A DNA stretch of 48,538 nucleotides, taken from the IMG/VR virus record IMGVR_UViG_2740892445_000002, one strand, 5' to 3'. Within the stretch, counting starts at the first letter, position 1. The number at the start of each line of letters is the position of its first letter. The translations under genes were made by a program, and so were the position numbers. Source of the DNA: a virus. Taxonomy: Duplodnaviria; Heunggongvirae; Uroviricota; Caudoviricetes. The notes beneath the pieces are model-generated. The model was not told the origin of the DNA and ran no database searches. It saw only the letters and a list, made by a program, of their open reading frames with translations. Positions 1-48,538 of this stretch are shown in pieces.

Positions 1-675
1 TTATTCCTGTGCCCAGCCAACCTTATATGCCAGTATCTCATCCGCACTGGTCAGCTTTTCCAGCTCTTTCTTCATCATGCGCTGGCGAACGTGGATTTCC
101 ATCCCTTTCTGAAACATCGCCTTTTCTGCCGCAGCACTGAGCGCGATCAAAGCCTCCGCTGTCATCGGCACGTCATTATTTTCTGCATCTGTCCAGAAAA
201 ATCCCTCCGGCAGTATTCCCGCTTTTGCTGCTGCCACCGACGGCTCAAGACGAACCTGAGTCACCTTGCCGTAGTCCCACTTCCGTCCATTGTACTCAAA
301 CACATACTCCGCATTTTCCATGGCACTTCGCCAGGCATTTATTTCTGCCCCCTTCTGTTCACGTGCTCTGTCAGCCGTCAGCAGGTCGGTGATTTTTTCC
401 CCGTCAAATCCCCAGCGTCCGCTCAGGTCAATTTTCAGGCTTTCCGGTGCGTCCGGCACTTCAGCCACACTCTGGTTCACCGGCCACAACAACTTAATGT
501 CCTTACCATATCCCGTAATCACACCACGGCTGTCATACACCACCTTCAGCGTGTCTTCCGCAAACCTGGAATGGCATTCATACCAGTCCTGACCATCCTC
601 AGATTTCAGGTATATCGCACCCGCCACATCCGGCTCTGCCGGTGTGTAATACGAAAAATTTCTGACATGCATCAT
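1..675 (-). CDS. tfa: tail fibre assembly protein (Tfa-like chaperone)
   Basis: 224 aa ORF starting MMHVRNFSYYTPAEP..., N-terminal region resembles the TfaE/Tfa family; sits immediately downstream of the side tail fibre gene. Confidence 0.75.
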   Translation of the reverse strand: MMHVRNFSYYTPAEPDVAGAIYLKSEDGQDWYECHSRFAEDTLKVVYDSRGVITGYGKDIKLLWPVNQSVAEVPDAPESLKIDLSGRWGFDGEKITDLLTADRAREQKGAEINAWRSAMENAEYVFEYNGRKWDYGKVTQVRLEPSVAAAKAGILPEGFFWTDAENNDVPMTAEALIALSAAAEKAMFQKGMEIHVRQRMMKKELEKLTSADEILAYKVGWAQE

Positions 676-896
676 TTTCCCGTGCCCTCTTCCGATACCG
701 GCACCCAGACCGGCATTTTTTCCGTACCGACTCCCCGCTTCATGCCCGCCGGTGCAGCATCCGCTGCAAAAACTTTATACACGGCATAGTCCACCTCTAT
801 ACCATCCACAGGCCAGTTTCCGGTAGTCTCGTAAACGGCACGCAGGGAGGCCGGATAAAACATATTCGCGGACGGTGAAAAAATATAACGCTCCAT
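672..896 (-). CDS. small hypothetical protein between tail fibre and tfa
   Basis: 74 aa ORF, start overlaps stop of next gene (ATGA coupling); no recognisable family. Confidence 0.4.
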   Translation of the reverse strand: MERYIFSPSANMFYPASLRAVYETTGNWPVDGIEVDYAVYKVFAADAAPAGMKRGVGTEKMPVWVPVSEEGTGK

Positions 897-905
897 AATC
901 CCTCC

Positions 906-2312
906 TCAGTATCCGGTCGCTTCCCAGAAAAACTTACCGGAGGTTCCTCTGACAGTCCTCAGTGTCACCGACTGCAATGACGGTGAGGACAGAGTGTATC
1001 CAGGAATTTTCCCGGGCTCCCCCACCGGAGAAACCTGAACATTCAGCACTGCTGAAGGAAAAACCACCGGAAAACGGATGGAGTGCAGTGATAACGCCTG
1101 ACCATCGGATTCACTTATCACAAGCGTACCCCATTGTCGCATCCGTCCGGTAGCCTCATCACGTTCCCAGCCATTGACAGCCAGACTCGCCGTCGTGGGT
1201 TTATTCCTGGTACCGTAATCCACCCGCCAGTGGTATTTCCGGGTATCGCCATAAACCGTACAGGTACAGACCGTGCCATTAATAAACCCCGTTGCACCGT
1301 ATTCACCAATGGTGACCCGTACAATGGCGGCGTCATATGTTCCCATCACTTCAATGGTACAGCCGCCCAGATTGAGTTTCCCCGGTCCGACATCAGTGAT
1401 GGCCTTATTCATCGCCGCTGGCAGTGATGCCTTCATTATCCAGCAGGTATGGTCAAATGCCCCCTGCTCTTTCAGCCAGGCAACAAACTCTTCTGTCGTC
1501 CACTCACCTGCTCCGGTTGAAATGTCACGCCCGTATGCTCTGGGCACACCAAGCTCACGGATGAAAGCTTCCCTGTCTGTAATATCTTCAAGGCTGCCTG
1601 ATTTTCCCTGAGGCCCGGCAGGCCCCTGTGGTCCCGGATCTCCCTTTGGCCCTGGAGGGCCACCCGGATCTCCTTTCTCTCCCTTTTCACCCCGTTCGCC
1701 TCTGGGCCCTGTGTCCCCCCTGTCACCTTTTGGTCCCACAGGACCGGCTTTACCCTCAGGTCCTGTGGCTCCGGTATCCCCTTTGGGGCCCGGAACACCC
1801 TGTGCCCCTGTTGCACCACGCTCACCCTGTGGCCCGGTTGCACCTGTCTCACCTTTCGGTCCCTGTACCCCCTGCGGTCCCGGGTCACCTTTATCACCCT
1901 TCGGCCCCCTGGCATTCTCTGCCCGTTTTTTGGCCTCCTCTGCACTGGCTGCGGAGGCTTCAGCACGCTTCAGTATTTCCGCAGCCACCGCTTCCAGCTC
2001 AGCGAGGGCTTTCGGATAATATGGCGCATCCTCAAAGTCCATCAGGAATTTATTCAGTGTTCCCGGTGCAGAGTCCGCCTTCACCAGAATGTCACCGACG
2101 TATGACGGCATACGCCCTTCTGTGTTCAGGGTCACACGGTACAGCCCCGGTTCAACATCCATACTGTAGCTGCCTGTCTCCCCCGGCTGCCCGTATGCCA
2201 CCGTGGTGACAATCACCGTTTCTGTGGTGCGTCGCGCTTTCAGTTCTATTGTGCATCCCGGTACCGGCTTCCCCGCGCCGTCCTTCAGCACACCCGATAT
2301 TCTGACTGCCAT
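906..2312 (-). CDS. stf: side tail fibre protein with collagen-like Gly-X-Y repeats
   Basis: N-terminus [17 protein letters not shown]... matches lambda Stf N-terminus; central run of about 35 G-X-Y triplets ([13 protein letters not shown]...). Confidence 0.85.
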
Positions 2313-2325
2313 AGATTTTCCCCAT

Positions 2326-2359
2326 AAAAAAACCGCAGTGCCGGTTTCCCGGTCTGCGG
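2326..2359 (-). terminator. intrinsic terminator-like hairpin plus U-run just upstream of stf start
   Basis: Minus-strand read CCGCAGACCGGGAAACCGGCACUGCGG followed by UUUUUUU, about 10 nt before the stf ATG. Confidence 0.55.
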
Positions 2360-2688
2360 TAAAAATCGTGGTTTACAGGATTAAAAAGGTGCTATCCGGA
2401 ACCGGAATTCACACAGTGAACTGTGGGTGATCCAGATAATGAGCACTACCGTGATACAAATCACGGTGGTTTTTAACGGTTTTTGCGACACAGAACTTGC
2501 TCCTTATTACGGAGAGGCGCTAACCTGCCACTTGCTTAAGGTAGACGGTTCAGGGCCTCGGGTTAACATTGAAGTTGACTCGGGGCCTTTTCACATCAGG
2601 CCTTCAGGTGTTCCCTCCGGCCATCAGCCAAAGGCACCCGCGCATACTGTACGGTTTTATATCCTTCCGGCAATTCCGGTCATCATGT

Positions 2689-5600
2689 TCACGAAATACT
2701 GATACCCGCCGTGGATTTTTTCATGACCACAACCAGTAAATCACTGATGTATGTTGTCGGCGTCCAGTGGTTCACCCCGTTCGACCACACATTAAACGTC
2801 AGGGTCACATGACCCCGTCCTGCCGGCATATCAATGACGGACGAAAACACCCGGGTGACATCCGTTGCCGGCTCATGAAAAATTACCCTTCCGTTCATCT
2901 GCACCTGTAACTGACACGTGGAATACCATGTTGAAGTGTGATCTTTGCTGGACTGGTGCTCATGTCTCGCCCCCCGGAACAGTACCGGTGGAATGATGAT
3001 CTGCCTGTCGAAGCCCTGGTCATCATAAACGGTGACCGTTATAGTGCCACTGGCATAACTGTTATTCCGTGGGAAAGCTTTCCCCACTGTTTTGACCAGG
3101 TCACCTTCAATCTGGTTTGCAGACAGTTTTCCCAGAATCCGGCAGTTCTGGTTAATGGTCACATTATTGAGCGTGCCAGAGTTCGCATTAATATTTCCGC
3201 TGATATCCGCATTACGGGCCGTCAGCCTGCCTTCCGGCGTCAGGGAGAACACAGGGGGATTGCCGGACGAGGTGATGCTCACCGCAAACAACCGCTTCAG
3301 GAATACGTCGTTCATGAACAACTGATTCCCCTGCGCCACAAACAGCGGCGTGGTGTTGCCGTTCTCCGGGTTAATCATCGCGATACGGTCAGCCTGCAGC
3401 AGAATATTGCTCAGGGTCTGGCCATCAACATCCTCAATCCCCGCACCAATACCAGCAACATACGGAATACCGTTTTTCGTTTTCTGCACCTTCAGCATGT
3501 ACAGTGCGCTCAGGCTGTCATCCGTCTCCTTCTGCACACGCTGTATCTGCTGTATGGTGACACTCTGGTCTTCCAGGATTTTATTGACCGTCTGTGTGAT
3601 TTCATTGCGGGTTTCTGTGATGGTGGTCTTCATCTCCGCCATCTCATCATCAAGCTGACTGTTATCAATCAGCTCCCACATCCCCTGTGCCAGATGTGTC
3701 TTCCCGATTTCTCCTTTGAAAAAGTCCAGATAACCTTCCGCATCATTGCTCGCCCGTCCGGTTGCTTCAACAAAAACGGATTTACCCACCAGGTTGACGC
3801 TGCGCACATAAAACCAGAAATCTGTCCCTGGCTTAATGTGCGAGCCGGAGACGCTCCACTGGCTGCCGGTCCCCAGATAACGGGCGGACGTTTCCACCTG
3901 TGCCGTGTTCGTGATGCGTTTTTCTGAGAACCAGAATTCAAACTGTACCGTCGGATCATACAACGCAAGACGCGGCACTGCTGTTATCTGGAAATAGCCG
4001 GGGGTCAGTTCAATGGTGGCAGGTGCTGCCGGTGCGTTAATCCGGAACGTGGTGGTGGCAGGCTCCCCCAGCTGGCCATAGCTGTTTATCGCCCTGACCG
4101 TCAGGGTGTATTCCCCCAGCGGCAGGCCACTGAAACGGTGCTCCGTGTCGGCGGTGATGGCGCTGGTCACCAGACGGCTGTTTTCACCGGTTCCGCTGGT
4201 CAGGCGCAGACTGAAGCGCACGCCCTTCACCACCCTCGGCGTGTCCCATTTCGCCGCCGCCAGATACTGACCGTCAGACGCGCTTACCTCCACCGTGAGA
4301 TGCTGTACTGCCGGAGGTGTGACACTGTTCAGCGAACCGGACAACGGCTCAAAGGTGGCACCATTATCCACGATGGCCTCCTTCTCCGGCACATGCTGCA
4401 CCGCCGTGATGGCGAAGGTACCGTCCGCATTTTCGCGGATCGCCACACACCGAAACAGACGGCGGCGCAGTCCCGGCAATGCCAGCCCCCAGATACTGTG
4501 TTCCACCACCCCGTCAGGCAGTGTACTGATCTGTATCCTGTCAGGTGATGGCTGCCCGGTAACATCCACACTCACCGGTTTACCGCTGCCGTTTATCAGA
4601 TTCACCGTGGATGTGCCCTTTTCCGGGAGGGTGACTTCACGGTCAAGCGTCAGGGTCCGGCTGGCGTTGTCGACGGACAGGATCCGCCCGCCGATCACGG
4701 TACCGGCATACGCATTATCACTGATTTCAATGATATCGCCCGGCGTGTGACGCAGTCCCTCCGCCCCCACACTGAAATCCACTGTCTGTGTTTCCAGCAG
4801 TTCGGTCTTTATCACCCACAGGCCTGCCCGGTGAGCCTGACCACGGCTGGTACAGCCGAACGCATCCATCTTCAGAAGATTGCGTCCGTAGCGCAGTATG
4901 GCATCCGGATCCTCCACCAGTTCAGTCGATGTCTGCCAGCCATTCTGCGGATCGGTGTAATTCACCTCAACTGCCGTGTGTCTGTCCTTGAGGGCACTGA
5001 AGCTGTAATGAAAACTTACCCCATCCTCCCCCGTCACCACATTACCGGCGGTATAAGTCCAGACAACATCCGATGGTCTGTCCTGAACAAACGTCAGCGT
5101 CTGTCCGTTCCATACCGGCATACAGCGCATTGCAGAGCAGAAATCCCCCAGCACGTCCCACGCCTTACGCTGTTGTGACAGGTACGCATTAAAGGTCATA
5201 CGGGGTTCTGTACCACCAAAGCCATCCGGAACCGGCTGGTCACAGTACTGTCCGAGGGCATAGAGCGCCCACTTGTCCACATCCGCGGCCCCGAGGCGCT
5301 TTCCCATACCATAACGTGGATGCGTCAGCATATCCCACAGACACCAGGCCGGGTTGTTGCTGTATGCCGGTTTCAGAGTCCCGTCCCAGATACCGCTGTA
5401 TGTACGTTTTTCCGGGTCATAGTTTGACGGCACCTGGATGATGCGCCCGCGGATATGGTAGTTCACCGCCATCTGCTGCCCACCGAACTGCTCCGCATCC
5501 ACCTGCAGCCCCACTATGGCTGTGTTCGGGTAGCTCTGTTTCACATCGATGATTTCGGTGTATGACGACCAGAGCGTTCTGTTCTGCAGCTGGTCCGTGG

Positions 5601-6165
5601 TACTGTCCGCCGTCTCCCTGACTATCCGGATATTAAAGGGACGCTCAGGGAGGTTACCGATTATCACCGACGTCAGGTACTGCGAGGTGGTCTTACCGTT
5701 AATGGTGATATCCTTCTCTGTCACCCAGTGCCCGCTACGCTCAAGCTGAATCAGCAACCGGACAGAAGAGGGATTACGGTCACCCTTTGAGGTCGTCTCC
5801 ACCAGTGACTGAACCCCGAAGGTGACCCGCAGACGGTCAATGTTCGCTGACGTGATGGTGCGCGTCACTGGCTTCGCCTTCGTCACCTCCACGCCCAGTG
5901 CGGTTTCCGCACCAGAAGACTCAAAGCCTTCCGGCGGCGTCTGCTCCTGCTCCCCTGCACGCCAGACGGCTGTCACGCCATGTATCACGGGATTACCGTC
6001 CATATCCGTCAGCGGGGTTTTGTTCACCAGAATACTCTGCAGTCCCTTCACCGGACCTTCAACCGGCCCTTCACCAATGGCATCAATCACGCTCATCATC
6101 TGCGTGGACTTCAGGTTATCCTTCGCCTCACGCGGTGTGTGCCCCTTGCCGCCCCCCTTACCCAT
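2689..6165 (-). CDS. J: host specificity protein J (central tail fibre)
   Basis: 1158 aa; N-terminus [22 protein letters not shown]... and extended colinear similarity to lambda gpJ as I recall it. Confidence 0.95.
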
Positions 6166-6206
6166 TGCGTCACCCTTTAGTGTCTGATATCAGTATCTGT
6201 TTATGT

Positions 6207-6238
6207 ACAAAAACAACAGGCACCCCAGAGGGTGCCTG
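6207..6238 (-). terminator. intrinsic terminator-like hairpin in I-J intergenic insert
   Basis: Minus-strand CAGGCACCC-UCUG-GGGUGCCUG followed by UUGUUUUUGU. Confidence 0.5.
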
Positions 6239-6369
6239 TCTGCTGAGTGAATAAAATTCCTGAATTTCTTCACACTTCCGGCAATTACCTGTAGCCACCA
6301 TAATTACGCTGCGTTACTGTTTTCCTGCCTGAAAAATAACTCCATAACGTTAATCTTCATCGTTTATTT

Positions 6370-6403
6370 CCCGCAGCTCCGCTAACTCTGCGGGATTTTT
6401 TTA
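6370..6403 (+). terminator. plus-strand terminator-like hairpin in I-J intergenic insert
   Basis: CCCGCAG-ctccgctaact-CTGCGGG followed by ATTTTTTT on plus strand. Confidence 0.4.
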
Positions 6404-6406
6404 TTT

Positions 6407-7045
6407 TCATCCCCGCCCGATAACCACCACCTTACCGTCTCCGCCTTCATCACGGGTGCTGATGTCCTGGGATATCCGTCGCGACCCCACAAGCATCTCA
6501 CCATAAGGCACCGGCATCGGGTTACCCTGGGCAATCATGTTGTCCAGTGAGGAGAAATACGTGTTCCGTTTACCATTATCTGTTGTCGTGGCAGACGGTG
6601 TTTTCGCCCTGGGGGTGAGCATCTGCGTGATACCCCCCACCATCATGGCCACCCCAAGATTACCGATGACAGCACCAATACCGGTCCAGCTGAATACATA
6701 TCCCACAACAGCCAGAACAGCACCGGCCACCACCTGAAGAACACCGCCGTTTTTTGCCCCCTCCGTCCGGGGCACCAGATGGATAACATTCCCGTCATTC
6801 AACGGCTCACATACTCTGGAATGAAGCTCCTGTTCAGATACATCCCTGCCCGCAATGCGTAACTGATACCATCCCTCATACAGTTTCTGCCGGAATCCCG
6901 GCACCTGCAGCGACAGGGCACGGATGGCCTCCGCAGCCGTGTTCACATACAGGCTGATGCGGCGACCAAATCGTTGTAAATCCCCGTGAAGGCAGATACG
7001 GACCAGTGGCGGTGACGCCAGACAGAATGCGTTCGTCGTTGCCAT
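6407..7045 (-). CDS. I: tail assembly protein I
   Basis: 212 aa, ...ICLHGDLQRFGRRI... and C-terminal GK(R)NTYFSSLDNMIAQGN motif as in lambda gpI. Confidence 0.9.
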   Translation of the reverse strand: MATTNAFCLASPPLVRICLHGDLQRFGRRISLYVNTAAEAIRALSLQVPGFRQKLYEGWYQLRIAGRDVSEQELHSRVCEPLNDGNVIHLVPRTEGAKNGGVLQVVAGAVLAVVGYVFSWTGIGAVIGNLGVAMMVGGITQMLTPRAKTPSATTTDNGKRNTYFSSLDNMIAQGNPMPVPYGEMLVGSRRISQDISTRDEGGDGKVVVIGRG

Positions 7046-7695
7046 TTTTCAGAATACCTCTCCCGTTTACTCAGTTGTTCAGGTATATGGTGAAGCAGTT
7101 CACCATTGCCACAGTAAATGGCAGCATGATTGGGTACCGATGAACCAAAACAGCACAGCAGAATGTCTCCCGCCTGTGCACCGGACAGGGATACCCGGTA
7201 AAAGCCGTTTTCCGCCAGATTGTCCAGGTACAGGTTCTGACCGTTGCGCCACCAGTCATCCTCACGCGCAAAATCCGGCAGCGTTATCCCCGCCAGATGG
7301 TATGCATCCCGGAACAGGGTGTAACAGTCCGTCACACCGTGTTCAAAACGCCGTCCGGTGAGGTGCGGAACGCAGCGGAAATGATGAATTTCGCCCCGGC
7401 AGACCAGCCACCAGGGAATTGCACTTTTTACCTGCAGCCGTCGGTCCGCCTCGCTCAGCCAGGGCAGACCGCCGGGATGACTGTGGACCAGCGCCACAAT
7501 CTCCCCCTGCATATCCGCCCGCAACCAGTCTTCCGGCGCAATACGAAAATACGCCTCCGGCTCTGCAGAAATATTCACGCACGGCTGATACTGCTCCCCC
7601 TCCGGCGTTCTCACCACGAAGCCGCACGACTCCGCTGGCGCACACCGCCGTGCATGCGCCAGAATGGCTGATTCAGTCTGTTCCATGATAATCAC
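6943..7695 (-). CDS. K: tail assembly protein K (MPN/JAB plus NlpC/P60-like)
   Basis: N-terminus ...QTESAILAHARRCAPAESCGF..., HSHPGG motif; overlaps I start by about 100 nt. Confidence 0.85.
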   Translation of the reverse strand: MIIMEQTESAILAHARRCAPAESCGFVVRTPEGEQYQPCVNISAEPEAYFRIAPEDWLRADMQGEIVALVHSHPGGLPWLSEADRRLQVKSAIPWWLVCRGEIHHFRCVPHLTGRRFEHGVTDCYTLFRDAYHLAGITLPDFAREDDWWRNGQNLYLDNLAENGFYRVSLSGAQAGDILLCCFGSSVPNHAAIYCGNGELLHHIPEQLSKRERYSEKWQRRTHSVWRHRHWSVSAFTGIYNDLVAASACM

Positions 7696-8390
7696 TGTGA
7701 AAGTTTATTAATGGAAAGGAAAAAACCGCCGTTTGCCACATTCCCGCGCATTTCACAACCGCGCAGGCACTTGCTGCATTTGTCTTTCCTGATATCCGTG
7801 GTGGGTTTGTCGAACTCGTCAGCCACTGCCGGGCCGTTATACCCACATTCCTCTCCACGGTAATCCCACGGACAGGTATTGGCCAGCATGATACGACCGG
7901 GAAACAGCGCCCCGTCCGTCTCTGCCGGTGTCGCCAGGATAAAGGTCGCCTTTTCGCAGGTCAGCGCTGACAACTGCTCCACCACCCAGCGATCTGTCAA
8001 CTCCTGCTCAGGGTCTGCCTCCGGGTTTCCCGCAACAAAATTCACGGCATCGAGAAAACGGGCGTACACCCGGCGGCGAACCACCGTGCCCCCGACCAGA
8101 CTCTGCAAATCCTCCGCCATGCCGGTGACCAGTCCGAACAGATTCGAGACAATCAGCGACGGTCGCGCACTGCTGCCCTTGCCGTTCATCTCAAAGCCGC
8201 TGCCCTCTATCGGGTATGCCTGATACTGACGCCCCTGCCAGGTGACAGGCTCGCCCTTTTCATTGATTTCACCGCAGAAAAAATAGCGTTCGCCTCCCTG
8301 CGCCTTCAGGTCGATTTCCCACAGCACCACGCGGGCGGACTGCGCTGATTTTACTGCCTCGTTCAGACTCTCCTCATGAATATCCTGCAT
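7692..8390 (-). CDS. L: minor tail protein L
   Basis: Start placed at internal Met (MQDIHEESLNEA...) matching lambda gpL N-terminus; the longer ORF (to 8459) would read through a terminator hairpin. Confidence 0.9.
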   Translation of the reverse strand: MQDIHEESLNEAVKSAQSARVVLWEIDLKAQGGERYFFCGEINEKGEPVTWQGRQYQAYPIEGSGFEMNGKGSSARPSLIVSNLFGLVTGMAEDLQSLVGGTVVRRRVYARFLDAVNFVAGNPEADPEQELTDRWVVEQLSALTCEKATFILATPAETDGALFPGRIMLANTCPWDYRGEECGYNGPAVADEFDKPTTDIRKDKCSKCLRGCEMRGNVANGGFFLSINKLSQ

Positions 8391-8404
8391 ATGTATCCGC
8401 CCAT

Positions 8405-8428
8405 AAAAAAGGGGCGCAGACGCGCCCC
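8405..8428 (-). terminator. intrinsic terminator downstream of porin moron
   Basis: Minus-strand GGGGCGCG-UCU-GCGCCCC followed by UUUUUU. Confidence 0.7.
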
Positions 8429-8595
8429 GAACAATACGTTCAGTTTTAAATAAAACCAATAAAGGTAATAACAGAAAATTAAATCAGCATATGCATGGCA
8501 ATTGCTGATGCAGTGACCAATGAAAACTATGTTTTCATTGATACAGACCGCCTGTAAGGGCAGACGGTCTGTATTTATTAACTTATCAGCAATAA

Positions 8596-9759
8596 TCAGA
8601 ACTGATAAGTCATCCCAACAGCAACGATATTATCTGTCGCAATACCGGCTTTCTGGGTAAATTCGCTTTCATCAATCAGGTTAATTTTATAATCAACATA
8701 AGTGGACATATTTTTGTTAAAGTAATAAGTCGCACCGACATCAATATATTTAACCAGATCCTGGTCGCCATGGTTCACACCACCAACCATAACATCCTGT
8801 CCGCGGGACTGCAGATAAGCCAGAGATGGACGCAGGCCAAAATCGAACTGATACTGAGCAACCATTTCAAGGTTTTGTGCTTTATCCGCAACCCCGGTAT
8901 CACCAAAAGTGGTCATATTCTGGGTTTCGGAATAAATTGCAGCCAGATACAGATTGTTTGCATCATATTTAAGGCCAGTCCCCCACATCTCAGCATACTT
9001 ACCTTTTGCAACGCTGCCGGAATCAACGGACACTTCTTTTTCCGTCACATCCCCCGTTAAAGGATCTTTGACTTCAATAGTTTTGCTACCATTCAGGCCA
9101 TTAACCTGCTTACCTGTACGATCTGACTTAGTATACGCTGCCACAAAACCAAAACCATCAAACTCATAGCTGGCAGAGAAACCATATCCATCACCATTAG
9201 ACTTCTGGAGGTCATCTCGCTCATTTTTTCCCTGATACTGGGCTGCAAAGTTAAGACCATCCACCAGTCCGAAGAAATCTGTATTGCGGTAAGTCAGCAC
9301 TCCGGAAGTACGAGCAGTCATGAAGTTATCAGTCTGCGTCCAGCCATCGCCACCAAATTCTGGCAGAACGTCTGTATACGAACCGACATCATAAGCGATA
9401 CCATAATTACGCCCGTAATCAATGCTACCTAAATCAGCGAATTTCAAACCGGCAAATGCCAGACGGGTTTTATTGCCTGCCGTCCCTTCAGACTCGGCCT
9501 TATTACCTGAAAACTGATATTCCCAGTGACCAAAACCTGTCAGTTGATCATTGATCTGAGTCTCACCTTTAAAACCAAGACGTGCATAGGTCTTATCGCC
9601 ATCATCACCTTTATCGTCTGAGAAGTAATGGAGAGCAGTTACACGACCATAAAGATCCAGCTTATTACCATCTTTATTATAAACTTCTGCTGCCTGAGCC
9701 CCCGCAGCAAACATCACTGCCACTGCAACAGCAGAAAGTGCCACTGTCATTTTTTTCAT
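8596..9759 (-). CDS. OmpC/OmpF/PhoE-family general porin (phage moron)
   Basis: 387 aa; signal peptide then [17 protein letters not shown]..., C-terminal YVDYKINL...VGMTYQF porin signature; inserted between tail genes M and L with AT-rich upstream region. Confidence 0.9.
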
Positions 9760-9992
9760 TTATTTAGTCCTTTTTAATCTTTTAACCGAACTGTTCACAA
9801 CAGAAACTGTCATAAACATTATTTAAAATATTTAAAATAGCTGCCCATTCAATATTCAAAATGTAAGAGAATGTAAAAAAAAGATCCAGGCAACACTTTA
9901 TAATAAGAAATGAGACAAATAAATATATAAAATAGCAATTTATTATTTTAATTATTTTCACTACTTTTATTTATTTTATTATTTTATCCACT

Positions 9993-10322
9993 TCAGCTTA
10001 CTACCTGTTTAAACTCAGCACTAAATTCCACACGCAGCATATTTATCCTGGAGGTCCATTTAGCACACGTCACCTTTATCTGCCTGTACGTATAAGGCGG
10101 CGTCCACAGAAACGCCTTCCAACCCCCGTGCTCTGCCAGAAAATCTTCCAGCCGTCTGGCATCATCACGGGACACAGACAGCGAAACGTTGTAGATTTTC
10201 AGATCCGCATTCAGCCCGGCAGGCGCACGCTGGGAATACCCGTCCCCAAAACGCACTTCCATAACCGACGGCTCAGAGGTCACTTCCATTCCCGGCTTCA
10301 CTTTCCAGCGAAATGTTTTCAA
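9993..10322 (-). CDS. M: minor tail protein M
   Basis: 109 aa, MKTFRWKVKPGM... as in lambda gpM. Confidence 0.9.
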   Translation of the reverse strand: MKTFRWKVKPGMEVTSEPSVMEVRFGDGYSQRAPAGLNADLKIYNVSLSVSRDDARRLEDFLAEHGGWKAFLWTPPYTYRQIKVTCAKWTSRINMLRVEFSAEFKQVVS

Positions 10323-12901
10323 CGCCCACCTCCGGAGAACATACCGCCATCACGCATCTGTGCCTGGATCTCATCACGGGCTCCCTTACGGGCCATGTCA
10401 TAAACCAGCACCAGTGCCTGCGGACCGATACTGCCATTCGTGGCATCATTCTGAATCACCACATTGTTGTTCTGATTAAAACTGATACCATCTGCCCGCC
10501 GCATCTGAGCCTGACTTCCGGAACCACCCACATAACCGCCATCCGCATACCCCCGCATCAGGCGGTACAGGTTGCCGACACCAATCCGGCTGGTTGCCTC
10601 CTTCGTGAACACAAACTCACCACGGTGAACAATCCCCGCAGGCTCATATTTTCCGCCAGTGCCGGTGAATCCACCGGTCGCAAAATGAAAGTTTGCTGCC
10701 GCAGCCTGAATGGCTGTCCCCGTGGAAGCTGACGCGCCAGCACCACCAATGGCTCCCCCGATGGCGCTGCCGATACTCCCGACAATCCCCACCATGGCCT
10801 GTTTAATCAGGATTTCCGTCATCATGGACAGCACCGAACGGGTGAAACTGCGCCAGTTCTGTTCACTGCCGGTCAGCATTGCCGCCATATTCTGTGCAAT
10901 ACCATCAAAGGTCTGCGTTGCAGCACTTTTAACCTGCGAAAAACTGTCCGTCGCACTTTCAACCCACTCACCCCAGCCAGACTTAAACCCGGCCAGCCAG
11001 TCACTGCGCAGCATATCTTCATCCGCCCATGTCTGCTTCAGTGCCCCGGTGACCTGTGCCAGCGCCTGCGGATTATCGCGGTACACGTCACGAAGACGCT
11101 GCTCTTCAGACTCACGCTGCGCCTGACGATCAGTGAGACCGCGGGCTTTTGCGCTGATGGCCGCCTGCTTCGCGCTCTGCTGCTCTTCAAACCGCGCTGC
11201 CTGCTGTGCCAGCTCATTCAGCCGTTTCTGGTATTCAACCTTGTCGCCCAGGTCAGCCAGCTGGCGTTTGTACTCCAGCGTCTCTTTCTCATGGGCCAGC
11301 AGGGATTTTTCCTGCTCAGATAACTGCCGTTTCGTGGCGGCCTCTTTCAGGACCGCATACTGATTTTCCGCTTTCCATAAATCCCGGCGCTGCTGGCTGA
11401 TTTTCTCATTCGTACCACTGTGTTTTTCCAGCGTCCGGAGCTCGGTATCAAGCGCCAGCAGGGCAGCATGCGCCTGGTCTTCCTGACGCTCACCGGCTGA
11501 CACTTTTACACCTGACGACTTCGGCTTTTTCAGCGTCGCTTCATAATCCTTTTTCGCAGCCGCCATCAGCGTGTTGTAATCTGCCTGCAGGATTTTCCCG
11601 TCTTTCAGTGCCTTCTTCAGTTCCTTCTGGCGGGCGGTATATTTATCCAGCGGCGTCTGCAGGCGTTCATATGCCTTCTGCACCTCTTCGGTGTACTTCA
11701 GCCGTGAGGCCTCTGATTCAGCCCGATCCCGTGCCGCCATTTCGCTGGCTTTTTCCAGGTCTGCCTGCAGTGTCGCCGCTGAAAGACCGAGGCGGGCGTT
11801 TTCGCGGTCGTCCCATGCGCCGCGCAGATTAGAAAGATACGCTGACGTTTTTCCGCGCCGGTTACTGCGACTCTGATACCATTGCCATTTTTTATCCGCC
11901 TCATCGAATGCCTGCTGTGCCTTATTCAGCATTTCTGCAGATGACTCAGGACGCCCGATATCCAGCACTGCATCCCACATGGATTTAAACGCACTGCCGA
12001 CTTTATCCGCCCAGGTCTCCAGCGTTCCCATATTCGCTTTCAGGCGGCGGGTCTGCTCATCAAACCCTTTTGTGGCGGCCTCGTTTGCGGCCTGCAATGC
12101 CCCGGCCTCATCACCGGAACGCTGCAGTTGCGCAACATACGCAATCTGCTCTGCCGTCACGTTACGGAACTGGCGCGCCATCGCCATCAGCCCCGACGTC
12201 GGGTCGGTGGTCAGTTTTCCGAAAGCCTCTGCAATCTTGTCCACTTCCACACCGGATGCAGAAGCAAAACGCGCCACACTCTGATTAATGGCATCAAACT
12301 GTTCACCACCACGCACACCGGCATTCACCAGTGCTGCCAGTGACTCACTCGCCTGATTAAACGTCAGCCCTGCTGCCTGTCCTGCTCTGGAGAGAGTCAG
12401 CATGCGATCTGCGGTCAGCCCGGACTGATTACCGGAAAGAACCAGGGTTTTATTAAACGCTGAAAGCGTGGAGTCCCCCTGGTACCAGGCATACGCCAGC
12501 GCCCCGGTTGCTGCAACGAGTGATGTGATCCCGACAGCAGGCAGCGTGACGGCACCAGCAAGGCTCCGGAACATGGGGATCAGCCCACCGAAGGAGTCCT
12601 TCACCTGTCCGCCCTGCTGCAGCAGGATCAACCACGGACTCTGACCACCGGCAAGCTGCGTGGCGATATCCGTGAACTGTGCGGGCAGGGTACGCATGGC
12701 TGCTTTATACTGCCCGACGGAAATCCCGGCTTTTTGTGCGGCCAGCGCCTGACGGTTCAGACTCTGCTCAACGGCACCGGCGGTTTTTCTGGCGTCGGTA
12801 TCCAGTCCTGAAAAATGACGCCTTACCCGGCTCATCTGCTCATCGAAACGGGCCGCATCCAGACTCAGGTCAATAACAAGATCACCAACCGGCTGGGACA
12901 T
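10319..12901 (-). CDS. H: tail tape measure protein H
   Basis: 860 aa, long coiled-coil middle, Gly-rich C-terminal part; position and size match lambda gpH. Confidence 0.95.
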   Translation of the reverse strand: MSQPVGDLVIDLSLDAARFDEQMSRVRRHFSGLDTDARKTAGAVEQSLNRQALAAQKAGISVGQYKAAMRTLPAQFTDIATQLAGGQSPWLILLQQGGQVKDSFGGLIPMFRSLAGAVTLPAVGITSLVAATGALAYAWYQGDSTLSAFNKTLVLSGNQSGLTADRMLTLSRAGQAAGLTFNQASESLAALVNAGVRGGEQFDAINQSVARFASASGVEVDKIAEAFGKLTTDPTSGLMAMARQFRNVTAEQIAYVAQLQRSGDEAGALQAANEAATKGFDEQTRRLKANMGTLETWADKVGSAFKSMWDAVLDIGRPESSAEMLNKAQQAFDEADKKWQWYQSRSNRRGKTSAYLSNLRGAWDDRENARLGLSAATLQADLEKASEMAARDRAESEASRLKYTEEVQKAYERLQTPLDKYTARQKELKKALKDGKILQADYNTLMAAAKKDYEATLKKPKSSGVKVSAGERQEDQAHAALLALDTELRTLEKHSGTNEKISQQRRDLWKAENQYAVLKEAATKRQLSEQEKSLLAHEKETLEYKRQLADLGDKVEYQKRLNELAQQAARFEEQQSAKQAAISAKARGLTDRQAQRESEEQRLRDVYRDNPQALAQVTGALKQTWADEDMLRSDWLAGFKSGWGEWVESATDSFSQVKSAATQTFDGIAQNMAAMLTGSEQNWRSFTRSVLSMMTEILIKQAMVGIVGSIGSAIGGAIGGAGASASTGTAIQAAAANFHFATGGFTGTGGKYEPAGIVHRGEFVFTKEATSRIGVGNLYRLMRGYADGGYVGGSGSQAQMRRADGISFNQNNNVVIQNDATNGSIGPQALVLVYDMARKGARDEIQAQMRDGGMFSGGGR

Positions 12902-13295
12902 ATCTCACACCTCCTGAAATCCCCGCTGAAGCCATCATTAATGCAACATCATCCTCGCTGACATCCACCACATCTGCAGAAGGTGAAATATCGCCCCCTC
13001 CCTCCCCACCGAACCGGACGCCTCCGGCAAGTCCTGCCGCTTTCTGCATCAGCATGTCTTCCTCATCCGGCATCTCCGTCTGCTCTTCCTCTCGCCGGGG
13101 AGCCAGCAGACTGAAATCCGAGGGATGCATATCCGGATCGCAAAAAAACAGGCTGAGTACGGCGTACATCAGCCCGGAAAAATGCATATCCAGTTGGGTA
13201 TCCTGAAAATAATGCGTGCGGTAAAAATGTCGCCAGTCGGCATATTCGGTGGATGTCATCCCGGCAAGCATGGCGCGCCAGTCAGGCCTCCCCAT
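12882..13295 (-). CDS. T: T frame of the G-T tail assembly chaperone (expressed by -1 frameshift from G)
   Basis: ORF lies in -1 frame relative to G by track coordinates and is open across the end of G. Confidence 0.8.
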   Translation of the reverse strand: MGRPDWRAMLAGMTSTEYADWRHFYRTHYFQDTQLDMHFSGLMYAVLSLFFCDPDMHPSDFSLLAPRREEEQTEMPDEEDMLMQKAAGLAGGVRFGGEGGGDISPSADVVDVSEDDVALMMASAGISGGVRYVPAGW

Positions 13296-13321
13296 CTCAC
13301 GCGCCAGTCTGAGGGCAAAAT

Positions 13322-13753
13322 TCAGCTCGCCGTCGAAAACTTTCCCGCAGAAAAATCATCATCAGTAAGCACGTTATTTTTCGCCACTTCGGTGATATCA
13401 GTATCCGTATGAACAGGCTCGCTCATCCCGGACAGATGCAACACCACATCTTCCGCCCGGGCAATGGCATCGGCAGGCCAGGTGGTGAGCACTTCCTGCT
13501 CGATCTGCATCACGGCCTCATTCATGGACGGCATCTGCGTTTTCTGTGGATGGTTATGCCACAGGGACATCGCCACCAGAAACGCGCCGGTTCTGACGAG
13601 ATCTTCCACGCTCACCTGCAGGTTACCGCTGGCTTCAGCCTGTTCTGCACGCCGTTTCAGCAGGGCAAGATGCTCAATACGCTGCAGCGCAGACAGCTCA
13701 GAAAGCGTGACGGACACACCGTTATATTCAAATTGTTCTGTTTTCAGAAACAT
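13322..13753 (-). CDS. G: tail assembly chaperone G
   Basis: 143 aa, MFLKTEQFEYNGVSVTLSELSALQRIEHLA... like lambda gpG; ends just after a GGGAAAG slippery heptamer. Confidence 0.9.
   Translation of the reverse strand: MFLKTEQFEYNGVSVTLSELSALQRIEHLALLKRRAEQAEASGNLQVSVEDLVRTGAFLVAMSLWHNHPQKTQMPSMNEAVMQIEQEVLTTWPADAIARAEDVVLHLSGMSEPVHTDTDITEVAKNNVLTDDDFSAGKFSTAS
13339..13346 (-). promoter_or_regulatory. programmed -1 ribosomal frameshift slippery site G GGA AAG (G to G-T fusion)
   Basis: Heptamer GGGAAAG in G frame about 6 codons before G stop; coordinates approximate to 1-2 nt. Confidence 0.7.
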
Positions 13754-13772
13754 GCTTTATCACTCCCTCAGC

Positions 13773-14522
13773 TTAACCCGCTGCGCCATCCGTGACGGTA
13801 ATTTCCGCCACTGCCGCAAACTCACCATTGCCGGTGACAACAGGGATCTGCGCTTTACCCGCCGCAACACCTTTCACCGTGATTGTGTTACCCTTCACGG
13901 TAATGGTGGCGAAATTCTGATTTGCCGACGTGGCACGGAAGGTTTTATCCGTCACCCCTTCCGGCTGAACGGCCACGGTCAGGGTGATACTCTGACCTTT
14001 TGCCACATTGCCCGTTGGTGGCGTCACAGTAATCCCCGTGACCGGTGTGATGTCACCCCGATCCTCCGCCAGCGAAGGACGACCGATATTGGTGATCTTC
14101 ACGGTACGGGTGATCACCTCTTTGGCGGTCACCGCTTTACCAATGGCACTCACCCAGCCACGGAACACATCCACCGTGCCATTCGGGAAGCGGATTTTGT
14201 AAGCCCGGGTCTCGCTGCTGTCAAACCAGGCTATCAAATCACGCTGTCCTTGCTCACCCGGTTTCCAGGCCAGCGTAAAACTGGTGTCACCCGCGGATTT
14301 CTGTCCCTGCCCGGTGGATACCCAGTCGGCATCCTCATCATCCAGATAGTTATCGTCGTAGGATTCCGCCGTCATCTCGCCGGGGGTCAGATCCTTTATT
14401 TTTGCCAGACGCGTCCACTCATCATCTGACAACGGGTTTGCATAAGCATCACCCTTGCCGGTGTAAACCCAGAGCGTGGTGCCGGAACCTTTTACCGGCG
14501 CCAGGGGATTTGGTGTTGCCAT
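13773..14522 (-). CDS. V: major tail protein V (with C-terminal Ig-like domain)
   Basis: 249 aa, ...[12 protein letters not shown]... and [14 protein letters not shown] motifs as in lambda gpV. Confidence 0.95.
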
Positions 14523-14529
14523 ATCGTCC

Positions 14530-14925
14530 TCACATTTCGTAGGTAATGGAATAAGTCAGATCAGCAGAACTCCACAATGCCATATCGTCATCACGACGAT
14601 ACTCATAGCCCTGCGTAACCATCGTGGTAATCATGCCTGCCAGTGCAGGGATCGCCGCCATCGCCGGGTAAATCCGGCTTTCCATCCACTGATCAAGCTC
14701 TGAATCCGGTACCTGTGCCGGTAAAAACACCTCAATATGCAGTGTGGCCCGCCAGGTATCTGCATCCAGCTCTTCACCGGTATACTCTGCATCCGTCAGA
14801 TAAACCGCGACCGCCGGAAAATCCTCTTCGTCAAAAACAACGGGGCGACCATCAAACAGCGTCGCCCCGTGTTCATGCTGCTCGAGTGCATCCAGCACTG
14901 CGGCACGAATATCAGTATGTTTCAT
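14530..14925 (-). CDS. U: tail terminator protein U
   Basis: 131 aa, [15 protein letters not shown]... ending ...[13 protein letters not shown]. Confidence 0.9.
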
Positions 14926-15500
14926 CGTTTTATCGCAATCCTCAGTTGTTGTTTCAGCGCGTATGACAGTTCTTCTGGCAGGCGTTCACGCCGGATACGT
15001 TCAATATTCTGTTTAAATGCTGTGGTCAGCGGCACCGCCATCGGGATTTTTACCACATCAATGGGGTAACGGTTTTTCCCGGCCACACGCTGCATGACAT
15101 GCCACCGGCCATTTTTCAGTTGCTGAATAAACGCGCCGGGAATGCGACGGTTACCCACCACAAGCACACTGCCGCCACCTTTCAGGGATGAACGCTGCCC
15201 CTTTTTACGTCGCCTGCGTCGGGACAGGACAACCCGCGCATTACCCAGCCTGATTACGGGCAAATCCCCCCGGTTAACTTTGATTCTGACCTGAGGATTT
15301 TTAACCGTGGCCCTTTTCAGCCTGGCCCTTTCCTTTACCAGTTTCCGGCGTACCTTTGTCTCACGGGCAACCTGTGACGCCGACTGATTTATTGCCGTTG
15401 TGGCCACACTGTTAATGGCCATTGCTGAAGCAGCAGGAATGGCGTTTTTACGAAACCGGCTCAGATTGTCAATAGCCTGATCAAGCCCTTTTATCACCAT
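14922..15500 (-). CDS. Z: tail completion protein Z
   Basis: 192 aa, basic RRRRRKKGQRSSLKGGGS stretch typical of lambda gpZ. Confidence 0.9.
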   Translation of the reverse strand: MVIKGLDQAIDNLSRFRKNAIPAASAMAINSVATTAINQSASQVARETKVRRKLVKERARLKRATVKNPQVRIKVNRGDLPVIRLGNARVVLSRRRRRKKGQRSSLKGGGSVLVVGNRRIPGAFIQQLKNGRWHVMQRVAGKNRYPIDVVKIPMAVPLTTAFKQNIERIRRERLPEELSYALKQQLRIAIKR

Positions 15501-15514
15501 AATTCACCCTGCGT

Positions 15515-15868
15515 TTATCGTCGCCGGTTAACAGCCGGTGGTTCCCCACGGTTGAGCCAGAGATAACAACTGCCCCCGTCATCCGGAGATACACGATCCA
15601 CCCAGAACATCTCGCCGTTAATGGTCAGCGTGTCACCACGCCGCACAGCACGAACCGTATCCGTCCGCACAAATAATGACGGGCTGCTTCCTTCAATACG
15701 GACCCCGCCACCTGCAAACCCCAGCGACTCCGGATCGTCAAAAACCCCCTGAACTTCGCCGCCACGTTGTGCACCGGATGTGAACTGCGCACGGATCCCC
15801 ATCACTTCAACGATCGTACTGTCCACCCCGGCGAGGGCAGCATCAAAGGCATTCTGAAAATCACGCAT
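15515..15868 (-). CDS. FII: head-tail joining protein FII
   Basis: 117 aa, C-terminal ...FWVDRVSPDDGGSCYLWL..PPAVNRRR as in lambda gpFII. Confidence 0.9.
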   Translation of the reverse strand: MRDFQNAFDAALAGVDSTIVEVMGIRAQFTSGAQRGGEVQGVFDDPESLGFAGGGVRIEGSSPSLFVRTDTVRAVRRGDTLTINGEMFWVDRVSPDDGGSCYLWLNRGEPPAVNRRR

Positions 15869-16244
15869 ACTCAGCCGTTCCGTGCTGTATCATGGCCGTT
15901 GCCAGTGATGATGGCACCAGAACACACATACCCCGTAACGCCAGCTCAACGGGACGACCTGTCTCCGGGCAATACCCCATCACTTGCAGGCACTTCCGTA
16001 CCCGGACGGCTTTAACATCATCCGGAGCATCAGTGTTGTTCAACTGCTCACCATCGTCTGTGTAATTTTGATCAGACCCGCTCTCATCAGAGTGCATAAT
16101 GCCTTCCGGTGAAACAGCAAGCTCCTCTTCCCACTCAGACACACGTTGAGCAATATCCGCTGCACTCCCCGACATATCCACCTCGCGCCCCAGCAGGCCA
16201 GCCAGTTCACGAAGACGTTTCTGATTTTCTTCTTTTGTTGCCAT
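15861..16244 (-). CDS. FI: DNA packaging protein FI
   Basis: Position between E and FII, acidic linker region; start set at internal Met MATKEENQKRLREL.... Confidence 0.75.
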   Translation of the reverse strand: MATKEENQKRLRELAGLLGREVDMSGSAADIAQRVSEWEEELAVSPEGIMHSDESGSDQNYTDDGEQLNNTDAPDDVKAVRVRKCLQVMGYCPETGRPVELALRGMCVLVPSSLATAMIQHGTAEYA

Positions 16245-16295
16245 CTCAGCCCCCTGTGAAAAAAGACACGGGGGCATATCGCCCCCACTCACGGA

Positions 16296-17324
16296 TTATT
16301 TCACCTGTACCACCACAAACTCATCCGGATCCGGCAGCACCATCAGCGGAGCGGACTGCGTCATGGTGAATTCACGGGCCGGATCGCCAACGGTCAGCCA
16401 GTGTTTCGGATAACGGGAAGAGGCCACCACACCTTCGGACAACGCCTGCGCATCCTGAATGGCACCATAGCAACGGATGCCATCAGCAACCGTATTTCCC
16501 AGGACCAGCGTGCCCTCCGGCAGATAACGTTTTTCGGTACCGTCCTCTGCCACATAAGACGTTTTCGCCACCACAATGGCCAGATCACCGTAATACCCTT
16601 TGAAAGACACCACCGACCCCAAGTCTTTCACTGCCGTTTCGAGTTGTGAATTTGAGCCGCGACGGGTATCCAGTTTTTCGCGGAACAGCTTAAAGCCATT
16701 CAGCAGACGCCAGACCGTACCGTCCATAATGGCGATATTCACAAGGCCGCTGGCCTGATCGCAGTAGAGGTCAATATCATGCGTCGGATCAAACGTATCA
16801 CGGTCCTGCTCAGACCATTTTTTACCGTCAGCCTGCTCAATGTTATTTCCTTCAGAGCGCCCGAAATCCACCTCGACAGTATCAAACAGCTCCCCTTCCA
16901 TGGTGTATTTGCCATACAGCACGGCATTCACCGCCTGCATTTCTTCCACCTGGACAATGGCGTGCTCTTCCTGTTTGAGGTTATCGGTGATGATACGCAG
17001 ACGACGGTAGGTCGGGTCGTTCAGCTGCGCCGGATCTTCACCGGGAAGGCGCTCCACCGCCTGCTGGTAATTAAATTCGTGTTTCGGCTTGACGTAGCCC
17101 GGACGCAACACGCGGGTTTCACCACCACGATGACGCAGCACTTTTCCTTCAACAACCGGGGAGACATAGGCTGCCACCGGCGTTTTTCCGGTAATTTTGT
17201 CCAGCATCACCTCTTCGGTGTGGAAATTCACCGTACGGCGGAAAAACAGTTCCAGAAACAGCGCACGAAATTTAACTTTTTGTTCGGTATAACCGAGTAA
17301 CTGGCGGGTCGTAAACAATCCCAT
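16296..17324 (-). CDS. E: major capsid protein E
   Basis: 342 aa, ...PGYVKPKHE..., ...KLDTRRGSNS.LETAVKDLG..., C-terminal ...TGDPAREFTM.QSAPLM.L.DPDEFV as in lambda gpE. Confidence 0.95.
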   Translation of the reverse strand: MGLFTTRQLLGYTEQKVKFRALFLELFFRRTVNFHTEEVMLDKITGKTPVAAYVSPVVEGKVLRHRGGETRVLRPGYVKPKHEFNYQQAVERLPGEDPAQLNDPTYRRLRIITDNLKQEEHAIVQVEEMQAVNAVLYGKYTMEGELFDTVEVDFGRSEGNNIEQADGKKWSEQDRDTFDPTHDIDLYCDQASGLVNIAIMDGTVWRLLNGFKLFREKLDTRRGSNSQLETAVKDLGSVVSFKGYYGDLAIVVAKTSYVAEDGTEKRYLPEGTLVLGNTVADGIRCYGAIQDAQALSEGVVASSRYPKHWLTVGDPAREFTMTQSAPLMVLPDPDEFVVVQVK

Positions 17325-17381
17325 AAATCAGTTCCTTTCATTCAGAAATCAGTCAGGCCAACGCAGTGGCCTGATAACGTG

Positions 17382-17729
17382 TTACGGCAGCGCCGCGTGA
17401 CTCAGGGCTGTGCCGACAAAGGCATTGGCCTTTTTGTGTTCATCCACACTTTCAGGCCAGCGGATTGCCTCCGTCGCAAAGGTCCCCGACTTGTAATACG
17501 TCAGCGCCGTCTCTGTGCCTTCAAGCGGCAGTACCAGTATGCCAACCGCACTACCGGCTTTCTGTCCGTCCCAGACCACCAGTTTCCCGCTGGCTTCATC
17601 CAGCATCAGGGGTGTCAGTGCCGGTGTTGCCTGAGAAATCCCGCTGCTGCCTGTGACGGTATGAGCCGGATCATTACCGGCAAAAATACGTACTTCCGCA
17701 CGTTGTTCAGTGATGGTTTTCGTCACCAT
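17382..17729 (-). CDS. D: head decoration protein D
   Basis: 115 aa, ...DPAHT..., ...TPLMLD..., ...YKSGTF... motifs. Confidence 0.9.
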   Translation of the reverse strand: MVTKTITEQRAEVRIFAGNDPAHTVTGSSGISQATPALTPLMLDEASGKLVVWDGQKAGSAVGILVLPLEGTETALTYYKSGTFATEAIRWPESVDEHKKANAFVGTALSHAALP

Positions 17730-17765
17730 ATTGTAAAAACCTCATATTGATGGTCAGCACTGACT

Positions 17766-19271
17766 TCATGGCATGGCCATGAGCATTTTCACGTCCGCAT
17801 CACCGTCTGCCGACGTCTGTGACACGCCCCCCTGTACCGCTGCCGGTGAATGGTTCGCCATGAAATGTTCAAACAGGGCGGTTGTTGATGCAGAAACCGG
17901 CTCTGCCTTACCTGATCCCGCAGCCAGCACAGCCCGGGCGCTCTCCACAGTCATTCCCGGGCAGGCCGCCAGTTTTTCAGCCTGCACCTCAGCCCCTTTT
18001 GCCTCATCCAGAGCCATGATCTGATCACGGAGTGAGAGGCCGGCATCCGCCTGCGGTGAAGCAGCCAGGATCGGGCGGGCTTTTTCCACCGTCATCTCCG
18101 GCATCGCCGCCAGCGTTGCCGCCAGTTGTTCACGACCTTTCGCCTCTTCACACGCCATAATGCGATCGGCTTCACTCTGCTCGGATGCCACCGGCTGCTG
18201 TGGTGCTGCCGCGGCCAGAATCGCCCGGGCCTGTTCAACGCTCATGCCCTGTTGTCCTGCCAGCACCGTGGCAAGCTGTTCACGTCCTTTCGCTTCCTGA
18301 CTCGTCAGGATCCCCATCACTCGCTGGTTCTCCTGCGCGGCAGCTTCCGTTGCGGTTAATTGCGGCATAGTGCCTCCTGTATCATGTGTGTTCAGCGCCG
18401 CAGCCATCACACTGATGGCATCCGACGCATTGATTAATTCATCCGCCAGCCCGGCCTCAATACCGGACTGACCTTCAAAAACGGCAGCCTCTGTCCCCGT
18501 GACCGCATCCACAGACAGCCCGGTATACATCGCCACTTTTTCGGCAAACATACGGTGTGCCGCATCAATGCGCTGCTGCATGTCCTGACGCACCTCTGCC
18601 GGTAAGGCTTCAAACTGATTGCCATCCACCTTGTGCGCCCCGGCATAAATCAGCGTGATATCCACTCCGGCCTGCGCCAGATGACCGGCATAGCTGACAT
18701 GGCTCATCATCACGCCAATAGAGCCGATACGGGATGTCTGGGTAACCAGCCGTCGGGAACAGGCCGACGCCAGCAGCATGGCCGCAGAACAGGCCGTGTC
18801 ATTACACAGTGCCCAGACCGGCTTCTGCTGCCGGAGGCGGTAAATCATGTCAGCGCAGTCAAACGCGCCGGCGGCCTGCCCGCCCGGACTGTCAATGTCC
18901 AGCAGTACGCCCCGCACCTGGCTATCCGCCATTGCCTGCTGAAGACAGGCGACAATACCGTCATAGCCTGTCATTCCGGAAAATGGCCGCATACCACCCA
19001 GCCGGTGCACCAGCGTGCCGGTCACCGGCAGTACAGCAATACCGTTCACCACCCTGTAAACACGGGCCGGTCGTTTACCTCCGGCCATGTACTCGTCCGT
19101 TTCAGCCAGCATTCCGGGAGCATCAAACTGTACCTGCTGTTGTGGTACCGAAAGACTTGCTGCCCCCATCTCGCGCCCGAGCGCGCAAAAGAAAACCCGC
19201 GCATAGGCGGGCTCCAGAAGCAGCGGTTCATTGAATGCTGCGGCAATAATGTGTGAAAGATTACGTCTCAC
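17766..19271 (-). CDS. C: prohead protease/scaffold C (S49 ClpP-like peptidase with nested scaffold region)
   Basis: 501 aa; peptidase S49-like N-terminal half, C-terminal repeated EAKGREQLA / EAKGAEVQAEKLA scaffold-type repeats. Confidence 0.9.
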   Translation of the reverse strand: MRRNLSHIIAAAFNEPLLLEPAYARVFFCALGREMGAASLSVPQQQVQFDAPGMLAETDEYMAGGKRPARVYRVVNGIAVLPVTGTLVHRLGGMRPFSGMTGYDGIVACLQQAMADSQVRGVLLDIDSPGGQAAGAFDCADMIYRLRQQKPVWALCNDTACSAAMLLASACSRRLVTQTSRIGSIGVMMSHVSYAGHLAQAGVDITLIYAGAHKVDGNQFEALPAEVRQDMQQRIDAAHRMFAEKVAMYTGLSVDAVTGTEAAVFEGQSGIEAGLADELINASDAISVMAAALNTHDTGGTMPQLTATEAAAQENQRVMGILTSQEAKGREQLATVLAGQQGMSVEQARAILAAAAPQQPVASEQSEADRIMACEEAKGREQLAATLAAMPEMTVEKARPILAASPQADAGLSLRDQIMALDEAKGAEVQAEKLAACPGMTVESARAVLAAGSGKAEPVSASTTALFEHFMANHSPAAVQGGVSQTSADGDADVKMLMAMP

Positions 19272-20853
19272 GTGGTGTTGTCTCCTCTTCCGGCCTGCGA
19301 CTCTCCGCTATCTGCTGCTGATACGCCTGCGCTATCCACACCGGACGTGAGAGTCCGGCTTTTTGCCGCTCTGCAGATTCCCTGACCTGCTGGCGGAAAA
19401 TGTCCTGATAATCCTCGCCCATTAGCGCCAGCTCTTTCTCATACGTGCTCAGTCCGGCCTCAATGCGCATCACTGATTCCTGGACTTCCTTGAGCCCGTC
19501 AATGGCCATTCTTCCTGCACCAATCCACTCTGCCCGTGACCAGGCTGATCGCGCCTGATAAAAATCAAAACGTGCCCGTGGCGGATGAATAATCCCCCGA
19601 AGAAGTGCCTCTTCCAGCCAGCAGGAAAACATCTGCGTGGCCAGCCGGGCCGCAATAAATTTTCGCCGCCCCATAAAATAGCGCCACGACTCATTGGCGG
19701 AGGCGCGGGCACTTGAGTAACTGACCTTCGAGTAATCACGGGACAACTGTTCGTAGGAAACCCCAAGACCGGCGGCGATATACCGCAGCAGCGCCTGTTC
19801 AAGCGCAGAAAATCCATTGTCTGAATCCTGCGCTGTCTGTAGTTTCAGATCATCCCCGGGGAAAAGGTGCGGAATTTTGACACCGCCCAGCGTCACGCTA
19901 TTCGTGTCATACCAGGTGGAGAACTTCTCCAGAATATTCATAAGCGGATTATCCTTCTGCCCCTGCGGCGCACCAGCGATATATTCAAAGGCCTTTTCGG
20001 TATCAAGGTCACTTTCAATCGTCGCTGCATACATGGCTTTGACAATGGCCGACTGAAGCTGTGTTGCCTGCAGGGAATCGAGCATCTTCAGCCGTTCCAT
20101 GACGCTGTAAAACTGATTGGCCCCACGGGTCTGCCCGTCCTCCACCGGCTCGAAAATATGCAGCATGGCCGGACGCCCGGTGGGAAGTTCACGCGGGATC
20201 CGTTCCCATCGTCCACTACCAGAGAACGGAAAATCATCCTCACAGATATGGTACGCGACGGCACGGCCATATCGATCGACCTCCACACCGGCCCGCAGAA
20301 AACGGTTCCCCATACCGTGTCCAGGCGTGTCCACCCGTTTCGGACTCACGGCTTTAAAACGCGTACGGAATAACTGCGTGGTTTCCGTATCCCAGACCGG
20401 CTGCACAAAGATTTCGCCGTTAAACGCATGAACGCCCACACCTTCACGGATAAATTCCGTGAACGTGCGTTTTCCTTCCACGTCGATCTCGCCAAACATC
20501 CCTTCGGCGTATTCCGACCAGGCCGCCTCCACCTCATCGACAAAGCTTTTTGCTGCGGTCTCCCGCATCCCCAGCCAGCGCCAGTTCGGACGGTAGCTGA
20601 TCAGAAACATATGCCCGACAATGTGATCCTTATGCAGAGCCACCGCATTAGCCGCTATTCCGTTATTGCGCACCAGATCATCTGCCCGGGCATTCCCCAG
20701 ACGCAACGCGGGCAGCAGGGCCGCATCGGCACTCTGCGCCGGTGGCAACCACTCAGCCATTTGCCCGCCAAATCCTGCACCGCCCCCGTTGTAGCTGAGA
20801 CTCTCACGAAGCGGAACGCCGTTCACATCAATCAGGACAGGCGTTCGTTTCAT
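19261..20853 (-). CDS. B: portal protein B
   Basis: About 530 aa, ...LGNARADDLVRNNG..., ...FEPVEDGQTRGAN.FYSVME..., ...LRYIAAGLGVSYEQLSR... as in lambda gpB. Confidence 0.9.
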   Translation of the reverse strand: MKRTPVLIDVNGVPLRESLSYNGGGAGFGGQMAEWLPPAQSADAALLPALRLGNARADDLVRNNGIAANAVALHKDHIVGHMFLISYRPNWRWLGMRETAAKSFVDEVEAAWSEYAEGMFGEIDVEGKRTFTEFIREGVGVHAFNGEIFVQPVWDTETTQLFRTRFKAVSPKRVDTPGHGMGNRFLRAGVEVDRYGRAVAYHICEDDFPFSGSGRWERIPRELPTGRPAMLHIFEPVEDGQTRGANQFYSVMERLKMLDSLQATQLQSAIVKAMYAATIESDLDTEKAFEYIAGAPQGQKDNPLMNILEKFSTWYDTNSVTLGGVKIPHLFPGDDLKLQTAQDSDNGFSALEQALLRYIAAGLGVSYEQLSRDYSKVSYSSARASANESWRYFMGRRKFIAARLATQMFSCWLEEALLRGIIHPPRARFDFYQARSAWSRAEWIGAGRMAIDGLKEVQESVMRIEAGLSTYEKELALMGEDYQDIFRQQVRESAERQKAGLSRPVWIAQAYQQQIAESRRPEEETTPRET

Positions 20854-21056
20854 AACCTCACTCCCAGCGGACGACGGCGACACCGGGTTGTCCCCAGTAC
20901 CGACTCCGCATCATTAATCGCCCGGTTAAGCTCATCCAGAGAAGCCGCCGTATATTCAATTCTGCGACCATCTTTCTGGACAGACACCACCCGTTTACCG
21001 GTTAATAAATCAAGGCGCGCCTGACGCAGCGCCTGCAGTTCAGCGACTGTAACCAT
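20850..21056 (-). CDS. W: head-tail joining protein W
   Basis: 68 aa, ...LLTGKRV..VQKDGRR.E.TA.S... like lambda gpW. Confidence 0.85.
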   Translation of the reverse strand: MVTVAELQALRQARLDLLTGKRVVSVQKDGRRIEYTAASLDELNRAINDAESVLGTTRCRRRPLGVRL

Positions 21057-22968
21057 TCACTCCTCCGGACAGCTTCGCTGCCAGTTCTTTAAGGGTTGGC
21101 CGGGTCGTCTCTTCTTCCCGGGATTTTGCCAGTACAGCCAGATCAAGCTGCCAGCGTTGCACGGACACACGTAATGCCGCGTAGGCATACACCAGGCAGT
21201 CCAGCGCTTCGTTACGCCGCTTTTTGTTATCCCACAGCAGACGCATCTTTCCTTTTTCCCACTTCTCCACAAGCTCCTCCGCGACCAGTTGCTGCGCCTC
21301 TGTCTGCGAAAAAATCTCCGGATCATCAGGAAAACGGATGGCATATGACGTGGCTTCATCCGCAGGCATGGGATCGGCTTTCATACGGGCATAGAGAATT
21401 TCTTTTGCGGTGTCCGTCCCCACTTCACACAGATACACGCCCCGCTGATTGCGGGTTTTTGGCATGGTGATCACCGGCTTGCCATAGACAGATGCGCCTT
21501 TTACCGGCAGCACCCGGAAAACACCGTGTTTTTTTGACCTCTGATAAACGATTTCGCCATCGATCCCCCCGGTGTCCCAGCAGACACGGGAAATGGTTAT
21601 TTCGGTACCGTCTGCATGGCGGTATTTTTTGTTGATCGCCGCATCCACACGTAACAGCGTCTCTTCCTCATCAGGACGCCCCATAATGATGATTTTATCC
21701 ACCAGAAAGGCTTCCTCTCCCGGAGCCCATCCCCAGACATACATCTCAAAACGGTTTCGCTGCGAGTCAATACCCGCCGTCAGATAAACCACCCGGGCAG
21801 GCACCGCCGCCGTGTAATGAACAACCTTATCCATCAGTACCTGGTGATCGAGTTTTTCGCCCACGGCCTCTTCCCAGGTCTCGCCCAGCGTGGTGTTCAC
21901 AAAGGTTTTCAGGCCGTTGGGATCTTTCAGTGCATCCAGCCAGTCATAGACAATCTGTACCCAGGTGGTGAACGGACTGTACGCCGTCCAGATATGGAAC
22001 GTGATGGAGCGCGGCGGCGGAATTTCATTACCCGCAGCGCTGAAAAACGTCAGACCGTCACGGGTCCACATGCCCGTGTTTTCACAGATCCACCGCCCGT
22101 TGCTCTGGTCAAGTTCAGACTGACGGATCACGCAACCATTATGTTCACAGAGGTAGAAAACACTTTCGGGTCTGTCCTTCTCCCATTTAAGGCCAAAAGG
22201 CGTGGACTCATCGCCAAATTTCAGATACTGCTCCTCCCCACAGTGCGGGCAGGGCACATAAAAACGCATGAAATGTGCCGACTCGTTAGCGGCTTTTTCG
22301 ATCTGGCAGGTGCCTTTGATTTTAGGCGTCGAGCCGCGAATGGATTTTGGCCATACAGAGCCCTCAATACGTTTATCCCCCAGCAGGGTTGGCGAACCCT
22401 CTTTTTCGACATCCGGCTCGAACGAGGAAAGCTCGTCATAACAGACCACATCCACGGATTTTTCACGGTAGTTTTTGGCGGCAGCACCACCCAGGCACCA
22501 GAAGCCCACACCCGATGAAAAGCGTTTCAGCGTGAGAGTATTATCACGATGTTTACGACCCAGCCATGGGGAAAGGTCTTTCAGGCATGGCACGTCCCGA
22601 ATCGTCGCCTCCACATGAGACTTCATAAAATCTTCAGCGGCAGAATCCGTAGGCTGAAAAAGCAGACTGTTTCGGGATTTATGCTCAATAAAATACCCGA
22701 TCACCCCCAGCAACATCTTTGTATAGCCAACACGGGCAGATTTAATCAGATTAACAGTGCGGCTCTGATCATTCCCCATACTGTTCATGATGGCGATCTG
22801 GAATGGCAGCGTTTTCCATTCGCCGTCACCGTATGAGGATTCTTTAGGCAGATAATAATTTTGATCAGCCCATTCAACTGCCGTCATCGGTACAACCCTG
22901 ACCAGAGGCTGCAGCGCAACCGAAACGGCAGCCATCATATTATTCAGTTGTTGCTCTGATATATTCAT
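21040..22968 (-). CDS. A: terminase large subunit A
   Basis: Start set at MNISEQQ...; ...TAVEWADQNYYLPKES..., ...KSARVGYTKMLLGV..., ...KRRNEALDCLVYA... as in lambda gpA. Confidence 0.95.
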   Translation of the reverse strand: MNISEQQLNNMMAAVSVALQPLVRVVPMTAVEWADQNYYLPKESSYGDGEWKTLPFQIAIMNSMGNDQSRTVNLIKSARVGYTKMLLGVIGYFIEHKSRNSLLFQPTDSAAEDFMKSHVEATIRDVPCLKDLSPWLGRKHRDNTLTLKRFSSGVGFWCLGGAAAKNYREKSVDVVCYDELSSFEPDVEKEGSPTLLGDKRIEGSVWPKSIRGSTPKIKGTCQIEKAANESAHFMRFYVPCPHCGEEQYLKFGDESTPFGLKWEKDRPESVFYLCEHNGCVIRQSELDQSNGRWICENTGMWTRDGLTFFSAAGNEIPPPRSITFHIWTAYSPFTTWVQIVYDWLDALKDPNGLKTFVNTTLGETWEEAVGEKLDHQVLMDKVVHYTAAVPARVVYLTAGIDSQRNRFEMYVWGWAPGEEAFLVDKIIIMGRPDEEETLLRVDAAINKKYRHADGTEITISRVCWDTGGIDGEIVYQRSKKHGVFRVLPVKGASVYGKPVITMPKTRNQRGVYLCEVGTDTAKEILYARMKADPMPADEATSYAIRFPDDPEIFSQTEAQQLVAEELVEKWEKGKMRLLWDNKKRRNEALDCLVYAYAALRVSVQRWQLDLAVLAKSREEETTRPTLKELAAKLSGGVNGYSR

Positions 22969-23449
22969 CAAGTAAATCCGGTAATTTATCCCCTGCCCGC
23001 GCACACTGATTTGCGCCCTTTGCAATAAGGGTTTTCAGATGTTCAATATGACGTGGCGTTAAATCCGGGAACTGTCGCTGCATGGATAAAGGGATGGAAT
23101 CAAGCGTACTGGATAACGCCATTGCCAGCTTACTGAGGGCAAAAATACAGAATCCGGTGTCGATCAGTTTTCCTTTTGACACCTCATTTTTTAGCTGTTG
23201 TGTAACGGCCTGTTCTGCTGTCAGTTCCCATCTGGCAATAAGCAATTTCTCTTCATAATCTTCTTCCGGCTCACCATCAGACACATCGTTTTTACTTCTC
23301 CTCAGATACGATATGTAAAAATCACGCCAGGCATCCAGATCCAGTTGCCCTCGCTTATTCGAGACCGGAGCACCCGGTAATTTCTGCAATCTGCGAAGCT
23401 GGCGATCGGTCAGACTTAAATGCCTGGCAACTTCAGTCTGCGTAGCCAC
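22940..23449 (-). CDS. Nu1: terminase small subunit (Nu1-like)
   Basis: 169 aa directly upstream of A and downstream of cos; C-terminal half Nu1-like, N-terminal HTH divergent. Confidence 0.8.
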   Translation of the reverse strand: MATQTEVARHLSLTDRQLRRLQKLPGAPVSNKRGQLDLDAWRDFYISYLRRSKNDVSDGEPEEDYEEKLLIARWELTAEQAVTQQLKNEVSKGKLIDTGFCIFALSKLAMALSSTLDSIPLSMQRQFPDLTPRHIEHLKTLIAKGANQCARAGDKLPDLLDEYIRATTE

Positions 23450-23489
23450 TCCTCACCTCGCAAAAACTCTCACCTCACAATCACGACAA

Positions 23490-23680
23490 AACCGGTCATG
23501 TCCGGTTCACATGCTCATTTTTTGCGCATGTCCGGTTCACAGAAGACCTGTTTTTATATTTTTCATATAGTTAACTTGCAGAGAAACCGGACATGGATCC
23601 CGGAAAATTTTCATAAATAGTGAAAACGCGCGAGGTCGCCGCCCCGTAGCCTGCCGGATCGCCGGAAAGGACCCACAAAA
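23490..23680 (-). other. lambda-type cos site (cosQ-cosN-cosB)
   Basis: Minus strand reads ...GGGTCCTTTCCGGCGATCCGGCAGGCTACGGGGCGGCGACCTCGCGCGTTTTCACTATTTATGAAAATTTTCCGGG, nearly the lambda cos junction as I recall it, including the 12-nt GGGCGGCGACCT end (about 23633-23644); three ATGTCCGGTT repeats (two direct, one inverted) in the cosB position. Confidence 0.75.
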
Positions 23681-23843
23681 TGATAATAATTATCATCTAC
23701 ATGTCACAACGTGCATCTACGCCATCAAACCACGTCAAATAATCAATTATGACGCAGGTATCGTATTAATTGATCTGCATCAACTTAACGTAAAAACAAC
23801 TTCAGACAATACAAATCAACGACACTGAATACGGGGCAACCTC

Positions 23844-24038
23844 ATGTCAACTAAGAATAGAACCCGCAGAACAACAACCCGCAACATCCGCTTTCCTAAC
23901 CAAATGATTGAACAAATCAACATCGCTCTTGATCAAAAAGGGTCCGGGAATTTCTCAGCCTGGGTCATTGAAGCCTGCCGTCGGAGACTAACGTCAGAAA
24001 AGAGAGCATATACATCAATCCAAAGTGATGATGAATGA
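23844..24038 (+). CDS. small ribbon-helix-helix-like protein (YlcI/DUF3950-like)
   Basis: 64 aa, MSTKNRTRRTTTRNIRFPNQMIEQINIALDQKGSGNFSAWVIEACRRRL...; resembles small prophage proteins of the DLP12 ylcI type. Confidence 0.5.
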   Translation: MSTKNRTRRTTTRNIRFPNQMIEQINIALDQKGSGNFSAWVIEACRRRLTSEKRAYTSIQSDDE

Positions 24039-24170
24039 ACATCCCGGTTTCTTCCACCATCGCACCGGAAAAGCGACTATGAGGGTAACCCTGCGTCTGT
24101 CAGCACAGTAAAACCCGGTATGCATCGCTTTTGATTATCTCCGCACACTCGTGCAGAGGAGTATCCCGTA

Positions 24171-24356
24171 ATGGCTGCGGTCTCTGTTAATGCGGGAACA
24201 CGGCGACAATACAGCGCCAGTTATGGGTATGAAAATCCTCACCAGCGCAAAGCTATATCAACCTGTAGTGATGCAAAATTACCCGTAGCAAAAGGTATCT
24301 CCGCACATATGCAAGAACACAGCCTTAAAAACTCAGATGAAATAATGATTTGTTAA
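24171..24356 (+). CDS. hypothetical small protein
   Basis: 61 aa ORF with GAGGAG Shine-Dalgarno 9 nt upstream; no family recognised. Confidence 0.3.
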   Translation: MAAVSVNAGTRRQYSASYGYENPHQRKAISTCSDAKLPVAKGISAHMQEHSLKNSDEIMIC

Positions 24357-24403
24357 GATTTATATTATATGTTCGACATGGTACAACACTTAAGGGATGA
24401 AAT

Positions 24404-24946
24404 ATGAACAGATACTCTAAACTTCAAATTCAATTACATTGGCTGACTCTCGTATTAATAGCTATAGCCTGTGCTGCAATGGAACTTCGAGGTTTGTTTC
24501 CTAAAGGGTCTTCCTCCTATTTGCTTATGAGAGAAACACATTACAATGCTGGTATATTTATTCTTCTACTGATGATAATAAGAGTAATTATCAATAATAA
24601 ATATATAACACCAGCTATTACGCCGCCCCCACCTGCATGGCAAATGATATCAGCCAAATTCATGCAAACCCTGTTATACATATCTTTTTTGGTGTTACCA
24701 GTATCAGGACTTGCAATCATGGTTTTTGGAGGTAAAGCATGGAGCCTTCTGGGGATTGATATTCCCACTTTCGCTAACACCGACGGAGAAGTAAAATCCG
24801 TAGCCAAAACTATTCATGAATCACTTGCAAATATTGGTTATTTATTAATCACACTCCATGCTGGCGCTGCATTAATTCATCATTATATTCAGAAGGACAA
24901 TACACTTGTCAGAATGCTCCCTGAGCACCAGCATGATAAAAAGTGA
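24404..24946 (+). CDS. cytochrome b561 family protein (moron in bor position)
   Basis: 180 aa, four predicted transmembrane helices, conserved His positions typical of the CybB/b561 family. Confidence 0.8.
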   Translation: MNRYSKLQIQLHWLTLVLIAIACAAMELRGLFPKGSSSYLLMRETHYNAGIFILLLMIIRVIINNKYITPAITPPPPAWQMISAKFMQTLLYISFLVLPVSGLAIMVFGGKAWSLLGIDIPTFANTDGEVKSVAKTIHESLANIGYLLITLHAGAALIHHYIQKDNTLVRMLPEHQHDKK

Positions 24947-24966
24947 GGAAGAGAAGAATCATCACT

Positions 24967-24992
24967 CTGACAGGTATTTTATAATACCTGTC
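24967..24992. terminator. palindromic hairpin between convergent cytochrome b561 and Rz genes
   Basis: TGACAGGTA-ttttataa-TACCTGTCA perfect 9-bp inverted repeat. Confidence 0.5.
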
Positions 24993-25020
24993 ACACTCTG
25001 TACCTCAGTTTCAGTGACTA

Positions 25021-25527
25021 TTAATACGTCTCTGTCAGATAACTTGAATCTCTGACTGAATTATAAATGCGTTCACATGTCAATCCAGCGCGGTAATTTT
25101 CGTCAGCGCGTTTAGCATAATATCCAGCTTCTTCTGCAAGGCTTCCGAGCATGTCGGCGAGCATTGCGACGTTGCTTTCGATTGTTTTGCTTCTGACGGT
25201 AGCGGCAATATTTGCGGTATGCTCTGCCGCTTCCAGTCTGACGGTAAGCTTTGTTGCTTTTTCCCGCAACTGACTAACAGTGGCAGATAAACCAGCAGCA
25301 GTAGCATTGGCTTTGACAGCTTTCTCTTGTGCATCTTTGACAGCCTCATCACGGGCAACAATACGCCCCTGTTCAATCATCCTGACAGCAATCTGCGTAT
25401 TAACAATCTGCGACGACTCTTCACTGTCCCGCTCAGCCCATTTCGTTTGCCATTCTCTTTCACACCAGACATTTCCAGCAATAAATGAGCCAATTGACAG
25501 CAATACAATGGCCACAAGCTTAATCAA
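25021..25527 (-). CDS. Rz: i-spanin (Rz-like)
   Basis: 168 aa, N-terminal TM helix then coiled coil; start overlaps endolysin stop (ATGA). Confidence 0.8.
   Translation of the reverse strand: MIKLVAIVLLSIGSFIAGNVWCEREWQTKWAERDSEESSQIVNTQIAVRMIEQGRIVARDEAVKDAQEKAVKANATAAGLSATVSQLREKATKLTVRLEAAEHTANIAATVRSKTIESNVAMLADMLGSLAEEAGYYAKRADENYRAGLTCERIYNSVRDSSYLTETY
25080..25307 (-). CDS. Rz1: o-spanin lipoprotein (Rz1-like) embedded in Rz in +1 frame
   Basis: Internal Met then MLLLLVYLPLLVSCGKK lipobox; fully nested within Rz. Confidence 0.6.
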   Translation of the reverse strand: MLLLLVYLPLLVSCGKKQQSLPSDWKRQSIPQILPLPSEAKQSKATSQCSPTCSEALQKKLDIMLNALTKITALD

Positions 25528-26057
25528 TTATCTATCCCCCAGCACGTCAGCATGCTTTCCTGGTCACGCCGTGATACCTGACCAGAGCAGTTGTTTGAGC
25601 GAATACGGCAGTCTTTGCCACCATCCTTAATCCACCAGCGAATCGCCTCGCAGGCACCTTTACGATCACCGGCATTAAGCCGCTTATAAAACGTCGACGG
25701 GAAACACTTACCTGGGCCAATGTTGTACGGACAGAACGACGCGATACCTGCTTTCTGCGGTTCAGTCAGCGGTACCTGGATATTTTCCTCCACCCACGCC
25801 AGCGCCTTATTGCGCTCGATGGCGTTCACCTGCTCGCATTTTGTCTTCGTCAGTTTCATGCCAGGAACGACAGGCTTACCGTCCACCATTGTGGCACCAC
25901 GGCAGATGGTCCAGATACCCGTACCATCACGGTATGCTGTTATGTGGTTGCCTTCCTTTTCATCCAGAAACTGGTCGAGAATTTCAGGCGCAGAAGCCCC
26001 TGCGGCAATCAGCGCCAGAACGGCAGCCGACAGGCCGTATCTGATTTTTGTGTTCAT
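25524..26057 (-). CDS. R: SAR-type endolysin (GH24 lysozyme R)
   Basis: 177 aa; N-terminal Gly/Ala-rich signal-anchor segment, catalytic E...D...T region (EKEGNHITAYRDGTGIWT). Confidence 0.9.
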   Translation of the reverse strand: MNTKIRYGLSAAVLALIAAGASAPEILDQFLDEKEGNHITAYRDGTGIWTICRGATMVDGKPVVPGMKLTKTKCEQVNAIERNKALAWVEENIQVPLTEPQKAGIASFCPYNIGPGKCFPSTFYKRLNAGDRKGACEAIRWWIKDGGKDCRIRSNNCSGQVSRRDQESMLTCWGIDN

Positions 26058-26174
26058 GGGGATTTATCGTTTTTTAATCTCTTGATATGTTAAGTATATA
26101 ATCCAACACTCATGGCAGGTCTCATAAACATATCCCTTGAGACACAACAGATAACAACAAATGAGGCCTTATAA

Positions 26175-26489
26175 ATGAACAGTAAAGAAAGTTTGCGCAG
26201 AAGATTTTTACAACTAATGACAGAAAACGTTAAATCAGAGTTACTTCTTCAGATGGCGGACAATAACGAAGTAACGAGCAGCATTCTTGCAGACCCTTAC
26301 GGTAAACTCTCACATAAAACGCTTGATATTATTACCACAACATTAACACCACTGATGCTTCAACGGCTGAAACATAATATCAACGCATGGGTTAATGAAG
26401 AATTAAGTCCTCCCTGCTTATGGGATTCTCGTTACGCATGTCAGCAAAAAATGCGAATTTTCAACTTACTATCACCAAAGCTCAGGTAG
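26175..26489 (+). CDS. hypothetical protein, YdfR-like (DUF1327-type), opposite strand between holin and endolysin
   Basis: 104 aa, AT-rich gene with GAGG Shine-Dalgarno 8 nt upstream; position matches ydfR of Qin. Confidence 0.55.
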   Translation: MNSKESLRRRFLQLMTENVKSELLLQMADNNEVTSSILADPYGKLSHKTLDIITTTLTPLMLQRLKHNINAWVNEELSPPCLWDSRYACQQKMRIFNLLSPKLR

Positions 26490-26744
26490 CCATAAAATCC
26501 TGCCCTTCATGGCATACAGGATATCAATGGAATCACAATGACCGCCTCTTGCACAGCTGTGTCCCTGACACCCCGACAACTCAAATTTTCAGTATCTTCT
26601 GCTATCTAAAGAGAAAGCATACAAAGTCAAGGACCTTTCATCACATCCTGTTATTGATTGCCTGTTACCTTTGCATACCTCAGGGAACGTTTTTTCAGTT
26701 AGAAATATTCATTTTACAACCAGTTCGTATTTTTTATTCATCGA

Positions 26745-26960
26745 CTACTCTCCCCGCGCCGCCTTACGACGGTCCTCTTTAATCTTGAAGTACAGGTTCG
26801 TCAGGTACGTTAACAGACCAAACAGCAGACTCCCCAGCACGCCTATTGCCGCCCACTGAGACGGGGATACCCTGTCCAGCAACTGCAGGAACCAGTATCC
26901 CGTCCCCACCGCAGACGTGGTGTATGACACACCTGTTGTGATTTTTTCCATCTGGTACAT
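26745..26960 (-). CDS. S: class II holin (phage 21 S-like pinholin) with dual-start motif
   Basis: 71 aa, ...[45 protein letters not shown] as in S21; Met1 and Met4 dual starts. Confidence 0.9.
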
Positions 26961-27037
26961 ATCCCCGCCTCCCGTTCACCGGAAGCGCACGATAATAAAA
27001 GACCACCGCAATATGCTGGTGGCCTGTGCGTCATGTA

Positions 27038-27343
27038 TCACAGCATGGTTGCTGGCTCCGGCTGCAGAACATCATTTGGTTGTTCCTCACCACCGGTTTG
27101 TGCCTCAGGTCGTTCGCTGCTGTTTTCCACCGGAGAATCTGCTGTATTCTCACCATCCCCTGCCTGTGGCGCAGATGCCCCCTCAGCAGGTCCGATAAGC
27201 TCATCCAGAATCGCTTCCACATCCGCATCAATCTGAGCCTCAAACGTTTTACGGATAGACGCTTTCAGCGTCCCGCGGACTTCTTCAGTGCGCAGCGCTG
27301 ACTTCACTGCATCAGCAGTGACCAGTTTTTTCATTTCTGTCAT
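27038..27343 (-). CDS. hypothetical acidic protein upstream of holin
   Basis: About 101 aa from internal Met (MTEMKKLVTADAV...), acidic C-terminus. Confidence 0.45.
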   Translation of the reverse strand: MTEMKKLVTADAVKSALRTEEVRGTLKASIRKTFEAQIDADVEAILDELIGPAEGASAPQAGDGENTADSPVENSSERPEAQTGGEEQPNDVLQPEPATML

Positions 27344-27368
27344 GGTTTTTTCTCGCTGTAAGATGTGA

Positions 27369-27545
27369 TTACGGGAGGGACGTGGACTTTGGCTCTGCTG
27401 ACTGACCGGCACTGATTTTTTCAGCCGCCATGGCATCAATCTTTTTACAGATGTAGTTTCGGATGATTTTATAACCGCCACTAACCAGATACAGTGCACA
27501 CACAGCCGTACAGAAATACAGCTGTATTTGCTGAATAAATGACAT
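27369..27545 (-). CDS. possible small membrane protein (58 aa)
   Basis: Hand-found ORF MSFIQQIQLYFCTAVCALYLVSGGYKII... below the track length cutoff; weak RBS. Confidence 0.25.
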   Translation of the reverse strand: MSFIQQIQLYFCTAVCALYLVSGGYKIIRNYICKKIDAMAAEKISAGQSAEPKSTSLP

Positions 27546-27707
27546 ATACCCTTACCTTTAATATTGACTGGAGAAACAGTTTTAAGGTAAAAAATTACTG
27601 AGTTAATGGTTATCTCTTATTGCAAGCATTGTATCCCTTTATGGGTTGTGAATATCACCCGCCAGTCAACAAATGGCTCTTTGACCGGCGGGATTTTTTT
27701 ATCCTGC

Positions 27708-29642
27708 TTACGCGTTATTCACTTCCACCACAATGCTGTCAATCAGCACCGGGTATGTTGCACCATTAGTGATATCGGTCACACGCAACTTGTCTGCCGT
27801 AAAAATTCCGACAGTGGACTGCGACAGCATGAACGGCGTCCCGTCCTTACCATCAATGACCGGCGTCACCTCAATACTGTTGTTACCGGCGAAACGGAAG
27901 CCCAACGTATGCCATTCGTTATTAAATGCACCGAATGACCCCAGTTTCATGTTTTGCGCCGTATCGCCCTTGTGGTACATCACGTTAAGGTCTGTCGCAT
28001 CGCTCTGAACGTAAAAAGATGCCAGCAGGTTATGACCAGCATTACCTTCCAGGGTAACCCCTTGTGGCAGGGCAGAAACCGGCCAGTACAGCGCCAGTGC
28101 GTACTGATTAGCCGTAAGCGCGCCATCAAGTTTAAAACGACAACTGACAAGGCCGCCTTTGCCCAGCAGGTCGGCACCATTACCGGCATCATGTTCCAGG
28201 TACCAGGAGGATTTTCCCGTCGCTTTGGTAAGCTTCATCGCCTTACCTCCACTGGCTCCGGCATCATCCACAACAGCGGCACTACCTCCGCCAGCCCCCC
28301 AGCCCTGTGGAGTCAGTTGTCCTTCCGAATCGCTGGCCCTGTATGCAAACAGTGTTGTCATCCCGGTAGTTTCACCCGGTGATGTTGATGGAGTGTCAGG
28401 TGATGGCTTCTCATCCGGTGGTGTCACGGCCTGCCCGCCCAGCAGTTCAGCCGTGCGCCCTGCATGGAGCAGAATAGAGGAGGCCAGACGGTCAGAAATG
28501 ATGCCCCTGCGTGCCCATGAACTGAAATGGCTGTCACGCTGTGTCGAGACAAAACTGCCCTGGGTACGGGATGCCGCACCGTAATACCCGACAGCCACAA
28601 TATCCGGATCTTCCGTCGGAGCATTCGTTGGCGTGTTCTGTCCATTCTCATCCGTCAGGAACGGTACAAAGAAAATATTCTGAGTTTCCTTGCCTTTGTA
28701 GCCACCGTATACCGCCTCATATTTATCGGTGCCAGCGTTTTTCCAGTAATATGTCGTATCACCACAAATCCACGGCACCGTGCCAGCATTTCCACTCACA
28801 CACTGCACAGCAAGCGGAGACAGGTCAGTTCTGAACTGCTGAACCATGGTCGTGAATAAACCATTATGCTGCTGACTTCCCGATGCAAGGTCTGCTTCTC
28901 CCTGCATCCAGACCACTGCCAGAAGTTTGTTTTTCGGGTTCTTCGCCAGCGCCGCTCTGGTACGGCTTACCAGGTCCTGATACAGAGGTTTACCGACTCC
29001 CCAGCGTGAAGAATCAGCGGAAGCACCGCTGGCCTCACTGAATGAACCGTCCGGCCCGGTGGTGAATGCTGACCCGCCACGGCAACAGGGCACCAGAAGT
29101 ATCCCGGCATTCTGCGGGATATAAGGCAGCAGTTTTTTGGCAATATGCAGCCCCTGACTCACACAACCATACTGCCCCTTGTTCAGGTCAGCTTTTGGGT
29201 GGTTTATCCCGCTCATGTCCTGCACATCATGCAGGCAGTGGTCTGCCGGAATGATGTCATTGTATTTACACGGCGTACCACCTGGCGTGACCGTGCTGCG
29301 GCGTGCCAGTTGCTTAATCCGTGGATCCGGGCGGTCAAATGAATCCGGTAACGGAAGCCCTTCACCATAGGCCATGCCATTTGACTGCCCCGCCAGAACA
29401 ACAACAAAGTAATATTCTGGCTCACTGACTGTGCTCATTACCGTACCGCTGTCACCCGACGGCTTCACCACAACAGGCGTGGTGACATCACCCTCCGCTG
29501 CAATCGCCTGCATCAGGGTATAAGGCGTAATAGCAACCGGACTGCCAAACGGCTGCCAGCCTTCCTTCAGTTTTTGTGACAGTCGCTCCGCAAGCTCTGA
29601 CGGTGAAGCCGCCCTGACCACACCATAATGCTTAAATGTCAT
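27708..29642 (-). CDS. nanS-p: prophage sialate O-acetylesterase (NanS-p-like, SGNH hydrolase)
   Basis: Start set at Met35 behind GGGAGGAG Shine-Dalgarno; protein resembles the NanS-p esterases found downstream of stx in Stx phages. Confidence 0.8.
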   Translation of the reverse strand: MTFKHYGVVRAASPSELAERLSQKLKEGWQPFGSPVAITPYTLMQAIAAEGDVTTPVVVKPSGDSGTVMSTVSEPEYYFVVVLAGQSNGMAYGEGLPLPDSFDRPDPRIKQLARRSTVTPGGTPCKYNDIIPADHCLHDVQDMSGINHPKADLNKGQYGCVSQGLHIAKKLLPYIPQNAGILLVPCCRGGSAFTTGPDGSFSEASGASADSSRWGVGKPLYQDLVSRTRAALAKNPKNKLLAVVWMQGEADLASGSQQHNGLFTTMVQQFRTDLSPLAVQCVSGNAGTVPWICGDTTYYWKNAGTDKYEAVYGGYKGKETQNIFFVPFLTDENGQNTPTNAPTEDPDIVAVGYYGAASRTQGSFVSTQRDSHFSSWARRGIISDRLASSILLHAGRTAELLGGQAVTPPDEKPSPDTPSTSPGETTGMTTLFAYRASDSEGQLTPQGWGAGGGSAAVVDDAGASGGKAMKLTKATGKSSWYLEHDAGNGADLLGKGGLVSCRFKLDGALTANQYALALYWPVSALPQGVTLEGNAGHNLLASFYVQSDATDLNVMYHKGDTAQNMKLGSFGAFNNEWHTLGFRFAGNNSIEVTPVIDGKDGTPFMLSQSTVGIFTADKLRVTDITNGATYPVLIDSIVVEVNNA

Positions 29643-29814
29643 TGCTCCTCCCGGACGGGATAATGTGTTAACTAAGATGAGAGAGCAGGTGACAGCCCCG
29701 GCCGCATGAAAGTTCTGAGAGGGAAGTGCTGCCTGCTGCTCCATTGCACAGATTAATTACTGTCTGGTAGTATTCAGTGGCTGATTAGAATACTTCACAT
29801 TTTGTTATTTTGTG

Positions 29815-29846
29815 CAGCCCGTTACCATTCGTAGCGGGCTTTTTTT
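29815..29846 (+). terminator. plus-strand hairpin plus T-run upstream of nanS-p
   Basis: AGCCCG-ttaccattcgta-CGGGCT followed by TTTTTTT. Confidence 0.4.
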
Positions 29847-29851
29847 GTCCA

Positions 29852-29876
29852 TAAAAAAGCCCCTCCGGAGAGGGGC
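29852..29876 (-). terminator. intrinsic terminator after repeat unit 1
   Basis: Minus-strand GCCCCUC-UCCG-GAGGGGC followed by UUUUUUAU. Confidence 0.6.
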
Positions 29877-29898
29877 ATACTAGCTATATATCCATTTA

Positions 29899-30026
29899 TC
29901 ATTGGCTGCGTGGTGCCGGGTGCCTCCCGGTGAGCTCAGTCTGGTGTCACTGAGCCCGCACATTCTCGATCCAAGTTATCGTCGGAGATAATACCTGATA
30001 CACCAGACGCCCCTCCGCACAGGGGG
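29899..30026 (-). repeat. tRNA-like cloverleaf repeat unit 1 (candidate structured ncRNA)
   Basis: Conserved blocks GGTGCCGGGTGCCTCCCGGTG and CCCCTCCGCACAGGGGGATTCACCA; terminal stem CGTGGTG/CACCACG; variable interior. Confidence 0.5.
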
Positions 30027-30263
30027 ATTCACCACGCGCAGAGAAGGATACTGAACACTATTTTCTCCAGGCAATATGCAATAACATGAAGTGTGAGATG
30101 ACTTACAATTATAAAAAACAGCCTACAGAATACTCCTAAATAAAGCCATATCAAAATGAGTAACACAAAAAGGAACCAGGCAAAAATTTACGAGCAGGTA
30201 TTATCCAGCAACAGTTCAGACGCCATAACTTATTGCCGATAGCTACCATCAATAATTTCTTTC

Positions 30264-30289
30264 ATAAAAAAGCCCCTCTGAAGAGGGGC
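30264..30289 (-). terminator. intrinsic terminator after repeat unit 2
   Basis: Minus-strand GCCCCUC-UUCA-GAGGGGC followed by UUUUUUAU. Confidence 0.6.
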
Positions 30290-30316
30290 TGACATACGCA
30301 TTTGCTTTCATCATCA

Positions 30317-30439
30317 ATATGGCGCCGGGTGCCTCCCGGTGCTCCATAACTGATTAATATGGAACGCGGTTTCATTCAGTTGCATTCATGAATAACACTC
30401 TAATCAGTCCGCCCCGCCGCTTAGGGGGATTCGCCATAT
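30317..30439 (-). repeat. tRNA-like cloverleaf repeat unit 2 (candidate structured ncRNA)
   Basis: Same blocks with compensatory changes (GGCGCC... / ...GATTCGCCA); terminal stem ATATGGCG/CGCCATAT; interior closed by ACTGATTA/TAATCAGT. Confidence 0.5.
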
Positions 30440-30574
30440 AAATTGAAAGTACTGAACACATCTGTCACAAACAATATGCAATTGTATGAATTGTGAGATT
30501 ATTATCAATAACACAAAATTACAGCTCTAGTACATAAACAGCAGATTAAACAAGAACAACAAAAGTATTGAATT

Positions 30575-30697
30575 GCACGGTGCCGGGTGCCTCCCGGTGA
30601 ATTCTGCAATGACCAGACAGAATCCGCAACTTGCTACTAACGCTAATGCGACCAAGCCTCAGTCATTATGCCCCTCCGCACAGGGGGATTCACCATG
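30575..30697 (-). repeat. tRNA-like cloverleaf repeat unit 3 (candidate structured ncRNA)
   Basis: Same conserved blocks; terminal stem GCACGGTG/CACCATGC (one mismatch); interior closed by AATGAC/GTCATT. Confidence 0.5.
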
Positions 30698-30827
30698 CGC
30701 TAAAAAAATACAAAACGTCACGTCACTCTGACAATACGAAGCACCATAAAATGTGAGTTATTTATCAATTCTTAATTCTGGTTACAGGAATATTCCGAAT
30801 CAAATCTTTAAAAAAAGAAATTCAAAT

Positions 30828-30930
30828 GCATGGTGCCGGGTGCCTCCCGGTGAACAGACCGTCCGTGATACCAGTAGGCAACACAGGAAATTAATGGTAT
30901 CACCCCACCGCACAGGGGGATTCACCATGC
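30828..30930 (-). repeat. tRNA-like cloverleaf repeat unit 4 (candidate structured ncRNA)
   Basis: Same conserved blocks; terminal stem GCATGGTG/CACCATGC; interior closed by GTGATACCA/TGGTATCAC. Confidence 0.5.
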
Positions 30931-31320
30931 AGGCGTTTTCTTAGCAAACTAACTGCGCGCCCGGCAACTCCCAACCACATAAAACGTGGAGTTTGTAGCA
31001 TTTATGCACATAACTCACAGGGGTTATCTTAAAAAAAGCTGACCATGCTTCCCCGGCAACGCAATAACTTTATTCCCTGAAGTGGCATCCCCCGTATTGT
31101 CGGCAGGCTCAAAAAGGAGCCAGTCATCTGAGGATGACTGGAAAAAGGAAAGATAAAAAATTATTCATCATACAACCTTCGTTGCAGGGGAGAATCCTGC
31201 GGTGCAGCAACATACAAAAACATAAGCCAACTAACAATATGCAGGCATAGCATTTTCGGATTTTGTTATATGGCACGGTAACTGAATGCTTACCTGATAT
31301 ACAGTCCGGTATAAAGTTGC

Positions 31321-31342
31321 AAAAAACCGCCAGTTAAGGCGG
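31321..31342 (-). terminator. intrinsic terminator downstream of tRNA genes
   Basis: Minus-strand CCGCC-UUAACU-GGCGG followed by UUUUUU. Confidence 0.55.
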
Positions 31343-31582
31343 CATTCAAACAGACAACAGGATTTTTTCGTAATTTTAACAACTTCGGGGTGGCGCATCG
31401 TCAGCCCCTGTCAGGAAGTACCAGAACTCCCACCAACAATATCCCCCCATTCAGCGTTATCAAACACAGCACAGAAACTATCAATGTTTGCTGTTACAGT
31501 TAGGGAAAAAACGATAAATACGCCACAGGCTCTTTTTGCTGTGAAGTAAAAACTGATCTGAAAGACTGCTCATCATTTATTT

Positions 31583-31660
31583 TGCTGGACCGTCACCGGG
31601 GACTCGAACCCCGCATTTTCAACATAAAAAGGTTGATGCTCTTTCCTGATGAGCTAGTGA
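31583..31660 (-). tRNA. tRNA-like gene with 8-nt anticodon loop CUUUUUAU (Lys-UUU-like; possible variant or pseudogene)
   Basis: Acceptor stem CCGTCAC/GTGACGG, D arm GCTC-ATCAGGAAA-GAGC, T arm CGGGG-TTCGAGT-CCCCG, encoded CCA; anticodon loop one nt too long. Confidence 0.55.
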
Positions 31661-31662
31661 CG

Positions 31663-31737
31663 GCATGGTTGCCTTGCTGGATTTGAACCAGCGACCTGGC
31701 GATTATGAGTCTCTCGCTCTCACCACTGAGCTAAAGG
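31663..31737 (-). tRNA. tRNA-like gene with CAU anticodon (Met/Ile2-like), imperfect acceptor and anticodon stems; possible pseudogene
   Basis: D arm GCTC-AGTGGTGA-GAGC, anticodon loop CTCATAA, T arm GCTGG-TTCAAAT-CCAGC, CCA; only 4 of 7 acceptor pairs form by my reading. Confidence 0.45.
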
Positions 31738-31780
31738 GCCGGGAACAGAATAATAATGGTGCGTAATTAATTCTGCAATC

Positions 31781-32839
31781 TCATCCCTTCTGGCTGACTA
31801 AATCCTGAACTTCCCTGACCGTCTGCTCAAAACGCTCAGTCTCCAGCTCAACGCCAATCGCACGACGCCCCAGTGCCAGCGCCGCTTTGACTGTCGAACC
31901 CGACCCCATGAAGAAATCCGCAACCAGGTCACCCGGACGACTACTCGCTCTGATTATCTGCTGCAGCATTTCTGCCGGTTTTTCGCACGGATGTTTCCCG
32001 GGATAGAACTGCACCGGTTTATGCGTCCACACATCGGTATATGGCACCTGCGCCGTCACGCCAAAATACCGCCGCAGATGCTTATATTCACACTGCAGTT
32101 CCGCATACTGCCGGTTCAGTGAGGTATACGCGGCAACCAGCTGGTGGTGTGGCTTTTCCAGTTCACCGCACTGATGTTTCTCTTCTGCCACCCTGGCAAA
32201 CAGCGCCTGCAATTTCAGATAATCGCGTTCATTCGGTAACTGCCACTGACTGGTACTGAACCAGTGCGACACCATATTTTTCTTGCCCGTGGCCTCTGCA
32301 ATCTGTTTTGCCGTTATCCCCAGGGCTGCACGCGCATCACGAAAGTAAGAAATCAGCGGGGCCATCACATGCTGTTTCAGTTCCCTGCCCTTCGCACCAT
32401 AGCCATCATCTTTCGGAAGGTACGGCCCCTGATAATGTTCCGCAAACAGAATGCGCTCTGTGGCCGGGAAATACGCACGCAGGCTTTCCTTGTTGCACCC
32501 GTTCCAGCGTCCGGATGGCTTCGCCCAGATGATATGGTTCAGCACATTAAAGCGTTCACGCATCATGATTTCGATGTCGGATGCCAGGCGATGCCCACAG
32601 AACAGGTAAATGCTTCCCTCGGGCTTTAATACCCGCCAGAAGTGCGCCAGACACTGGTCCAGCCACTTCAGGTAATCATCATCGCCATTCCACTGGTTAT
32701 CCCAGCCATTGGGTTTTACTTTAAAGTACGGCGGGTCCGTGACTATCAGATCGACAGAGTTTTCAGGTAAGGTCTGGATAAATTCCAGGCAGTCAGCGTT
32801 GATTAACTCACAACTGGATATTTTTACAGTGTTAAGCAT
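31781..32839 (-). CDS. DNA N6-adenine methyltransferase (orphan, beta-class)
   Basis: 352 aa with DPPY motif (IVTDPPYFKV) followed later by FxGxG-like FFMGSGST; no adjacent restriction gene. Confidence 0.85.
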   Translation of the reverse strand: MLNTVKISSCELINADCLEFIQTLPENSVDLIVTDPPYFKVKPNGWDNQWNGDDDYLKWLDQCLAHFWRVLKPEGSIYLFCGHRLASDIEIMMRERFNVLNHIIWAKPSGRWNGCNKESLRAYFPATERILFAEHYQGPYLPKDDGYGAKGRELKQHVMAPLISYFRDARAALGITAKQIAEATGKKNMVSHWFSTSQWQLPNERDYLKLQALFARVAEEKHQCGELEKPHHQLVAAYTSLNRQYAELQCEYKHLRRYFGVTAQVPYTDVWTHKPVQFYPGKHPCEKPAEMLQQIIRASSRPGDLVADFFMGSGSTVKAALALGRRAIGVELETERFEQTVREVQDLVSQKG

Positions 32840-32988
32840 GGATCATTAAGCCTGTCTCTGATAGGCTCATTCTGCTTTTGCGCAAAGCAGTGGGCCTGAG
32901 GTTTGCTTGTGATCCCGATGCATGAGCAGATGGCTGGTGAGTGCCTCTAACACCACCAGCCGCCCATTTACCACAAATAAAAAAGCCT

Positions 32989-33186
32989 TCAGGACTGAAG
33001 GCGTCTGTAACAACCGAACTGATAGTCTGCCAGACCCGCCATAACAAGCTGGGTCAGTATTAACTGGCAGCGCTCGCGTGAAAGGTAAGTATTCTGCGCA
33101 ATCTCCCCGACTGTCGCCGGTTCGGTGACACTTAATTCATTAAACACCACTCTGGCGGTTTCGGTCATATCCTGCTGTTTTAGCAT
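32989..33186 (-). CDS. small protein (about 65 aa), first ORF after tR'
   Basis: Internal Met MLKQQDMTETARVV... preceded by AAAGGGAAAAAG; longer ORF would begin inside the terminator region. Confidence 0.45.
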   Translation of the reverse strand: MLKQQDMTETARVVFNELSVTEPATVGEIAQNTYLSRERCQLILTQLVMAGLADYQFGCYRRLQS

Positions 33187-33308
33187 GTCTTTTTCCCTTT
33201 TCCGGTTAACGTGACACACCAATAACTCTTGTCGAAAAAGCCAGCAAGCTGAAAGACCGGTATTCACCACCACCAGCGCGTTTAACGTACTGGACCGATT
33301 TCAGTCAT

Positions 33309-33330
33309 AAAAAACCCGCCAGGCGGCGGG
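33309..33330 (-). terminator. tR'-like intrinsic terminator downstream of late promoter
   Basis: Minus-strand CCCGCC-GCCU-GGCGGG followed by UUUUUUAU. Confidence 0.65.
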
Positions 33331-33379
33331 GTGTAAAAACTCTTCTAACGTCAGGCATAAAACGCCCATTGTTAGAGCA

Positions 33380-33407
33380 AAATTACCACAGATTCCGGAA
33401 AAATCAA
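33380..33407 (-). promoter_or_regulatory. late promoter pR'-like (TTGATT-16-TAATTT) immediately downstream of Q
   Basis: Sigma70-like hexamers with 16-nt spacer between Q stop and tR'-like terminator; coordinates approximate. Confidence 0.55.
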
Positions 33408-33412
33408 CAACC

Positions 33413-34234
33413 CTATCGCGTTACCCTCTTCAACTGCCACTCTGCCCATGCCTCTGCAATATCAAACCGGACCACCAGCGTGTCATAGAATTGCTTAACT
33501 GTTTTTTCCCATGAAGCGCGTGTTATCTGATTTGTCACCTCACATATGGCATCAAATGCCTCCGTTGAAGGTAATCTTTCATAGCCACGCCCACCACAAC
33601 GCTGACAGTTTCTGAAAACCGGCATACCTCGTTTTTCAGACTCTTCACGATGAATGGCAACACCGCGCCCACGGCAATCTTTACAGGCAGTGGAGACCTC
33701 CCCCTTTCCACCACACTCCGGACAGGCAACTTTTACCACCTCCCTGACTTTTTTCCATTCCTCCCAGTAAGACGGATACACGCCTTTTGTACACTTTGCC
33801 CATACTGGCGGCTTACCATCCGGATACTGAATCTTGTTTGTAAAAATCTCGCTTTCAATAAATTTTTTTCCGTGACAGCATGGGCACTGTTTTTTGCTCG
33901 CCGCGCTCCGGGCATAATCCTCAAACGCATACGAAGCCATAATGCGCATCACTACCGGTTTTATTTCTGCCGGAAGTTTTCTTAACGCTGCCACGCGATC
34001 ACACCGACTGAGAGCGTATTCTGCCAGCAGTTCTGTTGCCCGCTCCCTGTCATTCATACTGATGCCCATTTTCCCAAGGAACGCAGAAAACCCCATCTCA
34101 GCCCGATTCTGTGTCATGCCCTGCGCTGCCATCACATCAGTGATACTCAGCGCATCTTTTGACGTTGAGGCCGATGCATCCGTCAGACCCGGTGATTTTG
34201 GGGAATAGTATTTTGGTAAATCTTCCAGTTTCAT
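33413..34234 (-). CDS. Q: late-gene antitermination protein Q (zinc-finger Q family of lambdoid prophages)
   Basis: 273 aa, four CxxC motifs (CPCCHGKK, CPECGGKG, CKDCRGRG, CQRCGGRG); located directly upstream of pR'/tR'. Confidence 0.8.
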   Translation of the reverse strand: MKLEDLPKYYSPKSPGLTDASASTSKDALSITDVMAAQGMTQNRAEMGFSAFLGKMGISMNDRERATELLAEYALSRCDRVAALRKLPAEIKPVVMRIMASYAFEDYARSAASKKQCPCCHGKKFIESEIFTNKIQYPDGKPPVWAKCTKGVYPSYWEEWKKVREVVKVACPECGGKGEVSTACKDCRGRGVAIHREESEKRGMPVFRNCQRCGGRGYERLPSTEAFDAICEVTNQITRASWEKTVKQFYDTLVVRFDIAEAWAEWQLKRVTR

Positions 34235-34605
34235 TCTTTTGCCTGCCCGCCATGCGTTATTTCGTAAATTTTCACACCAAGCCGTCCGCCTGGAACAGGC
34301 AGACCGCGCACAATATTAATTTCATCAAACTGCTCGTCGTCGATAAGTAGTCCTGCATGCGTCAGCGCATCCAGTAGCGCTTTCAGAATGTTGTCCAGGT
34401 CACGACTGCGCTTATCCGGTGGCTCTGCAATAATTTTTATTGTCAGCCTTCCGGGCAGGCTTAATTTCAACCGCTGCTGGCGAACAATAAGCGCTACTGC
34501 CCGGCGATAGCGCTTTCCCTCCTCAGATATAAAATATGTGCTGCCACGGCGTCGCCAGTAAGTGTTCACCGTCGGCGGGTAAGGTAAAACCAAATCTATG
34601 AGCAT
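34231..34605 (-). CDS. rusA: Holliday junction resolvase RusA
   Basis: 124 aa, ...PPTVNTYWRRRG..., ...RDLDN.LKALLDALT.AG...DD.QF... RusA motifs. Confidence 0.9.
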   Translation of the reverse strand: MLIDLVLPYPPTVNTYWRRRGSTYFISEEGKRYRRAVALIVRQQRLKLSLPGRLTIKIIAEPPDKRSRDLDNILKALLDALTHAGLLIDDEQFDEINIVRGLPVPGGRLGVKIYEITHGGQAKE

Positions 34606-34617
34606 CAGTCACCTCTT

Positions 34618-35667
34618 TTACCCGAGCACGCCAGTCGCAAAGGCGTGATCAAGAAAACGAAAAATTAACTCAACCTGGGACCCGTACTTTTTCTCAAACT
34701 CCAGCGGGTCAGCATGAAGTTCGTTGTGGTGCTCCCGGCACAACGGTAGCGTGAAAATATCGTGGGATTTTGTCCCCATTCCGCCCTGACCATGACCAAT
34801 CAGGTGATGCGGATCGTCGGCTGGCTTACCACAACACACGCACGGCTGTGTCTTTACCCAGCGCGTGTATTTCTCATTTACCCAACGGCGACGTTTAGGC
34901 CGCTTCATGAACGATTCAGGAGACTCCGGATCAACGGCTATACTGACCACCGCTTTTTTCTGTGGTGGATTTTGTTGCTGGTGGACGTGAAGTGGCAGCG
35001 CAATATTTTTTGTGCGCTGCTTCAGTATGCTGGTGGCGGTCTGCGCTCCCGGAATGATGTCACTCTCACGATATACGGAGCGGATTTTTTCCACCGGTAA
35101 TCCCAGCGAACGACGCAATACAGACTCAGGAAGCGCATCAGCCACCTGATTGCAGACCGCCCACCAGGATAATTCAGCCAGCGATAATTCACGTTCCTGT
35201 GCGCCATTCATTGCATGCCGAATGACGTCAATCATCCAGGCAACCAGATTCTGTTGAGCAAGTTGCTCCAGTGAATCAGATGTCTGCTCCCGCAGGTGGT
35301 TGTCGCAGTGCCAGCACAACACCATCGCGCCGGTACCGTAACGGTGAATGACGGTTTCGCTGTGATGATAATCGCCGTGTGGCCACTGGCAGGATTTCAC
35401 GTGACGTAATAACCAGTCAGACAGTACACCAGCGCCACCCGCAGCACGGATCACCCGCTCATCGCTGAAAAATGGCAGTAATGATTTATCTTCCGCCAGC
35501 GGCTGGCGAACGGCAGGTACACCCCCAGACGGCAGAGCACGCATGCTTTTCGGTTCCGGCTCCACCAGCACCCTGCCGCAATGAAAAACAGGCAGTGATT
35601 CGCGTCCGGGCTTAAGGACCACCAGGCCAAGTTCCGGCACCAGAACAGGTCGAAGTAATACCCGCAC
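34618..35667 (-). CDS. DUF968-type prophage protein with C-terminal HNH-like zinc motif (YdfU-like)
   Basis: 349 aa; C-terminal ...CVCCGKPADDPHHLIGHG...CREHHNELH... Confidence 0.65.
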   Translation of the reverse strand: MRVLLRPVLVPELGLVVLKPGRESLPVFHCGRVLVEPEPKSMRALPSGGVPAVRQPLAEDKSLLPFFSDERVIRAAGGAGVLSDWLLRHVKSCQWPHGDYHHSETVIHRYGTGAMVLCWHCDNHLREQTSDSLEQLAQQNLVAWMIDVIRHAMNGAQERELSLAELSWWAVCNQVADALPESVLRRSLGLPVEKIRSVYRESDIIPGAQTATSILKQRTKNIALPLHVHQQQNPPQKKAVVSIAVDPESPESFMKRPKRRRWVNEKYTRWVKTQPCVCCGKPADDPHHLIGHGQGGMGTKSHDIFTLPLCREHHNELHADPLEFEKKYGSQVELIFRFLDHAFATGVLG

Positions 35668-35668
35668 G

Positions 35669-35959
35669 TTACCTCCAGATACGTTGCTGGAATGTGCGGG
35701 ACGGACGCGGTGGATGTTCGGAATAAGGGAGCCTGACAGAGATTATCCAGTGACGATAATCGAGGCTGATGGCTTTCTTAACCTCGTATCCGCGCCTGCG
35801 GTAACACTGAATCAGCCATTCGGCCTGTTCTTCAGTGCATGGGGGATGCTGGTACCAGTCGGTTTTAAATACGTGCGAATGCCGCCCCCGCTTAATGGCC
35901 GGGACGGCTTCAGAATTGTGGGATTTTATACGTTGCGCCATCGGGTTCTCCGGTGACAC
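35669..35959 (-). CDS. hypothetical protein
   Basis: 96 aa ORF, start overlaps upstream gene stop; no family recognised. Confidence 0.4.
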   Translation of the reverse strand: MSPENPMAQRIKSHNSEAVPAIKRGRHSHVFKTDWYQHPPCTEEQAEWLIQCYRRRGYEVKKAISLDYRHWIISVRLPYSEHPPRPSRTFQQRIWR

Positions 35960-36107
35960 AGCAGGTGCCAGTTGTTCAGGCTGGCGTGCGAATTGTAAAC
36001 CAGAATGTCAAGAAAAAACAAAACCCGCAGAAGCGGGTTAAGTGCGGGTGCGTTGAGGATGCCTGACACATCAGAGGTGGCGAGGGATTTCTCCCTCGCC
36101 GGGTCTC

Positions 36108-36263
36108 TTACTTCTCAGATTCGTAAGCTGTGAAGACAGCGACCTCCGTCTGGCCGGTTCGGATTCGTACCTCGCAGAGGTCTTTCCTCGTTACCAGTAC
36201 CGTTACAACGACGGTAATACAGATGACGATCAGGGCGATTAGCATCGCCTTTTGCTGCTTCAT
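36108..36263 (-). CDS. hokD: Hok-family type I toxin (HokD/RelF-like)
   Basis: 51 aa MKQQKAMLIALIVICITVVVTVLVTRKDLCEVRIRTGQTEVAVFTAYESEK, near-identical to my recollection of HokD. Confidence 0.9.
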   Translation of the reverse strand: MKQQKAMLIALIVICITVVVTVLVTRKDLCEVRIRTGQTEVAVFTAYESEK

Positions 36264-36440
36264 AGCCTGCTGCTCCTTGCCTTTCGGCGCGTAAGAGGCT
36301 AATCTAAGTGTGCAAGTCATAGATATGGCCTCAGATTAATGTTAAGCGTCCTGCAAGACGCATAATGTTAACTGGGGCTTTTCTCTGTCTGCCTTACGTC
36401 GGCATGCCCGAGGCAGACAGCCTCAAGCACCCGCAGCAAT
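36264..36440. promoter_or_regulatory. hok mRNA leader / mok start / antisense Sok region
   Basis: Minus-strand leader GGGUGCUUGAGGCUGUCUGCCUC... resembles hok mRNA 5' end; in-frame upstream start MTCTLRL... Confidence 0.45.
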
Positions 36441-36513
36441 TCTACTTAACTCTCGCTTTACCGCAAACCGTTTTACCCGATATGGGAATGCCCATATCGC
36501 AATGAATTCAGTT

Positions 36514-36612
36514 TCACATCCGATCCATCAAAAACACAACCAGGCAGTAAACGCCCACAACAGAAATAACGGCCAGCGCGCCTTCCATTGCCAGTGAAAT
36601 ATCATCCGACAT
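36514..36612 (-). CDS. small hydrophobic peptide (32 aa)
   Basis: MSDDISLAMEGALAVISVVGVYCLVVFLMDRM behind AAGGAGGG Shine-Dalgarno; below track cutoff, found by hand. Confidence 0.35.
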   Translation of the reverse strand: MSDDISLAMEGALAVISVVGVYCLVVFLMDRM

Positions 36613-36647
36613 ATTCCCTCCTTTGGTGTTAATCCCGGCGAACGTTT

Positions 36648-36731
36648 TTACCCCCACCGACAAATAACATATACTAAAAAAGCGATAGCCATAGCAACGC
36701 CTGTAATTGCAAATGCTTCAGGCCAGTTCAT
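36648..36731 (-). CDS. small hydrophobic peptide (27 aa)
   Basis: MNWPEAFAITGVAMAIAFLVYVICRWG; ATG overlaps stop of upstream 189-aa gene (ATGA). Confidence 0.3.
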   Translation of the reverse strand: MNWPEAFAITGVAMAIAFLVYVICRWG

Positions 36732-37297
36732 TGGCGCACTTTCTGCGGCGGTTCAGGTAGAAGCATCCGATTGATTACATCGCATTCAGGGATGCTGATA
36801 TCATCACCAAGCCATCCTTGACCTTCAGACCAGCATTGCACGTAATACCCGTATTCTGTGTTCACTACGCACCACTGCCCGTCATCCGGCATTCGCTCAC
36901 TACAGCTTATCCAACCATCCGGAGTTACCGGATGGTTGGTTGACGTTTCCGAGATTTCCCGAAAATTATTGGTTGACGAACCCTTATGTTCCCGAAAGTT
37001 TCCAGCCTGAAGCATGGCGGCGCGGTGACACCAGATAATCCAGCCAAGCGCCATATCCCATGCCATGTATTCTCTATCGCCATTTTTTGCTCTGCGGCGA
37101 TCTACAGATTCTCCGAAACGCTTCTCCATAAATAATTCATAGGCTGCTCGTTCATCCGATACTGCTGCCAGTGATGCCAGTGCAATCCGTGCCAGCTCTT
37201 CCGCTTCTTCTGCTGGAAGCACAACGTTGCTACCAGGTCCGTATGTTTCGCGCCACTGCTTGATTGTCAGTAGTCGCTCTTTGGTAATAGTGATCAT
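36728..37297 (-). CDS. DUF551-like prophage protein
   Basis: 189 aa; C-terminal Trp/Cys-rich WISCSERMPDDGQWCVVNTEYGYYVQCW... Confidence 0.55.
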   Translation of the reverse strand: MITITKERLLTIKQWRETYGPGSNVVLPAEEAEELARIALASLAAVSDERAAYELFMEKRFGESVDRRRAKNGDREYMAWDMALGWIIWCHRAAMLQAGNFREHKGSSTNNFREISETSTNHPVTPDGWISCSERMPDDGQWCVVNTEYGYYVQCWSEGQGWLGDDISIPECDVINRMLLPEPPQKVRQ

Positions 37298-37809
37298 GCC
37301 GCGTTTCCTTCTTTCTTATTAACAATTACACCGTCATATATTTCATTAAGGTGCCCTCTCAACTCCATGCGCCTTAATGCAGATAACATGTAATCGCATT
37401 CAACCTGCTTATTTCCGGTAAATGGCTTATCGTCAGGATTACCCCAACAGCAATTACCCTTGGGCCACCCATATACTTTCCGTACTCTTCCATTAACAAC
37501 GTGAAGTAATCCCCAGCCAGGTGGTAAATCCTCAATTGAAATAATTCCCGGCTCACTAATAAAGAATCGCCAGTCCCCCATGCCAAGAGAGGGATTTTTA
37601 CGGAAACGCTTTTTTCTATCTGCCAACAAGTCAGCACGAGAACACTTCGCCTCTATCAGGCATGATGCTGAATTTCTGAATCCCATAGCATCTGGTTGTT
37701 CTCCAGTACTGGTTACAGCAACAAAGCGGTCATGAAAGCAAACCTTGAACCCGTTGCGCTTAAGGAACCTGTAGGCAATCTGACAGAGTTCGCGGTGTGT
37801 TAACGCCAT
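37294..37809 (-). CDS. hypothetical protein with PD-(D/E)xK nuclease-like motif
   Basis: 171 aa; ...EQPDAMGF...CLIEAKCS... (PD then E-x-K 12 residues later). Confidence 0.45.
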   Translation of the reverse strand: MALTHRELCQIAYRFLKRNGFKVCFHDRFVAVTSTGEQPDAMGFRNSASCLIEAKCSRADLLADRKKRFRKNPSLGMGDWRFFISEPGIISIEDLPPGWGLLHVVNGRVRKVYGWPKGNCCWGNPDDKPFTGNKQVECDYMLSALRRMELRGHLNEIYDGVIVNKKEGNAA

Positions 37810-37810
37810 C

Positions 37811-38170
37811 TCATTCTCCTTTGATGCGAATGTTTACAACCTGACAAGCCTCTTTGAGTACCCAGTCAACAGCATCTTTCCATGCACCTGTTTCGACTGG
37901 TGGATTCTCACGCTTTACCTGTTCATAAAAGCGCACGGCTTTAACTAGTCCTTCTGATGTCACCGGGGCTGGCGGGGCCGTGAATAACGCCTGAATTTCA
38001 TAGTTCGGTCTGTCGTTACAATCTTCTTTTGTCTGGACATATTTCCAGTCACCAGCCCACTGCTTCCCCTGAAAGTCTGTAACGCCTTTTTTCACGTAGC
38101 GATATCGCCATGCCACTGGTTTTGCCTGCCCTGCCTTTTCATGCCCTTCCTGATAATTAATCTCGCTCAT
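37811..38170 (-). CDS. hypothetical protein
   Basis: 119 aa, start overlaps stop of upstream small ORF. Confidence 0.45.
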   Translation of the reverse strand: MSEINYQEGHEKAGQAKPVAWRYRYVKKGVTDFQGKQWAGDWKYVQTKEDCNDRPNYEIQALFTAPPAPVTSEGLVKAVRFYEQVKRENPPVETGAWKDAVDWVLKEACQVVNIRIKGE

Positions 38171-38343
38171 TCATCGCCCCACTCATCACAATATGCTTCG
38201 ACCGGAGTTTTCCCTGCTTCATAATCATCACGCCATGCTTCAGCATCAGCGGCACTTCCACCGCGTAACTCTGCATAATCCATTAACAGTTCATGCCATT
38301 CTTCAAAACTGGCGTTATATTTAGTTGAACCAAAATCAGCCAT
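38171..38343 (-). CDS. small hypothetical protein (57 aa)
   Basis: Hand-found ORF MADFGSTKYNASFEEWHELLMDYAEL..., coupled to both neighbours. Confidence 0.35.
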
Positions 38344-38518
38344 TTTGTCCTTCCTCTTCGTCTTTTATTTCGTGGTATGAGTAATTGCAGTAGTTAAAGA
38401 AAATTTCTTTTGCTTCGTCATGAATTTCATCAGGTGTTGCGTCATCATCTACTTCGAATACATCCTCAAAATCTCCACCAGCTATTCCCGTTTCAATAAT
38501 TATTTTGAATTTTCGCAT
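38336..38518 (-). CDS. small acidic hypothetical protein
   Basis: 60 aa, highly acidic. Confidence 0.4.
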   Translation of the reverse strand: MRKFKIIIETGIAGGDFEDVFEVDDDATPDEIHDEAKEIFFNYCNYSYHEIKDEEEGQNG

Positions 38519-38611
38519 TTCACTACCGCCATTTCGAACGGCCTCCTGATGTTCTGAGGGTGCAGAAATCCCTCCGGTTAAGGATTAAATTTTTAACAGT
38601 GCTAAATTTAA

Positions 38612-38968
38612 TTATTCAGTTCTTGATTTTGCCGCCCTGCGTATCCGCGCTTTCGCGTTACGCTCAATCTGAATTAGCTTTTCTATATTTCTCCGCCTTT
38701 CCCGTTCCTCCTGGCGCAAGAGCCTTACATCATCTGCCAGTCTGGTTTCTCTTTTCGCCACAGAGAGCATCCAGTCAAATGGCTCCACAACTGCACCGCA
38801 GATTTTACAGCGGACCTGACGCTCTTTTTCGTCAACCCGGACAGAGGCGTGATGACAATATGGTCTTTCCGATGGCTCATAAAGAAAATTAACCTGATTA
38901 CGTGGGTCATCCTCTTTTACCGGAAATAAAACAATATTACTTAACTCATCTTCTGGTTTTATTTCCAT
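38612..38968 (-). CDS. hypothetical zinc-ribbon protein
   Basis: Start at internal Met behind AAAGGAGAGG; C..HH...C..C motif (CHHASVRVDEKERQVRCKICG). Confidence 0.5.
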   Translation of the reverse strand: MEIKPEDELSNIVLFPVKEDDPRNQVNFLYEPSERPYCHHASVRVDEKERQVRCKICGAVVEPFDWMLSVAKRETRLADDVRLLRQEERERRRNIEKLIQIERNAKARIRRAAKSRTE

Positions 38969-39025
38969 GCTCCTCTCCTTTGATGCGAATGCCAGCGGCA
39001 ATTGAAGCCTGATAGCTAATTTCAC

Positions 39026-39451
39026 TCACAGCACCACCTCCTGAAAATTCCCCTGATAAAACGCCAGCACGCGCTGCATAACTTCGCTCTTCCGGCACTC
39101 GCTACAGATTATGTTCTGACGCCTGTCATAACGACGTATTTCTCCGTCTGGTAACGACCAGATAAGGTCCGGATCAACCACAGGTGTTTTTTTCTTCAGC
39201 TTTGCCCTTGAGAGTTTTTTGCGGGCGTTTTGCCAGTCCTTACGAGCCTGTTCAGACGGGAATAACCCGTAACCAGAGTTGTATACATCACCACTGGCAA
39301 CCAGCTCTCTGGCGAGAACGCTCATCAGATATCTTGTCGCACCTGTCTTGGCTTCCAGTTGCCGTAACGTCTCGCGCCCACTCCGGCGTACTAGCTCAAC
39401 AACCTGCCCTTTAATTTTTTCTCGCTCTTCTTGTGTAAAAACTTTTGCCAC
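39026..39451 (-). CDS. hypothetical protein with C-terminal CxxC
   Basis: 141 aa ORF in early operon. Confidence 0.45.
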   Translation of the reverse strand: MAKVFTQEEREKIKGQVVELVRRSGRETLRQLEAKTGATRYLMSVLARELVASGDVYNSGYGLFPSEQARKDWQNARKKLSRAKLKKKTPVVDPDLIWSLPDGEIRRYDRRQNIICSECRKSEVMQRVLAFYQGNFQEVVL

Positions 39452-39491
39452 AAGCCCTCCTGAAAATTACCTCATGACCTGAAATAAACAC

Positions 39492-40577
39492 TTACCCCCT
39501 GAAGCCTGGCGGAATTTCGGTATCCGGTTCAGAAACATGATTCACACAACGCTGGTTGTTCGTGCCGCTTACCGGGAGCAACCAGGGGTTTTCAAAATTC
39601 CGATCCGGTCCAAAAAACGTCGTCGCTCGCTGAACAAATTCCGTTCCCGTTTTCCCGGTAGTCGCCAGGTATCTTGCGTAACGCCTCACGCCATCCAGCA
39701 TGGCCTCTGGTGGCACCCCCTCGCGTAATCTGGCCTTCCAGGCACTGAAAGCGGATTTCTTCGGGTTTGCCCCGGCACGCAACGGGTATTCCCGCCAGAC
39801 CTGTTCGAACACATCCGGATAATCCACTCGTCCCACAGGCTGCCCGGTGTTTTCCGGGACTACCTGATCGGCTTCCCGCTGAATGGCGGAATCGGCTTCA
39901 GGCTGCTGCAGTTGGTGTGATTGTTCCGGCCTTGCGGTCATCGCCTGCTGCACAGCGCCCGAATCGGCTTCCGGTGTCGTGCCTGCTGGCTGACCAAGAT
40001 TGACGTTCTGAACATCCCCTGCCTGGTTCGTGGCGATTTTTTCGCCATGAAGCATAGTATTTTTATCCTGCTCCTGTTCTTTCTCCTGTTCCTGTTCTTG
40101 GCTTAGAAGCCCCTTTAAAGCCTCTTCGAAGCCCCTTGCTGAATTCCGGCGATTATTCCGCCTCACATCCAGATGGAAATCCGTTTTATATCTGTCGTAA
40201 AAGGCTGACAGAAAGGCGTTTTCAGGTAATGATGCATACTCATTCCTGACACCTGCACAACGGTTATCTCCAGGCTTCAACGTTTCCCCAACCTGCCAGG
40301 CTGCCATTTCATGGACCCAGACCATCTCGGCATCATGGTCATAGCTACAAAAACCAGCTTCAACAGCCCTTTTAAGCCCCTTCGAAGCCCCTTCCGGACC
40401 AAGCCCGGTTTCATGAGCAAGGTACAAAACTGGCAGGTAATACAAACCCAACATATTTGCGTGAGGGGATGTCATCAGGTAAAAAGCAACAACTTGCGCT
40501 TCTGCACCCGCCTTTCTAAGTTCTCTCCCCGTTTCTCCCAGCCAGAATCGCGGGGAAACTTTTGCATAATCACGCAT
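39492..40577 (-). CDS. putative replication protein (YdaU/DUF1376-like)
   Basis: Start set at MRDYAKVSPRFW... behind GACGAGGTG; N-terminal region resembles Rac YdaU-type proteins. Confidence 0.55.
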   Translation of the reverse strand: MRDYAKVSPRFWLGETGRELRKAGAEAQVVAFYLMTSPHANMLGLYYLPVLYLAHETGLGPEGASKGLKRAVEAGFCSYDHDAEMVWVHEMAAWQVGETLKPGDNRCAGVRNEYASLPENAFLSAFYDRYKTDFHLDVRRNNRRNSARGFEEALKGLLSQEQEQEKEQEQDKNTMLHGEKIATNQAGDVQNVNLGQPAGTTPEADSGAVQQAMTARPEQSHQLQQPEADSAIQREADQVVPENTGQPVGRVDYPDVFEQVWREYPLRAGANPKKSAFSAWKARLREGVPPEAMLDGVRRYARYLATTGKTGTEFVQRATTFFGPDRNFENPWLLPVSGTNNQRCVNHVSEPDTEIPPGFRG

Positions 40578-40603
40578 GTTCACCTCGTCTGGAGCCAAAC
40601 CTT

Positions 40604-40647
40604 CCTCTGGTTATAATCTGTGATTCACTAATCAACAGAACCAGAGG
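40604..40647. promoter_or_regulatory. 9-bp perfect inverted repeat flanking a TATAAT hexamer upstream of the plus-strand gene
   Basis: CCTCTGGTT-26 nt-AACCAGAGG with TATAAT at about 40612-40617 and GAGGAGG Shine-Dalgarno at about 40643. Confidence 0.45.
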
Positions 40648-40656
40648 AGGTTCGAA

Positions 40657-41052
40657 ATGGATTTTGCAACTATCACAAGTAGCGTTGTGTTGAGTGCGTG
40701 TGTTGCTGGCGTGGTTTCGCTGGTTAATGGTGCCTGGCAACGCAAATCGGAACGAACCATTGAAGCGCAACGCCGGGCTGCTGAAGCCAGAGCAAAAATA
40801 AGAGAAATGGCTCTCACCCTCGCATTGAAAGAATGGGAGCTCCACCAAACCATATCGAAGGCAAAGGGGTATGGTGTCAGCGGCCCAGAAGTTTACGTCT
40901 TTCGATACTTTCGTATGCTCAACCTGATGGAGGAAGACAAATTCACGATTGAAAATCTCAGACTGATCCAGTACGACTCCATGTGTGCTGTTGCAGCAAT
41001 TCAGGCAGAGATCGAGCGATATCGGGAGAAAAACGGCCTCCCGATGCCATAA
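40657..41052 (+). CDS. membrane-anchored hypothetical protein (opposite strand to early operon)
   Basis: 131 aa, N-terminal TM helix (FATITSSVVLSACVAGVVSLV) then helical domain; strong Shine-Dalgarno. Confidence 0.55.
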   Translation: MDFATITSSVVLSACVAGVVSLVNGAWQRKSERTIEAQRRAAEARAKIREMALTLALKEWELHQTISKAKGYGVSGPEVYVFRYFRMLNLMEEDKFTIENLRLIQYDSMCAVAAIQAEIERYREKNGLPMP

Positions 41053-41056
41053 ACAA

Positions 41057-41278
41057 TCAGCGTTTTTCATCTTTCCAAATCCTCATATCAGGCTTGCGCC
41101 CAATGAACCGACGAAGACAATTTAAAGTCCATCGGGTGAAGTAATCCCTGAAACCAAAGAGATACCAGGTGAACAGATTCACGATAAAATGTCCGGCCAG
41201 AGCCCCACCAATACCACAGGCAAGAACAGTAAAAAAATCAGGTAGATTCACAGCCCCCTCCGTCATTGTTAACGCCAT
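41057..41278 (-). CDS. small membrane protein
   Basis: 73 aa with hydrophobic segments (FFTVLACGIGGALAGHFIVNLFTWYLFGF). Confidence 0.4.
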   Translation of the reverse strand: MALTMTEGAVNLPDFFTVLACGIGGALAGHFIVNLFTWYLFGFRDYFTRWTLNCLRRFIGRKPDMRIWKDEKR

Positions 41279-41286
41279 CCGTGCTT

Positions 41287-41712
41287 TTAGTGCATCACCA
41301 CGGCATTTCCTGCAGGGCCACCACGGTTCATCTGATTGAAACCGGCAATCGCCACTGCGACAAAATCATCAGCGTCTCTCACCAGTCGTTCCCGCGTCTC
41401 CACCAGCTCCCGAAAATAGGCTGAACTGTGGCTGCGCATTCGGGCCACCAGCAAAGGTGGCATTGCCTTTTCGATCGCTGGTAACAACGCCTGAATTTTT
41501 TCAACAGCATCAGGGGTGTCTTTCTCTACCCAGCGGAAAATTTTCTGGGTATTACGAGCTAGGGCTTCCGGATGGCTGTCGCCGTACAGTTCCGGAAATG
41601 TCATTCCCAGTTCAAAATACGCTTTGGTAATCTTCGCAGTTGGTACTTTCTCGCCATCCGGATGCGCCCAGGCATTCATCGCCATGCGGATGTGCTCATG
41701 GCTGATTTTCAT
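41287..41712 (-). CDS. YdaT-like protein (CII-position regulator of Rac-type switch)
   Basis: 141 aa starting MKISHEHI..., immediately downstream of the Cro-like gene. Confidence 0.55.
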   Translation of the reverse strand: MKISHEHIRMAMNAWAHPDGEKVPTAKITKAYFELGMTFPELYGDSHPEALARNTQKIFRWVEKDTPDAVEKIQALLPAIEKAMPPLLVARMRSHSSAYFRELVETRERLVRDADDFVAVAIAGFNQMNRGGPAGNAVVMH

Positions 41713-42019
41713 GAATCATTTGCCTCTTGATATTTCGGGTATGCTCGTTTTCGTCATTTGGTTGCTTCATCAACATATTCAGCGAATAGCATGACGAGCG
41801 TCGTAAGTATGACCAGTCAACATCAGGACGAAGTTCTTCGCACAGAACACCACCTCTTGTTGCACGTTCAATTGCTGGACATCGCTCAGCAGGCAACTGA
41901 CGTACACCTTTGATCCATTGATTTACGCTTGGAGGTGATACACCTAAAAGCCTAGCCATTGCAGATTGCCCACCGACAACAGCACACGCTCGTTTGAATG
42001 AATAGTTCTCTTTTTTCAT
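41696..42019 (-). CDS. Cro-like HTH regulator (YdaS/DicC-like)
   Basis: 107 aa, HTH ...QSAMARLLGVSPPSVNQWIKG...; divergent from repressor gene across operator repeats. Confidence 0.7.
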   Translation of the reverse strand: MKKENYSFKRACAVVGGQSAMARLLGVSPPSVNQWIKGVRQLPAERCPAIERATRGGVLCEELRPDVDWSYLRRSSCYSLNMLMKQPNDENEHTRNIKRQMIHENQP

Positions 42020-42040
42020 CGAATGAACTCCAAAAAAACA

Positions 42041-42125
42041 CGAAACAATATTAGGCGACGCCTAATACAAATGTCAATAGGCGTCGCCTAATACAAATGA
42101 AGTAGGGATTGCCTAATGCAATGAG
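42041..42125. promoter_or_regulatory. operator region (OR-like) with repeated palindrome TTAGGCG-N-CGCCTAA
   Basis: Two full copies (about 42051-42065 and 42077-42091) each followed by TACAAATG, plus a degenerate third. Confidence 0.7.
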
Positions 42126-42144
42126 CATAGGAGAGTATTAAGCA

Positions 42145-42621
42145 ATGCTTAGTGGTAAAGACTTAGGCCGAGCGATAGAGCAGGCCATTAACAAAAAAAT
42201 TGCATCAGGATCCGTCAAATCAAAGGCGGAGGTAGCGCGTCACTTCAAAGTCCAACCACCATCAATCTATGATTGGATTAAGAAAGGTTCGATAAGTAAA
42301 GATAAACTTCCAGAGCTATGGCGTTTCTTTTCTGATGTGGTTGGCCCAGAGCATTGGGGGCTTAACGAATACCCCATACCAACCTCCCTCATTTCAGATA
42401 CAAAAAGTGAACTTTTAGACATAAACAGCCTTTATCAAGCCGCCTCTGATGAAAAAAGAGCCATTGTGGCTTTTCTCTTATCAGAAAATGCCACGGAACC
42501 TAGTTGGGTTGATCATGACGTTCGCGCCTACATTTCCACAATGGAGATGAAGGTAGGTAAGTATTTGAAAGATCAAGAATCAGAACGGAAAAGCCAGAAC
42601 ATCACCAAAACGGGAACTTAA
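42145..42621 (+). CDS. CI-like prophage repressor (RacR/DicA-like HTH, no peptidase domain evident)
   Basis: 158 aa with N-terminal HTH-like region; divergent arrangement with Cro-like gene. Confidence 0.7.
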   Translation: MLSGKDLGRAIEQAINKKIASGSVKSKAEVARHFKVQPPSIYDWIKKGSISKDKLPELWRFFSDVVGPEHWGLNEYPIPTSLISDTKSELLDINSLYQAASDEKRAIVAFLLSENATEPSWVDHDVRAYISTMEMKVGKYLKDQESERKSQNITKTGT

Positions 42622-42714
42622 ACTTATATGGTCTGATGGGAATTTCCTAGAGCCCGTTATCTAGCCCCCCATCACCTCTTCCACATATCATCGCCTATTA
42701 GGTTTGCGTCAAAA

Positions 42715-42760
42715 ACATTAGGCGCAGCCTATTGACAATTAATTAGGCATTACCTATAGT
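42715..42760 (+). promoter_or_regulatory. pL-like promoter TTGACA-17-TATAGT overlapped by operator half-sites
   Basis: Near-consensus sigma70 hexamers; TTAGGCG-like half-sites at about 42717-42734. Confidence 0.6.
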
Positions 42761-42940
42761 TCTCCCATACCAACCCACCCCGCCCACAGAACACCGGGCA
42801 ATACTTCGAGTTACCCGGCAGTGATTAGGGGTTAAGTAGCCAGCCCGAGGCGTATGAACATGACGGCGGGAACACTTTGTATAACAGCGCAGCAGGTTTT
42901 TAGTTCCGCTACCCCGGCGTTAAGGGGAAATGAGGTCAAC

Positions 42941-43093
42941 ATGGATACGCTCAATCTTAGCAACAACGAATCTCTGGTATGCGGTGTGTTCCCTAACCAG
43001 GACGGCACCTTCACCGCGATGACGTATACCAAAAGTAAAACGTTTAAAACCGCAGCTGGCGCGCATCGCTGGTTAGCAAGAAACACTGACTGA
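42941..43093 (+). CDS. small protein, YdfA-like
   Basis: About 50 aa from internal Met (MDTLNLSNNESLVCGVFPNQDGTF...), first gene after pL-like promoter. Confidence 0.4.
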   Translation: MDTLNLSNNESLVCGVFPNQDGTFTAMTYTKSKTFKTAAGAHRWLARNTD

Positions 43094-43464
43094 TGAGGTT
43101 GACGATGGAATTTAAATATTTACCGCCTTCAATCCAGGAGATTGCAGCACACACACTTCGTCATCGTCTGAACGAACTTGAATTGGAATCGGTAACAAAA
43201 AAAGACACTGATAATATGGCTCGTAATGTGCGCGATGCGTTTACTGGGCTGTTTTCAGATACAGCTTTAAATATCCATGGCACAGAGGATACAGCAAAAC
43301 AATTTGCAGAAAAAGAAGTGGAAGATCTCAGTTCAAAGAGCCAGAAACAGCCAAACAACCATGAAATTAACGAACTGCTTCTGGCAACAGGCTTCATAAA
43401 TATTAACGAATATGAACGCCGTAAAAAAATGTTATCTGATCAATCCATCAAGATATCTTTTTAG
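43093..43464 (+). CDS. hypothetical protein
   Basis: 123 aa ORF in pL-like operon. Confidence 0.45.
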   Translation: MRLTMEFKYLPPSIQEIAAHTLRHRLNELELESVTKKDTDNMARNVRDAFTGLFSDTALNIHGTEDTAKQFAEKEVEDLSSKSQKQPNNHEINELLLATGFININEYERRKKMLSDQSIKISF

Positions 43465-43626
43465 CATCAGCGTTTCTACGTTATTAAAACCATCAGATTT
43501 TAACATAGCTTCGATTCGCTGATTTAAATTGCCAACTAACTGTTGATACTGAGTAGATGGAAGCATGTGTACCAGCTCCTTGAGAACACAATAACATGCA
43601 CCAAGTTTTAACTCCTGCTCTGACAT
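43432..43626 (-). CDS. small hypothetical protein (about 64 aa) antisense-oriented within the leftward operon
   Basis: Internal Met MSEQELKLGACYCVLKEL... behind GGAGGA Shine-Dalgarno. Confidence 0.4.
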   Translation of the reverse strand: MSEQELKLGACYCVLKELVHMLPSTQYQQLVGNLNQRIEAMLKSDGFNNVETLMLKRYLDGLIR

Positions 43627-43962
43627 TTTATCCTCCATTGAGGTTACTGGTTGAGAATGGAGACCTCTCGTGACAGCGTGTGGTCGTGCGCCGGACACGG
43701 ATAAGAATCCGACACTGACAGTTTACTGAAAGGATATATCCCTGAAAAGTCAGGGCATAACACGAAAGCGCACGGCGAGATTCCTTTGCATATAAGGCTT
43801 GTCGTTAAATTTCTTCAACCGCGCGTTTCCGGTTGTGGCAATCCGCGAAATAGCGCGGCGGTAAGTATGGCGGGGCTATTCCTTCCCCCGTTGAGGACAC
43901 CGGGTTGTCAGGTTGACCATACGCTTAAGTGACACCCCAGCCACAACAACCTCTGTTATCAC

Positions 43963-44002
43963 TTTTCTGGTGATTCGGCGGAAATGGATATCCGCTCTTT
44001 TT
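43963..44002 (+). ncRNA. dicF: DicF-like small RNA
   Basis: UUUCUGGUGA 5' seed then GGCGGA-AAUGGAUA-UCCGC hairpin and U-run; downstream TTTTTAAAGTGAATTTTGTGATG..GGTGAATGCGGC matches the dicF-dicB spacer as I recall it. Confidence 0.65.
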
Positions 44003-44179
44003 AAAGTGAATTTTGTGATGCGGTGAATGCGGCCATGCGCACGCAGAACAGTTAAAACAAGCGGTCTTTTACTCGCGTAACAGACATCAACTAACAATCC
44101 GGCGTTAATTGTTAACTGGTTAACGTCACCTGGAGGCACCAGGCACGGCATCACAAAATTCATTGTTGAGGACGCGATA

Positions 44180-44368
44180 ATGGAAACGTTATTACCAAAC
44201 GTTAATACGTCTGAAGGTTGTTTTGATATTGGTGTTCTGCTCAGTAATAAAGCGTTTACTGAGGATGCCATTAATATGCGGAAATATGAGCCTTATCTGC
44301 TCAATGATAATTCCATTCTTTCCCGAATTGCCCTTATTAAACTTGGTATTTTCGGAGAACGTCAATGA
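44180..44368 (+). CDS. dicB: cell division inhibitor DicB
   Basis: 62 aa, METLLPNVNTSEGCFDIGVLLSNKAFTEDAIN... like Qin DicB. Confidence 0.85.
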   Translation: METLLPNVNTSEGCFDIGVLLSNKAFTEDAINMRKYEPYLLNDNSILSRIALIKLGIFGERQ

Positions 44369-44553
44369 CTTCAGCATTTGCACTGGTGATGACGGTTTTT
44401 CTTATAACGGGTGAATCACAGAATGTGATTACCGGAATTTATGCCAGTAAAGAATCCTGCCTCCAGGCAAGAGACGAGCAAAAAATTTCTGGTGAATGCC
44501 TCCCGGTAAAAAAAGTATCGCTGTACCTGAATAACGAAACACCGGCTGGATAA
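44365..44553 (+). CDS. YdfD-like small membrane protein
   Basis: 62 aa, N-terminal hydrophobic segment; ATGA-coupled to dicB as ydfD is in Qin. Confidence 0.55.
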   Translation: MTSAFALVMTVFLITGESQNVITGIYASKESCLQARDEQKISGECLPVKKVSLYLNNETPAG

Positions 44554-44648
44554 CCCTCCAGCCATATTAACGCCATACCAACGGATTAAAAATGCCAGCA
44601 ATGGCAGGGATTCGTTCACCCTGAAATCTGTAATGAGGTTAAAACACA

Positions 44649-47120
44649 ATGAGTAAAATCTTTATTTGCGCGGCTATTCCTGATGAACAGGCCATAAAAG
44701 AAGATAGCGCTGTTGCGGTGGCCACTGCCATTGAAGCCGGTGATGAGCGTCGCGCACGCGCAAAATTTCACTGGCAATTTCTGGAGCAATTCCCGGCAGC
44801 TCAGGACTGCGCTTATAAATTTATTGTCTGTGAGGATAAACCCGGCATACCCCGCCCTGCCCTCGATTCCTGGGATACCGAATATATGCAGGAAAACCGC
44901 TGGGATGAGGCGTCTGCTTCCTTTGTCCCGGTCGAGACTGAATCCGATCCGATGAACGTCACCTTTGACAAGCTGGCCCCTGAAGTACAGAACGCCGTCA
45001 TGGTTAAGTTCGACACATGTGAAAACATCACTGTTGATATGGTGATTAGCGCACAGGAATTGTTGCAGGAAGACATGGCAACATTCGACGGCCATATCGT
45101 TGAAGCGTTGATGAAAATGCCAGAAGTTAACGCCATGTATCCGGAGCTTAAGCTGCATGCCATCGGGTGGGTTAAGCATAAATGCAAGCCTGCTGCTAAA
45201 TGGCCCGAAATTCAGGCAGAGATGCGCATCTGGAAAAAACGTCGCGAAGGTGAACGCAAGGAAACCGGGAAATACACATCTGTCGTTGATATCGCCCGTT
45301 CCAGAGTAAACCAACAGAACACTGAAAACTCTGCTGAAAAAACCGGGGCTGTCACTGTTGCCGTTCGCCGAGAATACAAACAGACATGGAAAACACTCGA
45401 CAATGAGCTGGCCTGCGCCCTCTGGCCCGGTGATGTGAATGCGGGAAATATTGACGGTACCATCCATCGCTGGGCGACAAATGAGGTTATCGACAAGGAT
45501 CGCGAAGACTGGAAGCGTATCTCAGCATCAATGCGCAAACAGCCCGAAGCACTTGGCTATGACCGTCAGACTATTTTTGGCCTTGTCCGTGAACGTCCGA
45601 TCGACATTCACAAAGATCCCGTTGCACTGAACAAATATATCAGCGAATACCTGACAACAAAGGGCGTGTTTGAGCATGAAGAAACAGACCAGAGCTCTGC
45701 TGATGCTCTCCAGCCGTCAGCAGCACAAACTGCTCCAGTGGAGACGGCAGAATCCGATACTCAAAAAAATGAAATCCTGGTGGAAGCTGAACCATCTGTA
45801 GAGCGTGAAGGACCATTTTATTTCGTCTTTACCGATAAGGGCGAGGAAAAATACGGCAGGGCAAACAAACTTTCTGGTCTGGACAAGGCGCTGGCTGCCG
45901 GCGCTACCGAAATCTCAAAAGAGGAATATTTTGCCCGAAAAAATGGCACATATACGGGCTTACCGCAAAATGTAGATACCGCTGAAGATTCCGTACAACC
46001 AGAGCCGGTAAAAGTTACCGCTGACGAAGTAAACAAAATTATGCAGGCAGCCAATATCAGCCAGCCTGACGCCGATAAATTGCTTGCTGCATCACGTGGT
46101 GAATTTGTTGAAGGGATTAGCGACCCTAATGATCCGAAATGGGTGAAAGGGATCCAGAGTCGCAACGCTGAGGACCAGAATCAGCCCGGCGTGAAACAAA
46201 ATGAGCCAGAAGCGGAACAAAACAGCCCGGATACGCAACAAAACGGGTCAGAAGAGCAACAACCAGAACCAGCAGTGCAACAGGAAGTGGAGAAAGTTTG
46301 CACCGCATGCGGTCAGACCGGTGGCGGCAACTGTCCTGACTGTGGTGCGGTGATGGGCGACGCAACCTACCAGGAAACATTCGATGGAGAGAGCCTGGTT
46401 GAAGTTCAGGAAAATGCTCCGGAGGAAATGGAAGGCACTGAAGATCCGCACAAGGAGAACACTGACAGCGATCAGTATCACGCCAGCGATAATAAAACTG
46501 GCGAGACAGCAAATCCCTTAATTAAGGTGAACGGTCATCGTGAAATCACATCCACCAGCAGGTTGTGGCACCATCTGATGATTGACCTTGAAACAATGGG
46601 AAAAAATCCTGATGCGCCAATAAACGCTATAGCCGGTAAGTTTTTTGATCCGGCAACCGGAGAGATGGGGCCAGAATTCAGCAAAACTATCGATCTGGAA
46701 ACCGCAGGCGGGGTCATCGAACGGGACACCATTAAGTGGTGGCTGAAACAGTCACGCGAAGCACAATCCGCCATTCTGACCGATGAAATCCCGTTGGATG
46801 ATGCACTGCTGCAATTCCGGGAATTTATCGACGAAAACTCCGGTGAATTTTTTGTTCAGGTCTGGGGTAACGGTGCAACTTTCGACAACGTGATTTTACG
46901 CCGTTCATATGAACGGCAGGGGATCCCCTGCCCGTGGCGTTACACCAATGATCGCGATGTAAGAACGATGGTTGCTCTGGGACTGGTGATGGATTTCGAC
47001 GCAAGAACGACTATTCCATTCGAAGGTGAACACCATAACGCCCTGCACGATACGCGTTACCAGGCAAAATACGTTTCAGCCATCTGGCAAAAACTGATCC
47101 CGAGTCAGGCTGATTTTTAA
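44649..47120 (+). CDS. large protein with C-terminal DEDDh 3'-5' exonuclease domain
   Basis: 823 aa; C-terminal motifs IDLETMG (Exo I), GNGATFDNVIL (Exo II), HNALHDTRYQAKY (Exo III); central CxxC...CxxC. Confidence 0.75.
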   Translation: MSKIFICAAIPDEQAIKEDSAVAVATAIEAGDERRARAKFHWQFLEQFPAAQDCAYKFIVCEDKPGIPRPALDSWDTEYMQENRWDEASASFVPVETESDPMNVTFDKLAPEVQNAVMVKFDTCENITVDMVISAQELLQEDMATFDGHIVEALMKMPEVNAMYPELKLHAIGWVKHKCKPAAKWPEIQAEMRIWKKRREGERKETGKYTSVVDIARSRVNQQNTENSAEKTGAVTVAVRREYKQTWKTLDNELACALWPGDVNAGNIDGTIHRWATNEVIDKDREDWKRISASMRKQPEALGYDRQTIFGLVRERPIDIHKDPVALNKYISEYLTTKGVFEHEETDQSSADALQPSAAQTAPVETAESDTQKNEILVEAEPSVEREGPFYFVFTDKGEEKYGRANKLSGLDKALAAGATEISKEEYFARKNGTYTGLPQNVDTAEDSVQPEPVKVTADEVNKIMQAANISQPDADKLLAASRGEFVEGISDPNDPKWVKGIQSRNAEDQNQPGVKQNEPEAEQNSPDTQQNGSEEQQPEPAVQQEVEKVCTACGQTGGGNCPDCGAVMGDATYQETFDGESLVEVQENAPEEMEGTEDPHKENTDSDQYHASDNKTGETANPLIKVNGHREITSTSRLWHHLMIDLETMGKNPDAPINAIAGKFFDPATGEMGPEFSKTIDLETAGGVIERDTIKWWLKQSREAQSAILTDEIPLDDALLQFREFIDENSGEFFVQVWGNGATFDNVILRRSYERQGIPCPWRYTNDRDVRTMVALGLVMDFDARTTIPFEGEHHNALHDTRYQAKYVSAIWQKLIPSQADF

Positions 47121-47172
47121 TGTTCAACCGTCGCCAGTTGTAGTTGCTATTCTGCAACTGGCGCATTCCGGA

Positions 47173-47451
47173 GTGATGGCCATGAGCGAACAGTACCTGA
47201 TAACGCTCGACGAGTGGAAACCTAAACGGTTCAGTCTCCCAATAACAAACACTACCCTGGTGAAATACGGAAAAATGGGATACATCGTTCCAAGGCCACA
47301 AAAAATCCGTGGGCGTTGGCTGATAGATCGCCGAGCAGTATTTGTGGGTCCTGGTGAAACAGGAATTGCGCCGGAAATTCATACTGACGATGATGACGCA
47401 CTGAAGGAGATTTTAACTCATGTCACCGAGGCCACGAAAAAACAGCACTGA
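47173..47451 (+). CDS. xis: excisionase-like protein
   Basis: 92 aa basic protein immediately upstream of and overlapping integrase. Confidence 0.55.
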   Translation: MMAMSEQYLITLDEWKPKRFSLPITNTTLVKYGKMGYIVPRPQKIRGRWLIDRRAVFVGPGETGIAPEIHTDDDDALKEILTHVTEATKKQH

Positions 47452-48538
47452 CATAGCATGTCTTTACGAAAAGTTTGATCGCAGAACTGGCAAGGTTTAC
47501 TACCAGTATAAAAATCCAGTGACTGGAAAATTTCACGGACTCGGAACAGACAAAGGCAAGGCAGAAAAAATCGCTTCCACGGCTAATCAACGAATAGCTG
47601 CAGCAGAAGCGGAATATTTCATGCGCAAAATTGATGAAAGTCCATCAGCAACAAAACGTCGGGGTATCAGATTAAAAGCATGGGTTGATCGATATCTGAA
47701 AATACAGGACTCACGACTGAAAAATGGAGATATTGCAGCTACAACCCACAAAGAAAAGGCGCGAATGGCTGCATACCTGGTTTCCCGCCTGGGAAATCAC
47801 CCATTGATAGACCTGGAAGTAAGAGACTTTGCATTAATACTGGATGAATGGCTGGATAAAGACATGGTCAGCACAGCGAGAGTAAATCGCGGATTATGGG
47901 TTGATATTTATAAAGAAGCACAACATGCAGGGGAAGTTCCTCCTGGATGGAATCCTCCGGAGGCTACCCGTAAACCGATCCCTAAAGTAACCAGAGCCAG
48001 GCTCGCCCTAGAAGACTGGCAAAAAATTTACAACGCAACGCCGGAAAAACACTTTATCCGTAACGCAATGCTTCTTGCGATTGTCACTGGTCAGCGCCGT
48101 GATGACATTTGCCACATGCGTTTTTCAGATGTGTGGAACGAACACTTGCATATCACCCAGGGAAAAACCGGAATGCGTCTGGCGTTACCGCTTACACTAC
48201 GCTGTGATGCCATTGGGATAACGTTAAAAGACGTTATTGATGGATGCCGAGACAGAATATTAAGTCCATATCTAATCCATAGTCGGCACCAGAAACAACC
48301 AAAGCCGATGAGTAAAGACAACCTGAGCGACTACTTTGCCAAAGCGCGGGATCTGGCTGGAATAATTCCACCAGCAGGAAAAACACCGCCCACATTTCAT
48401 GAACAACGCTCTCTATCTGAACGGCTGTACCGTGCACAGGGTATCGATACAAAAACCTTACTAGGACATAAAGTCCAGGCAACCACCGATCGCTATAACG
48501 ATACCCGAGGTCAGGAATGGGTTAAGTTGGTTATTTGA
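47420..48538 (+). CDS. int: tyrosine site-specific integrase
   Basis: 372 aa; C-terminal ...HEQRSLSERLY...LLGHK....TDRY... with catalytic-type R, H-x-x-R and Y positions. Confidence 0.9.
   Translation: MSPRPRKNSTDIACLYEKFDRRTGKVYYQYKNPVTGKFHGLGTDKGKAEKIASTANQRIAAAEAEYFMRKIDESPSATKRRGIRLKAWVDRYLKIQDSRLKNGDIAATTHKEKARMAAYLVSRLGNHPLIDLEVRDFALILDEWLDKDMVSTARVNRGLWVDIYKEAQHAGEVPPGWNPPEATRKPIPKVTRARLALEDWQKIYNATPEKHFIRNAMLLAIVTGQRRDDICHMRFSDVWNEHLHITQGKTGMRLALPLTLRCDAIGITLKDVIDGCRDRILSPYLIHSRHQKQPKPMSKDNLSDYFAKARDLAGIIPPAGKTPPTFHEQRSLSERLYRAQGIDTKTLLGHKVQATTDRYNDTRGQEWVKLVI

What the first reader, a model, noticed from the sequence alone, without database searches (positions are those of the whole stretch)
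31781..32839. Orphan adenine methyltransferase in the late operon
A beta-class N6-adenine methyltransferase (DPPY then FxGxG) lies between pR'/tR' and the tRNA genes with no cognate endonuclease, suggesting anti-restriction or epigenetic regulation during lytic growth.
Basis: partly seen in the sequence, partly recalled or inferred. Interest (0 to 1): 0.35.

Follow-up and report, generated by a model that had tools for sequence, protein, structure and literature searches.

The report
Prophage non-specific adenine methylase, RNA-gated
The gene is a close relative (89% identical) of M.EcoGII, the well-known phage enzyme that methylates almost every adenine, sitting at its usual place at the head of a lambdoid prophage's late operon, so it is ordinary; the less ordinary part is a conserved folded RNA leader just upstream that hides its start codon.

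Summary
Window 31781-32839 (- strand) is an intact 352-aa beta-class amino-methyltransferase: Pfam PF01555, E 2.6e-45, DPPY at aa 35-38, FMGSG at aa 310-314. It lies downstream of Q, a lambda-like pR' and tR', and upstream of two tRNA genes. No restriction gene was found in the prophage.

It is not a new kind of gene. [quoted passage not shown] Homologues occur in 2501 of 5426 complete E. coli genomes and in many Stx2 phages at the same position. The most likely role is blanket m6A protection of progeny DNA after Q antitermination. That role is inferred, not shown.

- The methylase is usually paired with a 65-aa putative winged-helix ORF directly upstream (50 of 71 loci from different Enterobacterales species).
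- A ~135-nt structured leader abuts its ATG. The leader shows covariation, has no Shine-Dalgarno sequence, pairs the start codon and has no Rfam match.

Related leaders precede C5-methylase, ParB-like and holin genes in other phages. The methylase itself rates low interest; the leader RNA is the part worth following.

The parts
33413..34234 (-). Late-gene antiterminator Q (273 aa) with a zinc-finger segment
   Evidence: Pfam PF03589 Antiterm E 1e-51, plus DnaJ_CXXCXGXG E 7.4e-07 at 29.8 bits, below its 32.7 cut-off. PHROG 127/25523 'anti-termination protein Q-like'.
33363..33407 (-). Candidate late promoter pR': -35 TTGATT 33407-33402, TG-extended -10 TAATTT 33385-33380, then the sigma-pause-like element AACAATGGGCG 33373-33363
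   Evidence: Read from the sequence. The motif AAC(G/A)ATGGG after a TTG..-TA..T promoter recurs directly downstream of Q in L004, SfV and L031. It resembles the lambda pR' initial transcribed region (my own knowledge). The consensus scan did not list it because the -10 matches only 3 of 6. Candidate only.
33308..33330 (-). tR' intrinsic terminator: CCCGCC GCCT GGCGGG followed by TTTTTTAT
   Evidence: Terminator scan: 6 G-C pairs and a T-run. Present in the MFE fold. SfV carries an annotated terminator at the same place.
32989..33186 (-). 65-aa ORF, putative winged-helix protein (RefSeq WP_000917768.1; PHROG 331, unknown function), conserved partner of the methylase
   Evidence: PHROG 331 E 1e-37. 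A weak Pfam TrmB hit, E 0.006, below cut-off. 335 homologues, many named 'TrmB family transcriptional regulator' by NCBI. It lies directly upstream of the methylase in 50 of 71 loci from different species, in 100 of 114 IMG/VR loci, and in SfV, mEp460 and Morganella phage IME1369_02. The AF2 model has pLDDT 70 with three core helices, and no significant PDB fold match.
32976..33002 (-). Second terminator-like hairpin overlapping the stop codon of the small ORF: GCCTTCAG TCCT GAAGGC plus TTTTTTATTT
   Evidence: Terminator scan and fold. The stem sequence varies among relatives and is often not followed by a U-run (alignment A1).
32840..32975 (-). Conserved structured leader RNA abutting the methylase ATG. 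Domain 1 is a long hairpin, AAAUGGGCG-[GGCUGGUGG..CCACCAGCC]-CAUC-UGCUCAUG. Domain 2 is closed by GGAUCA..UGAUCC, which occludes positions -7..-2; in this window GCAU:AUGC also pairs the start codon.
   Evidence: MFE equals the centroid for both domains, z -3.7 against shuffles; z -4.5 for the longer stretch. On a MAFFT alignment of 42 relatives, 93.6% of cells pair versus 30-42% with slid partners, and 11 of 39 pairs show double changes versus 4.4+-1.5 in shuffles, 0 of 500 reaching that. Model R1 finds it in 44 of 85 sources, one full-length match each, 43 ending exactly at the ATG. None of 41 sequences has GGAG/GAGG/AGGA at -18..-4. No Rfam 15 match at E<=1.
31781..32839 (-). M.EcoGII-family beta-class N6-adenine methyltransferase, 352 aa (100% DNA identity to the gene for WP_034172999.1 in E. 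coli M18)
   Evidence: It is 310/349 identical to M.EcoGII. PADLOC MTase_II PDLC03265 E 4e-161.
32726..32737 (-). Catalytic motif IV, D35-P-P-Y38
   Evidence: Translation. Aligned with the DPPY of solved beta-class methylases and of M.EcoGII.
31898..31912 (-). SAM-binding motif I, F310-M-G-S-G314
   Evidence: Translation. Aligned with the FMGSG of 9c3u/8urk and of M.EcoGII.
31667..31741 (-). tRNA with CAU anticodon (annotated tRNA-Ile in the M18 RefSeq record; the ileZ position of Stx phages)
   Evidence: ARAGORN, Rfam tRNA 47.6 bits, RefSeq annotation.
31586..31663 (-). tRNA-Lys(UUU)-like gene with an 8-nt anticodon loop
   Evidence: ARAGORN reports 'tRNA-?(Lys|Lys)(tttt)'. A relative has a 7-nt loop.

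Best explanation
The ORF encodes a functional M.EcoGII-type methyltransferase: a beta-class enzyme that transfers methyl groups from SAM to N6 of adenine with essentially no sequence specificity.

It is the second ORF and first large gene of the late transcription unit, after the 65-aa ORF. In the lysogen, pR' transcripts stop at tR'. Any read-through RNA folds into a leader that buries the SD-less start region, so the toxic enzyme is not made. After induction, Q-modified RNA polymerase reads through tR' and the second hairpin. The enzyme is then made while phage DNA replicates, and adenines in progeny genomes are methylated wholesale. That makes the packaged DNA resistant to the many Type I, II and III restriction enzymes that m6A blocks in the next host.

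Shown here: identity, intact motifs, position, absence of a restriction partner, and existence and conservation of the leader and the small ORF. Taken from published work on the 89%-identical enzyme: non-specific activity, silence in lysogens, toxicity and in vitro protection from restriction. Inferred: timing of expression, the protective role in vivo, and that the leader limits translation.
For: - **Family identity.** 89% identity (310/349) and 93% similarity over the full length to M.EcoGII (sequence taken from supplementary file 5 of PMC11551740). About 88% identity holds across residues 160-237, which that paper models as the four-helix target-recognition domain.
- **Published properties of M.EcoGII.** It methylates up to 99% of adenines, blocks all 18 m6A-sensitive restriction enzymes tested (twelve 6-bp and six 4-bp cutters), is not expressed in its host, and is deleterious when expressed constitutively (PMC5778455). 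[quoted passage not shown] Homologues gave no methylation motif in growing O111 STEC.
- **Motifs and fold family.** Intact.
- **Position.** After Q, a lambda-like pR' and tR'. The same order Q - terminator - small ORF - methylase - (tRNAs, stx) - lysis is seen in Stx2a_1447, SfV, mEp460 and a Morganella phage. pR' is constitutively active and terminated at tR' in Stx phage lysogens (PMC7547250).
- **No restriction gene**.
- **Leader.** Covariation, start-codon pairing and lack of an SD.
- **Wide retention.** 2501 of 5426 complete E. coli genomes, up to 7 copies each, and Enterobacterales from Escherichia to Proteus, Xenorhabdus and Gilliamella. This argues for selection in phages.
Against: - No experiment shows that any M.EcoGII homologue is expressed during induction, or that it protects progeny phage. 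I found no such paper.
- Murray et al. report that fully M.EcoGII-methylated plasmids transform E. coli poorly. Heavy methylation can therefore carry a cost, and m6A-dependent Type IV enzymes cut such DNA (PMC11037411).
- Activity and lack of specificity are extrapolated from an enzyme that differs at about 39 residues.
- The two downstream tRNA genes look damaged, so the prophage may be decaying.
- How an mRNA without an SD and with a paired AUG gets translated at all is unexplained.
Confidence: 0.65

Rival explanations
1. The enzyme's main purpose is not protection of progeny DNA. Instead it acts on the dying host or on RNA. Blanket m6A on host DNA, or on RNA (M.EcoGII also methylates RNA), would disturb host replication, mismatch repair, transcription or defence systems during lytic growth.
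For: M.EcoGII methylates single-stranded DNA, DNA:RNA hybrids and RNA, and is deleterious to cells. The gene is placed at the very start of the late operon, before the lysis genes.
Against: Late expression leaves little time for host reprogramming. Other methylase classes with no reported RNA activity (a C5-cytosine methylase and a ParB-like ORF) occupy the same leader-plus-slot in other phages. That fits a DNA-modification role shared by all of them.
Confidence: 0.15
2. It is a sequence-specific orphan methylase used for epigenetic control (Dam- or CcrM-like) of phage or host genes.
For: Orphan beta-class methylases such as CcrM do this. CcrM is a detectable relative.
Against: All NCBIfam hits, including CcrM (73.8 bits against a cut-off of 830), fall far below their cut-offs. 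The protein is 89% identical to a demonstrably non-specific enzyme, including the recognition domain. Homologues are silent in growing cells, and no motif has been assigned to them. The gene lies behind tR' and a start-occluding leader.
Confidence: 0.07
3. It is a non-functional passenger in a decaying prophage.
For: The tRNA-Lys gene has an 8-nt anticodon loop, and the tRNA-Ile-like gene has a weakened acceptor stem compared with a relative. The stx-equivalent slot holds only sRNA repeats. Truncated copies of this methylase exist elsewhere (L108; most of the 259 matching phage records cover only part of the gene).
Against: The reading frame is full length with all motifs intact. Leader, small ORF, Q, lysis and all structural genes are intact. 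The same gene is 100% identical in strain M18, and the surrounding 6.6-kb segment is 99.9% identical in both M18 and CI5.
Confidence: 0.08
4. It is the modification half of a restriction-modification system whose endonuclease lies nearby.
For: PADLOC files it under 'Type II methyltransferase' models. Five early-region ORFs have no Pfam match.
Against: The neighbours are a 65-aa ORF and tRNA genes. No endonuclease appears in the annotation of the near-identical M18 late region. The unannotated ORFs lie at least 4 kb away (37294-42621 versus 32839), in the early (replication/immunity) region. Across 71 loci the conserved neighbours are Q, the small ORF and lysis genes. A context-free methylase has no site for a cognate enzyme to share.
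Confidence: 0.02

Closest known systems
M.EcoGII (GenBank EGT69837.1), the non-specific adenine DNA/RNA methyltransferase of E. coli O104:H4 C227-11, and its paralogue M.EcoGI
   Same: 89% identity over the full length. Same length class (352 versus 349 aa). Same DPPY...FxGxG order and a conserved central recognition region. Both are prophage-borne. Phage homologues about 93% identical to M.EcoGII sit at the same Q - small ORF - methylase - tRNA position.
   Different: About 39 substitutions and a 3-residue longer C-terminus. Activity of this allele is untested. The M.EcoGII sequence I used was machine-read from a supplementary PDF and may contain a few reading errors.
'DNA methylase' genes between Q and ileZ-argN-argO-stx2 in Stx2-converting phages (e.g. 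Stx2a_1447, WGPS2, 1720a-02, phiP27), and SfV orf48 / mEp460_053
   Same: 84-92% DNA identity to the Stx2-phage genes. Same module order, including the 65-aa ORF, in Stx2a_1447, SfV and mEp460; the R1 leader motif was confirmed in those three.
   Different: This prophage carries no stx genes. Their slot holds four tandem STnc100-family sRNA copies. The tRNA set is Ile/Lys rather than Ile/Arg/Arg.
Phage Mu Mom and other induction-only protective DNA modification enzymes of temperate phages
   Same: Silent in lysogens, toxic if mis-expressed, a late function, and broad protection against restriction (review PMC12707154). Mom is also known for multi-layered control that includes translation (my own knowledge).
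   Different: Unrelated protein and chemistry: Mom makes N6-carbamoylmethyl-adenine (my own knowledge). No homology was tested or expected.
Structured 5' leaders that sequester translation start sites (riboswitch expression platforms, phage lambda S-gene sdi structure)
   Same: A conserved fold pairs the initiation region. In holin-type relatives the 3' strand of domain 2 has a second, mutually exclusive partner next to the SD, and the predicted ensemble is split between the two.
   Different: No match to any of the 4227 Rfam 15 families. No ligand or protein partner is known. The resemblance is in architecture only.

Membership tests
Beta-class N6/N4 amino-methyltransferases (Pfam PF01555) | Significant match to the family profile above the curated cut-off | tested here: met
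   155.5 bits against a cut-off of 26.7, E 2.6e-45, profile positions 1-219 of 221.
Beta-class N6/N4 amino-methyltransferases (Pfam PF01555) | Catalytic motif IV (D/S)PP(Y/F) lies N-terminal to SAM motif I FxGxG, with the recognition domain between them | tested here: met
   DPPY at aa 35-38 and FMGSG at aa 310-314, with about 270 residues between. Both motifs align to solved beta-class enzymes.
M.EcoGII family (sequence-non-specific adenine methylases of enterobacterial prophages) | Close full-length sequence similarity to M.EcoGII, including the central recognition domain | tested here: met
   310/349 identical with 2 gaps. About 88% identity across residues 160-237, the modelled four-helix recognition domain.
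M.EcoGII family (sequence-non-specific adenine methylases of enterobacterial prophages) | Encoded in a lambdoid prophage or phage, without a restriction partner | tested here: met
   Complete lambdoid prophage next to potC. No endonuclease found.
M.EcoGII family (sequence-non-specific adenine methylases of enterobacterial prophages) | Methylates adenine in any sequence context (DNA, ssDNA, RNA) | not testable with these tools
   Needs enzyme assays or a methylome. Inferred from 89% identity only.
M.EcoGII family (sequence-non-specific adenine methylases of enterobacterial prophages) | Not expressed in the lysogen | not testable with these tools
   Consistent with the position behind tR' and a start-occluding leader. 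No expression data.
Type II restriction-modification system | Adjacent cognate restriction endonuclease gene | tested here: not met
   Flanked by a 65-aa ORF and tRNA genes. No endonuclease in the annotation or in the Pfam and PADLOC scans.
Dam-type (alpha-class, GATC) phage methylases such as the T4 Dam and VT2-Sa Dam | Motif I N-terminal to motif IV; similarity to Dam | tested here: not met
   The motif order is the reverse. No Dam family appears among the Pfam or NCBIfam hits.
CcrM (NCBIfam NF050803) cell-cycle methylase | Score above the equivalog cut-off | tested here: not met
   73.8 bits against a cut-off of 830.
Any curated RNA family (Rfam 15), for the leader at 32840-32975 | Covariance-model match | tested here: not met
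   No match at E<=1 in window 29500-33600. No relevant match in four loci carrying variant leaders.

The most novel reading that the evidence does not exclude
The ~135-nt leader (window 32975-32840) may belong to an undescribed family of cis-regulatory RNAs found just upstream of a late gene, usually a DNA methylase, in lambdoid phage late operons. The family appears in front of M.EcoGII-type methylases, a C5-cytosine methylase and a ParB-like gene. In both of those cases its 'GGUCAU' strand pairs with the start codon itself. It also appears in front of holin-like genes, where a second pairing partner makes a predicted bistable switch over the SD.

The leader could act as a fail-safe. It would keep lethal late genes untranslated on RNA from leaky read-through in lysogens, and open only under lytic conditions. 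Possible triggers are altered co-transcriptional folding behind Q-modified polymerase, a protein such as the small upstream ORF, or a metabolite. None of these was tested.
Probability: 0.4. Interest if true: 0.6.

Novelty: new member of a known kind. Interest (0 to 1): 0.33.

Why it matters
The methylase itself adds nothing new. It is one more copy of a very common, biochemically characterised enzyme family, and its likely role has been proposed in print.

What could matter is the control layer. M.EcoGII is a widely used chromatin-footprinting and RNA-engineering reagent, and it is notoriously toxic to clone. Knowing that its natural gene is preceded by a conserved start-occluding RNA and a small partner ORF gives a testable account of how phages keep it silent. 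If the leader is a real switch shared by methylase and holin genes, it would be a new regulatory element in one of the best-studied gene-regulation systems in biology, the lambdoid late operon.

Tried and rejected
- **Solved structure of M.EcoGII.** None is in the PDB; the best hits are generic beta-class enzymes at 25-35% local similarity. I did not model the methylase, because a published AF2 description exists for the 89%-identical enzyme.
- **Supplement of Murray et al.** It is not held. The M.EcoGII sequence came from the SUPREM paper's supplement instead.
- **Structure of the 65-aa ORF.** The AF2 model had only pLDDT 70, and Foldseek against the PDB gave nothing below E=4. 'Winged helix' rests on weak sequence evidence and on NCBI's name for it.
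- **Default RNAalifold on the MAFFT alignment.** It gave a poor 16-pair consensus dominated by invariant columns. I instead took the helices that recur in single-sequence MFE folds. This biases the paired-cell counts towards that structure. The double-change counts and the slid controls are the fairer measures.
- **Model-fitted alignment A3.** It gives stronger numbers (28 of 41 pairs with double changes). It includes 17 weak, partly spurious hits and is fitted to the model, so I do not rely on it.
- **'The leader is more conserved than the genes'.** Only mildly true: mean pairwise identity is 0.80 for the leader against 0.72 for the methylase CDS and 0.61 for the small ORF.
- **Is the invariant TGTG.AAATGGGCG a promoter or a sigma-pause element?** The -11 A is not conserved, so a promoter is unlikely. 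The resemblance to the pR' element AACAATGGGCG 400 nt upstream is unexplained.
- **Is the leader a binding site for one Q family?** Rejected, because it also follows an unrelated 113-aa Q in Stx2a_1447.
- **17-mer scan of IMG/VR.** It returned many chance hits inside a primase-like ORF; these were ignored.
- **Literature searches.** Searches for the leader, and for in-phage tests of M.EcoGII homologues, found nothing relevant. One search call and one paper look-up failed on syntax.
Full report
**1. What is at the coordinates**

Window 31781-32839 is a single intact ORF on the - strand: ATG start, 352 aa, and the end coordinate includes the stop. It matches Pfam PF01555 (N6_N4_Mtase) at 155.5 bits, E 2.6e-45, over almost the whole profile. 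In the translation, the catalytic tetrapeptide DPPY is at residues 35-38 and the SAM-binding FMGSG at 310-314. Motif IV before motif I defines the beta class. The nearest solved structures are all beta-class enzymes (two unnamed methyltransferases 9c3u/8urk, RsrI, CcrM, MboIIA, DpnA). NCBIfam gives only sub-threshold hits to specific equivalogs such as CcrM (73.8 bits against a cut-off of 830).

**2. Where it sits**

The window is a complete lambdoid prophage integrated next to potC. Positions 1-34406 are 99.95% identical to E. coli strain M18 (NZ_CP010219.1). The early region beyond 34406 is mosaic.

Reading the - strand in the direction of transcription, the order is:
- A DUF968/HNH protein (35667-34618), then RusA (34605-34231).
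- A 273-aa Q antiterminator of family PF03589 (34234-33413).
- TTGATT-16 nt-TAATTT directly after Q's stop, followed by AACAATGGGCG (33407-33363). The same arrangement, with AACGATGGG, follows Q in E. albertii, SfV and a Buttiauxella prophage. It resembles the lambda pR' promoter with its sigma-dependent pause element; that comparison rests on my own knowledge of lambda. I treat it as the late promoter, with moderate confidence.
- A strong intrinsic terminator (six G-C pairs and a T7 run) at 33330-33315.
- A 65-aa ORF (33186-32989), then a second terminator-like hairpin (33002-32985).
- About 135 nt of leader, then the methylase.
- Two tRNA genes (31741-31586).
- About 1.8 kb with no long ORF.
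- A nanS-p-like esterase (29744-27708), then the lysis genes.

**3. Is it an orphan?**

The flanking genes are a 65-aa ORF and tRNAs. RefSeq's annotation of the near-identical M18 stretch lists no endonuclease other than RusA and the nin-region DUF968/HNH protein. Pfam on ten ORFs of the divergent early region found none, although five had no hit at all. PADLOC matched only methylase models and found nothing for the neighbours. Across 71 loci from different species, the conserved neighbours are Q, RusA, DUF968, the small ORF and lysis genes. I accept 'orphan'.

**4. What it is**

The gene is 84-92% identical in DNA to the 'DNA methylase' genes that lie between Q and ileZ-argN-argO-stx2 in many Stx2-converting phages and in phage 1720a-02. 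Murray et al. (2018) name 1720a-02 as carrying a close homologue of M.EcoGII.

I recovered the M.EcoGII protein sequence from a supplementary table of the SUPREM paper. BLASTP gives 310/349 identities (89%) and 93% positives with two single-residue gaps. That sequence was machine-read from a PDF, so a few mismatches may be reading errors. Identity is about 88% over residues 160-237, which that paper models as the four-helix, HTH-containing recognition domain.

M.EcoGII methylates adenine in any context. It reaches about 86% of adenines in vivo and up to 99% in vitro. It acts on ssDNA, DNA:RNA hybrids and RNA. It blocks all 18 m6A-sensitive restriction enzymes tested (twelve 6-bp and six 4-bp cutters). 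It is not expressed in its native host and harms cells when expressed constitutively. A 2025 review files it with phage Mom as an induction-only protective modification. Homologues in O111 STEC produced no methylation motif during growth.

The family is very common. Full-length copies occur in 2501 of 5426 complete E. coli genomes, with up to seven places per genome. Relatives at 55-92% protein identity occur in Enterobacterales from Escherichia to Proteus, Morganella, Xenorhabdus, Photorhabdus and Gilliamella. This is therefore a new allele of a known, characterised kind.

**5. How it most likely works**

The chain is part shown and part inferred.
- Shown: intact catalytic and SAM motifs, family identity, position downstream of a late promoter and terminator, and no restriction partner.
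- From the literature on lambdoid phages: pR' fires constitutively and its transcripts end at tR' in lysogens, and Q lets polymerase read through after induction.
- Inferred: the enzyme appears only after Q acts, methylates replicating phage DNA without regard to sequence, and the packaged genomes then resist m6A-sensitive restriction in the next host.

I found no paper that tests this in a phage. Two published observations cut the other way. Fully methylated plasmids transform poorly, and m6A-dependent Type IV nucleases cleave M.EcoGII-treated DNA. A role directed at the host or at RNA cannot be excluded. I give it 0.15, against 0.65 for progeny protection.

**6. A conserved partner ORF**

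The 65-aa ORF (PHROG 331, function unknown) has 335 detectable homologues. Many are named 'TrmB family transcriptional regulator' by NCBI, and a few carry a DprA-like winged-helix Pfam hit.

It lies on the same strand, 45-154 nt upstream of the methylase, in these places:
- 50 of 71 loci from different species, even where it is only about 40% identical.
- 100 of 114 IMG/VR loci.
- SfV (orf47-orf48), mEp460 and Morganella phage IME1369_02.

In the phage collection it is found in 57 records, close to the 45 with a near-full-length match in the megablast search. An AF2 model (pLDDT 70) shows three helices consistent with an HTH core, but Foldseek found no significant PDB match. Its function is unknown. 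I record it as a linked gene, not as an explained one.

**7. A conserved structured leader**

The roughly 135 nt between the second hairpin and the ATG are conserved from Escherichia to Proteus and Morganella. Alignment A1 (42 sequences) has 53 invariant columns. Mean pairwise identity is 0.80, against 0.72 for the first 600 nt of the methylase gene and 0.61 for the small ORF. Single-nucleotide indels and the lack of codon periodicity argue against coding.

Single-sequence folds agree on two domains:
- Domain 1 is a long hairpin, AAAUGGGCG / GGCUGGUGG...CCACCAGCC / CAUC / UGCUCAUG.
- Domain 2 is a branched-looking irregular hairpin. It is closed by GGAUCA:UGAUCC and AAGC:GCUU, and its 3' strand ends one or two nucleotides before the AUG. 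In this window GCAU:AUGC extends the helix over the start codon itself.

The window's leader folds 3.7 SD below shuffles, with MFE and centroid in agreement on both domains.

On the MAFFT alignment, 93.6% of cells form standard pairs, against 30-42% when the partners are slid. Eleven of 39 pairs carry double (compensatory) changes, against 4.4+-1.5 in column shuffles, and none of 500 shuffles reached that. The clearest cases are the domain-1 stem in Proteus (GACUGUAAAAGUG...CACCUUUACAGUC, and GACAGUGAGGAUG...CAUCCCCGCUGUC) and the AAGC:GCUU helix, which is replaced by GGA:UCC or CGG:CCG in Proteus and Morganella.

Caveat: the structure was derived from these same sequences, so the paired-cell figure is inflated. 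The double-change and slid-control figures are the fairer tests.

None of 41 sequences has GGAG, GAGG or AGGA at -18..-4. A covariance model (R1) finds the motif in 44 of 85 sources: one full-length match each, ending exactly at the methylase ATG in 43 of them (L079, which holds only a partial methylase match, is the exception), with no strong hit (E < 0.01) anywhere else in 730 kb. Xenorhabdus and Photorhabdus carry a shorter variant. Rfam 15 has no match at E<=1.

**8. The leader is not tied to this methylase family**

I scanned IMG/VR for domain 1 alone, so the retrieval was independent of any protein.
- 111 have an M.EcoGII-type start codon 82-84 nt downstream.
- 2 lie too close to a contig end to judge.
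- 8 have no full methylase downstream.

The eight exceptions are informative:
- In L090 and relatives the leader precedes a C5-cytosine methylase (motif GTPCQAFS). The strand GGUCAU pairs with AUGACC, where AUG is the start codon.
- In L193 it precedes a ParB-like ORF, and GGUCAU pairs with GUGACU, a GUG start.
- In five of the eight (L099, L109, L119, L151, L199), and in about a dozen further loci from the second scan, it lies between Q and small membrane (holin-like) genes. There the 3' strand of domain 2 (GGAUUUGUUCA) can pair either with the 5' strand (CGAACAAAG) or with a downstream UGAACAAAUCC that adjoins a CCCC...GGGG hairpin over the SD.
- L108 carries an internally deleted methylase.

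For L099 the MFE takes the first of those two pairings and the centroid takes the second, which suggests a bistable switch.

R1, trained only on M.EcoGII-type leaders, detects all these variants (E 4e-9 to 2e-3), with compensatory changes in the stems. The leader also occurs behind an unrelated 113-aa Q in Stx2a_1447, so it is not a site for one Q family.

My reading is that this is a family of cis-acting leaders that gate translation of a late gene, often a toxic one, at or near the head of the late operon. What opens them is unknown. Literature searches found no description of it. I cannot exclude that it is known under a name I did not search.

**9. Verdict**

The finding is real and correctly described, and its main interpretation is the accepted one. 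The gene is an ordinary member of the M.EcoGII family, already annotated in RefSeq. The proposed 'target motif determination' would most likely return no motif.

As given, the finding deserves a low score. The linked small ORF, and especially the structured start-occluding leader and its relatives in front of other methylase classes and holins, are the parts that merit follow-up. They raise the overall interest to about one third.

Noticed in passing
window 29847-30960, - strand (copies at 30960-30782, 30727-30530, 30465-30260, 30067-29847): Four tandem copies of the prophage sRNA family STnc100 (Rfam RF02076; 77-133 bits against a gathering score of 47) fill the slot between the tRNAs and the esterase gene, where Stx phages carry stx. 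Terminator-like hairpins end at least the last two copies (30290-30271 and 29876-29859); two more lie further upstream at 31343-31326 and 31141-31120. RefSeq annotates nothing in this slot in M18. A 2026 preprint links STnc100 to PasD sRNAs and to esterase genes, and reports that copies of the related pasA and pasD genes lie far apart rather than in tandem.
   Followed up: partly
window 31586-31663, - strand: The tRNA-Lys(UUU)-like gene has an 8-nt anticodon loop (CUUUUUAU; ARAGORN reports a 4-base anticodon 'tttt'). Strain 95-3322 has the normal 7-nt loop (CUUUUAU) in an otherwise 96% identical gene. The extra T is also present in M18 and CI5 (100% matches). Only 39 of 5426 complete E. coli genomes carry this tRNA. 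It could be a natural +1 frameshift-suppressor-like tRNA or simply a damaged gene.
   Followed up: partly
window 31667-31741, - strand: Compared with strain 95-3322, the tRNA with a CAU anticodon (annotated tRNA-Ile) has lost a G and changed a C in the 3' acceptor strand (GGCAACC versus GGGCCACC). It also has a mismatch in the anticodon stem. The Rfam match covers only model positions 4-67. It is possibly a decaying gene.
   Followed up: partly
L099:6055-6256 (-), and L109, L211, L213, L218, L229, L236 and others (IMG/VR): Holin-type variants of the leader. Domains 1 and 2 are followed by a segment (UGAACAAAUCC + CCCC...GGGG) that offers the domain-2 3' strand an alternative 10-12-bp partner next to the holin SD. 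The MFE and the centroid of L099 choose different partners. It looks like a translational switch in front of the lysis genes.
   Followed up: partly
L090:3303-3517 (+), L210, L231, L235; L193:7679-7893 (+): The same leader family precedes a C5-cytosine methylase (GTPCQAFS motif) and a ParB-like ORF. In both, the conserved GGUCAU strand pairs with the start codon itself (AUGACC and GUGACU).
   Followed up: partly
window 33363-33373 and 32957-32964, - strand: The octamer AATGGGCG occurs twice: in the pR' initial transcribed region (AACAATGGGCG) and as the invariant 5' strand of the leader (AAATGGGCG). The upstream copy is only found where the Q type is the same (window and L004, with ATGGGCT in SfV and L031). 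Whether the resemblance means anything (for example a sigma-pause-like element in the leader) is open.
   Followed up: partly
window 32840-32975: UGGGC (5' strand of domain 1) and GCCCA (domain 2): Both pentamers are invariant in all four leader types and are complementary. RNAalifold paired them. This conflicts with the local domain-1 outer stem, which shows only one-sided changes. It may be a pseudoknot or an alternative pairing. It cannot be tested by covariation because neither side varies.
   Followed up: no
phage collection hits; L108:2144-2455: Of 259 phage records matching the methylase gene, only 45 cover at least 80% of it. Many Stx2 phage records, and some E. coli genomes (for example H72, last 110 nt only), keep just a fragment. 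L108 shows an internal deletion that fuses the leader region to the last 62 codons. The gene is often lost or truncated while its surroundings stay.
   Followed up: no
window ~8596-9759 (- strand) and ~24404-24946 (+ strand), coordinates transferred from the M18 annotation: Two low-GC inserts (GC 0.39-0.40 in the 1-kb profile) correspond in M18 to an OmpC-family porin gene placed among the tail genes and a cytochrome b gene in the lysis region. These are probable morons.
   Followed up: no
window 34407-48538: The early and immunity region is mosaic relative to strain M18 (84-94% identity in patches), while the late region is 99.95% identical. The recombination junction lies inside or just upstream of rusA. 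In M18, RusA is annotated as a shorter protein.
   Followed up: no

What the first reader, a model, noticed from the sequence alone, without database searches (positions are those of the whole stretch)
36108..36440. HokD-like type I toxin with conserved mRNA leader
The 51-aa Hok protein is near-identical to my recollection of HokD (RelF) of Qin, and the leader resembles the hok mRNA 5' region, implying an antisense Sok partner on the plus strand. Unlike Qin, there is no relBE pair upstream; two small peptide ORFs sit there instead.
Basis: partly seen in the sequence, partly recalled or inferred. Interest (0 to 1): 0.45.

Follow-up and report, generated by a model that had tools for sequence, protein, structure and literature searches.

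The report
Intact prophage hok/mok/sok toxin–antitoxin locus
This is an ordinary, complete copy of the well-known hok/sok "host-killing" toxin–antisense-RNA module carried by a lambda-like prophage; near-identical copies sit in hundreds of E. coli genomes, and a 90%-identical one (hokW/sokW) has been tested experimentally.

Summary
On the minus strand there is a 51-aa Hok toxin gene (36108-36263; Pfam HOK_GEF 82 bits). An in-frame 70-aa mok ORF begins at 36320. The leader matches Rfam RF01794 over its full length (114.8 bits against a cut-off of 59).

It contains every regulatory element of the plasmid R1 model:
- hok promoter and 5' tac element
- metastable hairpin
- ucb, the Sok-target hairpin, mok SD and dcb
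- hok SD, a 3' stem-loop, fbi and a terminator

A 71-nt antisense Sok lies on the plus strand (36312-36382). Its promoter, TTGCCT-17-TAATCT, is the commonest form among 49 homologues.

Folding reproduces the closed structure (tac/fbi, ucb/SD) and the open structure (tac/ucb, SD/dcb). Both pairings are conserved across genera; compensatory changes support the closed helices.

- the exact Hok and Mok proteins occur on at least 999 public contigs each
- 660 complete E. coli genomes carry most of this 781-nt stretch, including the two small upstream ORFs
- hokW/sokW of Stx phage Sp5 (Hok 46/51 identical) is experimentally characterised

K-12 hokD, cut short by relBE, is the derived form. Interest is low.

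The parts
36439..36467 (-). hok promoter: -35 TTTGCG (36467-36462), 17-nt spacer, -10 TAGAAT (36444-36439); transcription start about 36432
   Evidence: Pattern positions. The sequence is identical to that upstream of hokW in VT2-Sakai. The generic promoter scan did not call it because the -35 matches only 3 of 6. The assignment rests on position relative to the conserved mRNA 5' end, where 40+ homologues start aligning.
36013..36432 (-). full-length hok mRNA, about 420 nt, from tac to the intrinsic terminator
   Evidence: Most of the homologous loci align from mRNA position 1 or 2 (nhmmer). The Rfam sok model covers 36258-36432. The terminator was found.
36420..36432 (-). tac (translational activator) element GGGUGCUUGAGGC at the mRNA 5' end
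   Evidence: It pairs with fbi in the minimum-energy fold of the full-length mRNA. It pairs with ucb in folds of the 5' fragments. It is nearly invariant in the 49-sequence alignment.
36404..36414 (-). 3' arm of the metastable hairpin that sequesters tac in the nascent transcript
   Evidence: In folds of nt 1-30 and 1-50, positions 3-13 pair with 19-29, at -18.8 kcal/mol for nt 1-30.
36374..36382 (-). ucb, the anti-SD box AAAAGCCCC
   Evidence: It pairs with the mok SD in the full-length fold and with tac in the 5' fragments. Across 49 sequences the tac/ucb cells are 98% paired.
36335..36372 (-). Sok-target (sokT) hairpin of the hok mRNA, complementary to the body of Sok
   Evidence: folds. 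Within the Rfam match it carries a 16-nt insertion. That insertion is shared by all HokD/HokW-clade loci (alignment columns 88-106).
36328..36332 (-). mok Shine-Dalgarno sequence GAGGC
   Evidence: It lies 7 nt upstream of the mok AUG. It pairs with ucb in the closed fold and with dcb in the open fold. The SD/dcb cells are 97% paired.
36108..36320 (-). mok ORF, 70 aa, in frame with hok and sharing its stop codon
   Evidence: The same in-frame arrangement is annotated for mokW. The exact 70-aa sequence is on at least 999 contigs.
36295..36299 (-). dcb (downstream complementary box) GCCUC
   Evidence: It pairs with the mok SD in folds of nt 1-140 and 1-175. It is conserved across the alignment.
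36273..36278 (-). hok Shine-Dalgarno sequence AAGGAG
   Evidence: Sequence read directly. It is nearly invariant in alignment A1.
36108..36263 (-). hok toxin CDS, 51 aa plus stop
   Evidence: Pfam HOK_GEF 82.4 bits. PHROG 251 at 111.6 bits. The exact sequence is on at least 999 contigs.
36079..36100 (-). 3' UTR stem-loop GGCGAGGGAGAAAUCCCUCGCC, the presumed protective 3' end of the processed (truncated) mRNA
   Evidence: fold. Compensatory changes occur across homologues (helices 6 and 7). Its role is inferred from R1 (PMC9841398).
36046..36065 (-). fbi (fold-back inhibition) element CAGGCAUCCUCAACGCACCC
   Evidence: In the minimum-energy fold it pairs with nt 1-12, with a 1-nt bulge. The duplex energy is -30.6 kcal/mol against -15.3 +/- 3.1 for 1000 shuffles, none of which reached it. 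Pair 4 covaries as U-A in 29 sequences and C-G in 15.
36013..36039 (-). intrinsic terminator of hok mRNA
   Evidence: 7-bp stem with 5 G-C pairs, followed by a U-tract.
36277..36305 (+). Sok promoter: -35 TTGCCT (36277-36282), 17-nt spacer, -10 TAATCT (36300-36305), lying inside the mok/hok-SD region
   Evidence: The positions match the R1-type promoter (TTGCGC/TATCCT) and the sokW promoter (TTGCCT/TAACCT). TTGCCT + TAATCT is the commonest combination among the 49 homologues. The generic scan did not call it because the -10 matches only 3 of 6.
36312..36382 (+). Sok antisense RNA, about 71 nt: a 15-17-nt single-stranded 5' tail overlapping the mok start, a long hairpin and a U-tail
   Evidence: The fold gives -27.6 kcal/mol. 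It is collinear with the annotated 71-nt sokW. The ends are inferred by homology and have not been mapped.

Best explanation
This is a sequence-intact hok/mok/sok type I toxin-antitoxin module of the HokD/HokW clade. It sits in the nin region of a lambdoid prophage, between a DUF551 gene and the DUF968-RusA-Q genes.

Proposed mechanism, following the plasmid R1 model:
1. A weak constitutive promoter makes a stable hok mRNA of about 420 nt.
2. During transcription, a 5' metastable hairpin hides the tac element.
3. In the finished transcript, the 3' fbi element pairs with tac over 12-18 bp, and ucb pairs with the mok SD. In this closed form the RNA can neither be translated nor bind Sok.
4. Slow 3' trimming back to the 36079-36100 stem-loop removes fbi.
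5. tac then pairs with ucb, the mok SD pairs with dcb, and the Sok-target hairpin forms.
6. If the unstable 71-nt Sok RNA is present, it pairs with the mok start region and RNase III destroys the duplex.
7. If Sok is lost, mok is translated, hok is translated by coupling, and the 51-aa peptide damages the inner membrane.

What is shown here: every sequence element, the predicted alternative pairings, and their conservation across genera, with compensatory changes in the closed helices. What is inferred from R1 and hokW/sokW: RNA expression, 3' processing, toxicity and Sok's antitoxin action.

The likely biological role follows hokW/sokW: Hok is released when Sok disappears on prophage induction, which advances lysis. 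Stabilisation of the prophage is a possible additional or alternative role.
For: Toxin and leader:
- Pfam HOK_GEF 82 bits and PHROG 251 'MokW-like host killing' 111.6 bits.
- Full-length Rfam RF01794 match at 114.8 bits.

Folding:
- The minimum-energy fold of the full-length mRNA gives tac/fbi and ucb/SD-mok pairing.
- Folds of 5' fragments give the metastable hairpin, tac/ucb, the sokT hairpin and SD-mok/dcb.
- The tac-fbi duplex is -30.6 kcal/mol, reached by 0 of 1000 shuffles.

Comparison across 49 loci (Escherichia, Shigella, Kluyvera, Citrobacter, Photorhabdus, Pantoea, Erwinia, an R1-type plasmid):
- 90% of cells are paired for the closed structure and 92% for the open one, against 35-51% for slid controls.
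- Compensatory changes occur in tac/fbi and in the stem-loops.
- The Sok promoter hexamers equal the commonest family variant.
- Sok is collinear with annotated sokW and 50/54 identical in the hairpin.

[quoted passage not shown] It promotes lysis and phage release after mitomycin C (PMC8621323).

Source of the mechanism: the R1 model as summarised in PMC9841398.
Against: - Nothing was measured for this locus.
- Both promoters match the sigma-70 consensus poorly, and the generic scan missed them.
- For the truncated mRNA (nt 1-358) the predicted minimum-energy fold is not the open conformer, which lies 5.5 kcal/mol above it. The switch is therefore supported by conservation and by local folding, not by global thermodynamics.
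- hokW lies at a different place in Sp5, near the right end, so its role may not transfer to this locus.
Confidence: 0.85

Rival explanations
1. The locus is an inactive relic. It looks complete, but like the K-12 chromosomal hok loci it no longer kills or regulates, because of weak promoters or subtle point mutations.
For: [quoted passage not shown] Both promoters here are poor consensus matches. The prophage could be defective.
Against: No IS insertion, frameshift, or loss of any element was found. The exact Hok and Mok sequences are kept on at least 999 contigs each. The structural elements match those retained across genera. The 90%-identical hokW/sokW is active. Of 45 diverse Hok homologues tested in the cited preprint, 42 were toxic.
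Confidence: 0.1
2. The module is active, but its main role is addiction: stabilising the prophage by killing cells that lose or excise it. It would not be a helper of lysis.
For: This is the classical function of R1 hok/sok, inferred from the R1 model summarised in PMC9841398. The VT2-Sakai annotation calls hokW 'prophage maintenance'. hok genes are about four-fold enriched in prophages.
Against: In Sp5, deleting hokW-sokW had no effect on normal growth. The measured effects were on lysis timing and phage yield after induction. Prophage loss by segregation is rare for an integrated element. This rival and the best explanation are not mutually exclusive.
Confidence: 0.3
3. The module acts mainly as an abortive-infection defence. 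Shut-off of host transcription by a superinfecting lytic phage would deplete Sok and release Hok.
For: From my own knowledge, not checked here: R1 hok/sok has been reported to reduce T4 propagation (Pecota and Wood 1996). The unstable-antitoxin logic fits such a role.
Against: [quoted passage not shown] No defence neighbours appear in the 4 kb around the locus. Nothing was tested here.
Confidence: 0.1

Closest known systems
hokW-mokW-sokW of Stx2 phage Sp5 / VT2-Sakai (933W L0137, L0144, L0138)
   Same: 51-aa Hok, 46/51 identical. mok is 70 aa and in frame. The hok promoter sequence is identical. The same tac, ucb, SD, dcb and fbi elements are present. Sok is 71 nt with a 50/54-identical hairpin, and the clade-specific extended sokT hairpin is shared. 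Both sit on a lambdoid prophage.
   Different: The Sok 5' tail is only 8/17 identical, so cross-recognition may be limited. The Sok -10 box is TAATCT here and TAACCT in sokW. hokW lies near the right end of Sp5, next to tail-fibre-side morons; this copy lies in the nin region. hokW lacks the downstream terminator sequence found here.
hokD (relF) of the Qin cryptic prophage, E. coli K-12
   Same: Hok is 46/51 identical. The 3' UTR, fbi and terminator are the same. The downstream neighbourhood is the same: a small ORF, the DUF968 protein YdfU, then a Q-like gene.
   Different: In K-12, similarity starts only at mRNA position 109. tac, ucb, the sokT hairpin, the mok SD and the Sok promoter are replaced by relBE. 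The window holds the complete form of the locus.
hok/sok (parB) of plasmid R1, the family paradigm
   Same: All named elements occur in the same order, with the same closed and open pairing schemes and the same placement of the Sok promoter.
   Different: Hok is only 24/52 identical. The first leader hairpin is longer in the R1 type (alignment columns 30-57), while the sokT hairpin is about 20 nt longer here. The replicon is a plasmid rather than a prophage. From memory, mok is out of frame in canonical R1, whereas it is in frame here and in the R1-type copy I fetched.
Chromosomal hokA/B/C/E-type loci of Escherichia, and Photorhabdus/Pantoea hok loci
   Same: The mRNA architecture is shared, and these loci provide the covariation that supports the structure.
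   Different: Their sokT hairpin is shorter, their Hok is 49-50 aa, and they are mostly not in a prophage nin region.

Membership tests
[quoted passage not shown] | Small Hok/Gef-type membrane toxin of about 50 aa | tested here: met
   Pfam PF01848 at 82.4 bits against a cut-off of 22. PHROG 251 at 111.6 bits.
[quoted passage not shown] | An overlapping mok reading frame with its own SD, starting upstream of hok and reading through the hok start | tested here: met
   70-aa ORF at 36108-36320, with SD GAGGC 7 nt upstream.
[quoted passage not shown] | Conserved structured 5' leader (Rfam RF01794) scoring above the gathering threshold | tested here: met
   114.8 bits against 59, covering model positions 1-157.
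[quoted passage not shown] | Long-range tac (5' end) to fbi (3' end) pairing that closes the full-length mRNA | tested here: met
   Present in the minimum-energy fold. The duplex is -30.6 kcal/mol, reached by 0 of 1000 shuffles. It is conserved, with U-A to C-G covariation.
[quoted passage not shown] | Alternative pairings: ucb/SD-mok (closed) versus tac/ucb plus SD-mok/dcb (open), and a 5' metastable hairpin | tested here: met
   All are seen in folds of the full-length RNA and its 5' fragments, with 92-98% of cells paired across 49 loci. Caveat: the open form is not the global minimum-energy fold of the truncated RNA.
[quoted passage not shown] | A cis-encoded antisense Sok gene (promoter, 5' tail, terminator hairpin) opposite the mok start region | tested here: met
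   TTGCCT-17-TAATCT promoter and a 71-nt hairpin RNA, collinear with sokW and with R1 Sok. This is sequence-level evidence only.
[quoted passage not shown] | Sok is expressed and unstable, hok mRNA is stable and 3'-processed, Hok is toxic, and Sok neutralises it | not testable with these tools
   This needs northern blots, rifampicin chase and toxicity assays. It has been shown for hokW/sokW and for R1.
HokD as named by RefSeq | Identity to K-12 HokD high enough for the RefSeq name | tested here: inconclusive
   46/51 identical to K-12 HokD. RefSeq names this exact protein 'Hok/Gef family protein' but names 94%-identical loci 'HokD'. No NCBIfam model passes its cut-off: the Hok subfamily model scores 51.2 against 73.

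The most novel reading that the evidence does not exclude
The locus lies in the nin region and points the same way as the early rightward operon (O/P, nin, Q). Read-through transcription from pR on induction could therefore act as a built-in induction sensor. It would run head-on into the Sok promoter and silence it. It would also produce 5'-extended hok RNAs. Hok release would then be coupled mechanically to prophage induction, which would explain the rapid loss of Sok RNA reported for hokW/sokW. The highly variable Sok 5' tail (8/17 identical to SokW, against 50/54 in the hairpin) would keep co-resident prophage copies from cross-reacting.
Probability: 0.15. Interest if true: 0.4.

Novelty: already known. 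Interest (0 to 1): 0.1.

Why it matters
It matters little beyond correct annotation. The window carries the complete form of the locus that survives only as a truncated, relBE-fused hokD in E. coli K-12. That makes it a convenient reference for annotating mok, Sok, tac and fbi, which genome annotations usually omit; RefSeq marks only the hok CDS here. If the module is active, it probably tunes lysis timing or prophage retention in Shiga-toxin-phage-like prophages, as hokW/sokW does.

Tried and rejected
- The generic sigma-70 scan called neither the hok promoter nor the Sok promoter. Both assignments rest on positional homology.
- The global minimum-energy fold of the 3'-truncated mRNA did not give the open conformer, which lies 5.5 kcal/mol above it. 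For comparison, the open form of the full-length RNA lies 13.6 kcal/mol above the closed form. I do not claim that thermodynamics alone predicts the switch.
- The plus-strand Rfam 'sok' hit at 36374-36504 (20.6 bits, E = 0.18) reflects the palindromic first hairpin and is not a second locus.
- The weak isrK hit (29.3 bits against 50) on the hok 3' UTR is below threshold, and I do not treat it as membership. A published origin for IsrK, from an ASH-domain gene, differs from this.
- The ceN48 and CsrC hits are chance matches.
- NCBIfam has no model that passes its cut-off for this Hok.
- Pfam, PHROGs and NCBIfam give nothing significant for the two small upstream ORFs.
- No second hok/sok copy is present in the window.
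- MAFFT split the last C of fbi in the Escherichia rows, so pair 1 is under-counted.

Full report
**1. What is there**

On the minus strand, 36108-36263 encodes a 51-aa peptide, MKQQKAMLIALIVICITVVVTVLVTRKDLCEVRIRTGQTEVAVFTAYESEK. It matches Pfam HOK_GEF at E = 1.6e-23 and 82.4 bits against a cut-off of 22. It also matches PHROG 251 'MokW-like host killing' at 111.6 bits.

It is 46/51 identical to K-12 HokD, 46/51 to HokW of phage VT2-Sakai, and 24/52 to R1 Hok. A 70-aa ORF starting at 36320 reads in frame into hok. This is mok.

The 175 nt from 36432 down to the start of hok match Rfam RF01794 over the whole model, at 114.8 bits against a gathering score of 59 and E = 1.7e-26. The model is named 'sok' but is written in the hok-mRNA sense, so a minus-strand match is what a hok leader should give.

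**2. Anatomy**

Positions come from pattern searches and from folding with ViennaRNA.

| Element | Window coordinates | Strand |
|---|---|---|
| hok promoter: TTTGCG, 17 nt, TAGAAT | 36467-36439 | - |
| mRNA 5' end | about 36432 | - |
| tac, GGGUGCUUGAGGC | 36432-36420 | - |
| Partner arm of the nascent-chain metastable hairpin | 36414-36404 | - |
| ucb, AAAAGCCCC | 36382-36374 | - |
| Sok-target (sokT) hairpin | 36372-36335 | - |
| mok SD, GAGGC | 36332-36328 | - |
| mok AUG | 36320 | - |
| dcb, GCCUC | 36299-36295 | - |
| hok SD, AAGGAG | 36278-36273 | - |
| hok AUG | 36263 | - |
| hok stop | 36110-36108 | - |
| 3' stem-loop | 36100-36079 | - |
| fbi, CAGGCAUCCUCAACGCACCC | 36065-36046 | - |
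| Intrinsic terminator | 36039-36013 | - |
| Sok promoter: TTGCCT (36277-36282), 17 nt, TAATCT (36300-36305) | 36277-36305 | + |
| Sok RNA, 71 nt | about 36312-36382 | + |

Sok has a 15-17-nt single-stranded 5' tail, a long hairpin (-27.6 kcal/mol) and a GGGGCUUUU 3' end. It is collinear with the misc_RNA 'sokW' annotated in AP000422.

**3. Do the RNA switches exist here?**

The minimum-energy fold of the 417-nt full-length RNA pairs nt 1-12 with nt 375-387 (tac/fbi, with one bulge). In the same fold the mok SD pairs with ucb. This is the closed, inert form described for R1 (PMC9841398).

The 5'-3' duplex is -30.6 kcal/mol. Shuffled 3' segments gave -15.3 +/- 3.1 kcal/mol, and none of 1000 reached the observed value.

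Folds of nascent pieces show two further states:
- In nt 1-30 and 1-50, a 5' hairpin sequesters tac. This is the metastable structure.
- From nt 1-62 onward, the open form appears: tac/ucb, the sokT hairpin and SD-mok/dcb.

One caveat applies. For the whole 3'-truncated RNA (nt 1-358) the open form is 5.5 kcal/mol above the predicted minimum. For the full-length RNA it is 13.6 kcal/mol above the closed form. Removing fbi therefore lowers the barrier, but global thermodynamics alone does not predict the switch.

**4. Comparative support**

A scan of one genome per species returned 58 related loci. nhmmer aligned most of them from mRNA position 1 or 2, so the 5' boundary of similarity coincides with the proposed transcription start.

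I built a 49-sequence alignment from Escherichia, Shigella, Kluyvera, Citrobacter, Pseudocitrobacter, Photorhabdus, Pantoea, Erwinia and an R1-type plasmid. The pairing statistics are below.

| Structure | Cells paired | Slid controls | Pairs changed on both sides | Shuffles reaching the covariation score |
|---|---|---|---|---|
| Closed | 90.0% | 41-51% | 14 | 0 of 500 |
| Open | 92.0% | 35-51% | 8 | 0 of 500 |

(The closed structure is and the open structure.)

Tac/fbi pair 4 is U-A in 29 sequences and C-G in 15. In the open structure, tac/ucb and SD/dcb are 97-98% paired but nearly invariant, so they say little either way.

The window's Sok promoter hexamers, TTGCCT and TAATCT, are the commonest combination in the set. 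In-frame mok is also the commonest state.

**5. How common, and what is known**

The 781-nt stretch 35960-36740 has matches in 4733 of 5426 complete E. coli genomes. In 660 genomes a match covers at least 80% of it, including the two small upstream ORFs. The best match is 99.4% identical (E. coli UC4224), where RefSeq annotates only 'Hok/Gef family protein'.

The exact Hok and Mok sequences are each on at least 999 public contigs. Phage records annotate homologues as mokW, hokW, sokW, 'host killer protein' or 'HokD toxin'. P1-like plasmids also carry relatives.

hokW-sokW of Sp5 has been characterised experimentally (PMC8621323):
- HokW is toxic.
- sokW expressed from its own promoter neutralises it, with partial dependence on RNase III and Hfq.
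- After mitomycin C, sokW RNA vanishes, HokW appears in the inner membrane, growth retardation starts about 40 minutes earlier, and twice as many phage are released.

A recent survey finds hok about four-fold enriched in prophages.

**6. Relation to K-12 hokD**

In Qin the gene order is ydfU (DUF968), rem, hokD, relE, relB. The window has the same downstream side: a DUF968 protein of 349 aa at 34618-35667 and a small ORF at 35669-35959. It also has the same hok 3' UTR, fbi and terminator.

K-12 similarity begins only at mRNA position 109. The tac, ucb, sokT and mok SD elements and the Sok promoter are absent there. The window therefore shows the complete locus, and K-12 hokD is the truncated derivative.

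**7. Context**

The window is a lambdoid prophage read in reverse. From right to left it holds:
- an int-like ORF at the right end
- the replication and nin genes
- hok/sok
- DUF968/HNH, RusA and Q (33413-34234)
- a methyltransferase, two tRNA genes and four STnc100 copies
- a 678-aa PHROG 143 protein
- the lysis and morphogenesis genes

Gene identities outside 27.7-38 kb are inferred from ORF order and size only.

hok points the same way as its neighbours, which is the direction of early rightward transcription.

**8. Verdict**

This is a sequence-intact, ordinary member of the hok/mok/sok family. Its mechanism can be transferred from R1 and hokW/sokW with high confidence at the sequence level. 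Expression, processing and toxicity remain untested for this copy.

Rival readings:
- It is an inactive relic. This is unlikely, because all elements are intact and the sequence is widely conserved.
- Its role is mainly prophage addiction.
- Its role is mainly abortive-infection defence.

Novelty: already known. Interest: low.

Noticed in passing
window 36648-36731 (-): A 27-aa hydrophobic ORF, MNWPEAFAITGVAMAIAFLVYVICRWG. Its ATG overlaps the stop of the upstream DUF551 gene (ATGA), which suggests translational coupling. Protein-level homologues exist in other prophages, for example MTWPEAFTTVGIAMAVALVVYSICRWG in L010. The copy upstream of hokW in VT2-Sakai is frameshifted. It is unannotated in RefSeq and has no Pfam, PHROG or NCBIfam hit.
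   Followed up: partly
window 36514-36612 (-): A 32-aa hydrophobic ORF with a GGAGG SD, MSDDISLAMEGALAVISVVGVYCLVVFLMDRM, immediately upstream of the hok promoter. A 34-aa form is annotated as a hypothetical protein on at least 997 contigs. A diverged homologue...ALAITAVMAIYCLAIVLMDRLSD, lies upstream of hok in E. ruysiae (L012). It is probably a real small membrane protein of unknown function.
   Followed up: partly
window 29847-30960 (-): Four tandem copies of the prophage sRNA STnc100 (RF02076; 77-133 bits against a gathering score of 47). They lie between the tRNA genes and a 678-aa PHROG 143 protein, which from memory is where Stx phages carry stx. No stx-sized ORF is apparent.
   Followed up: no
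window 31586-31741 (-): Two phage tRNA genes lie downstream of the Q and methyltransferase genes. One is tRNA-Met (CAT). For the other, ARAGORN reports an undetermined type with a four-base 'tttt' anticodon, while Rfam scores it as a normal tRNA.
   Followed up: no
window 36123-36125 (-), Hok codon 47: Tyr47 is encoded by UAC followed by G, giving a UACG motif that is nearly invariant across homologues. A preprint introduction reports TadA A-to-I recoding of the matching Tyr to Cys in hokC, hokD and hokE, and of codon 29 in hokB. This Hok has Cys15 and Cys30 but no C-terminal Cys, so editing could be needed for full toxicity. The local hairpin prediction is weak, at -3.5 kcal/mol.
   Followed up: partly
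window 36312-36328 (+), Sok 5' tail / mok start: Within the HokD/HokW clade, the most variable parts of the mRNA are the first hairpin loop (nt 31-40) and nt 111-130, which is the mok start and the Sok 5' tail. The Sok tail is 8/17 identical to SokW, whereas the hairpin is 50/54 identical. This pattern would be expected if co-resident copies diverge in antisense recognition.
   Followed up: partly
window 36018-36099 (-): The hok 3' UTR (stem-loop, fbi, terminator) gives a sub-threshold match to Salmonella Gifsy-1 IsrK (RF01394; 29.3 bits against a gathering score of 50; E = 0.0016). From memory, IsrK also lies upstream of a prophage antiterminator region. The resemblance may be only that of a hairpin followed by a terminator.
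   Followed up: partly
window 36335-36372 (-); alignment A1 columns 88-106: HokD/HokW-clade loci carry an extension of about 20 nt in the sokT/Sok hairpin (…UAUGCGUCUUGCAGGACGC…). It is absent from hokA/C-type, Photorhabdus, Pantoea and R1-type loci, and it appears as a 16-nt insertion in the Rfam alignment.
   Followed up: partly

Follow-up and report, generated by a model that had tools for sequence, protein, structure and literature searches.

Two very short open reading frames lie between a DUF551-domain gene and a hok locus in the window (the whole 48,538-nucleotide stretch of phage DNA analyzed here). An earlier note suggested that their position next to a Hok toxin could point to additional small membrane toxins or modulators. 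The locus raises two questions, namely whether these frames are genes and whether the neighboring hok tells us what they do. Both ORFs are most likely real genes for single-helix membrane peptides. The earlier view of them as small (predicted) membrane-peptide genes therefore holds, but a functional link to hok is not supported.

Layout of the locus

The 27-aa ORF whose ATG overlaps the upstream stop codon was confirmed on the minus strand (ORF1), and so was the 32-aa ORF behind a strong Shine-Dalgarno (SD) sequence (ORF2). Pfam and Rfam matches place both of them between the DUF551 gene and hok. The features of the region are as follows.

37297..36728, minus strand: DUF551-domain gene, 189 aa (ORF list; Pfam PF04448, E = 2.1e-6)
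36737..36744, minus strand: position equivalent to the ORF1 SD (window: AGAAAGTG; most relatives: AGGAGGTG)
36731..36648, minus strand: ORF1, 27 codons (MNWPEAFAITGVAMAIAFLVYVICRWG), ATG at 36731-36729 and TAA at 36650-36648
36613..36647, minus strand: ORF1-ORF2 spacer of 35 nt, including the ORF2 SD (sequence)
36616..36623, minus strand: ORF2 SD, AAGGAGGG, ending 3 nt 5' of the ATG
36612..36514, minus strand: ORF2, 32 codons (MSDDISLAMEGALAVISVVGVYCLVVFLMDRM), ATG at 36612-36610 and TGA at 36516-36514
36478..36499, no strand assigned: perfect 9-bp inverted repeat, CGATATGGG-N4-CCCATATCG (sequence; RNA fold)
36439..36467, minus strand: putative hok promoter, -35 TTTGCG at 36467-36462 and -10 TAGAAT at 36444-36439
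36258..36432, minus strand: hok mRNA leader/sok region (Rfam RF01794 sok, 114.8 bits, gathering score 59)
36108..36320, minus strand: mok (70 aa, from 36320) and hok (51 aa, from 36263) (ORF list)

The TGA stop codon of the DUF551 gene (36730-36728) shares the tetranucleotide ATGA with the start codon of ORF1. The DUF551 annotation is also carried by the counterpart genes in RefSeq relatives, and the mok/hok frame matches Pfam HOK_GEF (E = 3.9e-23) as well as the NCBIfam Hok family. The hydrophobicity reported for both peptides was reproduced. Their GRAVY values are 1.23 (ORF1) and 1.40 (ORF2), and each contains one 19-residue hydrophobic window; the best Kyte-Doolittle windows cover residues 6-24 of ORF1 (mean 2.45) and residues 11-29 of ORF2 (mean 2.58). 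The AF2 model of ORF2 is a single helix formed by residues 2-31 (pLDDT 92).

The translational coupling proposed for the locus has to be divided into two steps. The start/stop overlap supports coupling of ORF1 to the DUF551 gene, and ORF1 would be produced by termination-reinitiation at the ATGA. However, coupling of ORF2 to ORF1 is not supported, because the two are separated by a 35-nt gap and ORF2 possesses its own SD. Translation of ORF2 would start independently from this strong site. The ORF1 SD of the window is weakened, because AGAAAGTG replaces the AGGAGGTG usual in relatives; the same window-specific change also converts the end of the DUF551 protein from ...QEV to ...QKV. The spacer is nearly invariant among close relatives, and that of L069 differs.

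A fold in which the U-rich part of ORF1 sequesters the ORF2 SD, and thereby couples ORF2 to the translation of ORF1, was considered. It was rejected because it is not conserved: the paired probability is about 0.8 (z = -2.2) in the window allele and 0.1-0.4 in the other alleles. One extra G in the run TGGGGGTAA (36648-36660), at the stop codon of ORF1, fuses ORF1 in frame to ORF2. Such 74-aa fusions (P0007 and P0008) were observed in a few assemblies, and they may be either genuine variants or errors in sequencing the homopolymer. An AF2 model of the natural 74-aa fusion (pLDDT 69.5, pTM 0.41), taken as a proxy for a helical hairpin of ORF1 and ORF2, gave no support for an interaction, and this arrangement was discarded.

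Conservation of the two reading frames

The first intact relatives of ORF1 came from low-identity DNA matches and were located behind differing genes, as in Stx2a_WGPS2 (MTWPDAFAIVGVAMSIALIVFAICRWG) and the P1-like Salmonella phage SJ46 (MSWPEAFAIVGVAMAIAAIFIFWG). Two degenerate-pattern scans of IMG/VR gave 245 complete copies. The family signature consists of an N-terminal MxWP[E/D]AF, approximately 19 hydrophobic residues forming a variable helix, and a C-terminal CRWG. Exactly 27 codons are present in 216 of the 245 copies; the remaining ones include relatives of 22-34 codons that share the N-terminal motif and carry another hydrophobic tail. Including a few cut-down or extended variants, the whole family ranges from 13 to 40 codons in IMG/VR. 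Every IMG/VR copy opens an ORF and has an SD, overlap with the upstream stop codon is usual, and the flanking genes are unrelated between contexts. The window ORF1 fits the family in its N-terminal motif, hydrophobic stretch, CRWG end, and overlapping start, and represents the second most common allele (35 copies). The pattern was also run, as a control, against 596 Gb of bacterial genomes (one per species); its 12 matches there all lie inside long unrelated ORFs.

A tblastn search located ORF1 in 92 phage records, including 933W-like Stx phages, VT1-Sakai, ArgO145, the P1-like SJ46, and the lytic Vequintavirinae phage Av-05. None of the records inspected carries a separate CDS feature for ORF1, and a full-text literature search with its motif gave no match. 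In Av-05 (L141, a 121-kb phage), the intact ORF1-family gene is located at 1000-1084 (MTWPEAFTTVGVVMAVAFAVYSVCRWG), and the protein encoded 5' of it has an N-terminus like that of the window DUF551 protein (MSILTKERLLTIKQWRETYG...). These two similarities indicate that early-gene modules are common to temperate and lytic phages. Hexanucleotide repeat expansions were also observed in the transmembrane (TM) helix of some relatives, encoding Ala-Met in P0066, P0067, and P0070 and Ala-Val in P0063; they lengthen the helix by 4-8 residues, and the frame and the CRWG end are kept.

A lone open frame of 27 codons is within chance ((61/64)^27, approximately 0.27). Selection on ORF1 was examined with 54 unique 84-nt sequences encoding 28 proteins, using pairwise pN/pS sums that ignore phylogeny. 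The ratio was 0.31 in frame, and 0.35 when restricted to codons 12-27, a part not covered by the search patterns; the two shifted sense frames gave 0.90 and 1.78. The mirrored antisense frame gave similar values (0.39 for ORF1, and 0.35), as expected with such data, and no plus-strand ORF of at least 20 aa overlaps ORF1 in the window. The counts of variable sites by codon position alone were non-significant for ORF1 (p = 0.12).

Relatives of ORF2 were found only in E. coli prophages and are of shallow diversity, with at least 80% identity and 15 unique sequences; tblastn against the phage collection gave no real match. In the sampled loci, ORF2 is always located just downstream of an ORF1 copy. 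Conservation of the reading frames in related prophages had been named as a check in the earlier note, and the frames are indeed kept: ORF2 is intact in all 98 copies, and ORF1 in 120 of the 122 copies that were gathered via ORF2, a sample unselected for ORF1. ORF2 starts with ATG in 92 copies and with GTG in six, a substitution that preserves the function of the start codon, and AAGGAGGGAAT is invariant as the SD 5' of all 98. Its pN/pS was 0.25 in frame versus 0.71 and 2.16 in the shifted frames (pairwise, ignoring phylogeny), and the variable sites are distributed as 9, 4, and 16 over the three codon positions (p = 0.013). Most relatives are 34 aa long, and the window copy is shortened to 32 aa by a GGA to TGA change at codon 33. 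The RefSeq CDS features for ORF2 are the 34-aa hypothetical proteins WP_001278450.1 and WP_072097460.1.

Ribosome occupancy, the other check named, has been published for a homologue of ORF2, XECs145 of E. coli O157:H7 Sakai (PMC5597208). XECs145 and ORF2 share 91-94% identity over 32 aa, the same SD, and the same placement between DUF551/ORF1 and hok. They are the same gene, the window copy being 2 aa shorter, and the order ORF1, SD, ORF2, palindrome, and hok of the XECs145/WP_001278450.1 family is present in the window. In LB, XECs145 gave a translatome RPKM of 346.1, a transcriptome RPKM of 79.1, an RCV of 4.35, and a coverage of 0.99, and in BHI the RCV was 1.14 (PMC5597208); the reads are possibly shared by near-identical prophage copies, and other RNA-protein complexes can mimic footprints. 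The product was predicted to be an inner-membrane protein with one TM helix, and a function was not assigned (Huecker et al. 2017, PMC5597208). The authors chose the most distant start available and set a minimum ORF length of 30 aa (PMC5597208). This choice of start over-extended the gene model of XECs145, which begins at a rare ATA codon, 20 codons 5' of the proper start. ORF1 was outside the assessment because of the 30-aa minimum.

These data bear on the alternative that one or both ORFs are non-functional and have stayed open through the recent common descent of close prophages. The restriction of ORF2 to closely similar E. coli sequences would fit this alternative, as would the lack of a known family for either ORF and the broken ORF1 alleles of some phages (TAG at codon 3 in POCJ13, 75/02, and L263; a frameshift in L264). 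However, ORF1 peptides from phages whose flanking genes are unrelated still share 59-70% of their amino acids, with an excess of synonymous change. ORF2 shows third-position-biased variation, start-preserving ATG to GTG changes, an invariant SD, and published footprints. We consequently regard a lack of function as highly improbable. Judged from the sequences, diverged relatives of both ORFs have kept frame, length, start, and SD to a degree beyond chance, and the pN/pS values indicate purifying selection.

The same TGG to TAG change at codon 3 is found in the Shigella phages POCJ13 (L003) and 75/02 (L004), at approximately 1230-1315, and in L263. The three elements also have a common upstream segment, GAAGGAGGTACGCCAATGACCTAG, which suggests that recombination may have spread one broken ORF1 allele among them.

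Genomic surroundings and the relation to hok

All of the neighboring genes share the minus strand, and together they make up a single early (rightward) operon. Its order is a YdaS/Cro-like gene (41696-42019), a YdaT-like gene, DUF977, several unknowns, DUF551, ORF1, ORF2, and hok/mok/sok, followed by a weak GIY-YIG-like ORF, DUF968, RusA (34231-34605), and antiterminator Q (33413-34234). Pfam matches were obtained for YdaS/Cro, YdaT, DUF977, DUF551, DUF968, RusA, and Q, and the closest public relative has an identical gene order from replication protein P to Q. This gene order assigns both ORFs to the nin-like region of a Rac/lambdoid-type E. coli prophage. Just 3' of hok (36018-36099, minus strand), there is a sub-threshold match to the Rfam family of the Hfq-binding sRNA IsrK (29.3 bits against a gathering score of 50, E = 3.6e-4), which ends in a terminator-like hairpin (36039-36022).

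On the upstream side, ORF1 could be a membrane partner or anchor of the protein encoded by the preceding gene (here DUF551), with the ATGA coupling ensuring their co-production and the peptide tethering or regulating its partner at the membrane. The start/stop overlap occurs in almost all contexts, including tblastn finds in which ATGA was not forced by the search. In addition, P0059 (143 aa) and P0064 (206 aa) join an Ead/Ea22-like upstream protein in frame to an ORF1-type peptide as a hydrophobic C-terminal tail. However, these fusions may be frameshift or sequencing variants, because one extra base in an A-run suffices to create them, and the genes that precede ORF1 are of unrelated families (DUF551, Ead/Ea22-like, and several unknowns). 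A partnership of this kind is very unlikely.

On the downstream side, the hok module begins after ORF2. The Rfam model starts at 36432 and the similarity to hokW of 933W-type phages at approximately 36474; the hok promoter was inferred from the sequence and these two boundaries. ORF2 ends at 36514, upstream of all hok elements, and the inverted repeat lies between them. The 245 ORF1 copies are followed by ORF2 (97), directly by the hok leader (32), by an MFALIQ... gene before xis/int (36), by other sequences (77), or by a contig end (3). Examples without hok are the unrelated genes downstream of ORF1 in SJ46 and Av-05 and a hairpin in ArgO145. In Min27, a relative of ORF1 abuts the hokW promoter without ORF2, and in three loci hok is replaced while ORF2 and the palindrome are retained. 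These counts and replacements indicate that the hok neighborhood is frequent in close E. coli prophages but does not define the ORFs. The hokW-sokW locus has been shown to be a toxin-antitoxin pair (PMC8621323), and the upstream ORFs are not mentioned in that paper (PMC8621323).

The argument from proximity to Hok is therefore not sustained. The hok module is a separate unit, approximately half of the sampled ORF1 copies have other downstream genes, ORF2 persists in the three loci where hok is replaced, and neither peptide matches Hok/Gef. The best reading is that ORF1 and ORF2 are independent of the hok/mok/sok module and are part of the early (nin-like) operon.

The inverted repeat between the ORF2 stop codon and the putative hok promoter reads CGATATGGG-CATT-CCCATATCG in the window, and its version in relatives is a 22-bp perfect palindrome, CGATATGGGAATTCCCATATCG. 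The hairpin at 36478-36499 is not a canonical terminator, because it has no U-tract; it could be a protein-binding site or a stabilizer of the mRNA 3' end. Its location invites a role in cis, in which the ORFs, or ORF2 with the palindrome, form a leader or insulator of hok against read-through of the early transcript and the peptide sequence is irrelevant. The geometry would suit such a device: ORF2 ends approximately 47 nt before the -35 element, the distance from ORF2 to the hok 5' motif is 75-81 nt in 90 of the 98 copies, and a perfect 9-bp hairpin fills part of the gap. Constraint at the amino-acid level (pN/pS of 0.25 for ORF2) argues against an irrelevant peptide, however. ORF2 and the palindrome persist at loci in which hok has been replaced, in 933W-type phages hok directly follows the ORF1 relative, ORF2 and the palindrome both being absent, and the missing U-tract also argues against an insulator of the terminator type. 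We consider the cis explanation to have hardly any probability. A leader peptide for transcription attenuation was also rejected, because the hairpin is without a U-tract, hok has its own promoter, and ORF2 persists without hok.

Possible roles and known small membrane proteins

ORF1 and ORF2 are probably two separate real genes for single-helix inner-membrane micro-proteins that belong to the early operon and are independent of hok/sok. Their coding status and their hydrophobic, helical character are shown by the data, and their membrane location, topology, and target are predicted. ORF1 belongs to a mobile and widely distributed phage family, and ORF2 is a lineage-restricted addition 3' of ORF1, followed by the 9-bp palindrome. 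Both peptides may be inserted in the membrane with the N-terminus out and the C-terminus in, as suggested by the acidic N-termini, the Arg at the C-terminal end, and the basic C-terminal tails of the longer relatives P0073 and P0075. The inner membrane of the host, or membrane proteins, would be their target, and they would have no part in regulating hok.

Searches for known families gave no functional assignment. Pfam, NCBIfam, PHROGs, PADLOC, and PDB sequences showed nothing significant against the two peptides and their longer relatives. Neither ORF matched Hok/Gef (Pfam PF01848; NCBIfam NF007279) at E <= 1, and the best hit among the PADLOC anti-phage defence profiles was an unrelated Cmr5 model (E = 0.029), which is not meaningful. 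A profile search of 1.84 billion representative proteins returned 35 matches, all of which were members of the ORF1 and ORF2 families or their fusions, with no named relative of either peptide among them. Protein homology searches with padded or extended queries gave only close E. coli relatives and frameshift variants. Both peptides were absent from those supplements of an Enterobacteriaceae microproteome study that were searched.

A peptide of 27-34 aa with one hydrophobic helix and a charged end is typical of type I toxins. ORF1 and ORF2 could accordingly be membrane-damaging toxins comparable to Hok, TisB, DinQ, and ShoB, forming extra toxin loci beside hok and killing or arresting the host upon synthesis. 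Both have the small, hydrophobic, membrane-type character of such toxins, as judged from the hydrophobicity and, for ORF2, the AF2 helix, and their size, single helix, and charged end fit as well. Approximately half of the sampled ORF1 copies are located upstream of a hok locus, either directly or via ORF2, and two weak sigma-70-like matches (36588-36615 and 36647-36675, each with 9/12 consensus positions) lie antisense to the ORFs on the plus strand. However, such promoter-like matches are near chance (4 found versus 1.8 +/- 1.3 expected), and an antisense terminator was not found. No Rfam family matched 36514-36731 at E <= 1, and similarity to Hok/Gef or any other toxin family is lacking. 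The ORFs do not form a stand-alone unit with its own promoter and structured leader: no minus-strand sigma-70 consensus that could serve as an internal promoter for expression in the lysogen was found upstream, and ORF1 starts in the upstream stop codon in nearly every context. Moreover, the RCV of 4.35 for the ORF2 homologue was obtained in healthy, uninduced LB cultures, which fits poorly with a potent toxin, unless the footprints originate from a few spontaneously induced cells. Additional toxin loci at this position are therefore unlikely.

A more far-reaching proposal concerns the family as a whole. The ORF1-family peptides might be unrecognized, widespread phage membrane effectors, and in the lineage of this prophage, ORF1 and ORF2 might work jointly as a two-peptide membrane module that influences the timing of Hok-type killing or lysis. 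Such an effector could be a modulator of the host membrane or of transporters, a superinfection-exclusion or anti-defence factor, or a mildly depolarizing peptide, and its function would be determined by the short conserved motif on the periplasmic side. We consider this proposal quite unlikely.

ORF2 has already been recorded, as a hypothetical protein and as a Ribo-seq hit, while ORF1 is a new, unannotated, predicted small membrane protein of phages. The main outcome is thus a correction of the annotation, in which ORF1 is added, the start of ORF2 is fixed, and the suggested functional link to hok is removed. The ORF1-ORF2 pair is present in 673 of 5426 complete E. coli genomes (approximately 12%), and the genomes with any match contain a median of three such places. 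ORF1 itself occurs in numerous enterobacterial phages, Stx-converting ones and others, among them lytic and plasmid-like phages. Because ORF1 is not annotated as a CDS of its own in the records inspected, it escapes comparative and functional studies. Should these peptides act on the membrane of the host, the physiology of the lysogen or the release of phage could be affected in Shiga-toxin-producing strains.

Compared with Hok, HokW, TisB, DinQ, and ShoB, both peptides are similarly very small, consist of one hydrophobic helix, and are located in prophages, here with a functional hok-type locus as the adjacent module. They differ from Hok/Gef in sequence and from type I toxins in having no Rfam-matched antisense RNA, no promoter of their own, and no long folded leader; ORF1 is further distinguished by being embedded in an operon through its start/stop overlap. 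AcrZ, MgrB, MgtS, KdpF, and CydX are single-pass inner-membrane regulators of E. coli with defined partner proteins. ORF1 and ORF2 have no sequence relationship to these five proteins. They nevertheless share with regulators of the AcrZ/MgrB type, and with phage small proteins (reviewed in PMC11323111), a length of 25-50 aa and one TM helix. Their history is similar as well, as such proteins were overlooked by annotation pipelines and came to light via ribosome profiling or conservation.

What the first reader, a model, noticed from the sequence alone, without database searches (positions are those of the whole stretch)
40570..41280. Opposite-strand membrane-anchored gene with its own promoter and flanking inverted repeat inside the replication/early operon
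A 131-aa plus-strand ORF (40657-41052) with an N-terminal TM helix and strong GAGGAGG ribosome-binding site is inserted against the direction of the minus-strand early operon. It is preceded by a TATAAT hexamer enclosed in a perfect 9-bp inverted repeat (CCTCTGGTT...AACCAGAGG), and a 73-aa membrane protein follows on the minus strand. Independent promoters, membrane anchoring and reverse orientation are typical of moron-type superinfection-exclusion or abortive-infection genes; I recognise no family.
Basis: inference. Interest (0 to 1): 0.55.

Follow-up and report, generated by a model that had tools for sequence, protein, structure and literature searches.

The report
PD-λ-6 anti-phage gene in prophage

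Summary
A 131-aa + strand ORF (40657-41052) has an N-terminal TM helix, a GAGGAGG Shine-Dalgarno and a perfect TATAAT inside an inverted repeat. It lies against the early-right operon of a Rac-like lambdoid prophage, between ydaT (cII-like) and the replication gene.

The protein matches PADLOC model PD-Lambda-6 end to end (E 9e-90). PD-λ-6 is a single-gene anti-λ system found by functional selection (Vassallo et al. 2022, PMC9519451). So the moron/defence reading is supported, and the family is already known. Its mechanism is unpublished. Pfam, NCBIfam and fold searches of PDB and BFVD found nothing.

Two points go beyond the published record:
- **Conserved gene pair.** The gene travels as a ~665-bp cassette (40590-41254) with a convergent 64-aa membrane ORF (41057-41251). 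The partner is present in 17/17 PD-λ-6 loci and 0/100 loci with other cargo, and is under purifying selection. It lies inside the fragment that was tested experimentally.
- **Portable leader.** The promoter/hairpin/SD leader precedes about 25 unrelated small cargo ORFs in lambdoid prophages and persists in an empty slot. It folds as a covarying two-tier hairpin.

Favoured mechanism (inferred): a cytoplasm-facing, membrane-anchored effector made in the lysogen, with the partner made from the lytic operon.

The parts
40590..40617 (+). Promoter-like element of the cassette: weak -35 (TGGAGC, 40590-40595), 16-nt spacer, perfect -10 TATAAT (40612-40617). It fires convergently to the prophage early-right (pR-type) transcription.
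   Evidence: Sequence. A -10-like TAnnnT is kept at this position in 42 distinct leaders. The empty-slot locus L006 scores as a promoter at the same position, TTGTGA-16-GATAAT. The PD-λ-6 clone with 257 bp of native upstream DNA on a promoterless vector was active (PMC9519451).
40601..40650 (.). Two-tier inverted repeat/hairpin that encloses the -10 and pairs an anti-SD (CCTTCC..) with the SD. Outer stem 40601-40611/40640-40650, bulge 40612-40616, inner stem 40617-40625/40630-40639.
   Evidence: RNAfold dG -23.8 (+) and -22.9 (-), z about -6. Covariation on 33 leaders: 78.9% of cells paired against 71.9% shuffled (0/500), 51 double-change cells against 25.7. The functional strand is unresolved. 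No Rfam family matched.
40644..40650 (+). Shine-Dalgarno GAGGAGG, 6 nt upstream of the ATG.
   Evidence: Sequence. AGGAGGYTCGAMATG is kept before every cargo, partly because the search pattern required it.
40657..41052 (+). PD-λ-6 gene: a 131-aa single-pass membrane protein (TM about residues 5-25) with a roughly 100-aa three-helix domain predicted to face the cytoplasm.
   Evidence: PADLOC PD-Lambda-6, E 9.2e-90. PHROG 36733, function unknown. No Pfam or NCBIfam family. AF2 pLDDT 83.7 with helices 3-70, 77-92, 98-125. dN/dS 0.03-0.15.
41057..41251 (-). Convergent partner gene: a 64-aa small membrane protein (one long hydrophobic segment plus a basic C-tail). The start is GTG 41251 behind GGAGG, and the open frame extends to 41278. 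It is co-oriented with the lytic operon.
   Evidence: A homolog lies 4-10 nt from the PD-λ-6 stop in every context examined. It is present in 17/17 PD-λ-6 loci and 0/100 other-cargo loci. dN/dS 0.12-0.36. Consecutive locus tags occur in E. coli and Salmonella. No family in Pfam, PHROGs, NCBIfam or PADLOC.
40590..41254 (.). Extent of the mobile cassette (leader + PD-λ-6 + small ORF) shared between different genomic contexts.
   Evidence: blastn boundaries against Citrobacter and Trabulsiella loci (40590-41235 and 40590-41254, 75-77% nt identity) and against E. albertii (40639-41238, 83%).
41287..41712 (-). Flanking backbone gene ydaT (cII-like activator family), the upstream neighbour in the early-right operon.
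   Evidence: Pfam YdaT_toxin and PHROG 163 CII-like.
39492..40577 (-). Flanking backbone replication-initiation gene (DnaD-like loader/replication protein). Its start codon lies 12 nt from the -35-like hexamer.
   Evidence: PHROG 1701/3729. NCBI start at 40577.

Best explanation
The locus is a PD-λ-6 anti-phage cassette carried as a moron in a Rac-like lambdoid prophage.

Shown:
- The 131-aa protein is a full-length member of the PD-λ-6 family.
- A family member reduces λvir plating without changing adsorption when expressed from its own upstream DNA.
- The gene lies antisense to the early-right operon, between ydaT and the replication gene.
- It moves as a ~665-bp unit together with a convergent 64-aa membrane-protein gene.

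Inferred:
- In the lysogen the early-right promoter is repressed. The cassette promoter (TATAAT 40612-40617) then starts transcription inside the hairpin, which leaves the SD free.
- The product inserts N-out/C-in in the inner membrane with a small helical domain in the cytoplasm.
- There it acts after adsorption on an incoming lambdoid phage.

Favoured mechanism (about 0.4): a trigger-activated, abortive-infection-like membrane effector rather than a block at the periplasmic face.

The partner gene is co-oriented with the surrounding lytic operon in every context examined where such an operon is present. It would be made only on induction. I read it as a candidate neutraliser or modulator that, together with convergent transcription, switches PD-λ-6 off for the prophage's own lytic growth (about 0.3).
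For: - Identity: PADLOC PD-Lambda-6, 1-131 of 131, E 9.2e-90. The gene length equals that of the published gene (Table S2). Both give TM-only results in remote homology searches (Table S3).
- Function: PMC9519451 reports validation of each of the 21 systems under its native promoter and no effect on adsorption.
- Context: ydaS/ydaT/RacR and replication genes flank the locus.
- Cassette and partner: the same module occurs in five contexts. These are the ydaT/replication slot, a Citrobacter cro/replication region, the Trabulsiella head genes, an E. albertii remnant, and (46% identity) the Enterobacter lysis/terminase region. Partner association is 17/17 against 0/100. Both genes are under purifying selection.
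- Topology: hydropathy and 8 K/R in the 23 residues after the TM segment; AF2 model.
- General defence role: remote homologs lie beside HsdR and beside SEFIR/TIR plus Mrr genes.
- Promoter activity in a lysogen: ECs1072, which has the same leader, is detectably and differentially expressed in O157 Sakai (PMC2241611).
- No + strand terminator was predicted between the two genes.
Against: - The mechanism is not published, and whether PD-λ-6 is abortive or direct appears only in a figure I could not read.
- No fold or domain match constrains the biochemistry.
- I did not see the sequence of the tested protein RRK48647.1, so identity to it rests on the HMM match.
- The -35 is weak and no TSS data were examined.
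- The tested clone contained the partner ORF, presumably without its natural promoter. The data therefore do not say whether the partner is needed, neutral or inhibitory.
- Small single-TM prophage proteins are classically superinfection-exclusion factors, which would need no self-immunity partner.
Confidence: 0.85

Rival explanations
1. Classical superinfection exclusion. PD-λ-6 sits in the inner membrane and blocks translocation of lambdoid DNA, for example at the ManYZ route. Infected cells survive, and the partner ORF is unrelated to defence.
For: It is a small single-pass membrane protein expressed from a prophage. Adsorption is unaffected. It was selected with λvir. From general knowledge, HK97 gp15, P22 SieA and T4 Imm are precedents.
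Against: The conserved domain is predicted to be cytoplasmic, not periplasmic. Remote homologs occur in non-enteric bacteria and defence-island-like contexts where a λ-specific entry route is unlikely. A strictly co-inherited partner oriented with the lytic operon has no role in this model. There is no sequence or fold similarity to known Sie proteins.
Confidence: 0.25
2. The unit is mainly a regulator of the prophage's own development. It would be an oop-like antisense transcript from a pO-like promoter that reads into the small ORF and the 3' end of ydaT (cII-like). The encoded protein would be secondary.
For: The position and orientation match those of λ pO/oop between cII and O (general knowledge). 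The leader persists in an empty slot where transcription would run straight into ydaT (L006). No + strand terminator is predicted before 41444-41461, inside ydaT.
Against: The ORF is under strong purifying selection (dN/dS 0.03-0.15). The cassette also sits in head-gene and lysis/terminase regions where there is no cII-like gene to regulate. A plasmid clone without the prophage confers defence. Antisense effects may still exist in addition.
Confidence: 0.07
3. PD-λ-6 and the 64-aa protein are both required components of a two-protein membrane defence system, mis-scored as single-gene because the tested fragment contained both.
For: The published clone extends 257-258 bp beyond the gene, which covers the whole partner ORF as arranged here. 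Co-occurrence is perfect, and both are membrane proteins.
Against: The partner is convergent and has no recognisable promoter of its own in the roughly 60 bp that would remain upstream in that clone. In every prophage context it is oriented to be read from a lytic operon that is silent in the lysogen. The 46%-identity relative has a different small ORF, and distant relatives have none.
Confidence: 0.2

Closest known systems
PD-λ-6 (Vassallo et al. 2022, Nat Microbiol; PADLOC PDLC04020; from E. coli UMB6655, protein RRK48647.1)
   Same: Full-length HMM match (E 9e-90). Both are 131 aa, have an N-terminal TM and no other recognisable domain, and come from a lambdoid prophage in E. coli.
   Different: There is no difference at the gene level. 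The published description is a single gene with no mechanism. Here it appears as a conserved pair with a convergent 64-aa membrane ORF and a leader shared with other cargo genes.
Prophage superinfection-exclusion membrane proteins (HK97 gp15, P22 SieA, T4 Imm); comparison from general knowledge
   Same: They are small inner-membrane proteins made by a resident phage that protect after adsorption. HK97 gp15 is also a moron.
   Different: No sequence or fold similarity was found. The large domain is predicted to be cytoplasmic. A block of DNA entry was not tested.
λ pO promoter / oop antisense RNA between cII and O (general knowledge)
   Same: It is a leftward-type promoter at the cII-like/replication-gene junction. 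It fires against pR transcription and towards the 3' end of the cII-like gene. The leader is also present in a cargo-free slot.
   Different: λ oop is a 77-nt non-coding RNA ending at its own terminator. Here the transcript carries a 131-aa ORF (or other cargo), and no terminator is predicted for about 390 nt past the stop.
Prophage defence hotspots with swappable cargo (P2 tin/old and fun loci; Vassallo 2022, Rousset 2022) and self-immunity designs such as BstA/aba (general knowledge)
   Same: One fixed position in a temperate phage genome holds many unrelated small genes, one of them a validated defence gene. A linked element may spare the prophage's own lytic cycle.
   Different: Here the cargo shares a conserved promoter-hairpin-SD leader, with the swap point at the start codon. 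Only one cargo (PD-λ-6) has a known function. The self-immunity role of the partner is a hypothesis.

Membership tests
PD-λ-6 defence system | Full-length match to the PD-Lambda-6 profile (the single-gene criterion used by PADLOC) | tested here: met
   PDLC04020, E 9.2e-90, 295.6 bits, residues 1-131 on profile 1-131.
PD-λ-6 defence system | About 131 aa, an N-terminal TM helix and no other recognisable domain | tested here: met
   No Pfam or NCBIfam hit. TM at residues 5-23. The published HHpred table gives only TM-type hits at or below 87.5% probability.
PD-λ-6 defence system | Carried in a (lambdoid) prophage | tested here: met
   A complete lambdoid prophage surrounds the gene. Relatives lie in prophages in Citrobacter, Trabulsiella and Enterobacter.
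PD-λ-6 defence system | Lowers plating of λvir without affecting adsorption | not testable with these tools
   Reported for the family founder in PMC9519451. It was not measured for this allele.
Superinfection-exclusion proteins blocking DNA entry (HK97 gp15 / SieA / Imm type) | Homology to a known Sie family | tested here: not met
   No Pfam, PHROG-annotated, NCBIfam or fold match.
Superinfection-exclusion proteins blocking DNA entry (HK97 gp15 / SieA / Imm type) | Phage DNA fails to reach the cytoplasm and infected cells survive | not testable with these tools
   Needs infection assays.
λ pO/oop-type antisense unit | Promoter at the cII-like/replication-gene junction directed against pR transcription | tested here: met
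   Position and orientation. The same leader is present in empty slot L006 with a promoter-like call.
λ pO/oop-type antisense unit | Short non-coding RNA ended by its own intrinsic terminator inside the 3' end of cII | tested here: not met
   The transcript carries a selected 131-aa ORF. The first + strand terminator-like site is 41444-41461.
Holin / type I toxin-like small membrane protein (partner ORF) | Match to a holin or small-toxin family | tested here: not met
   No hit in Pfam, PHROGs, NCBIfam or PADLOC. Only the architecture (TM plus basic tail) resembles these families.

The most novel reading that the evidence does not exclude
PD-λ-6 may not be a stand-alone gene. It may be half of a convergent two-gene module: a defence protein made in the lysogen, and a small membrane partner made from the lytic operon that neutralises or tunes it. 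Separately, the conserved promoter-hairpin-SD leader may mark a previously undescribed cargo hotspot of lambdoid prophages. Its roughly 25 other small, uncharacterised cargo families (ECs1072-like, a 97-aa family, a 70-83-aa family, a BssS-like protein and others) would then be further lysogen-expressed defence or conversion genes.
Probability: 0.3. Interest if true: 0.6.

Novelty: already known. Interest (0 to 1): 0.3.

Why it matters
As a gene call this only adds an annotation: the 'hypothetical protein' WP_000344866.1 in this prophage is the validated anti-λ gene PD-λ-6.

The surroundings are more useful. PD-λ-6 has no known mechanism. A strictly co-inherited, convergently transcribed membrane partner gives a concrete handle, through partner knockouts, two-hybrid tests and induction-burst assays.

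The shared leader gives a simple sequence tag for harvesting other lysogen-expressed morons from lambdoid prophages. These include the ECs1072 family, which is present in roughly 10% of complete E. coli genomes, O157:H7 among them.

Tried and rejected
- **Family searches.** Pfam and NCBIfam found nothing for either protein. PHROGs gave only an unannotated family for the 131-aa protein.
- **Fold searches.** The AF2 model found nothing better than E about 0.8 against PDB and BFVD. The afdb50 library was unavailable.
- **Phage records.** tblastn against 50,697 phage records found no copy. The gene is seen only in prophages and IMG/VR contigs.
- **ECs1072 family.** This cargo at the same slot is unrelated to PD-λ-6 by BLASTP, so a single diverged family is rejected.
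- **RNAalifold.** On the leader alignment it returned only a 5-bp SD-loop hairpin. The long hairpin had to be specified by hand and tested with pair counts.
- **Strand of the hairpin.** The attempt to decide this from G·U against C·A cells was inconclusive (78.9% against 80.5%).
- **Rfam.** No family at the leader.
- **Other cargo.** Ten other cargo representatives gave no significant PADLOC hit (one weak partial match, PDC-M18A, E 5e-4) and only one Pfam hit, BssS. 'All cargo are known defence genes' is therefore not supported.
- **Terminators.** No conserved + strand terminator lies after the gene. The terminator-like calls do not exceed shuffle expectation.
- **Literature.** No follow-up work on the PD-λ-6 mechanism was found.
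- **Chance ORF or housekeeping phage gene.** Rejected on dN/dS, mobility between contexts and the published phenotype.
Full report
**1. Observation**

- A 131-aa ORF lies on the + strand at 40657-41052.
- GAGGAGG sits at 40644-40650, 6 nt before the ATG.
- TATAAT sits at 40612-40617.
- The inverted repeat is 10 bp perfect (40603-40612 / 40639-40648).
- A minus-strand ORF ends 4 nt after the + strand stop (41057-41278).

Some corrections are needed.
- The -35 is weak (TGGAGC, 3/6), and the consensus promoter scan did not call the site.
- TATAAT occurs five times per strand in the window.
- I estimate that a 10-bp inverted repeat would arise by chance once or twice in 48.5 kb. The hexamer and the repeat are therefore not significant on their own.
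- The minus-strand gene most likely starts at GTG 41251, behind a GGAGG, giving 64 aa. NCBI annotates it this way in near-identical genomes.

**2. Context**

The window is a complete lambdoid, Rac-like prophage.
- On the minus strand run ydaS/cro-like (41696-42019), ydaT/cII-like (41287-41712) and the small ORF. After the + strand gene come a DnaD-like replication gene (39492-40577) and a DUF977/Ren-like gene.
- A RacR repressor is divergent at 42145-42621.
- The + strand gene is therefore antisense to the early-right operon, at the junction between the cII-like gene and the replication gene.

**3. Identity**

- Pfam and NCBIfam find nothing for the 131-aa protein. PHROGs gives an unannotated family.
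- PADLOC gives a full-length match to PD-Lambda-6: PDLC04020, E 9.2e-90, residues 1-131 on a 131-position profile.

PD-λ-6 comes from the functional selection of Vassallo et al. 2022 (PMC9519451).
- It is clone Lambda-64 from E. coli UMB6655, protein RRK48647.1. The gene spans 426209-426605 and the cloned fragment 425952-426863.
- Each of the 21 systems in that study was validated on a low-copy vector lacking an upstream promoter, with its native upstream DNA. None affected adsorption.
- The authors' HHpred table for PD-λ-6 lists only TM-type hits, with LapA_dom and Phage_holin_2_4 at about 87%.
- No later paper in the library reports a mechanism.

**4. The protein**

- Hydropathy places one TM helix at residues 5-23. 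No K/R precedes it and eight follow in the next 23 residues, which predicts N-out/C-in.
- AlphaFold2 on a shallow alignment gives pLDDT 83.7 with three helices: 3-70, 77-92 and 98-125.
- Foldseek against PDB and BFVD gives nothing better than E about 0.8.

The family is tiny.
- There are eight clusters at 90% identity, all Enterobacteriaceae.
- Only 27 representatives at E ≤ 1e-3 were found among 1.84 billion proteins. Nearly all are 100-150 aa, and those examined have the same TM-plus-helical layout. A56 and W60 are nearly invariant.
- Remote members with long contigs lie beside a type I restriction HsdR and MobA (L130). Another lies beside a SEFIR/TIR protein and an Mrr-type nuclease (L132). 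This fits a general defence role rather than a λ-specific entry block.

**5. A conserved gene pair**

The same ~665-bp module (window 40590-41254) recurs at 75-83% nucleotide identity in other places:
- a Citrobacter lambdoid prophage, between cro and the replication genes;
- the head-gene region of a Trabulsiella prophage, between the major capsid gene and gpFI;
- an E. albertii prophage remnant next to icd.

The evidence for a pair is as follows.
- In every case a homolog of the small ORF lies convergent, 4-10 nt from the PD-λ-6 stop.
- Across 117 loci that carry the leader, the small ORF is present in 17/17 with PD-λ-6 and 0/100 with other cargo.
- Both genes are under purifying selection: dN/dS 0.03-0.15 for PD-λ-6 and 0.12-0.36 for the partner.
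- The partner's family is equally narrow, with seven clusters.
- A 46%-identity PD-λ-6 relative in Enterobacter lies between the lysis and terminase genes. It has a different convergent 46-aa ORF of the same design, a TM segment plus a basic tail.
- In each intact prophage context the partner is co-oriented with the surrounding lytic operon, while PD-λ-6 opposes it.
- The published clone extends 257-258 bp past the gene. As arranged here it must have contained the whole partner ORF, since the GTG lies 199 nt past the PD-λ-6 stop. This last point is inference.

**6. The leader is portable**

- The stretch from the replication gene's start codon to the ATG of the + strand gene is conserved in loci whose cargo is unrelated. 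Examples are the ECs1072 family (L002), an 83-aa ORF (L004) and a locus with no annotated + strand gene (L005). In L006 the slot is empty: ydaT ends 86 bp from the replication gene, and a promoter-like TTGTGA-16-GATAAT sits at the same place.
- The leader is found in 574 of 5,426 complete E. coli genomes, mostly before ECs1072-family genes, including in O157:H7.
- The full 40300-41700 stretch occurs in only 17 of those genomes.
- A pattern scan found 98 IMG/VR stretches, plus Salmonella, Klebsiella and Izhakiella genomes.
- These gave 42 distinct genuine leaders before about 25 different cargo ORFs of 56-157 aa.
- About half of these loci sit in the ydaT/replication slot.
- None of ten other cargo representatives has a significant PADLOC match (one weak partial hit, PDC-M18A, E 5e-4). 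One is a BssS-family protein.
- ECs1072 itself is detectably expressed and growth-phase regulated in the Sakai lysogen (PMC2241611). This is weak support for leader activity in lysogens.

**7. The hairpin**

- All leaders fold into a two-tier hairpin. An outer stem pairs CCTTCC.. with the SD, a 5-nt bulge holds the -10-like TAnnnT, and there is an inner stem-loop. Mean z is about -3 on either strand.
- On a 33-sequence alignment, 78.9% of cells pair against 71.9% in shuffles (0/500). There are 51 double-change cells against 25.7 (0/500). The covariation score is 0.192 against at most 0.08 for slid partners.
- Two caveats apply. The sequences are related, and the structure was derived from them.
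- Pairing is equally good on the two strands, 78.9% against 80.5%.
- A transcript started about 7 nt after the -10 would begin inside the inner stem and would lack the anti-SD arm. The hairpin therefore cannot form in the cassette's own mRNA.
- It could form in minus-strand read-through RNA of the lytic operon, in + strand read-through RNA (where it would lock the SD), or in DNA. Which of these applies is unexplained.
- No Rfam family matches.

**8. Mechanism**

Shown:
- family membership;
- the published anti-λ phenotype after adsorption;
- antisense placement;
- cassette mobility;
- partner linkage.

Inferred:
- expression in the lysogen from the internal promoter;
- N-out/C-in topology;
- action at the cytoplasmic face of the inner membrane.

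I favour a trigger-activated, abortive-type membrane effector (about 0.4) over a classical DNA-entry block (about 0.25). There are three reasons:
- the conserved domain faces the cytoplasm;
- relatives occur in defence-island-like contexts far from enterics;
- a partner oriented with the lytic operon makes sense as self-immunity for a lambdoid prophage that would otherwise trigger its own defence.

Convergent early-right transcription would also interfere with the cassette promoter on induction. No + strand terminator separates the two genes.

The λ pO/oop analogy is positional only.

**9. Verdict**

The gene is an already known defence system of unknown mechanism. The partner gene and the portable leader and cargo hotspot are new leads that need experiments.

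Noticed in passing
window 40590-40656, and loci L002, L004-L006, L014, L016, L020, L028-L125: The promoter-hairpin-SD leader precedes about 25 unrelated small ORFs (56-157 aa) in lambdoid prophages. These include ECs1072-like proteins, a 97-aa family (MKVQAVGLFWFR...), a 151-155-aa family, a 70-83-aa family and a BssS-family protein. The leader also persists in an empty slot, which makes it a candidate moron hotspot.
   Followed up: partly
window 24404-24946 (+): A second opposite-strand moron: a 180-aa cytochrome b561 family protein (PF01292, E 6e-25) between the small terminase gene and the lysis genes. It has no PADLOC match.
   Followed up: partly
window 42049-42093: A 16-bp perfect inverted repeat (TATTAGGCGACGCCTA-type arms) lies in the divergent ydaS/racR intergenic region. 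It is presumably the immunity operator/promoter region.
   Followed up: no
window 41444-41461 (+): A terminator-like hairpin (GCCACC..GGTGGC followed by ATTGCCTTTT) lies on the + strand inside ydaT. It is the first possible stop for a + strand transcript from the cassette. Terminator-like calls in the region do not exceed shuffle expectation.
   Followed up: no
L001 1-2397 (E. coli PG20180057, same prophage type): A sister prophage carries an ABC-three-component system (DUF2326 protein, middle component 6 and a further ABC-3C protein) just downstream of the DUF977 gene. This suggests a second variable cargo site in the early region.
   Followed up: no
L132 4473-8257; L130 1-1954: Remote PD-λ-6 relatives (about 20-35% identity) lie next to a SEFIR/TIR_2 protein and an Mrr/NA-iREase1 nuclease, or next to a type I HsdR and MobA. 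These are defence-island-like settings outside prophages.
   Followed up: partly
L128/L129 4406-4546 (-): The 46%-identity Enterobacter relative has a convergent 46-aa TM-plus-basic-tail ORF that overlaps its 3' end by 15 nt. This ORF is unrelated in sequence to the 64-aa partner but has the same design.
   Followed up: partly
L006 3827-4299: In the prophage with the empty slot, a RelB/RelE toxin-antitoxin pair sits directly after the repressor-side HTH gene.
   Followed up: no
window 40638-40653 (-); L010 and L012 3982-3997 (-): An alternative small hairpin, GAACC-N6-GGTTC, places the SD in its loop on the + strand. On the minus strand it is followed by a U-rich tract, giving a terminator-like call in three contexts. 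It may explain why the GGTTCGA spacer is conserved.
   Followed up: no

What the first reader, a model, noticed from the sequence alone, without database searches (positions are those of the whole stretch)
42041..42760. Immunity switch with palindromic TTAGGCG-N-CGCCTAA operators and a near-consensus pL-like promoter
Two full and one degenerate copies of a 15-bp palindrome lie between the divergent repressor and Cro-like genes, and related half-sites overlap a TTGACA-17-TATAGT promoter downstream of the repressor gene, giving an OR/OL-type architecture.
Basis: seen in the sequence. Interest (0 to 1): 0.35.

Follow-up and report, generated by a model that had tools for sequence, protein, structure and literature searches.

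The report
Rac prophage repressor switch (known)
This is the on/off control region of a Rac-type E. coli prophage: the RacR repressor's palindromic binding sites sit on two outward-facing early promoters, an arrangement that is largely already published for E. coli K-12 and so is ordinary.

Summary
The window holds the racR / ydaS / ydaT immunity module of a Rac-type lambdoid prophage. RacR here is 93% identical to K-12 RacR, and residues 1-80, which contain the DNA-binding domain, are 100% identical.

Six sites exist:
- Four lie between or over the divergent genes, at 42051-65, 42077-91, 42102-16 and 42138-52.
- Two lie 25 bp apart on the TTGACA-17-TATAGT promoter downstream of racR, at 42718-32 and 42743-57. 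These are full sites, not half-sites.

All five sites with at most one mismatch in the 48.5 kb window fall inside this 705 bp.

The cassette site|TTGACA|n5-6|site|(T)ATAT is used twice in mirror orientation, once for a PR-like and once for a PL-like promoter. It is conserved with RacR-type DNA-binding domains in Mixta, Morganella and Pigmentiphaga (PL pairs also in Proteus and Achromobacter). It is absent from three heteroimmune E. coli prophages that share the same flanks.

The OR part is already published (EMSA, ChIP-qPCR, DNase I footprints, mapped PydaS). I found no description of the OL/pL pair for Rac, but it is expected and fits the published derepression of the left operon.

The parts
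41287..41712 (-). ydaT-like gene (cII analogue), second gene of the rightward-type operon
   Evidence: Pfam YdaT_toxin PF06254, E=7e-10. The homologous K-12 gene is annotated ydaT.
41696..42019 (-). ydaS-like gene (Cro analogue)
   Evidence: Pfam YdaS_toxin PF15943, E=4e-30, and P22_Cro, E=1e-8. 86% identical to K-12 YdaS.
42048..42077 (-). PR-type promoter (PydaS): -35 TTGACA at 42077-42072, 18-bp spacer, -10 TAATAT at 42053-42048
   Evidence: Promoter scan, 10 of 12. Both hexamers are identical in K-12, where this promoter was mapped by primer extension and abolished by a -10 substitution (PMC9638921).
42051..42065 (.). Operator O1, TTAGGCGACGCCTAA, covering the spacer and -10 of the PR-type promoter
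   Evidence: Perfect match and identical in K-12. This is the region protected at the lowest RacR concentration in the published footprint.
42077..42091 (.). Operator O2, ATAGGCGTCGCCTAA, abutting the -35 of the PR-type promoter
   Evidence: Perfect core. In K-12 only the central 3 bp differ, GTC versus TGT.
42102..42116 (.). Operator O3, GTAGGGATTGCCTAA (1 mismatch), overlapping the probable -35 of the leaderless racR promoter
   Evidence: identical in K-12. The overlap with a -35 is my inference from a 16-17 bp spacing to the -10.
42131..42136 (+). Probable -10 (GAGAGT) of the PRM-type, leaderless racR promoter; equivalent to the published PracR3 -10 GAGAAT of K-12
   Evidence: Positional homology in the alignment. 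PracR3 was mapped in K-12 (PMC9638921). Not tested for this allele.
42138..42152 (.). Operator O4, TTAAGCAATGCTTAG, centred on the racR ATG; likely the autorepression site
   Evidence: 2 mismatches, so not significant alone. It is invariant in 51 variants and present at -6 in every distant homologue. Published as the operator overlapping the ATG.
42163..42168 (+). Single TTAGGC half-site inside racR
   Evidence: also noted in K-12 (PMC9638921).
42145..42621 (+). racR repressor gene (158 aa)
   Evidence: NCBIfam RacR equivalog, 246.7 bits against a cutoff of 200. 93% identical to K-12 RacR and 100% over residues 1-80. No Peptidase_S24 domain.
42692..42704 (.). Everted half-sites CGCCTA-T-TAGGT upstream of OL; a possible weak third OL element
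   Evidence: The core CCTATTAGG is invariant among the E. coli variants while its flanks vary. No full site is present here, and it is not conserved in distant loci. Function unknown.
42718..42732 (.). Operator OLa, TTAGGCGCAGCCTAT, abutting the -35 of the pL-type promoter
   Evidence: Perfect core. Only the centre varies among alleles. Found at the same position in Mixta, Morganella, Proteus, Achromobacter and Pigmentiphaga loci (three of them aligned).
42732..42760 (+). pL-type promoter: TTGACA at 42732-37, 17-bp spacer, TATAGT at 42755-60; predicted start near 42767
   Evidence: 11 of 12. The hexamers are 92% invariant in 51 variants. Homology with heteroimmune prophages resumes at about 42766.
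42743..42757 (.). Operator OLb, TTAGGCATTACCTAT, covering the spacer and -10 of the pL-type promoter
   Evidence: 1 mismatch. A second site 25 bp from OLa is conserved in the distant loci.
42941..43093 (+). First recognisable gene of the leftward-type operon (YdaF/DUF1391-like). Its listed ORF starts at 42854. A RecE-like exonuclease follows at 44649-47120.
   Evidence: Pfam DUF1391, E=5e-28, on residues 31-77 of the listed ORF. PHROGs hits for this gene and the exonuclease.

Best explanation
This is the immunity (lysis/lysogeny) switch of a Rac-type lambdoid prophage.

RacR dimers bind 15-bp operators TTAGGC-n3-GCCTAA. One 44-bp cassette, operator | TTGACA | 5-6 bp | operator | (T)ATAT, is used twice in mirror orientation:
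- On the minus strand it is the PR-type promoter of ydaS-ydaT and the replication genes (O2 and O1).
- On the plus strand, about 640 bp away and just past racR, it is the pL-type promoter of the early-left operon, which runs from the DUF1391 gene to the RecE-like exonuclease (OLa and OLb).

In each copy, one dimer abuts the -35 and the other covers the spacer and -10. Bound repressor therefore excludes RNA polymerase from both lytic promoters.

Two further sites act on racR's own weak, leaderless promoter. O3 overlaps its -35 region and O4 sits on the start codon, giving autoregulation.

Shown here: the sites, their geometry, their statistical excess, their conservation, and their co-inheritance with the repressor.
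Taken from published work on K-12 (identical DNA-binding domain, near-identical operators): RacR binding to the intergenic sites, the PydaS and PracR start sites, octamer formation, and 40- to more than 100-fold derepression of both operons when RacR falls.
Inferred: RacR occupancy and repression at OLa/OLb, and any OR-OL loop.
For: - Identity of the module.
- Site statistics: 3 perfect and 5 at-most-1-mismatch sites, all within 705 bp of a 48.5-kb window.
- Promoters.
- Conservation in 51 unique Rac-type variants: half-site cores are 93% invariant, the central n3 50%, and other non-coding positions 57% (Fisher p = 1e-4 and 2e-8).
- The PR and PL cassettes align with each other within the window and with those of K-12, Morganella and Pigmentiphaga. 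Distant RacR-type loci keep three sites upstream, at about -66, -41 and -6, and all of them except Klebsiella L009 also have a pair 25 bp apart on a TTGACA..TAATAT-type promoter after the repressor gene.
- Three heteroimmune E. coli prophages with the same flanks carry no RacR sites in the immunity region. One of them (L094) repeats a palindrome of its own in both the intergenic and the downstream region.
- Literature: EMSA and ChIP-qPCR (PMC5700373); DNase I footprint, consensus and promoters (PMC9638921); octamer (PMC11014345); left-operon derepression (PMC6765115; bioRxiv 10.64898/2026.09.06.749655).
Against: - No binding, transcription-start or reporter data exist for the OL/pL pair, in this allele or, as far as I could find, in K-12.
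- Left-operon derepression after RacR loss could be partly indirect, for example through YdaS/YdaT, excision, or read-through of the Rho-dependent terminator inside or after racR (PMC4150792).
- OLb has a non-consensus base (A or T instead of G) at the first position of its right half-site in all 51 variants, so its affinity may be low.
- The Klebsiella homologue L009 shows no OL pair within the 2.5 kb fetched.
- The -10 of the racR promoter differs from K-12 (GAGAGT versus GAGAAT) and is untested.
Confidence: 0.85

Rival explanations
1. The downstream pair (42718-42757) is not a repressed promoter in its own right. It is mainly an auxiliary anchoring site that lets a RacR octamer loop to OR and tighten repression or autoregulation there, and the TTGACA/TATAGT match contributes little transcription.
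For: RacR is reported to be an octamer (PMC11014345). Two dimers at PR plus two at PL would account for eight subunits. Distant relatives have only three intergenic sites but usually the 2+2 arrangement.
Against: The -35 and -10 hexamers are 11 of 12 consensus. They are as conserved as the operators across variants and across genera. They also point into a gene array that is derepressed 40-70-fold on RacR loss. Looping and promoter repression are not mutually exclusive, as lambda OL does both. The OR-OL distance shows no conserved helical phase.
Confidence: 0.08
2. The palindromes are chiefly targets of the Cro-like YdaS (or of YdaT) rather than of RacR.
For: In lambdoid switches Cro shares the repressor's operators. 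The literature describes YdaS as competing with RacR for the operators (PMC11014345).
Against: RacR footprints and shifts this DNA in K-12. The YdaT site is a different sequence, ATGATT/TTGATT-n6-AATCAA (abstract of PMC9986795). Sites track the RacR N-terminal domain even where the C-terminal domain is swapped for Peptidase_S24. Shared use by YdaS remains likely but does not displace RacR.
Confidence: 0.04
3. The inverted repeats act as RNA hairpins or intrinsic terminators, or are chance or duplication remnants without function.
For: The terminator scan flags O1 and OLa on the minus strand as weak stem-loops followed by T-rich tails. O1 and O2 sit in a 26-bp direct duplication.
Against: The number of terminator-like hits equals the shuffle expectation (3 versus 1.8). 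The stems are short with 3 G-C pairs. The sites sit exactly on the -35 and -10 of two promoters in a fixed geometry across genera. They are far in excess of chance, are footprinted by RacR in K-12, and the pL leader has no unusual fold (z = +0.85).
Confidence: 0.02

Closest known systems
Rac prophage immunity region of E. coli K-12 (racR - ydaS - ydaT; RacR operators (T/A)TAGGC-n3-GCCTA(T/A))
   Same: Same genes in the same order. RacR is 93% identical and 100% identical over residues 1-80. O1, O3 and O4 are identical base for base, and O2 and OLa differ only in the central 3 bp. PydaS has the same TTGACA/18/TAATAT, and the TTGACA/17/TATAGT promoter follows racR in both.
   Different: An allelic variant: about 88% DNA identity over the module, a different RacR C-terminal third, YdaS of 107 versus 98 aa, and GAGAGT instead of GAGAAT at the PracR3 -10. 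The papers I could search describe only the intergenic operators. The OL/pL pair is not mentioned in them.
CP-933P cryptic prophage switch of E. coli O157:H7 (PaaR2 / YdaS / YdaT, with OR and a described PL/OL)
   Same: Divergent repressor and YdaS-YdaT genes, four inverted repeats in the intergenic region, an octameric repressor, and a second promoter with -35/-10 elements identical to PR plus operators at the leftward-promoter position (PMC8630535).
   Different: A different repressor and a different operator sequence (18-bp palindromes, consensus half GTTTAGTAA). A toxin-antitoxin pair is co-transcribed with that repressor, and there is none here.
Bacteriophage lambda CI / Cro with OR and OL
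   Same: Divergent PR/PRM with several operators, a leaderless repressor mRNA, a second operator set on pL beyond the repressor gene, operators inherited with the repressor as one immunity cassette, an octamer-forming repressor, and about 24-26 bp centre-to-centre spacing of adjacent operators.
   Different: 15-bp sites with a 3-bp centre rather than 17-bp sites. Four plus two sites rather than three plus three. One site lies on the start codon. RacR has no Peptidase_S24 autocleavage domain. YdaS is reported not to repress racR.

Membership tests
Rac-type (RacR/YdaS/YdaT) immunity module | Repressor is a RacR orthologue | tested here: met
   NCBIfam equivalog NF049929, 246.7 bits against a cutoff of 200. 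93% identity to K-12 RacR and 100% over residues 1-80.
Rac-type (RacR/YdaS/YdaT) immunity module | Divergently transcribed ydaS (Cro-like) followed by ydaT (cII-like) | tested here: met
   PF15943, E=4e-30, and PF06254, E=7e-10, on the minus strand next to racR.
Rac-type (RacR/YdaS/YdaT) immunity module | Inverted repeats (T/A)TAGGC-n3-GCCTA(T/A) in the intergenic region, overlapping PydaS (TTGACA/18/TAATAT) and the racR ATG | tested here: met
   Four sites at 42051-65, 42077-91, 42102-16 and 42138-52. Promoter. Alignment to K-12.
Rac-type (RacR/YdaS/YdaT) immunity module | RacR protein binds these sites and represses ydaS | not testable with these tools
   Shown for K-12 by EMSA, ChIP-qPCR, a reporter and DNase I footprinting (PMC5700373, PMC9638921). 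Transferred here because the DNA-binding domain and three of the four sites are identical.
Lambda-like bipartite OR/OL switch (architecture) | A second set of the same operators on an outward early promoter beyond the repressor gene | tested here: met
   OLa and OLb on TTGACA/17/TATAGT. Conserved in Mixta, Morganella, Proteus, Achromobacter and Pigmentiphaga loci (three of them aligned).
Lambda-like bipartite OR/OL switch (architecture) | Operators and promoters are inherited with the repressor as one immunity cassette | tested here: met
   Three heteroimmune prophages with the same ydaT and early-left flanks lack all RacR sites in the immunity region. One (L094) repeats its own palindrome in both regions. 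Homology resumes at about 42766, just after the pL -10.
Lambda-like bipartite OR/OL switch (architecture) | Cooperative binding and OR-OL looping by a repressor octamer | not testable with these tools
   An octamer is reported by size-exclusion chromatography (PMC11014345). The OR-OL distance is 639-641 bp in E. coli and 591-2155 bp elsewhere, with no phase signal.
CI/LexA-type cleavable repressors (Peptidase_S24 family) | C-terminal S24 autopeptidase domain allowing RecA-stimulated cleavage | tested here: not met
   No Peptidase_S24 hit for the window's RacR. The Pigmentiphaga relative with the same N-terminal domain does have it (PF00717, E=4e-15).

The most novel reading that the evidence does not exclude
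The conserved functional unit may be 2+2 rather than the published model of four dimers on the four intergenic repeats. In this reading, two RacR dimers on the PR cassette and two on the previously undescribed PL cassette are joined as one octamer across a DNA loop of about 640 bp, shutting both lytic promoters at once. The 26-bp extra repeat of E. coli Rac would then be a lineage-specific add-on. The fact that relatives in other genera have only three intergenic sites, but in five of the six examined a PL pair, is what suggests this.
Probability: 0.3. Interest if true: 0.35.

Novelty: already known. Interest (0 to 1): 0.13.

Why it matters
There is little new biology here. The finding correctly recognises a prophage immunity switch whose right-hand half has been dissected experimentally in E. 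coli K-12.

It has two modest uses:
- It points to an OL/pL operator pair that the RacR papers I could search do not mention. This pair would explain directly why kilR, recET and the other left-arm genes are derepressed when RacR is lost.
- It gives a clean, cross-genus definition of the RacR operator (TTAGGC-n3-GCCTAA) and of a 44-bp promoter-operator cassette. That definition is useful for annotating Rac-type prophages and for predicting which of them share immunity.

Tried and rejected
I replaced it with the n3 consensus, which is.
- TAGGCG alone is not enriched in the window (10 found versus 15 expected).
- Structured RNA or an antitermination element in the pL leader, 42766-42880: no Rfam match and no unusual stability (z = +0.85). 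Its conservation across heteroimmune prophages is explained by its being the shared early-left transcript beyond the immunity-cassette boundary.
- A third full OL operator: only everted half-sites at 42692-42704. A 2-mismatch site appears in some alleles (L005) but at 19-bp spacing, and it is not conserved in distant loci.
- Helical phasing of the OR-OL distance as evidence for looping: no signal.
- A solved structure of RacR: none found by sequence in the PDB.
- Literature search for a described Rac OL/pL: none found in four searches and ten papers.

Full report
**What is in the sequence**

The region 41287-43093 reads as a lambdoid immunity region.
- On the minus strand lie a YdaS/Cro-like gene (41696-42019; PF15943, E=4e-30; P22_Cro, E=1e-8) and a YdaT/cII-like gene (41287-41712; PF06254).
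- On the plus strand lies a 158-aa helix-turn-helix protein (42145-42621), followed by a DUF1391 gene.
- The 158-aa protein passes the NCBIfam equivalog model for RacR (246.7 bits, cutoff 200). It is 93% identical to K-12 RacR, with residues 1-80 identical.
- Further out, the minus-strand side carries replication genes and the plus-strand side a RecE-like exonuclease. The two arms therefore correspond to the early-right and early-left operons.
- The DNA matches Rac-type prophages in 1085 of 5426 complete E. coli genomes over at least 80% of its length. It is 99.5% identical to one O2:H6 strain and about 88% identical to K-12. It also matches one sequenced phage, vB_EcoS-683R6, whose record annotates a 'Rac prophage repressor'.

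**Checking the observation**

Four details needed correction.
- A fourth palindrome, TTAAGCAATGCTTAG (42138-52), spans the racR ATG.
- The two elements on the downstream promoter are full sites. TTAGGCGCAGCCTAT (42718-32) abuts the -35. TTAGGCATTACCTAT (42743-57) covers the spacer and -10.
- The minus strand carries TTGACA/18/TAATAT (42077-42048), with O2 abutting its -35 and O1 covering its -10.
- The conserved motif is TTAGGC-n3-GCCTAA.

On chance: scanning the whole window with TAGGC-n3-GCCTA gives 3 perfect sites (0.01-0.05 expected) and 5 with at most one mismatch (0.75-1.4 expected). All five lie within 42052-42756, and the probability of such clustering is about 2e-7.

**Anatomy**

- Centre-to-centre spacings are 26, 25 and 36 bp on the OR side and 25 bp on the OL side.
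- The PR unit read on the minus strand and the PL unit read on the plus strand align as one 44-bp cassette: site | TTGACA | 5-6 bp | site | (T)ATAT. Both lytic promoters are thus bracketed the same way by two operators.
- O3 overlaps the likely -35, and O4 the start point, of the leaderless racR promoter. That promoter was mapped in K-12 as PracR3. Here its -10 is GAGAGT rather than GAGAAT.

**Comparative evidence**

1. Within the Rac type. Among 51 unique variants from E. coli genomes and IMG/VR contigs, the ten core positions of each site are 93% invariant. The central three bases are 50% invariant and other non-coding positions 57% (p = 1e-4 and 2e-8).
2. Across genera. RacR-type proteins in Mixta, Morganella, Proteus, Klebsiella, Achromobacter and Pigmentiphaga are 57-75% identical to the query. 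All have sites at about -66, -41 and -6 from the ATG. All but the Klebsiella locus also have a pair 25 bp apart on a TTGACA..TAATAT-type promoter after the repressor gene, 65 to 1884 bp past the tblastn match to RacR, which in the two S24-fused repressors covers only the N-terminal domain.
3. Domain swap. In the two Burkholderiales loci the same N-terminal domain is joined to a much longer C-terminal part. In Pigmentiphaga this is a Peptidase_S24 domain. For Achromobacter I read it as S24-like from the sequence, but it was not scanned. The operators are unchanged, which places the specificity in the N-terminal domain.
4. Heteroimmune controls. Three E. coli prophages share the ydaT flank and the early-left leader but carry other repressor/cro pairs. 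They have no RacR sites in the immunity region. One of them repeats its own palindrome (TGTTTT-n6-AAAACA) both in the intergenic region and downstream of its repressor. Homology to the window resumes at about 42766, just after the pL -10. The operators and both promoters therefore belong to the immunity cassette.

**What is already known**

For K-12 Rac:
- The three GCCTAA/TTAGGC repeats, three EMSA complexes, ChIP-qPCR and reporter repression were published in 2017 (PMC5700373).
- DNase I footprints, the consensus (T/A)TAGGC-n3-GCCTA(T/A), the operator over the ATG, the extra TTAGGC inside racR, PydaS and three racR promoters followed in 2022 (PMC9638921).
- Four inverted repeats and a RacR octamer were reported in 2023 (PMC11014345).
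- RacR depletion raises ydaS/T more than 100-fold and ydaG, ydaF, kilR, ydaE, racC, recET and related genes about 40-70-fold (PMC6765115; bioRxiv 10.64898/2026.09.06.749655).
- A Rho-dependent terminator in racR blocks read-through towards kil (PMC4150792).
- An OL/PL analogue has been described for the sister prophage CP-933P (PMC8630535).

None of the papers I could search describes the OL/pL pair of Rac itself.

**Mechanism**

RacR dimers occupy O1/O2 and OLa/OLb and exclude RNA polymerase from both outward promoters. O3 and O4 tune racR's own promoter. Binding at OR is shown in K-12 and transferred here on the strength of an identical DNA-binding domain and near-identical sites. Binding at OL and any OR-OL loop are inferred. 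RacR has no S24 domain, so induction is unlikely to proceed by RecA-stimulated self-cleavage.

**Verdict**

The only increment is the unreported, though predictable, OL/pL pair and its conservation across genera.

Noticed in passing
L011:2501-3406 (Pigmentiphaga daeguensis) and L010:2501-3598 (Achromobacter MAG): The RacR-type N-terminal DNA-binding domain (recognition region SIYDWIKKG unchanged) is fused to a longer C-terminal part instead of the RacR oligomerisation domain. In L011 this part is a LexA-like Peptidase_S24 domain (PF00717, E=4e-15). In L010 it looks S24-like by eye but was not scanned. The TTAGGC-n3-GCCTAA operators and the PR/PL cassettes are retained. This is a modular swap between a probably cleavable and a non-cleavable repressor of the same immunity specificity.
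   Followed up: partly
window 42766-42900: The transcribed leader just after the pL -10 is 87-95% identical in many E. coli prophages and phages with unrelated repressors (H15-H18, H29-H32), and weakly similar even in an Actinobacillus phage (H33). It marks the right-hand boundary of the exchangeable immunity cassette. There is no Rfam match and no unusual RNA fold, so why this untranslated stretch is so conserved is unexplained.
   Followed up: partly
window 42049-42121: E. coli Rac-type regions have four operators (-93, -67, -42, -6 from the racR ATG). Relatives in other genera have three (-66, -41, -6). The extra unit looks like a 26-bp tandem duplication (GCCTAATACAA repeated at 26-bp spacing).
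   Followed up: partly
window 44009-44157 (+): Weak, sub-threshold Rfam match to the sRNA family STnc100 (22 bits against a gathering score of 47, E=0.07), lying between the small early-left ORFs and the exonuclease gene.
   Followed up: no
window 42692-42704: Everted half-sites CGCCTA-T-TAGGT, 27 bp upstream of the centre of OLa. The core CCTATTAGG is invariant among E. coli variants although the flanks vary. It is not a canonical operator, and its role is unknown (a weak third OL site, or part of the Rho-dependent termination zone?).
   Followed up: partly
L004 (JARKOR010000130.1, labelled MAG: Candidatus Nanosynbacter sp.): A 5.2-kb contig binned as a Saccharibacteria MAG encodes a RacR 93% identical to the query. 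This is almost certainly an E. coli prophage fragment mis-binned into that MAG.
   Followed up: no
L094:663-680 and L094:1385-1402; L095:1190-1230: Heteroimmune prophages show OR/OL-style operators of their own. L094 has TGTTTT-n6-AAAACA both in the intergenic region and after its LexA-family repressor gene. L095 has TACCCATGGGTA and TACCTATGGGTA after its repressor gene. The bipartite layout recurs with different specificities at the same chromosomal slot.
   Followed up: no

Follow-up and report, generated by a model that had tools for sequence, protein, structure and literature searches.

We find that a complete lambdoid prophage, with immunity of the RacR/YdaS type, carries dicF, dicB and ydfD in its early-left operon, and that the dicF locus holds a short allele of 39 nt, TTTCTGGTGATTCGGCGGAAATGGATATCCGCTCTTTTT, at positions 43964-44002 (+) of the window, the 48,538-nt stretch of viral DNA analysed here. 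This segment is identical to the sequence quoted in an earlier, sequence-only reading of the same DNA and is the positional orthologue of the Qin dicF gene of E. coli K-12. It represents a distinct, recurrent form of a known element, one that is common but has gone unrecognised; it retains DicF nt 1-10 and the terminator stem base, and has UUC and a 6-bp hairpin with an 8-nt loop in place of DicF nt 11-48. We consider it rather probable that the short allele acts as a weaker terminator or attenuator which yields a seed-only small RNA and leaves division control to DicB.

The early-left operon lies on the + strand and comprises, in order, a DUF1391 gene, a 123-aa ORF, the dicF locus, dicB, a ydfD-like gene, an exonuclease gene, xis and int. 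The immunity repressor upstream of the operon is a racR-type gene of 158 aa (42145..42621, +), the product of which shows 93% identity to K-12 RacR, and a near-identical gene carries the PGAP name racR; comparison of this repressor with DicA revealed no similarity. The divergent Cro-like gene has 86% identity to YdaS, and repressor, Cro-like gene and YdaT are all like those of the Rac immunity region (racR-ydaS-ydaT), in agreement with the sequence-only reading, which had described a Qin-type module in a Rac-like early region. Between racR and the first operon gene, a consensus scan located a sigma-70 promoter-like site (TTGACA-17-TATAGT, 11/12; 42732..42760, +), a candidate early-left promoter that may function as the equivalent of dicBp.

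The first gene of the operon is of the ydfA/ydaF type (42941..43093, +; Pfam DUF1391, 97.1 bits; phrog_751). It is followed by the 123-aa ORF (43093..43464, +; phrog_2151, 185 bits), for which Pfam and NCBIfam searches returned no match, and by an antisense ORF of 65 aa within the operon (43432..43629, -; phrog_4987, 165.9 bits, full length) that occupies the position of sieB in Rac and has no PGAP annotation in the closest genome. The order of ydfA-like gene, dicF locus, dicB and ydfD-like gene is shared with the Qin dicBF operon (ydfABC-dicF-dicB-ydfD), but RacR and YdaS stand in place of DicA and DicC, the 123-aa and antisense 65-aa ORFs stand in place of ydfB and ydfC, and the window DicB and YdfD are divergent alleles of those of Qin. 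The operon continues with an 823-aa exonuclease gene (44649..47120, +; phrog_2082, full length; Pfam Rv2179c-like 3'-5' exonuclease domain, 205 bits), and then xis and int. With its exo, xis, int, head, tail and lysis genes, the prophage in the window looks complete rather than cryptic, and in the closest genome the same element is a complete lambdoid prophage inserted between potB and potC. A reading of the operon as a defence system was rejected, as no operon protein matches PADLOC.

The two protein-coding partners of dicF that had been named from the sequence alone were both recovered by profile searches. The dicB gene (44180..44368, +; 62 aa, allele group 2) scores 121.4 bits against Pfam PF05358 (cut-off 27) and 112.2 bits against NCBIfam NF049927 (cut-off 100), with a match that covers residues 1-62 of 62 and exceeds both curated cut-offs. 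Overall identity to K-12 DicB is 65%, the C-terminal half being the part that differs, and to judge from these matches the window DicB is intact. DicB proteins as a family are characterised by MinC-dependent inhibition of division. The ydfD-like DUF1482 gene (44365..44553, +; 62 aa) scores 59.7 bits against PF07358 (cut-off 25) and its product has 47% identity to K-12 YdfD. Its start overlaps the dicB stop in an ATGA at 44365-44368, as befits the coupling that had been proposed.

Orthology of the dicF locus is carried by alignment of the window with K-12 Qin, a check suggested in the sequence-only reading, which places the 39 nt at the dicF position between conserved flanks. These flanks are ~95% identical over ~260 nt upstream and ~180 nt downstream, and mean column identity over ~500 nt around the dicF locus is 90%. 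Identity of ~95% to K-12 runs up to DicF nt 10, resumes at the base of the 3' terminator stem and reaches the dicB start codon; the patch between the conserved points reads CGTTTGGCGGTATCAGTTTTACTCCGTGACTGCTCTGCCGCC in K-12 and TTCGGCGGAAATGGATATCCGCT in the window. Because the 39-nt match lies at the syntenic position of K-12 dicF, within an alignment of 90% identity, it is far beyond chance. Qin DicF (E. coli K-12 b1574; RF00039) occupies the same place in its operon, after ydfA-type genes and ~175 nt before dicB, and has in common with the short allele the leader, the downstream RNase III-type helix, nt 1-10, the stem base GGCGG/CCGC and the U-tail. The retained DicF 5' seed and the shorter body claimed from the sequence alone were thus both borne out, the first 10 nt being identical and the length 39 nt vs 58 nt in K-12 with the U-tail counted. 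The short allele differs from Qin DicF in being 19 nt shorter, in the exchange of nt 11-48 and in having no 3' arm for pairing with ftsZ, manX and pykA. A canonical locus (L014) and a short locus (L016) with nearly the same flanks differ at the body patch, and on such alignments the difference between short and canonical alleles is a local patch and not another prophage backbone. Origin by one deletion from canonical DicF was rejected, since AAATGGATAT, the short loop, does not occur as a subsequence in the canonical body; derivation from a hairpin like that of KilS or of the 56-nt allele described below (alt56) would be speculation.

Membership in the family as defined by Rfam gave a different answer. 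The RF00039 (DicF) covariance model has a gathering cut-off of 48 bits, and K-12 dicF, the positive control, scores 76.7 bits. No match was returned from the whole window at the gathering score, or from 701 nt and 81 nt of the window at E<=10, so that the Rfam check proposed for the DicF assignment went against it at every threshold. By the RF00039 criterion, then, the short allele is not a DicF family member, though it lies at the dicF locus and its operon position is that of DicF, with a DUF1391 gene upstream, dicB 177 nt downstream, and both the conserved leader and the downstream helix in place.

The non-coding leader (43700..43963, +) is ~95% identical to K-12 and is the homologue of the upstream part of the 190-nt DicF precursor. 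A leader hairpin, GUUAUCAC-UUUUC-UGGUGAU, is predicted in both the window and K-12, and by analogy its loop is expected to hold the RNase E site. The context of this site is AUCAC/UUUUC in the window vs AUCAA/UUUUC in K-12 (the slash marking the cut), so that base -2 is C in the window and A in K-12. The short dicF allele itself (43964..44002, +) consists of the 10-nt DicF 5' end, UUC, the hairpin with its 6-bp stem and 8-nt loop, and CUUUUU, and its predicted fold leaves 13 single-stranded nt at the 5' end. A terminator scan identified the hairpin GGCGGA-AAUGGAUA-UCCGCU (43977..43996, +) with a T-tract at 43998-44002; judged by sequence, this hairpin and its five T form a Rho-independent terminator of the DicF type, weaker than that of K-12. 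The minimum free energy of the short allele is -8.5 kcal/mol vs -15.9 kcal/mol for K-12 DicF, the short-allele terminator is ~5-7 kcal/mol weaker than the Qin DicF terminator, and the stem base in the window allele is G.U, the weakest among short alleles.

Downstream of the hairpin, the structured spacer and dicB 5' UTR (44003..44167, +) were modelled with RNAalifold on 14 diverse loci. A closing helix of ~15 bp, formed by 44008-44025 with 44144-44161, encloses three hairpins and is kept across the 14 loci, one pair varying as CG/UG/UA. This modelled helix is a probable RNase III substrate, and in K-12 RNase III cuts in the region of the downstream helix (PMC9438474 summary; bioRxiv 10.1101/2023.04.14.536235). 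[quoted passage not shown] The spacer (44009-44157) scores 22 bits (E=0.014) against STnc100 (RF02076), below the gathering score of 47 bits; four true STnc100 copies are present elsewhere in the window.

Pairing with known DicF targets was computed for four K-12 targets, ftsZ, xylR, pykA and manX, the last reportedly the subject of a study by Azam and Vanderpool. Whole-length duplexfold runs of the sRNA against 140-nt targets yielded long, loop-riddled duplexes no better than shuffles, and were superseded by segment-wise and site-restricted duplex runs, which give hybridisation energies only and ignore accessibility. Mutation and compensatory mutation have established that the ftsZ ribosome-binding site pairs with the DicF 3' region, and mutants of that region lose ftsZ control (PMC5069750, Balasubramanian et al.). 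At this site canonical DicF reaches -15.8 kcal/mol through AGUUUUACUCCG, a stretch absent from the short allele, vs -9.4 kcal/mol for the best short duplex, which uses nucleotides that canonical DicF has too. Canonical and short energies are -33.9 vs -8.8 kcal/mol for manX and -15.4 vs -7.6 kcal/mol for pykA. The xylR mRNA pairs with the DicF 5' end and pykA requires both DicF regions (PMC5069750); within the 5' single-stranded region UUUCUGGUGACGUUUGG that serves for both, the short allele is identical at nt 1-10, changed at nt 11-16 and 2 nt shorter. The xylR seed is therefore interrupted at nt 10, and the 13 contiguous bp that canonical DicF forms with nt 5-17 (-20.3 kcal/mol) are reduced to ~6-7 bp (-9.1 kcal/mol).

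The duplexes predicted for the short allele are accordingly weak and proceed mostly through other nucleotides than those of canonical DicF. As it has lost the nucleotides for pairing with ftsZ, manX and pykA, and its xylR seed is cut, the short allele is not expected to repress ftsZ in the DicF manner. The cell-division control module envisaged in the sequence-only reading consequently stands in part: DicB is intact, but a contribution of DicF is not expected, the ftsZ-pairing body having been replaced.

The short allele is far from private to this prophage. With a 63-nt query spanning the allele and full-length matches at 90-100% identity, it was found in 442 of 5426 complete E. coli genomes (~8%), at 528 places; canonical dicF is present in 3975 of the same genomes, at 6700 places. 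E. albertii also has the short allele, and it was absent from 50,697 GenBank phage records, 22 of which, including phage mEp460, hold canonical dicF. We compared 45 hairpin-bearing sequences, namely 42 viral-contig loci, the window, the closest E. coli genome (L122) and E. albertii (L123). The same 5' end, UUUCUGGUGAUU, precedes the hairpin in all 45, the sequences vary only at one loop base (U/C) and at the final bases of stem and tail, and one DicB allele group lies downstream in 43. A flank-anchored scan that did not require the seed gave the short allele in 19 of 19. The DicB allele was considered as a cause of the short allele and rejected, as group-2 DicB is found beside canonical dicF too, and immunity type was likewise rejected because prophages with the short allele have either a RacR-type or a LexA-type repressor.

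Many O157:H7 strains carry the short allele. In EC4115 (O157:H7) it lies in a serU/mtfA prophage with a LexA-type repressor and a different integrase, which indicates that the dicF-dicB-ydfD-exo block moves as a mosaic module. Near-identical genomes are annotated by PGAP with dicB and DUF1482 and with no dicF; this was discarded as evidence since canonical dicF is equally unannotated in RefSeq. A full-text literature search for the short-allele sequence returned no match. DicF is cited as present in four copies in EHEC (PMC7873438), and the four EDL933 DicF entries are 52-56 nt (PMC5331693). The names of these entries suggest that they were found with Rfam, and if so the short locus is additional to, and outside, the EHEC 'four copies'.

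Comparison with other prophages indicated that the short allele is one of several bodies at this place. A 56-nt dicF allele, GGCGGCATCTGTTTGCCCATGAACTGATGTCCGCCC, occurs at three loci (L008, L103 and L126) in the same slot and between the same flanks; it has another body, keeps DicF nt 1-20 together with a long hairpin, and at 43.5 bits falls just below the RF00039 cut-off of 48, which makes it a near-member of the family, as the short allele is not. KilS (K-12 b4833), an annotated sRNA of Rac, lies at the equivalent place upstream of kilR, a division inhibitor gene. The KilS 5' end is at the position homologous to the start of the 190-nt DicF precursor. Homology to the terminator base of dicF and to the spacer between dicF and dicB extends over the last 48 nt of KilS (GGCGGCATCAG...CTGATGTCCGCCCTTTTT) and on through the whole spacer to the start codon of kilR. 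The short allele and KilS agree in the terminator base (GGCGG...CCGCCCTTTTT) and throughout the structured spacer. KilS, however, is without the UUUCUGGUGA 5' end and ~90 nt of the DicF leader; its terminator hairpin is long, and the gene downstream of it is kilR instead of dicB. Comparison of the 98-nt KilS sequence with 43964-44002 found no counterpart for the 5' 50 nt of KilS, only the terminator base and spacer being shared. Some canonical dicF loci also precede kilR-like or other genes and not dicB.

At least four bodies (canonical DicF, the 56-nt allele, the short allele and KilS) therefore occur in one slot between conserved flanks, which contain the expected processing sites as well as the base of the terminator and the structure of the 5' UTR. 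The four bodies support, without proving, a modular view in which the window allele would be the minimal form. A broader conjecture, which we regard as unlikely, is that prophages maintain an exchangeable sRNA slot upstream of division-inhibitor genes (dicB, kilR and others), with bodies that differ in target range. The short allele would then be a natural seed-only DicF, in which control of ftsZ is separated from that of the metabolic and virulence genes targeted by the 5' end, and would constitute an uncounted fifth dicF-type locus in O157:H7.

For the attenuator reading that we favour, the following sequence of events is proposed. Once RacR repression was lifted, transcription would proceed from the 42732-42760 site through the conserved leader, and the hairpin and U-tract would serve as an intrinsic terminator or attenuator before toxic dicB. 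In K-12 the dicF terminator ends most transcripts, and species of greater length are not detected (bioRxiv 10.1101/2023.04.14.536235); given the weaker terminator of the short allele (-8.5 vs -15.9 kcal/mol), we infer relatively more read-through into dicB-ydfD-exo. An RNase E cut in the AUCAC/UUUUC loop would release a 35-39-nt RNA with only ~13 single-stranded 5' nt, which would form no validated duplexes with ftsZ, manX, pykA or xylR, and division inhibition by the module would accordingly come from DicB alone. Any role of the RNA in trans would fall to its 10-13-nt 5' end, acting on other targets. The conservation of the 10-nt 5' end may itself stem only from its belonging to the left flank and the processing hairpin, and not from selection on the seed.

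Other readings of the locus were weighed against the same evidence. The sequence-only reading implied a DicF that is functional in the full sense, Hfq-dependent, repressing ftsZ and causing filamentation together with DicB. The shared locus, first 10 nt and operon partners speak for such a function, but it is very improbable in view of the lack of an RF00039 match at every threshold tried, against 76.7 bits for the K-12 control, the absence of AGUUUUACUCCG, a best ftsZ duplex of -9.4 kcal/mol made with nucleotides that canonical DicF also has, and the loss of ftsZ control in DicF 3'-region mutants (PMC5069750). Nor do we consider it at all probable that the RNA has been re-targeted, such that a new 8-nt loop (AAAUGGAUA, or AAACGGAUA in other alleles) and the 5' end recognise other host or phage mRNAs and the dicF/kilS position serves as a slot for body exchange. 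The presence of at least four bodies between conserved flanks would fit this proposal, as would the precedent of KilS, an Hfq-associated sRNA verified by northern blot and having its own partner, in a report that does not mention DicF (PMC8175672); however, the loop is polymorphic (U/C) among short alleles, and little surface for pairing is available on a hairpin with 6 bp in the stem and 8 nt in the loop.

The more serious competitor, possible if somewhat unlikely, is that the short allele is purely a cis element (terminator and processing site) or a decayed remnant, with no role as a trans-acting RNA, the 10 nt being kept as part of the processing hairpin and recombination flank. Consistent with this, the mosaic breakpoint, at nt 10/11, falls within the sRNA, the precursor fold is predicted to pair the 10 nt with GUUAUCAC upstream, the hairpin is small and weak, and all four validated targets are lost. 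Against it, the allele is little changed in hundreds of genomes, two species and different immunity and integration modules, and the U-tail and 5' single-stranded stretch required for an Hfq-type sRNA are intact, although neither point proves function. The attenuator with a seed-only product remains our preferred explanation.

DicF is a textbook prophage sRNA and a virulence regulator in EHEC. Because the short allele is invisible to Rfam, counts of dicF copies may be too low, and strains built as 'all dicF' deletions may retain a locus. Should termination at the short hairpin be less efficient, carrier prophages would produce more DicB per induction event; if the RNA is inert, the allele would be an ordinary mosaic variant of a known operon. 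Taken with the KilS homology, the allele suggests modular sRNA evolution between conserved flanks. Its main relevance lies in the counting and deletion of dicF loci in EHEC and in the provision of a separation-of-function allele, in which the DicF 5' end has been parted naturally from the ftsZ arm.

The RNA element that separates dicF from dicB in the window (44003-44167 (+)) is a conserved structured spacer in which a closing helix of ~15 bp surrounds three hairpins, one of them CACCUGGAGGCACCAGG. In the window's copy, one pair of this closing helix is a G-G mismatch. Elsewhere among prophages the spacer RNA also lies upstream of kilR and of further genes, and its resemblance to the prophage sRNA STnc100 is weak (22 bits). 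Downstream of the spacer, the dicB gene (44180-44368 (+)) and its counterparts in the compared loci form two allele groups, distinguished by the C-terminal half of the protein (…ELLNKICIVSMLARLRL… versus …YEPYLLNDNSILSRIAL…), and the short, 39-nt dicF allele is nearly always accompanied by the second group.

STnc100 itself (RF02076) is represented elsewhere in the window by four tandem copies on the (-) strand at 29847-30960 and 31589-31737, scoring 132.9, 101.5, 99.6 and 77 bits; a 2026 preprint connects this family with the PasD sRNAs. Two tRNA genes adjoin this array in the late-regulatory region. A sok antitoxin RNA at 36258-36432 (-) (RF01794, 114.8 bits) marks a hok/sok type I toxin-antitoxin locus, and hokD is annotated at the corresponding position in the closest E. 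coli genome.

That genome is 99.4% identical to the window over the 821 bases queried. Unlike the window, where the DUF1391 gene and the following ORF (42941-43464) are both intact, the closest genome carries an internal stop in the DUF1391 gene and a partial next ORF in the equivalent segment (L122 5162-5476). An antisense ORF of 65 aa within the early-left operon (43432-43629 (-)) matches phrog_4987 over its full length with 165.9 bits and is absent from the PGAP annotation of the closest genome; in Rac, the equivalent position is occupied by sieB.

Canonical dicF, the K-12 Qin form, was found in 22 GenBank phage records (H76-H87, e.g. LR597641.1, phage mEp460), an isolated phage among them; a 2016 paper on DicF reported that searches of the phage databases then available gave no hits. 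Exact canonical dicF loci are also held by contigs binned to Gram-positive or Negativicutes MAGs, labeled 'Veillonella parvula' (L129) and 'Collinsella sp.' (L130), and the most probable explanation is that prophage DNA from E. coli was mis-binned.

Comparison of kilS from K-12 Rac (L137 8406-8503 (-)) with window 43820-44170 shows that KilS is the positional homologue in Rac of the long DicF precursor. The two RNAs have in common the region of the 5' start and the terminator base, and the two loci share the entire structured spacer ahead of a division-inhibitor gene. DicF goes unmentioned in the paper that gave KilS its name (PMC8175672). In six viral and genome contigs (L027, L029, L118, L119, L127 and L057), the gene after canonical dicF and the spacer is not dicB but either kilR-like or some other small ORF, so the dicF RNA module recombines with varied downstream genes.
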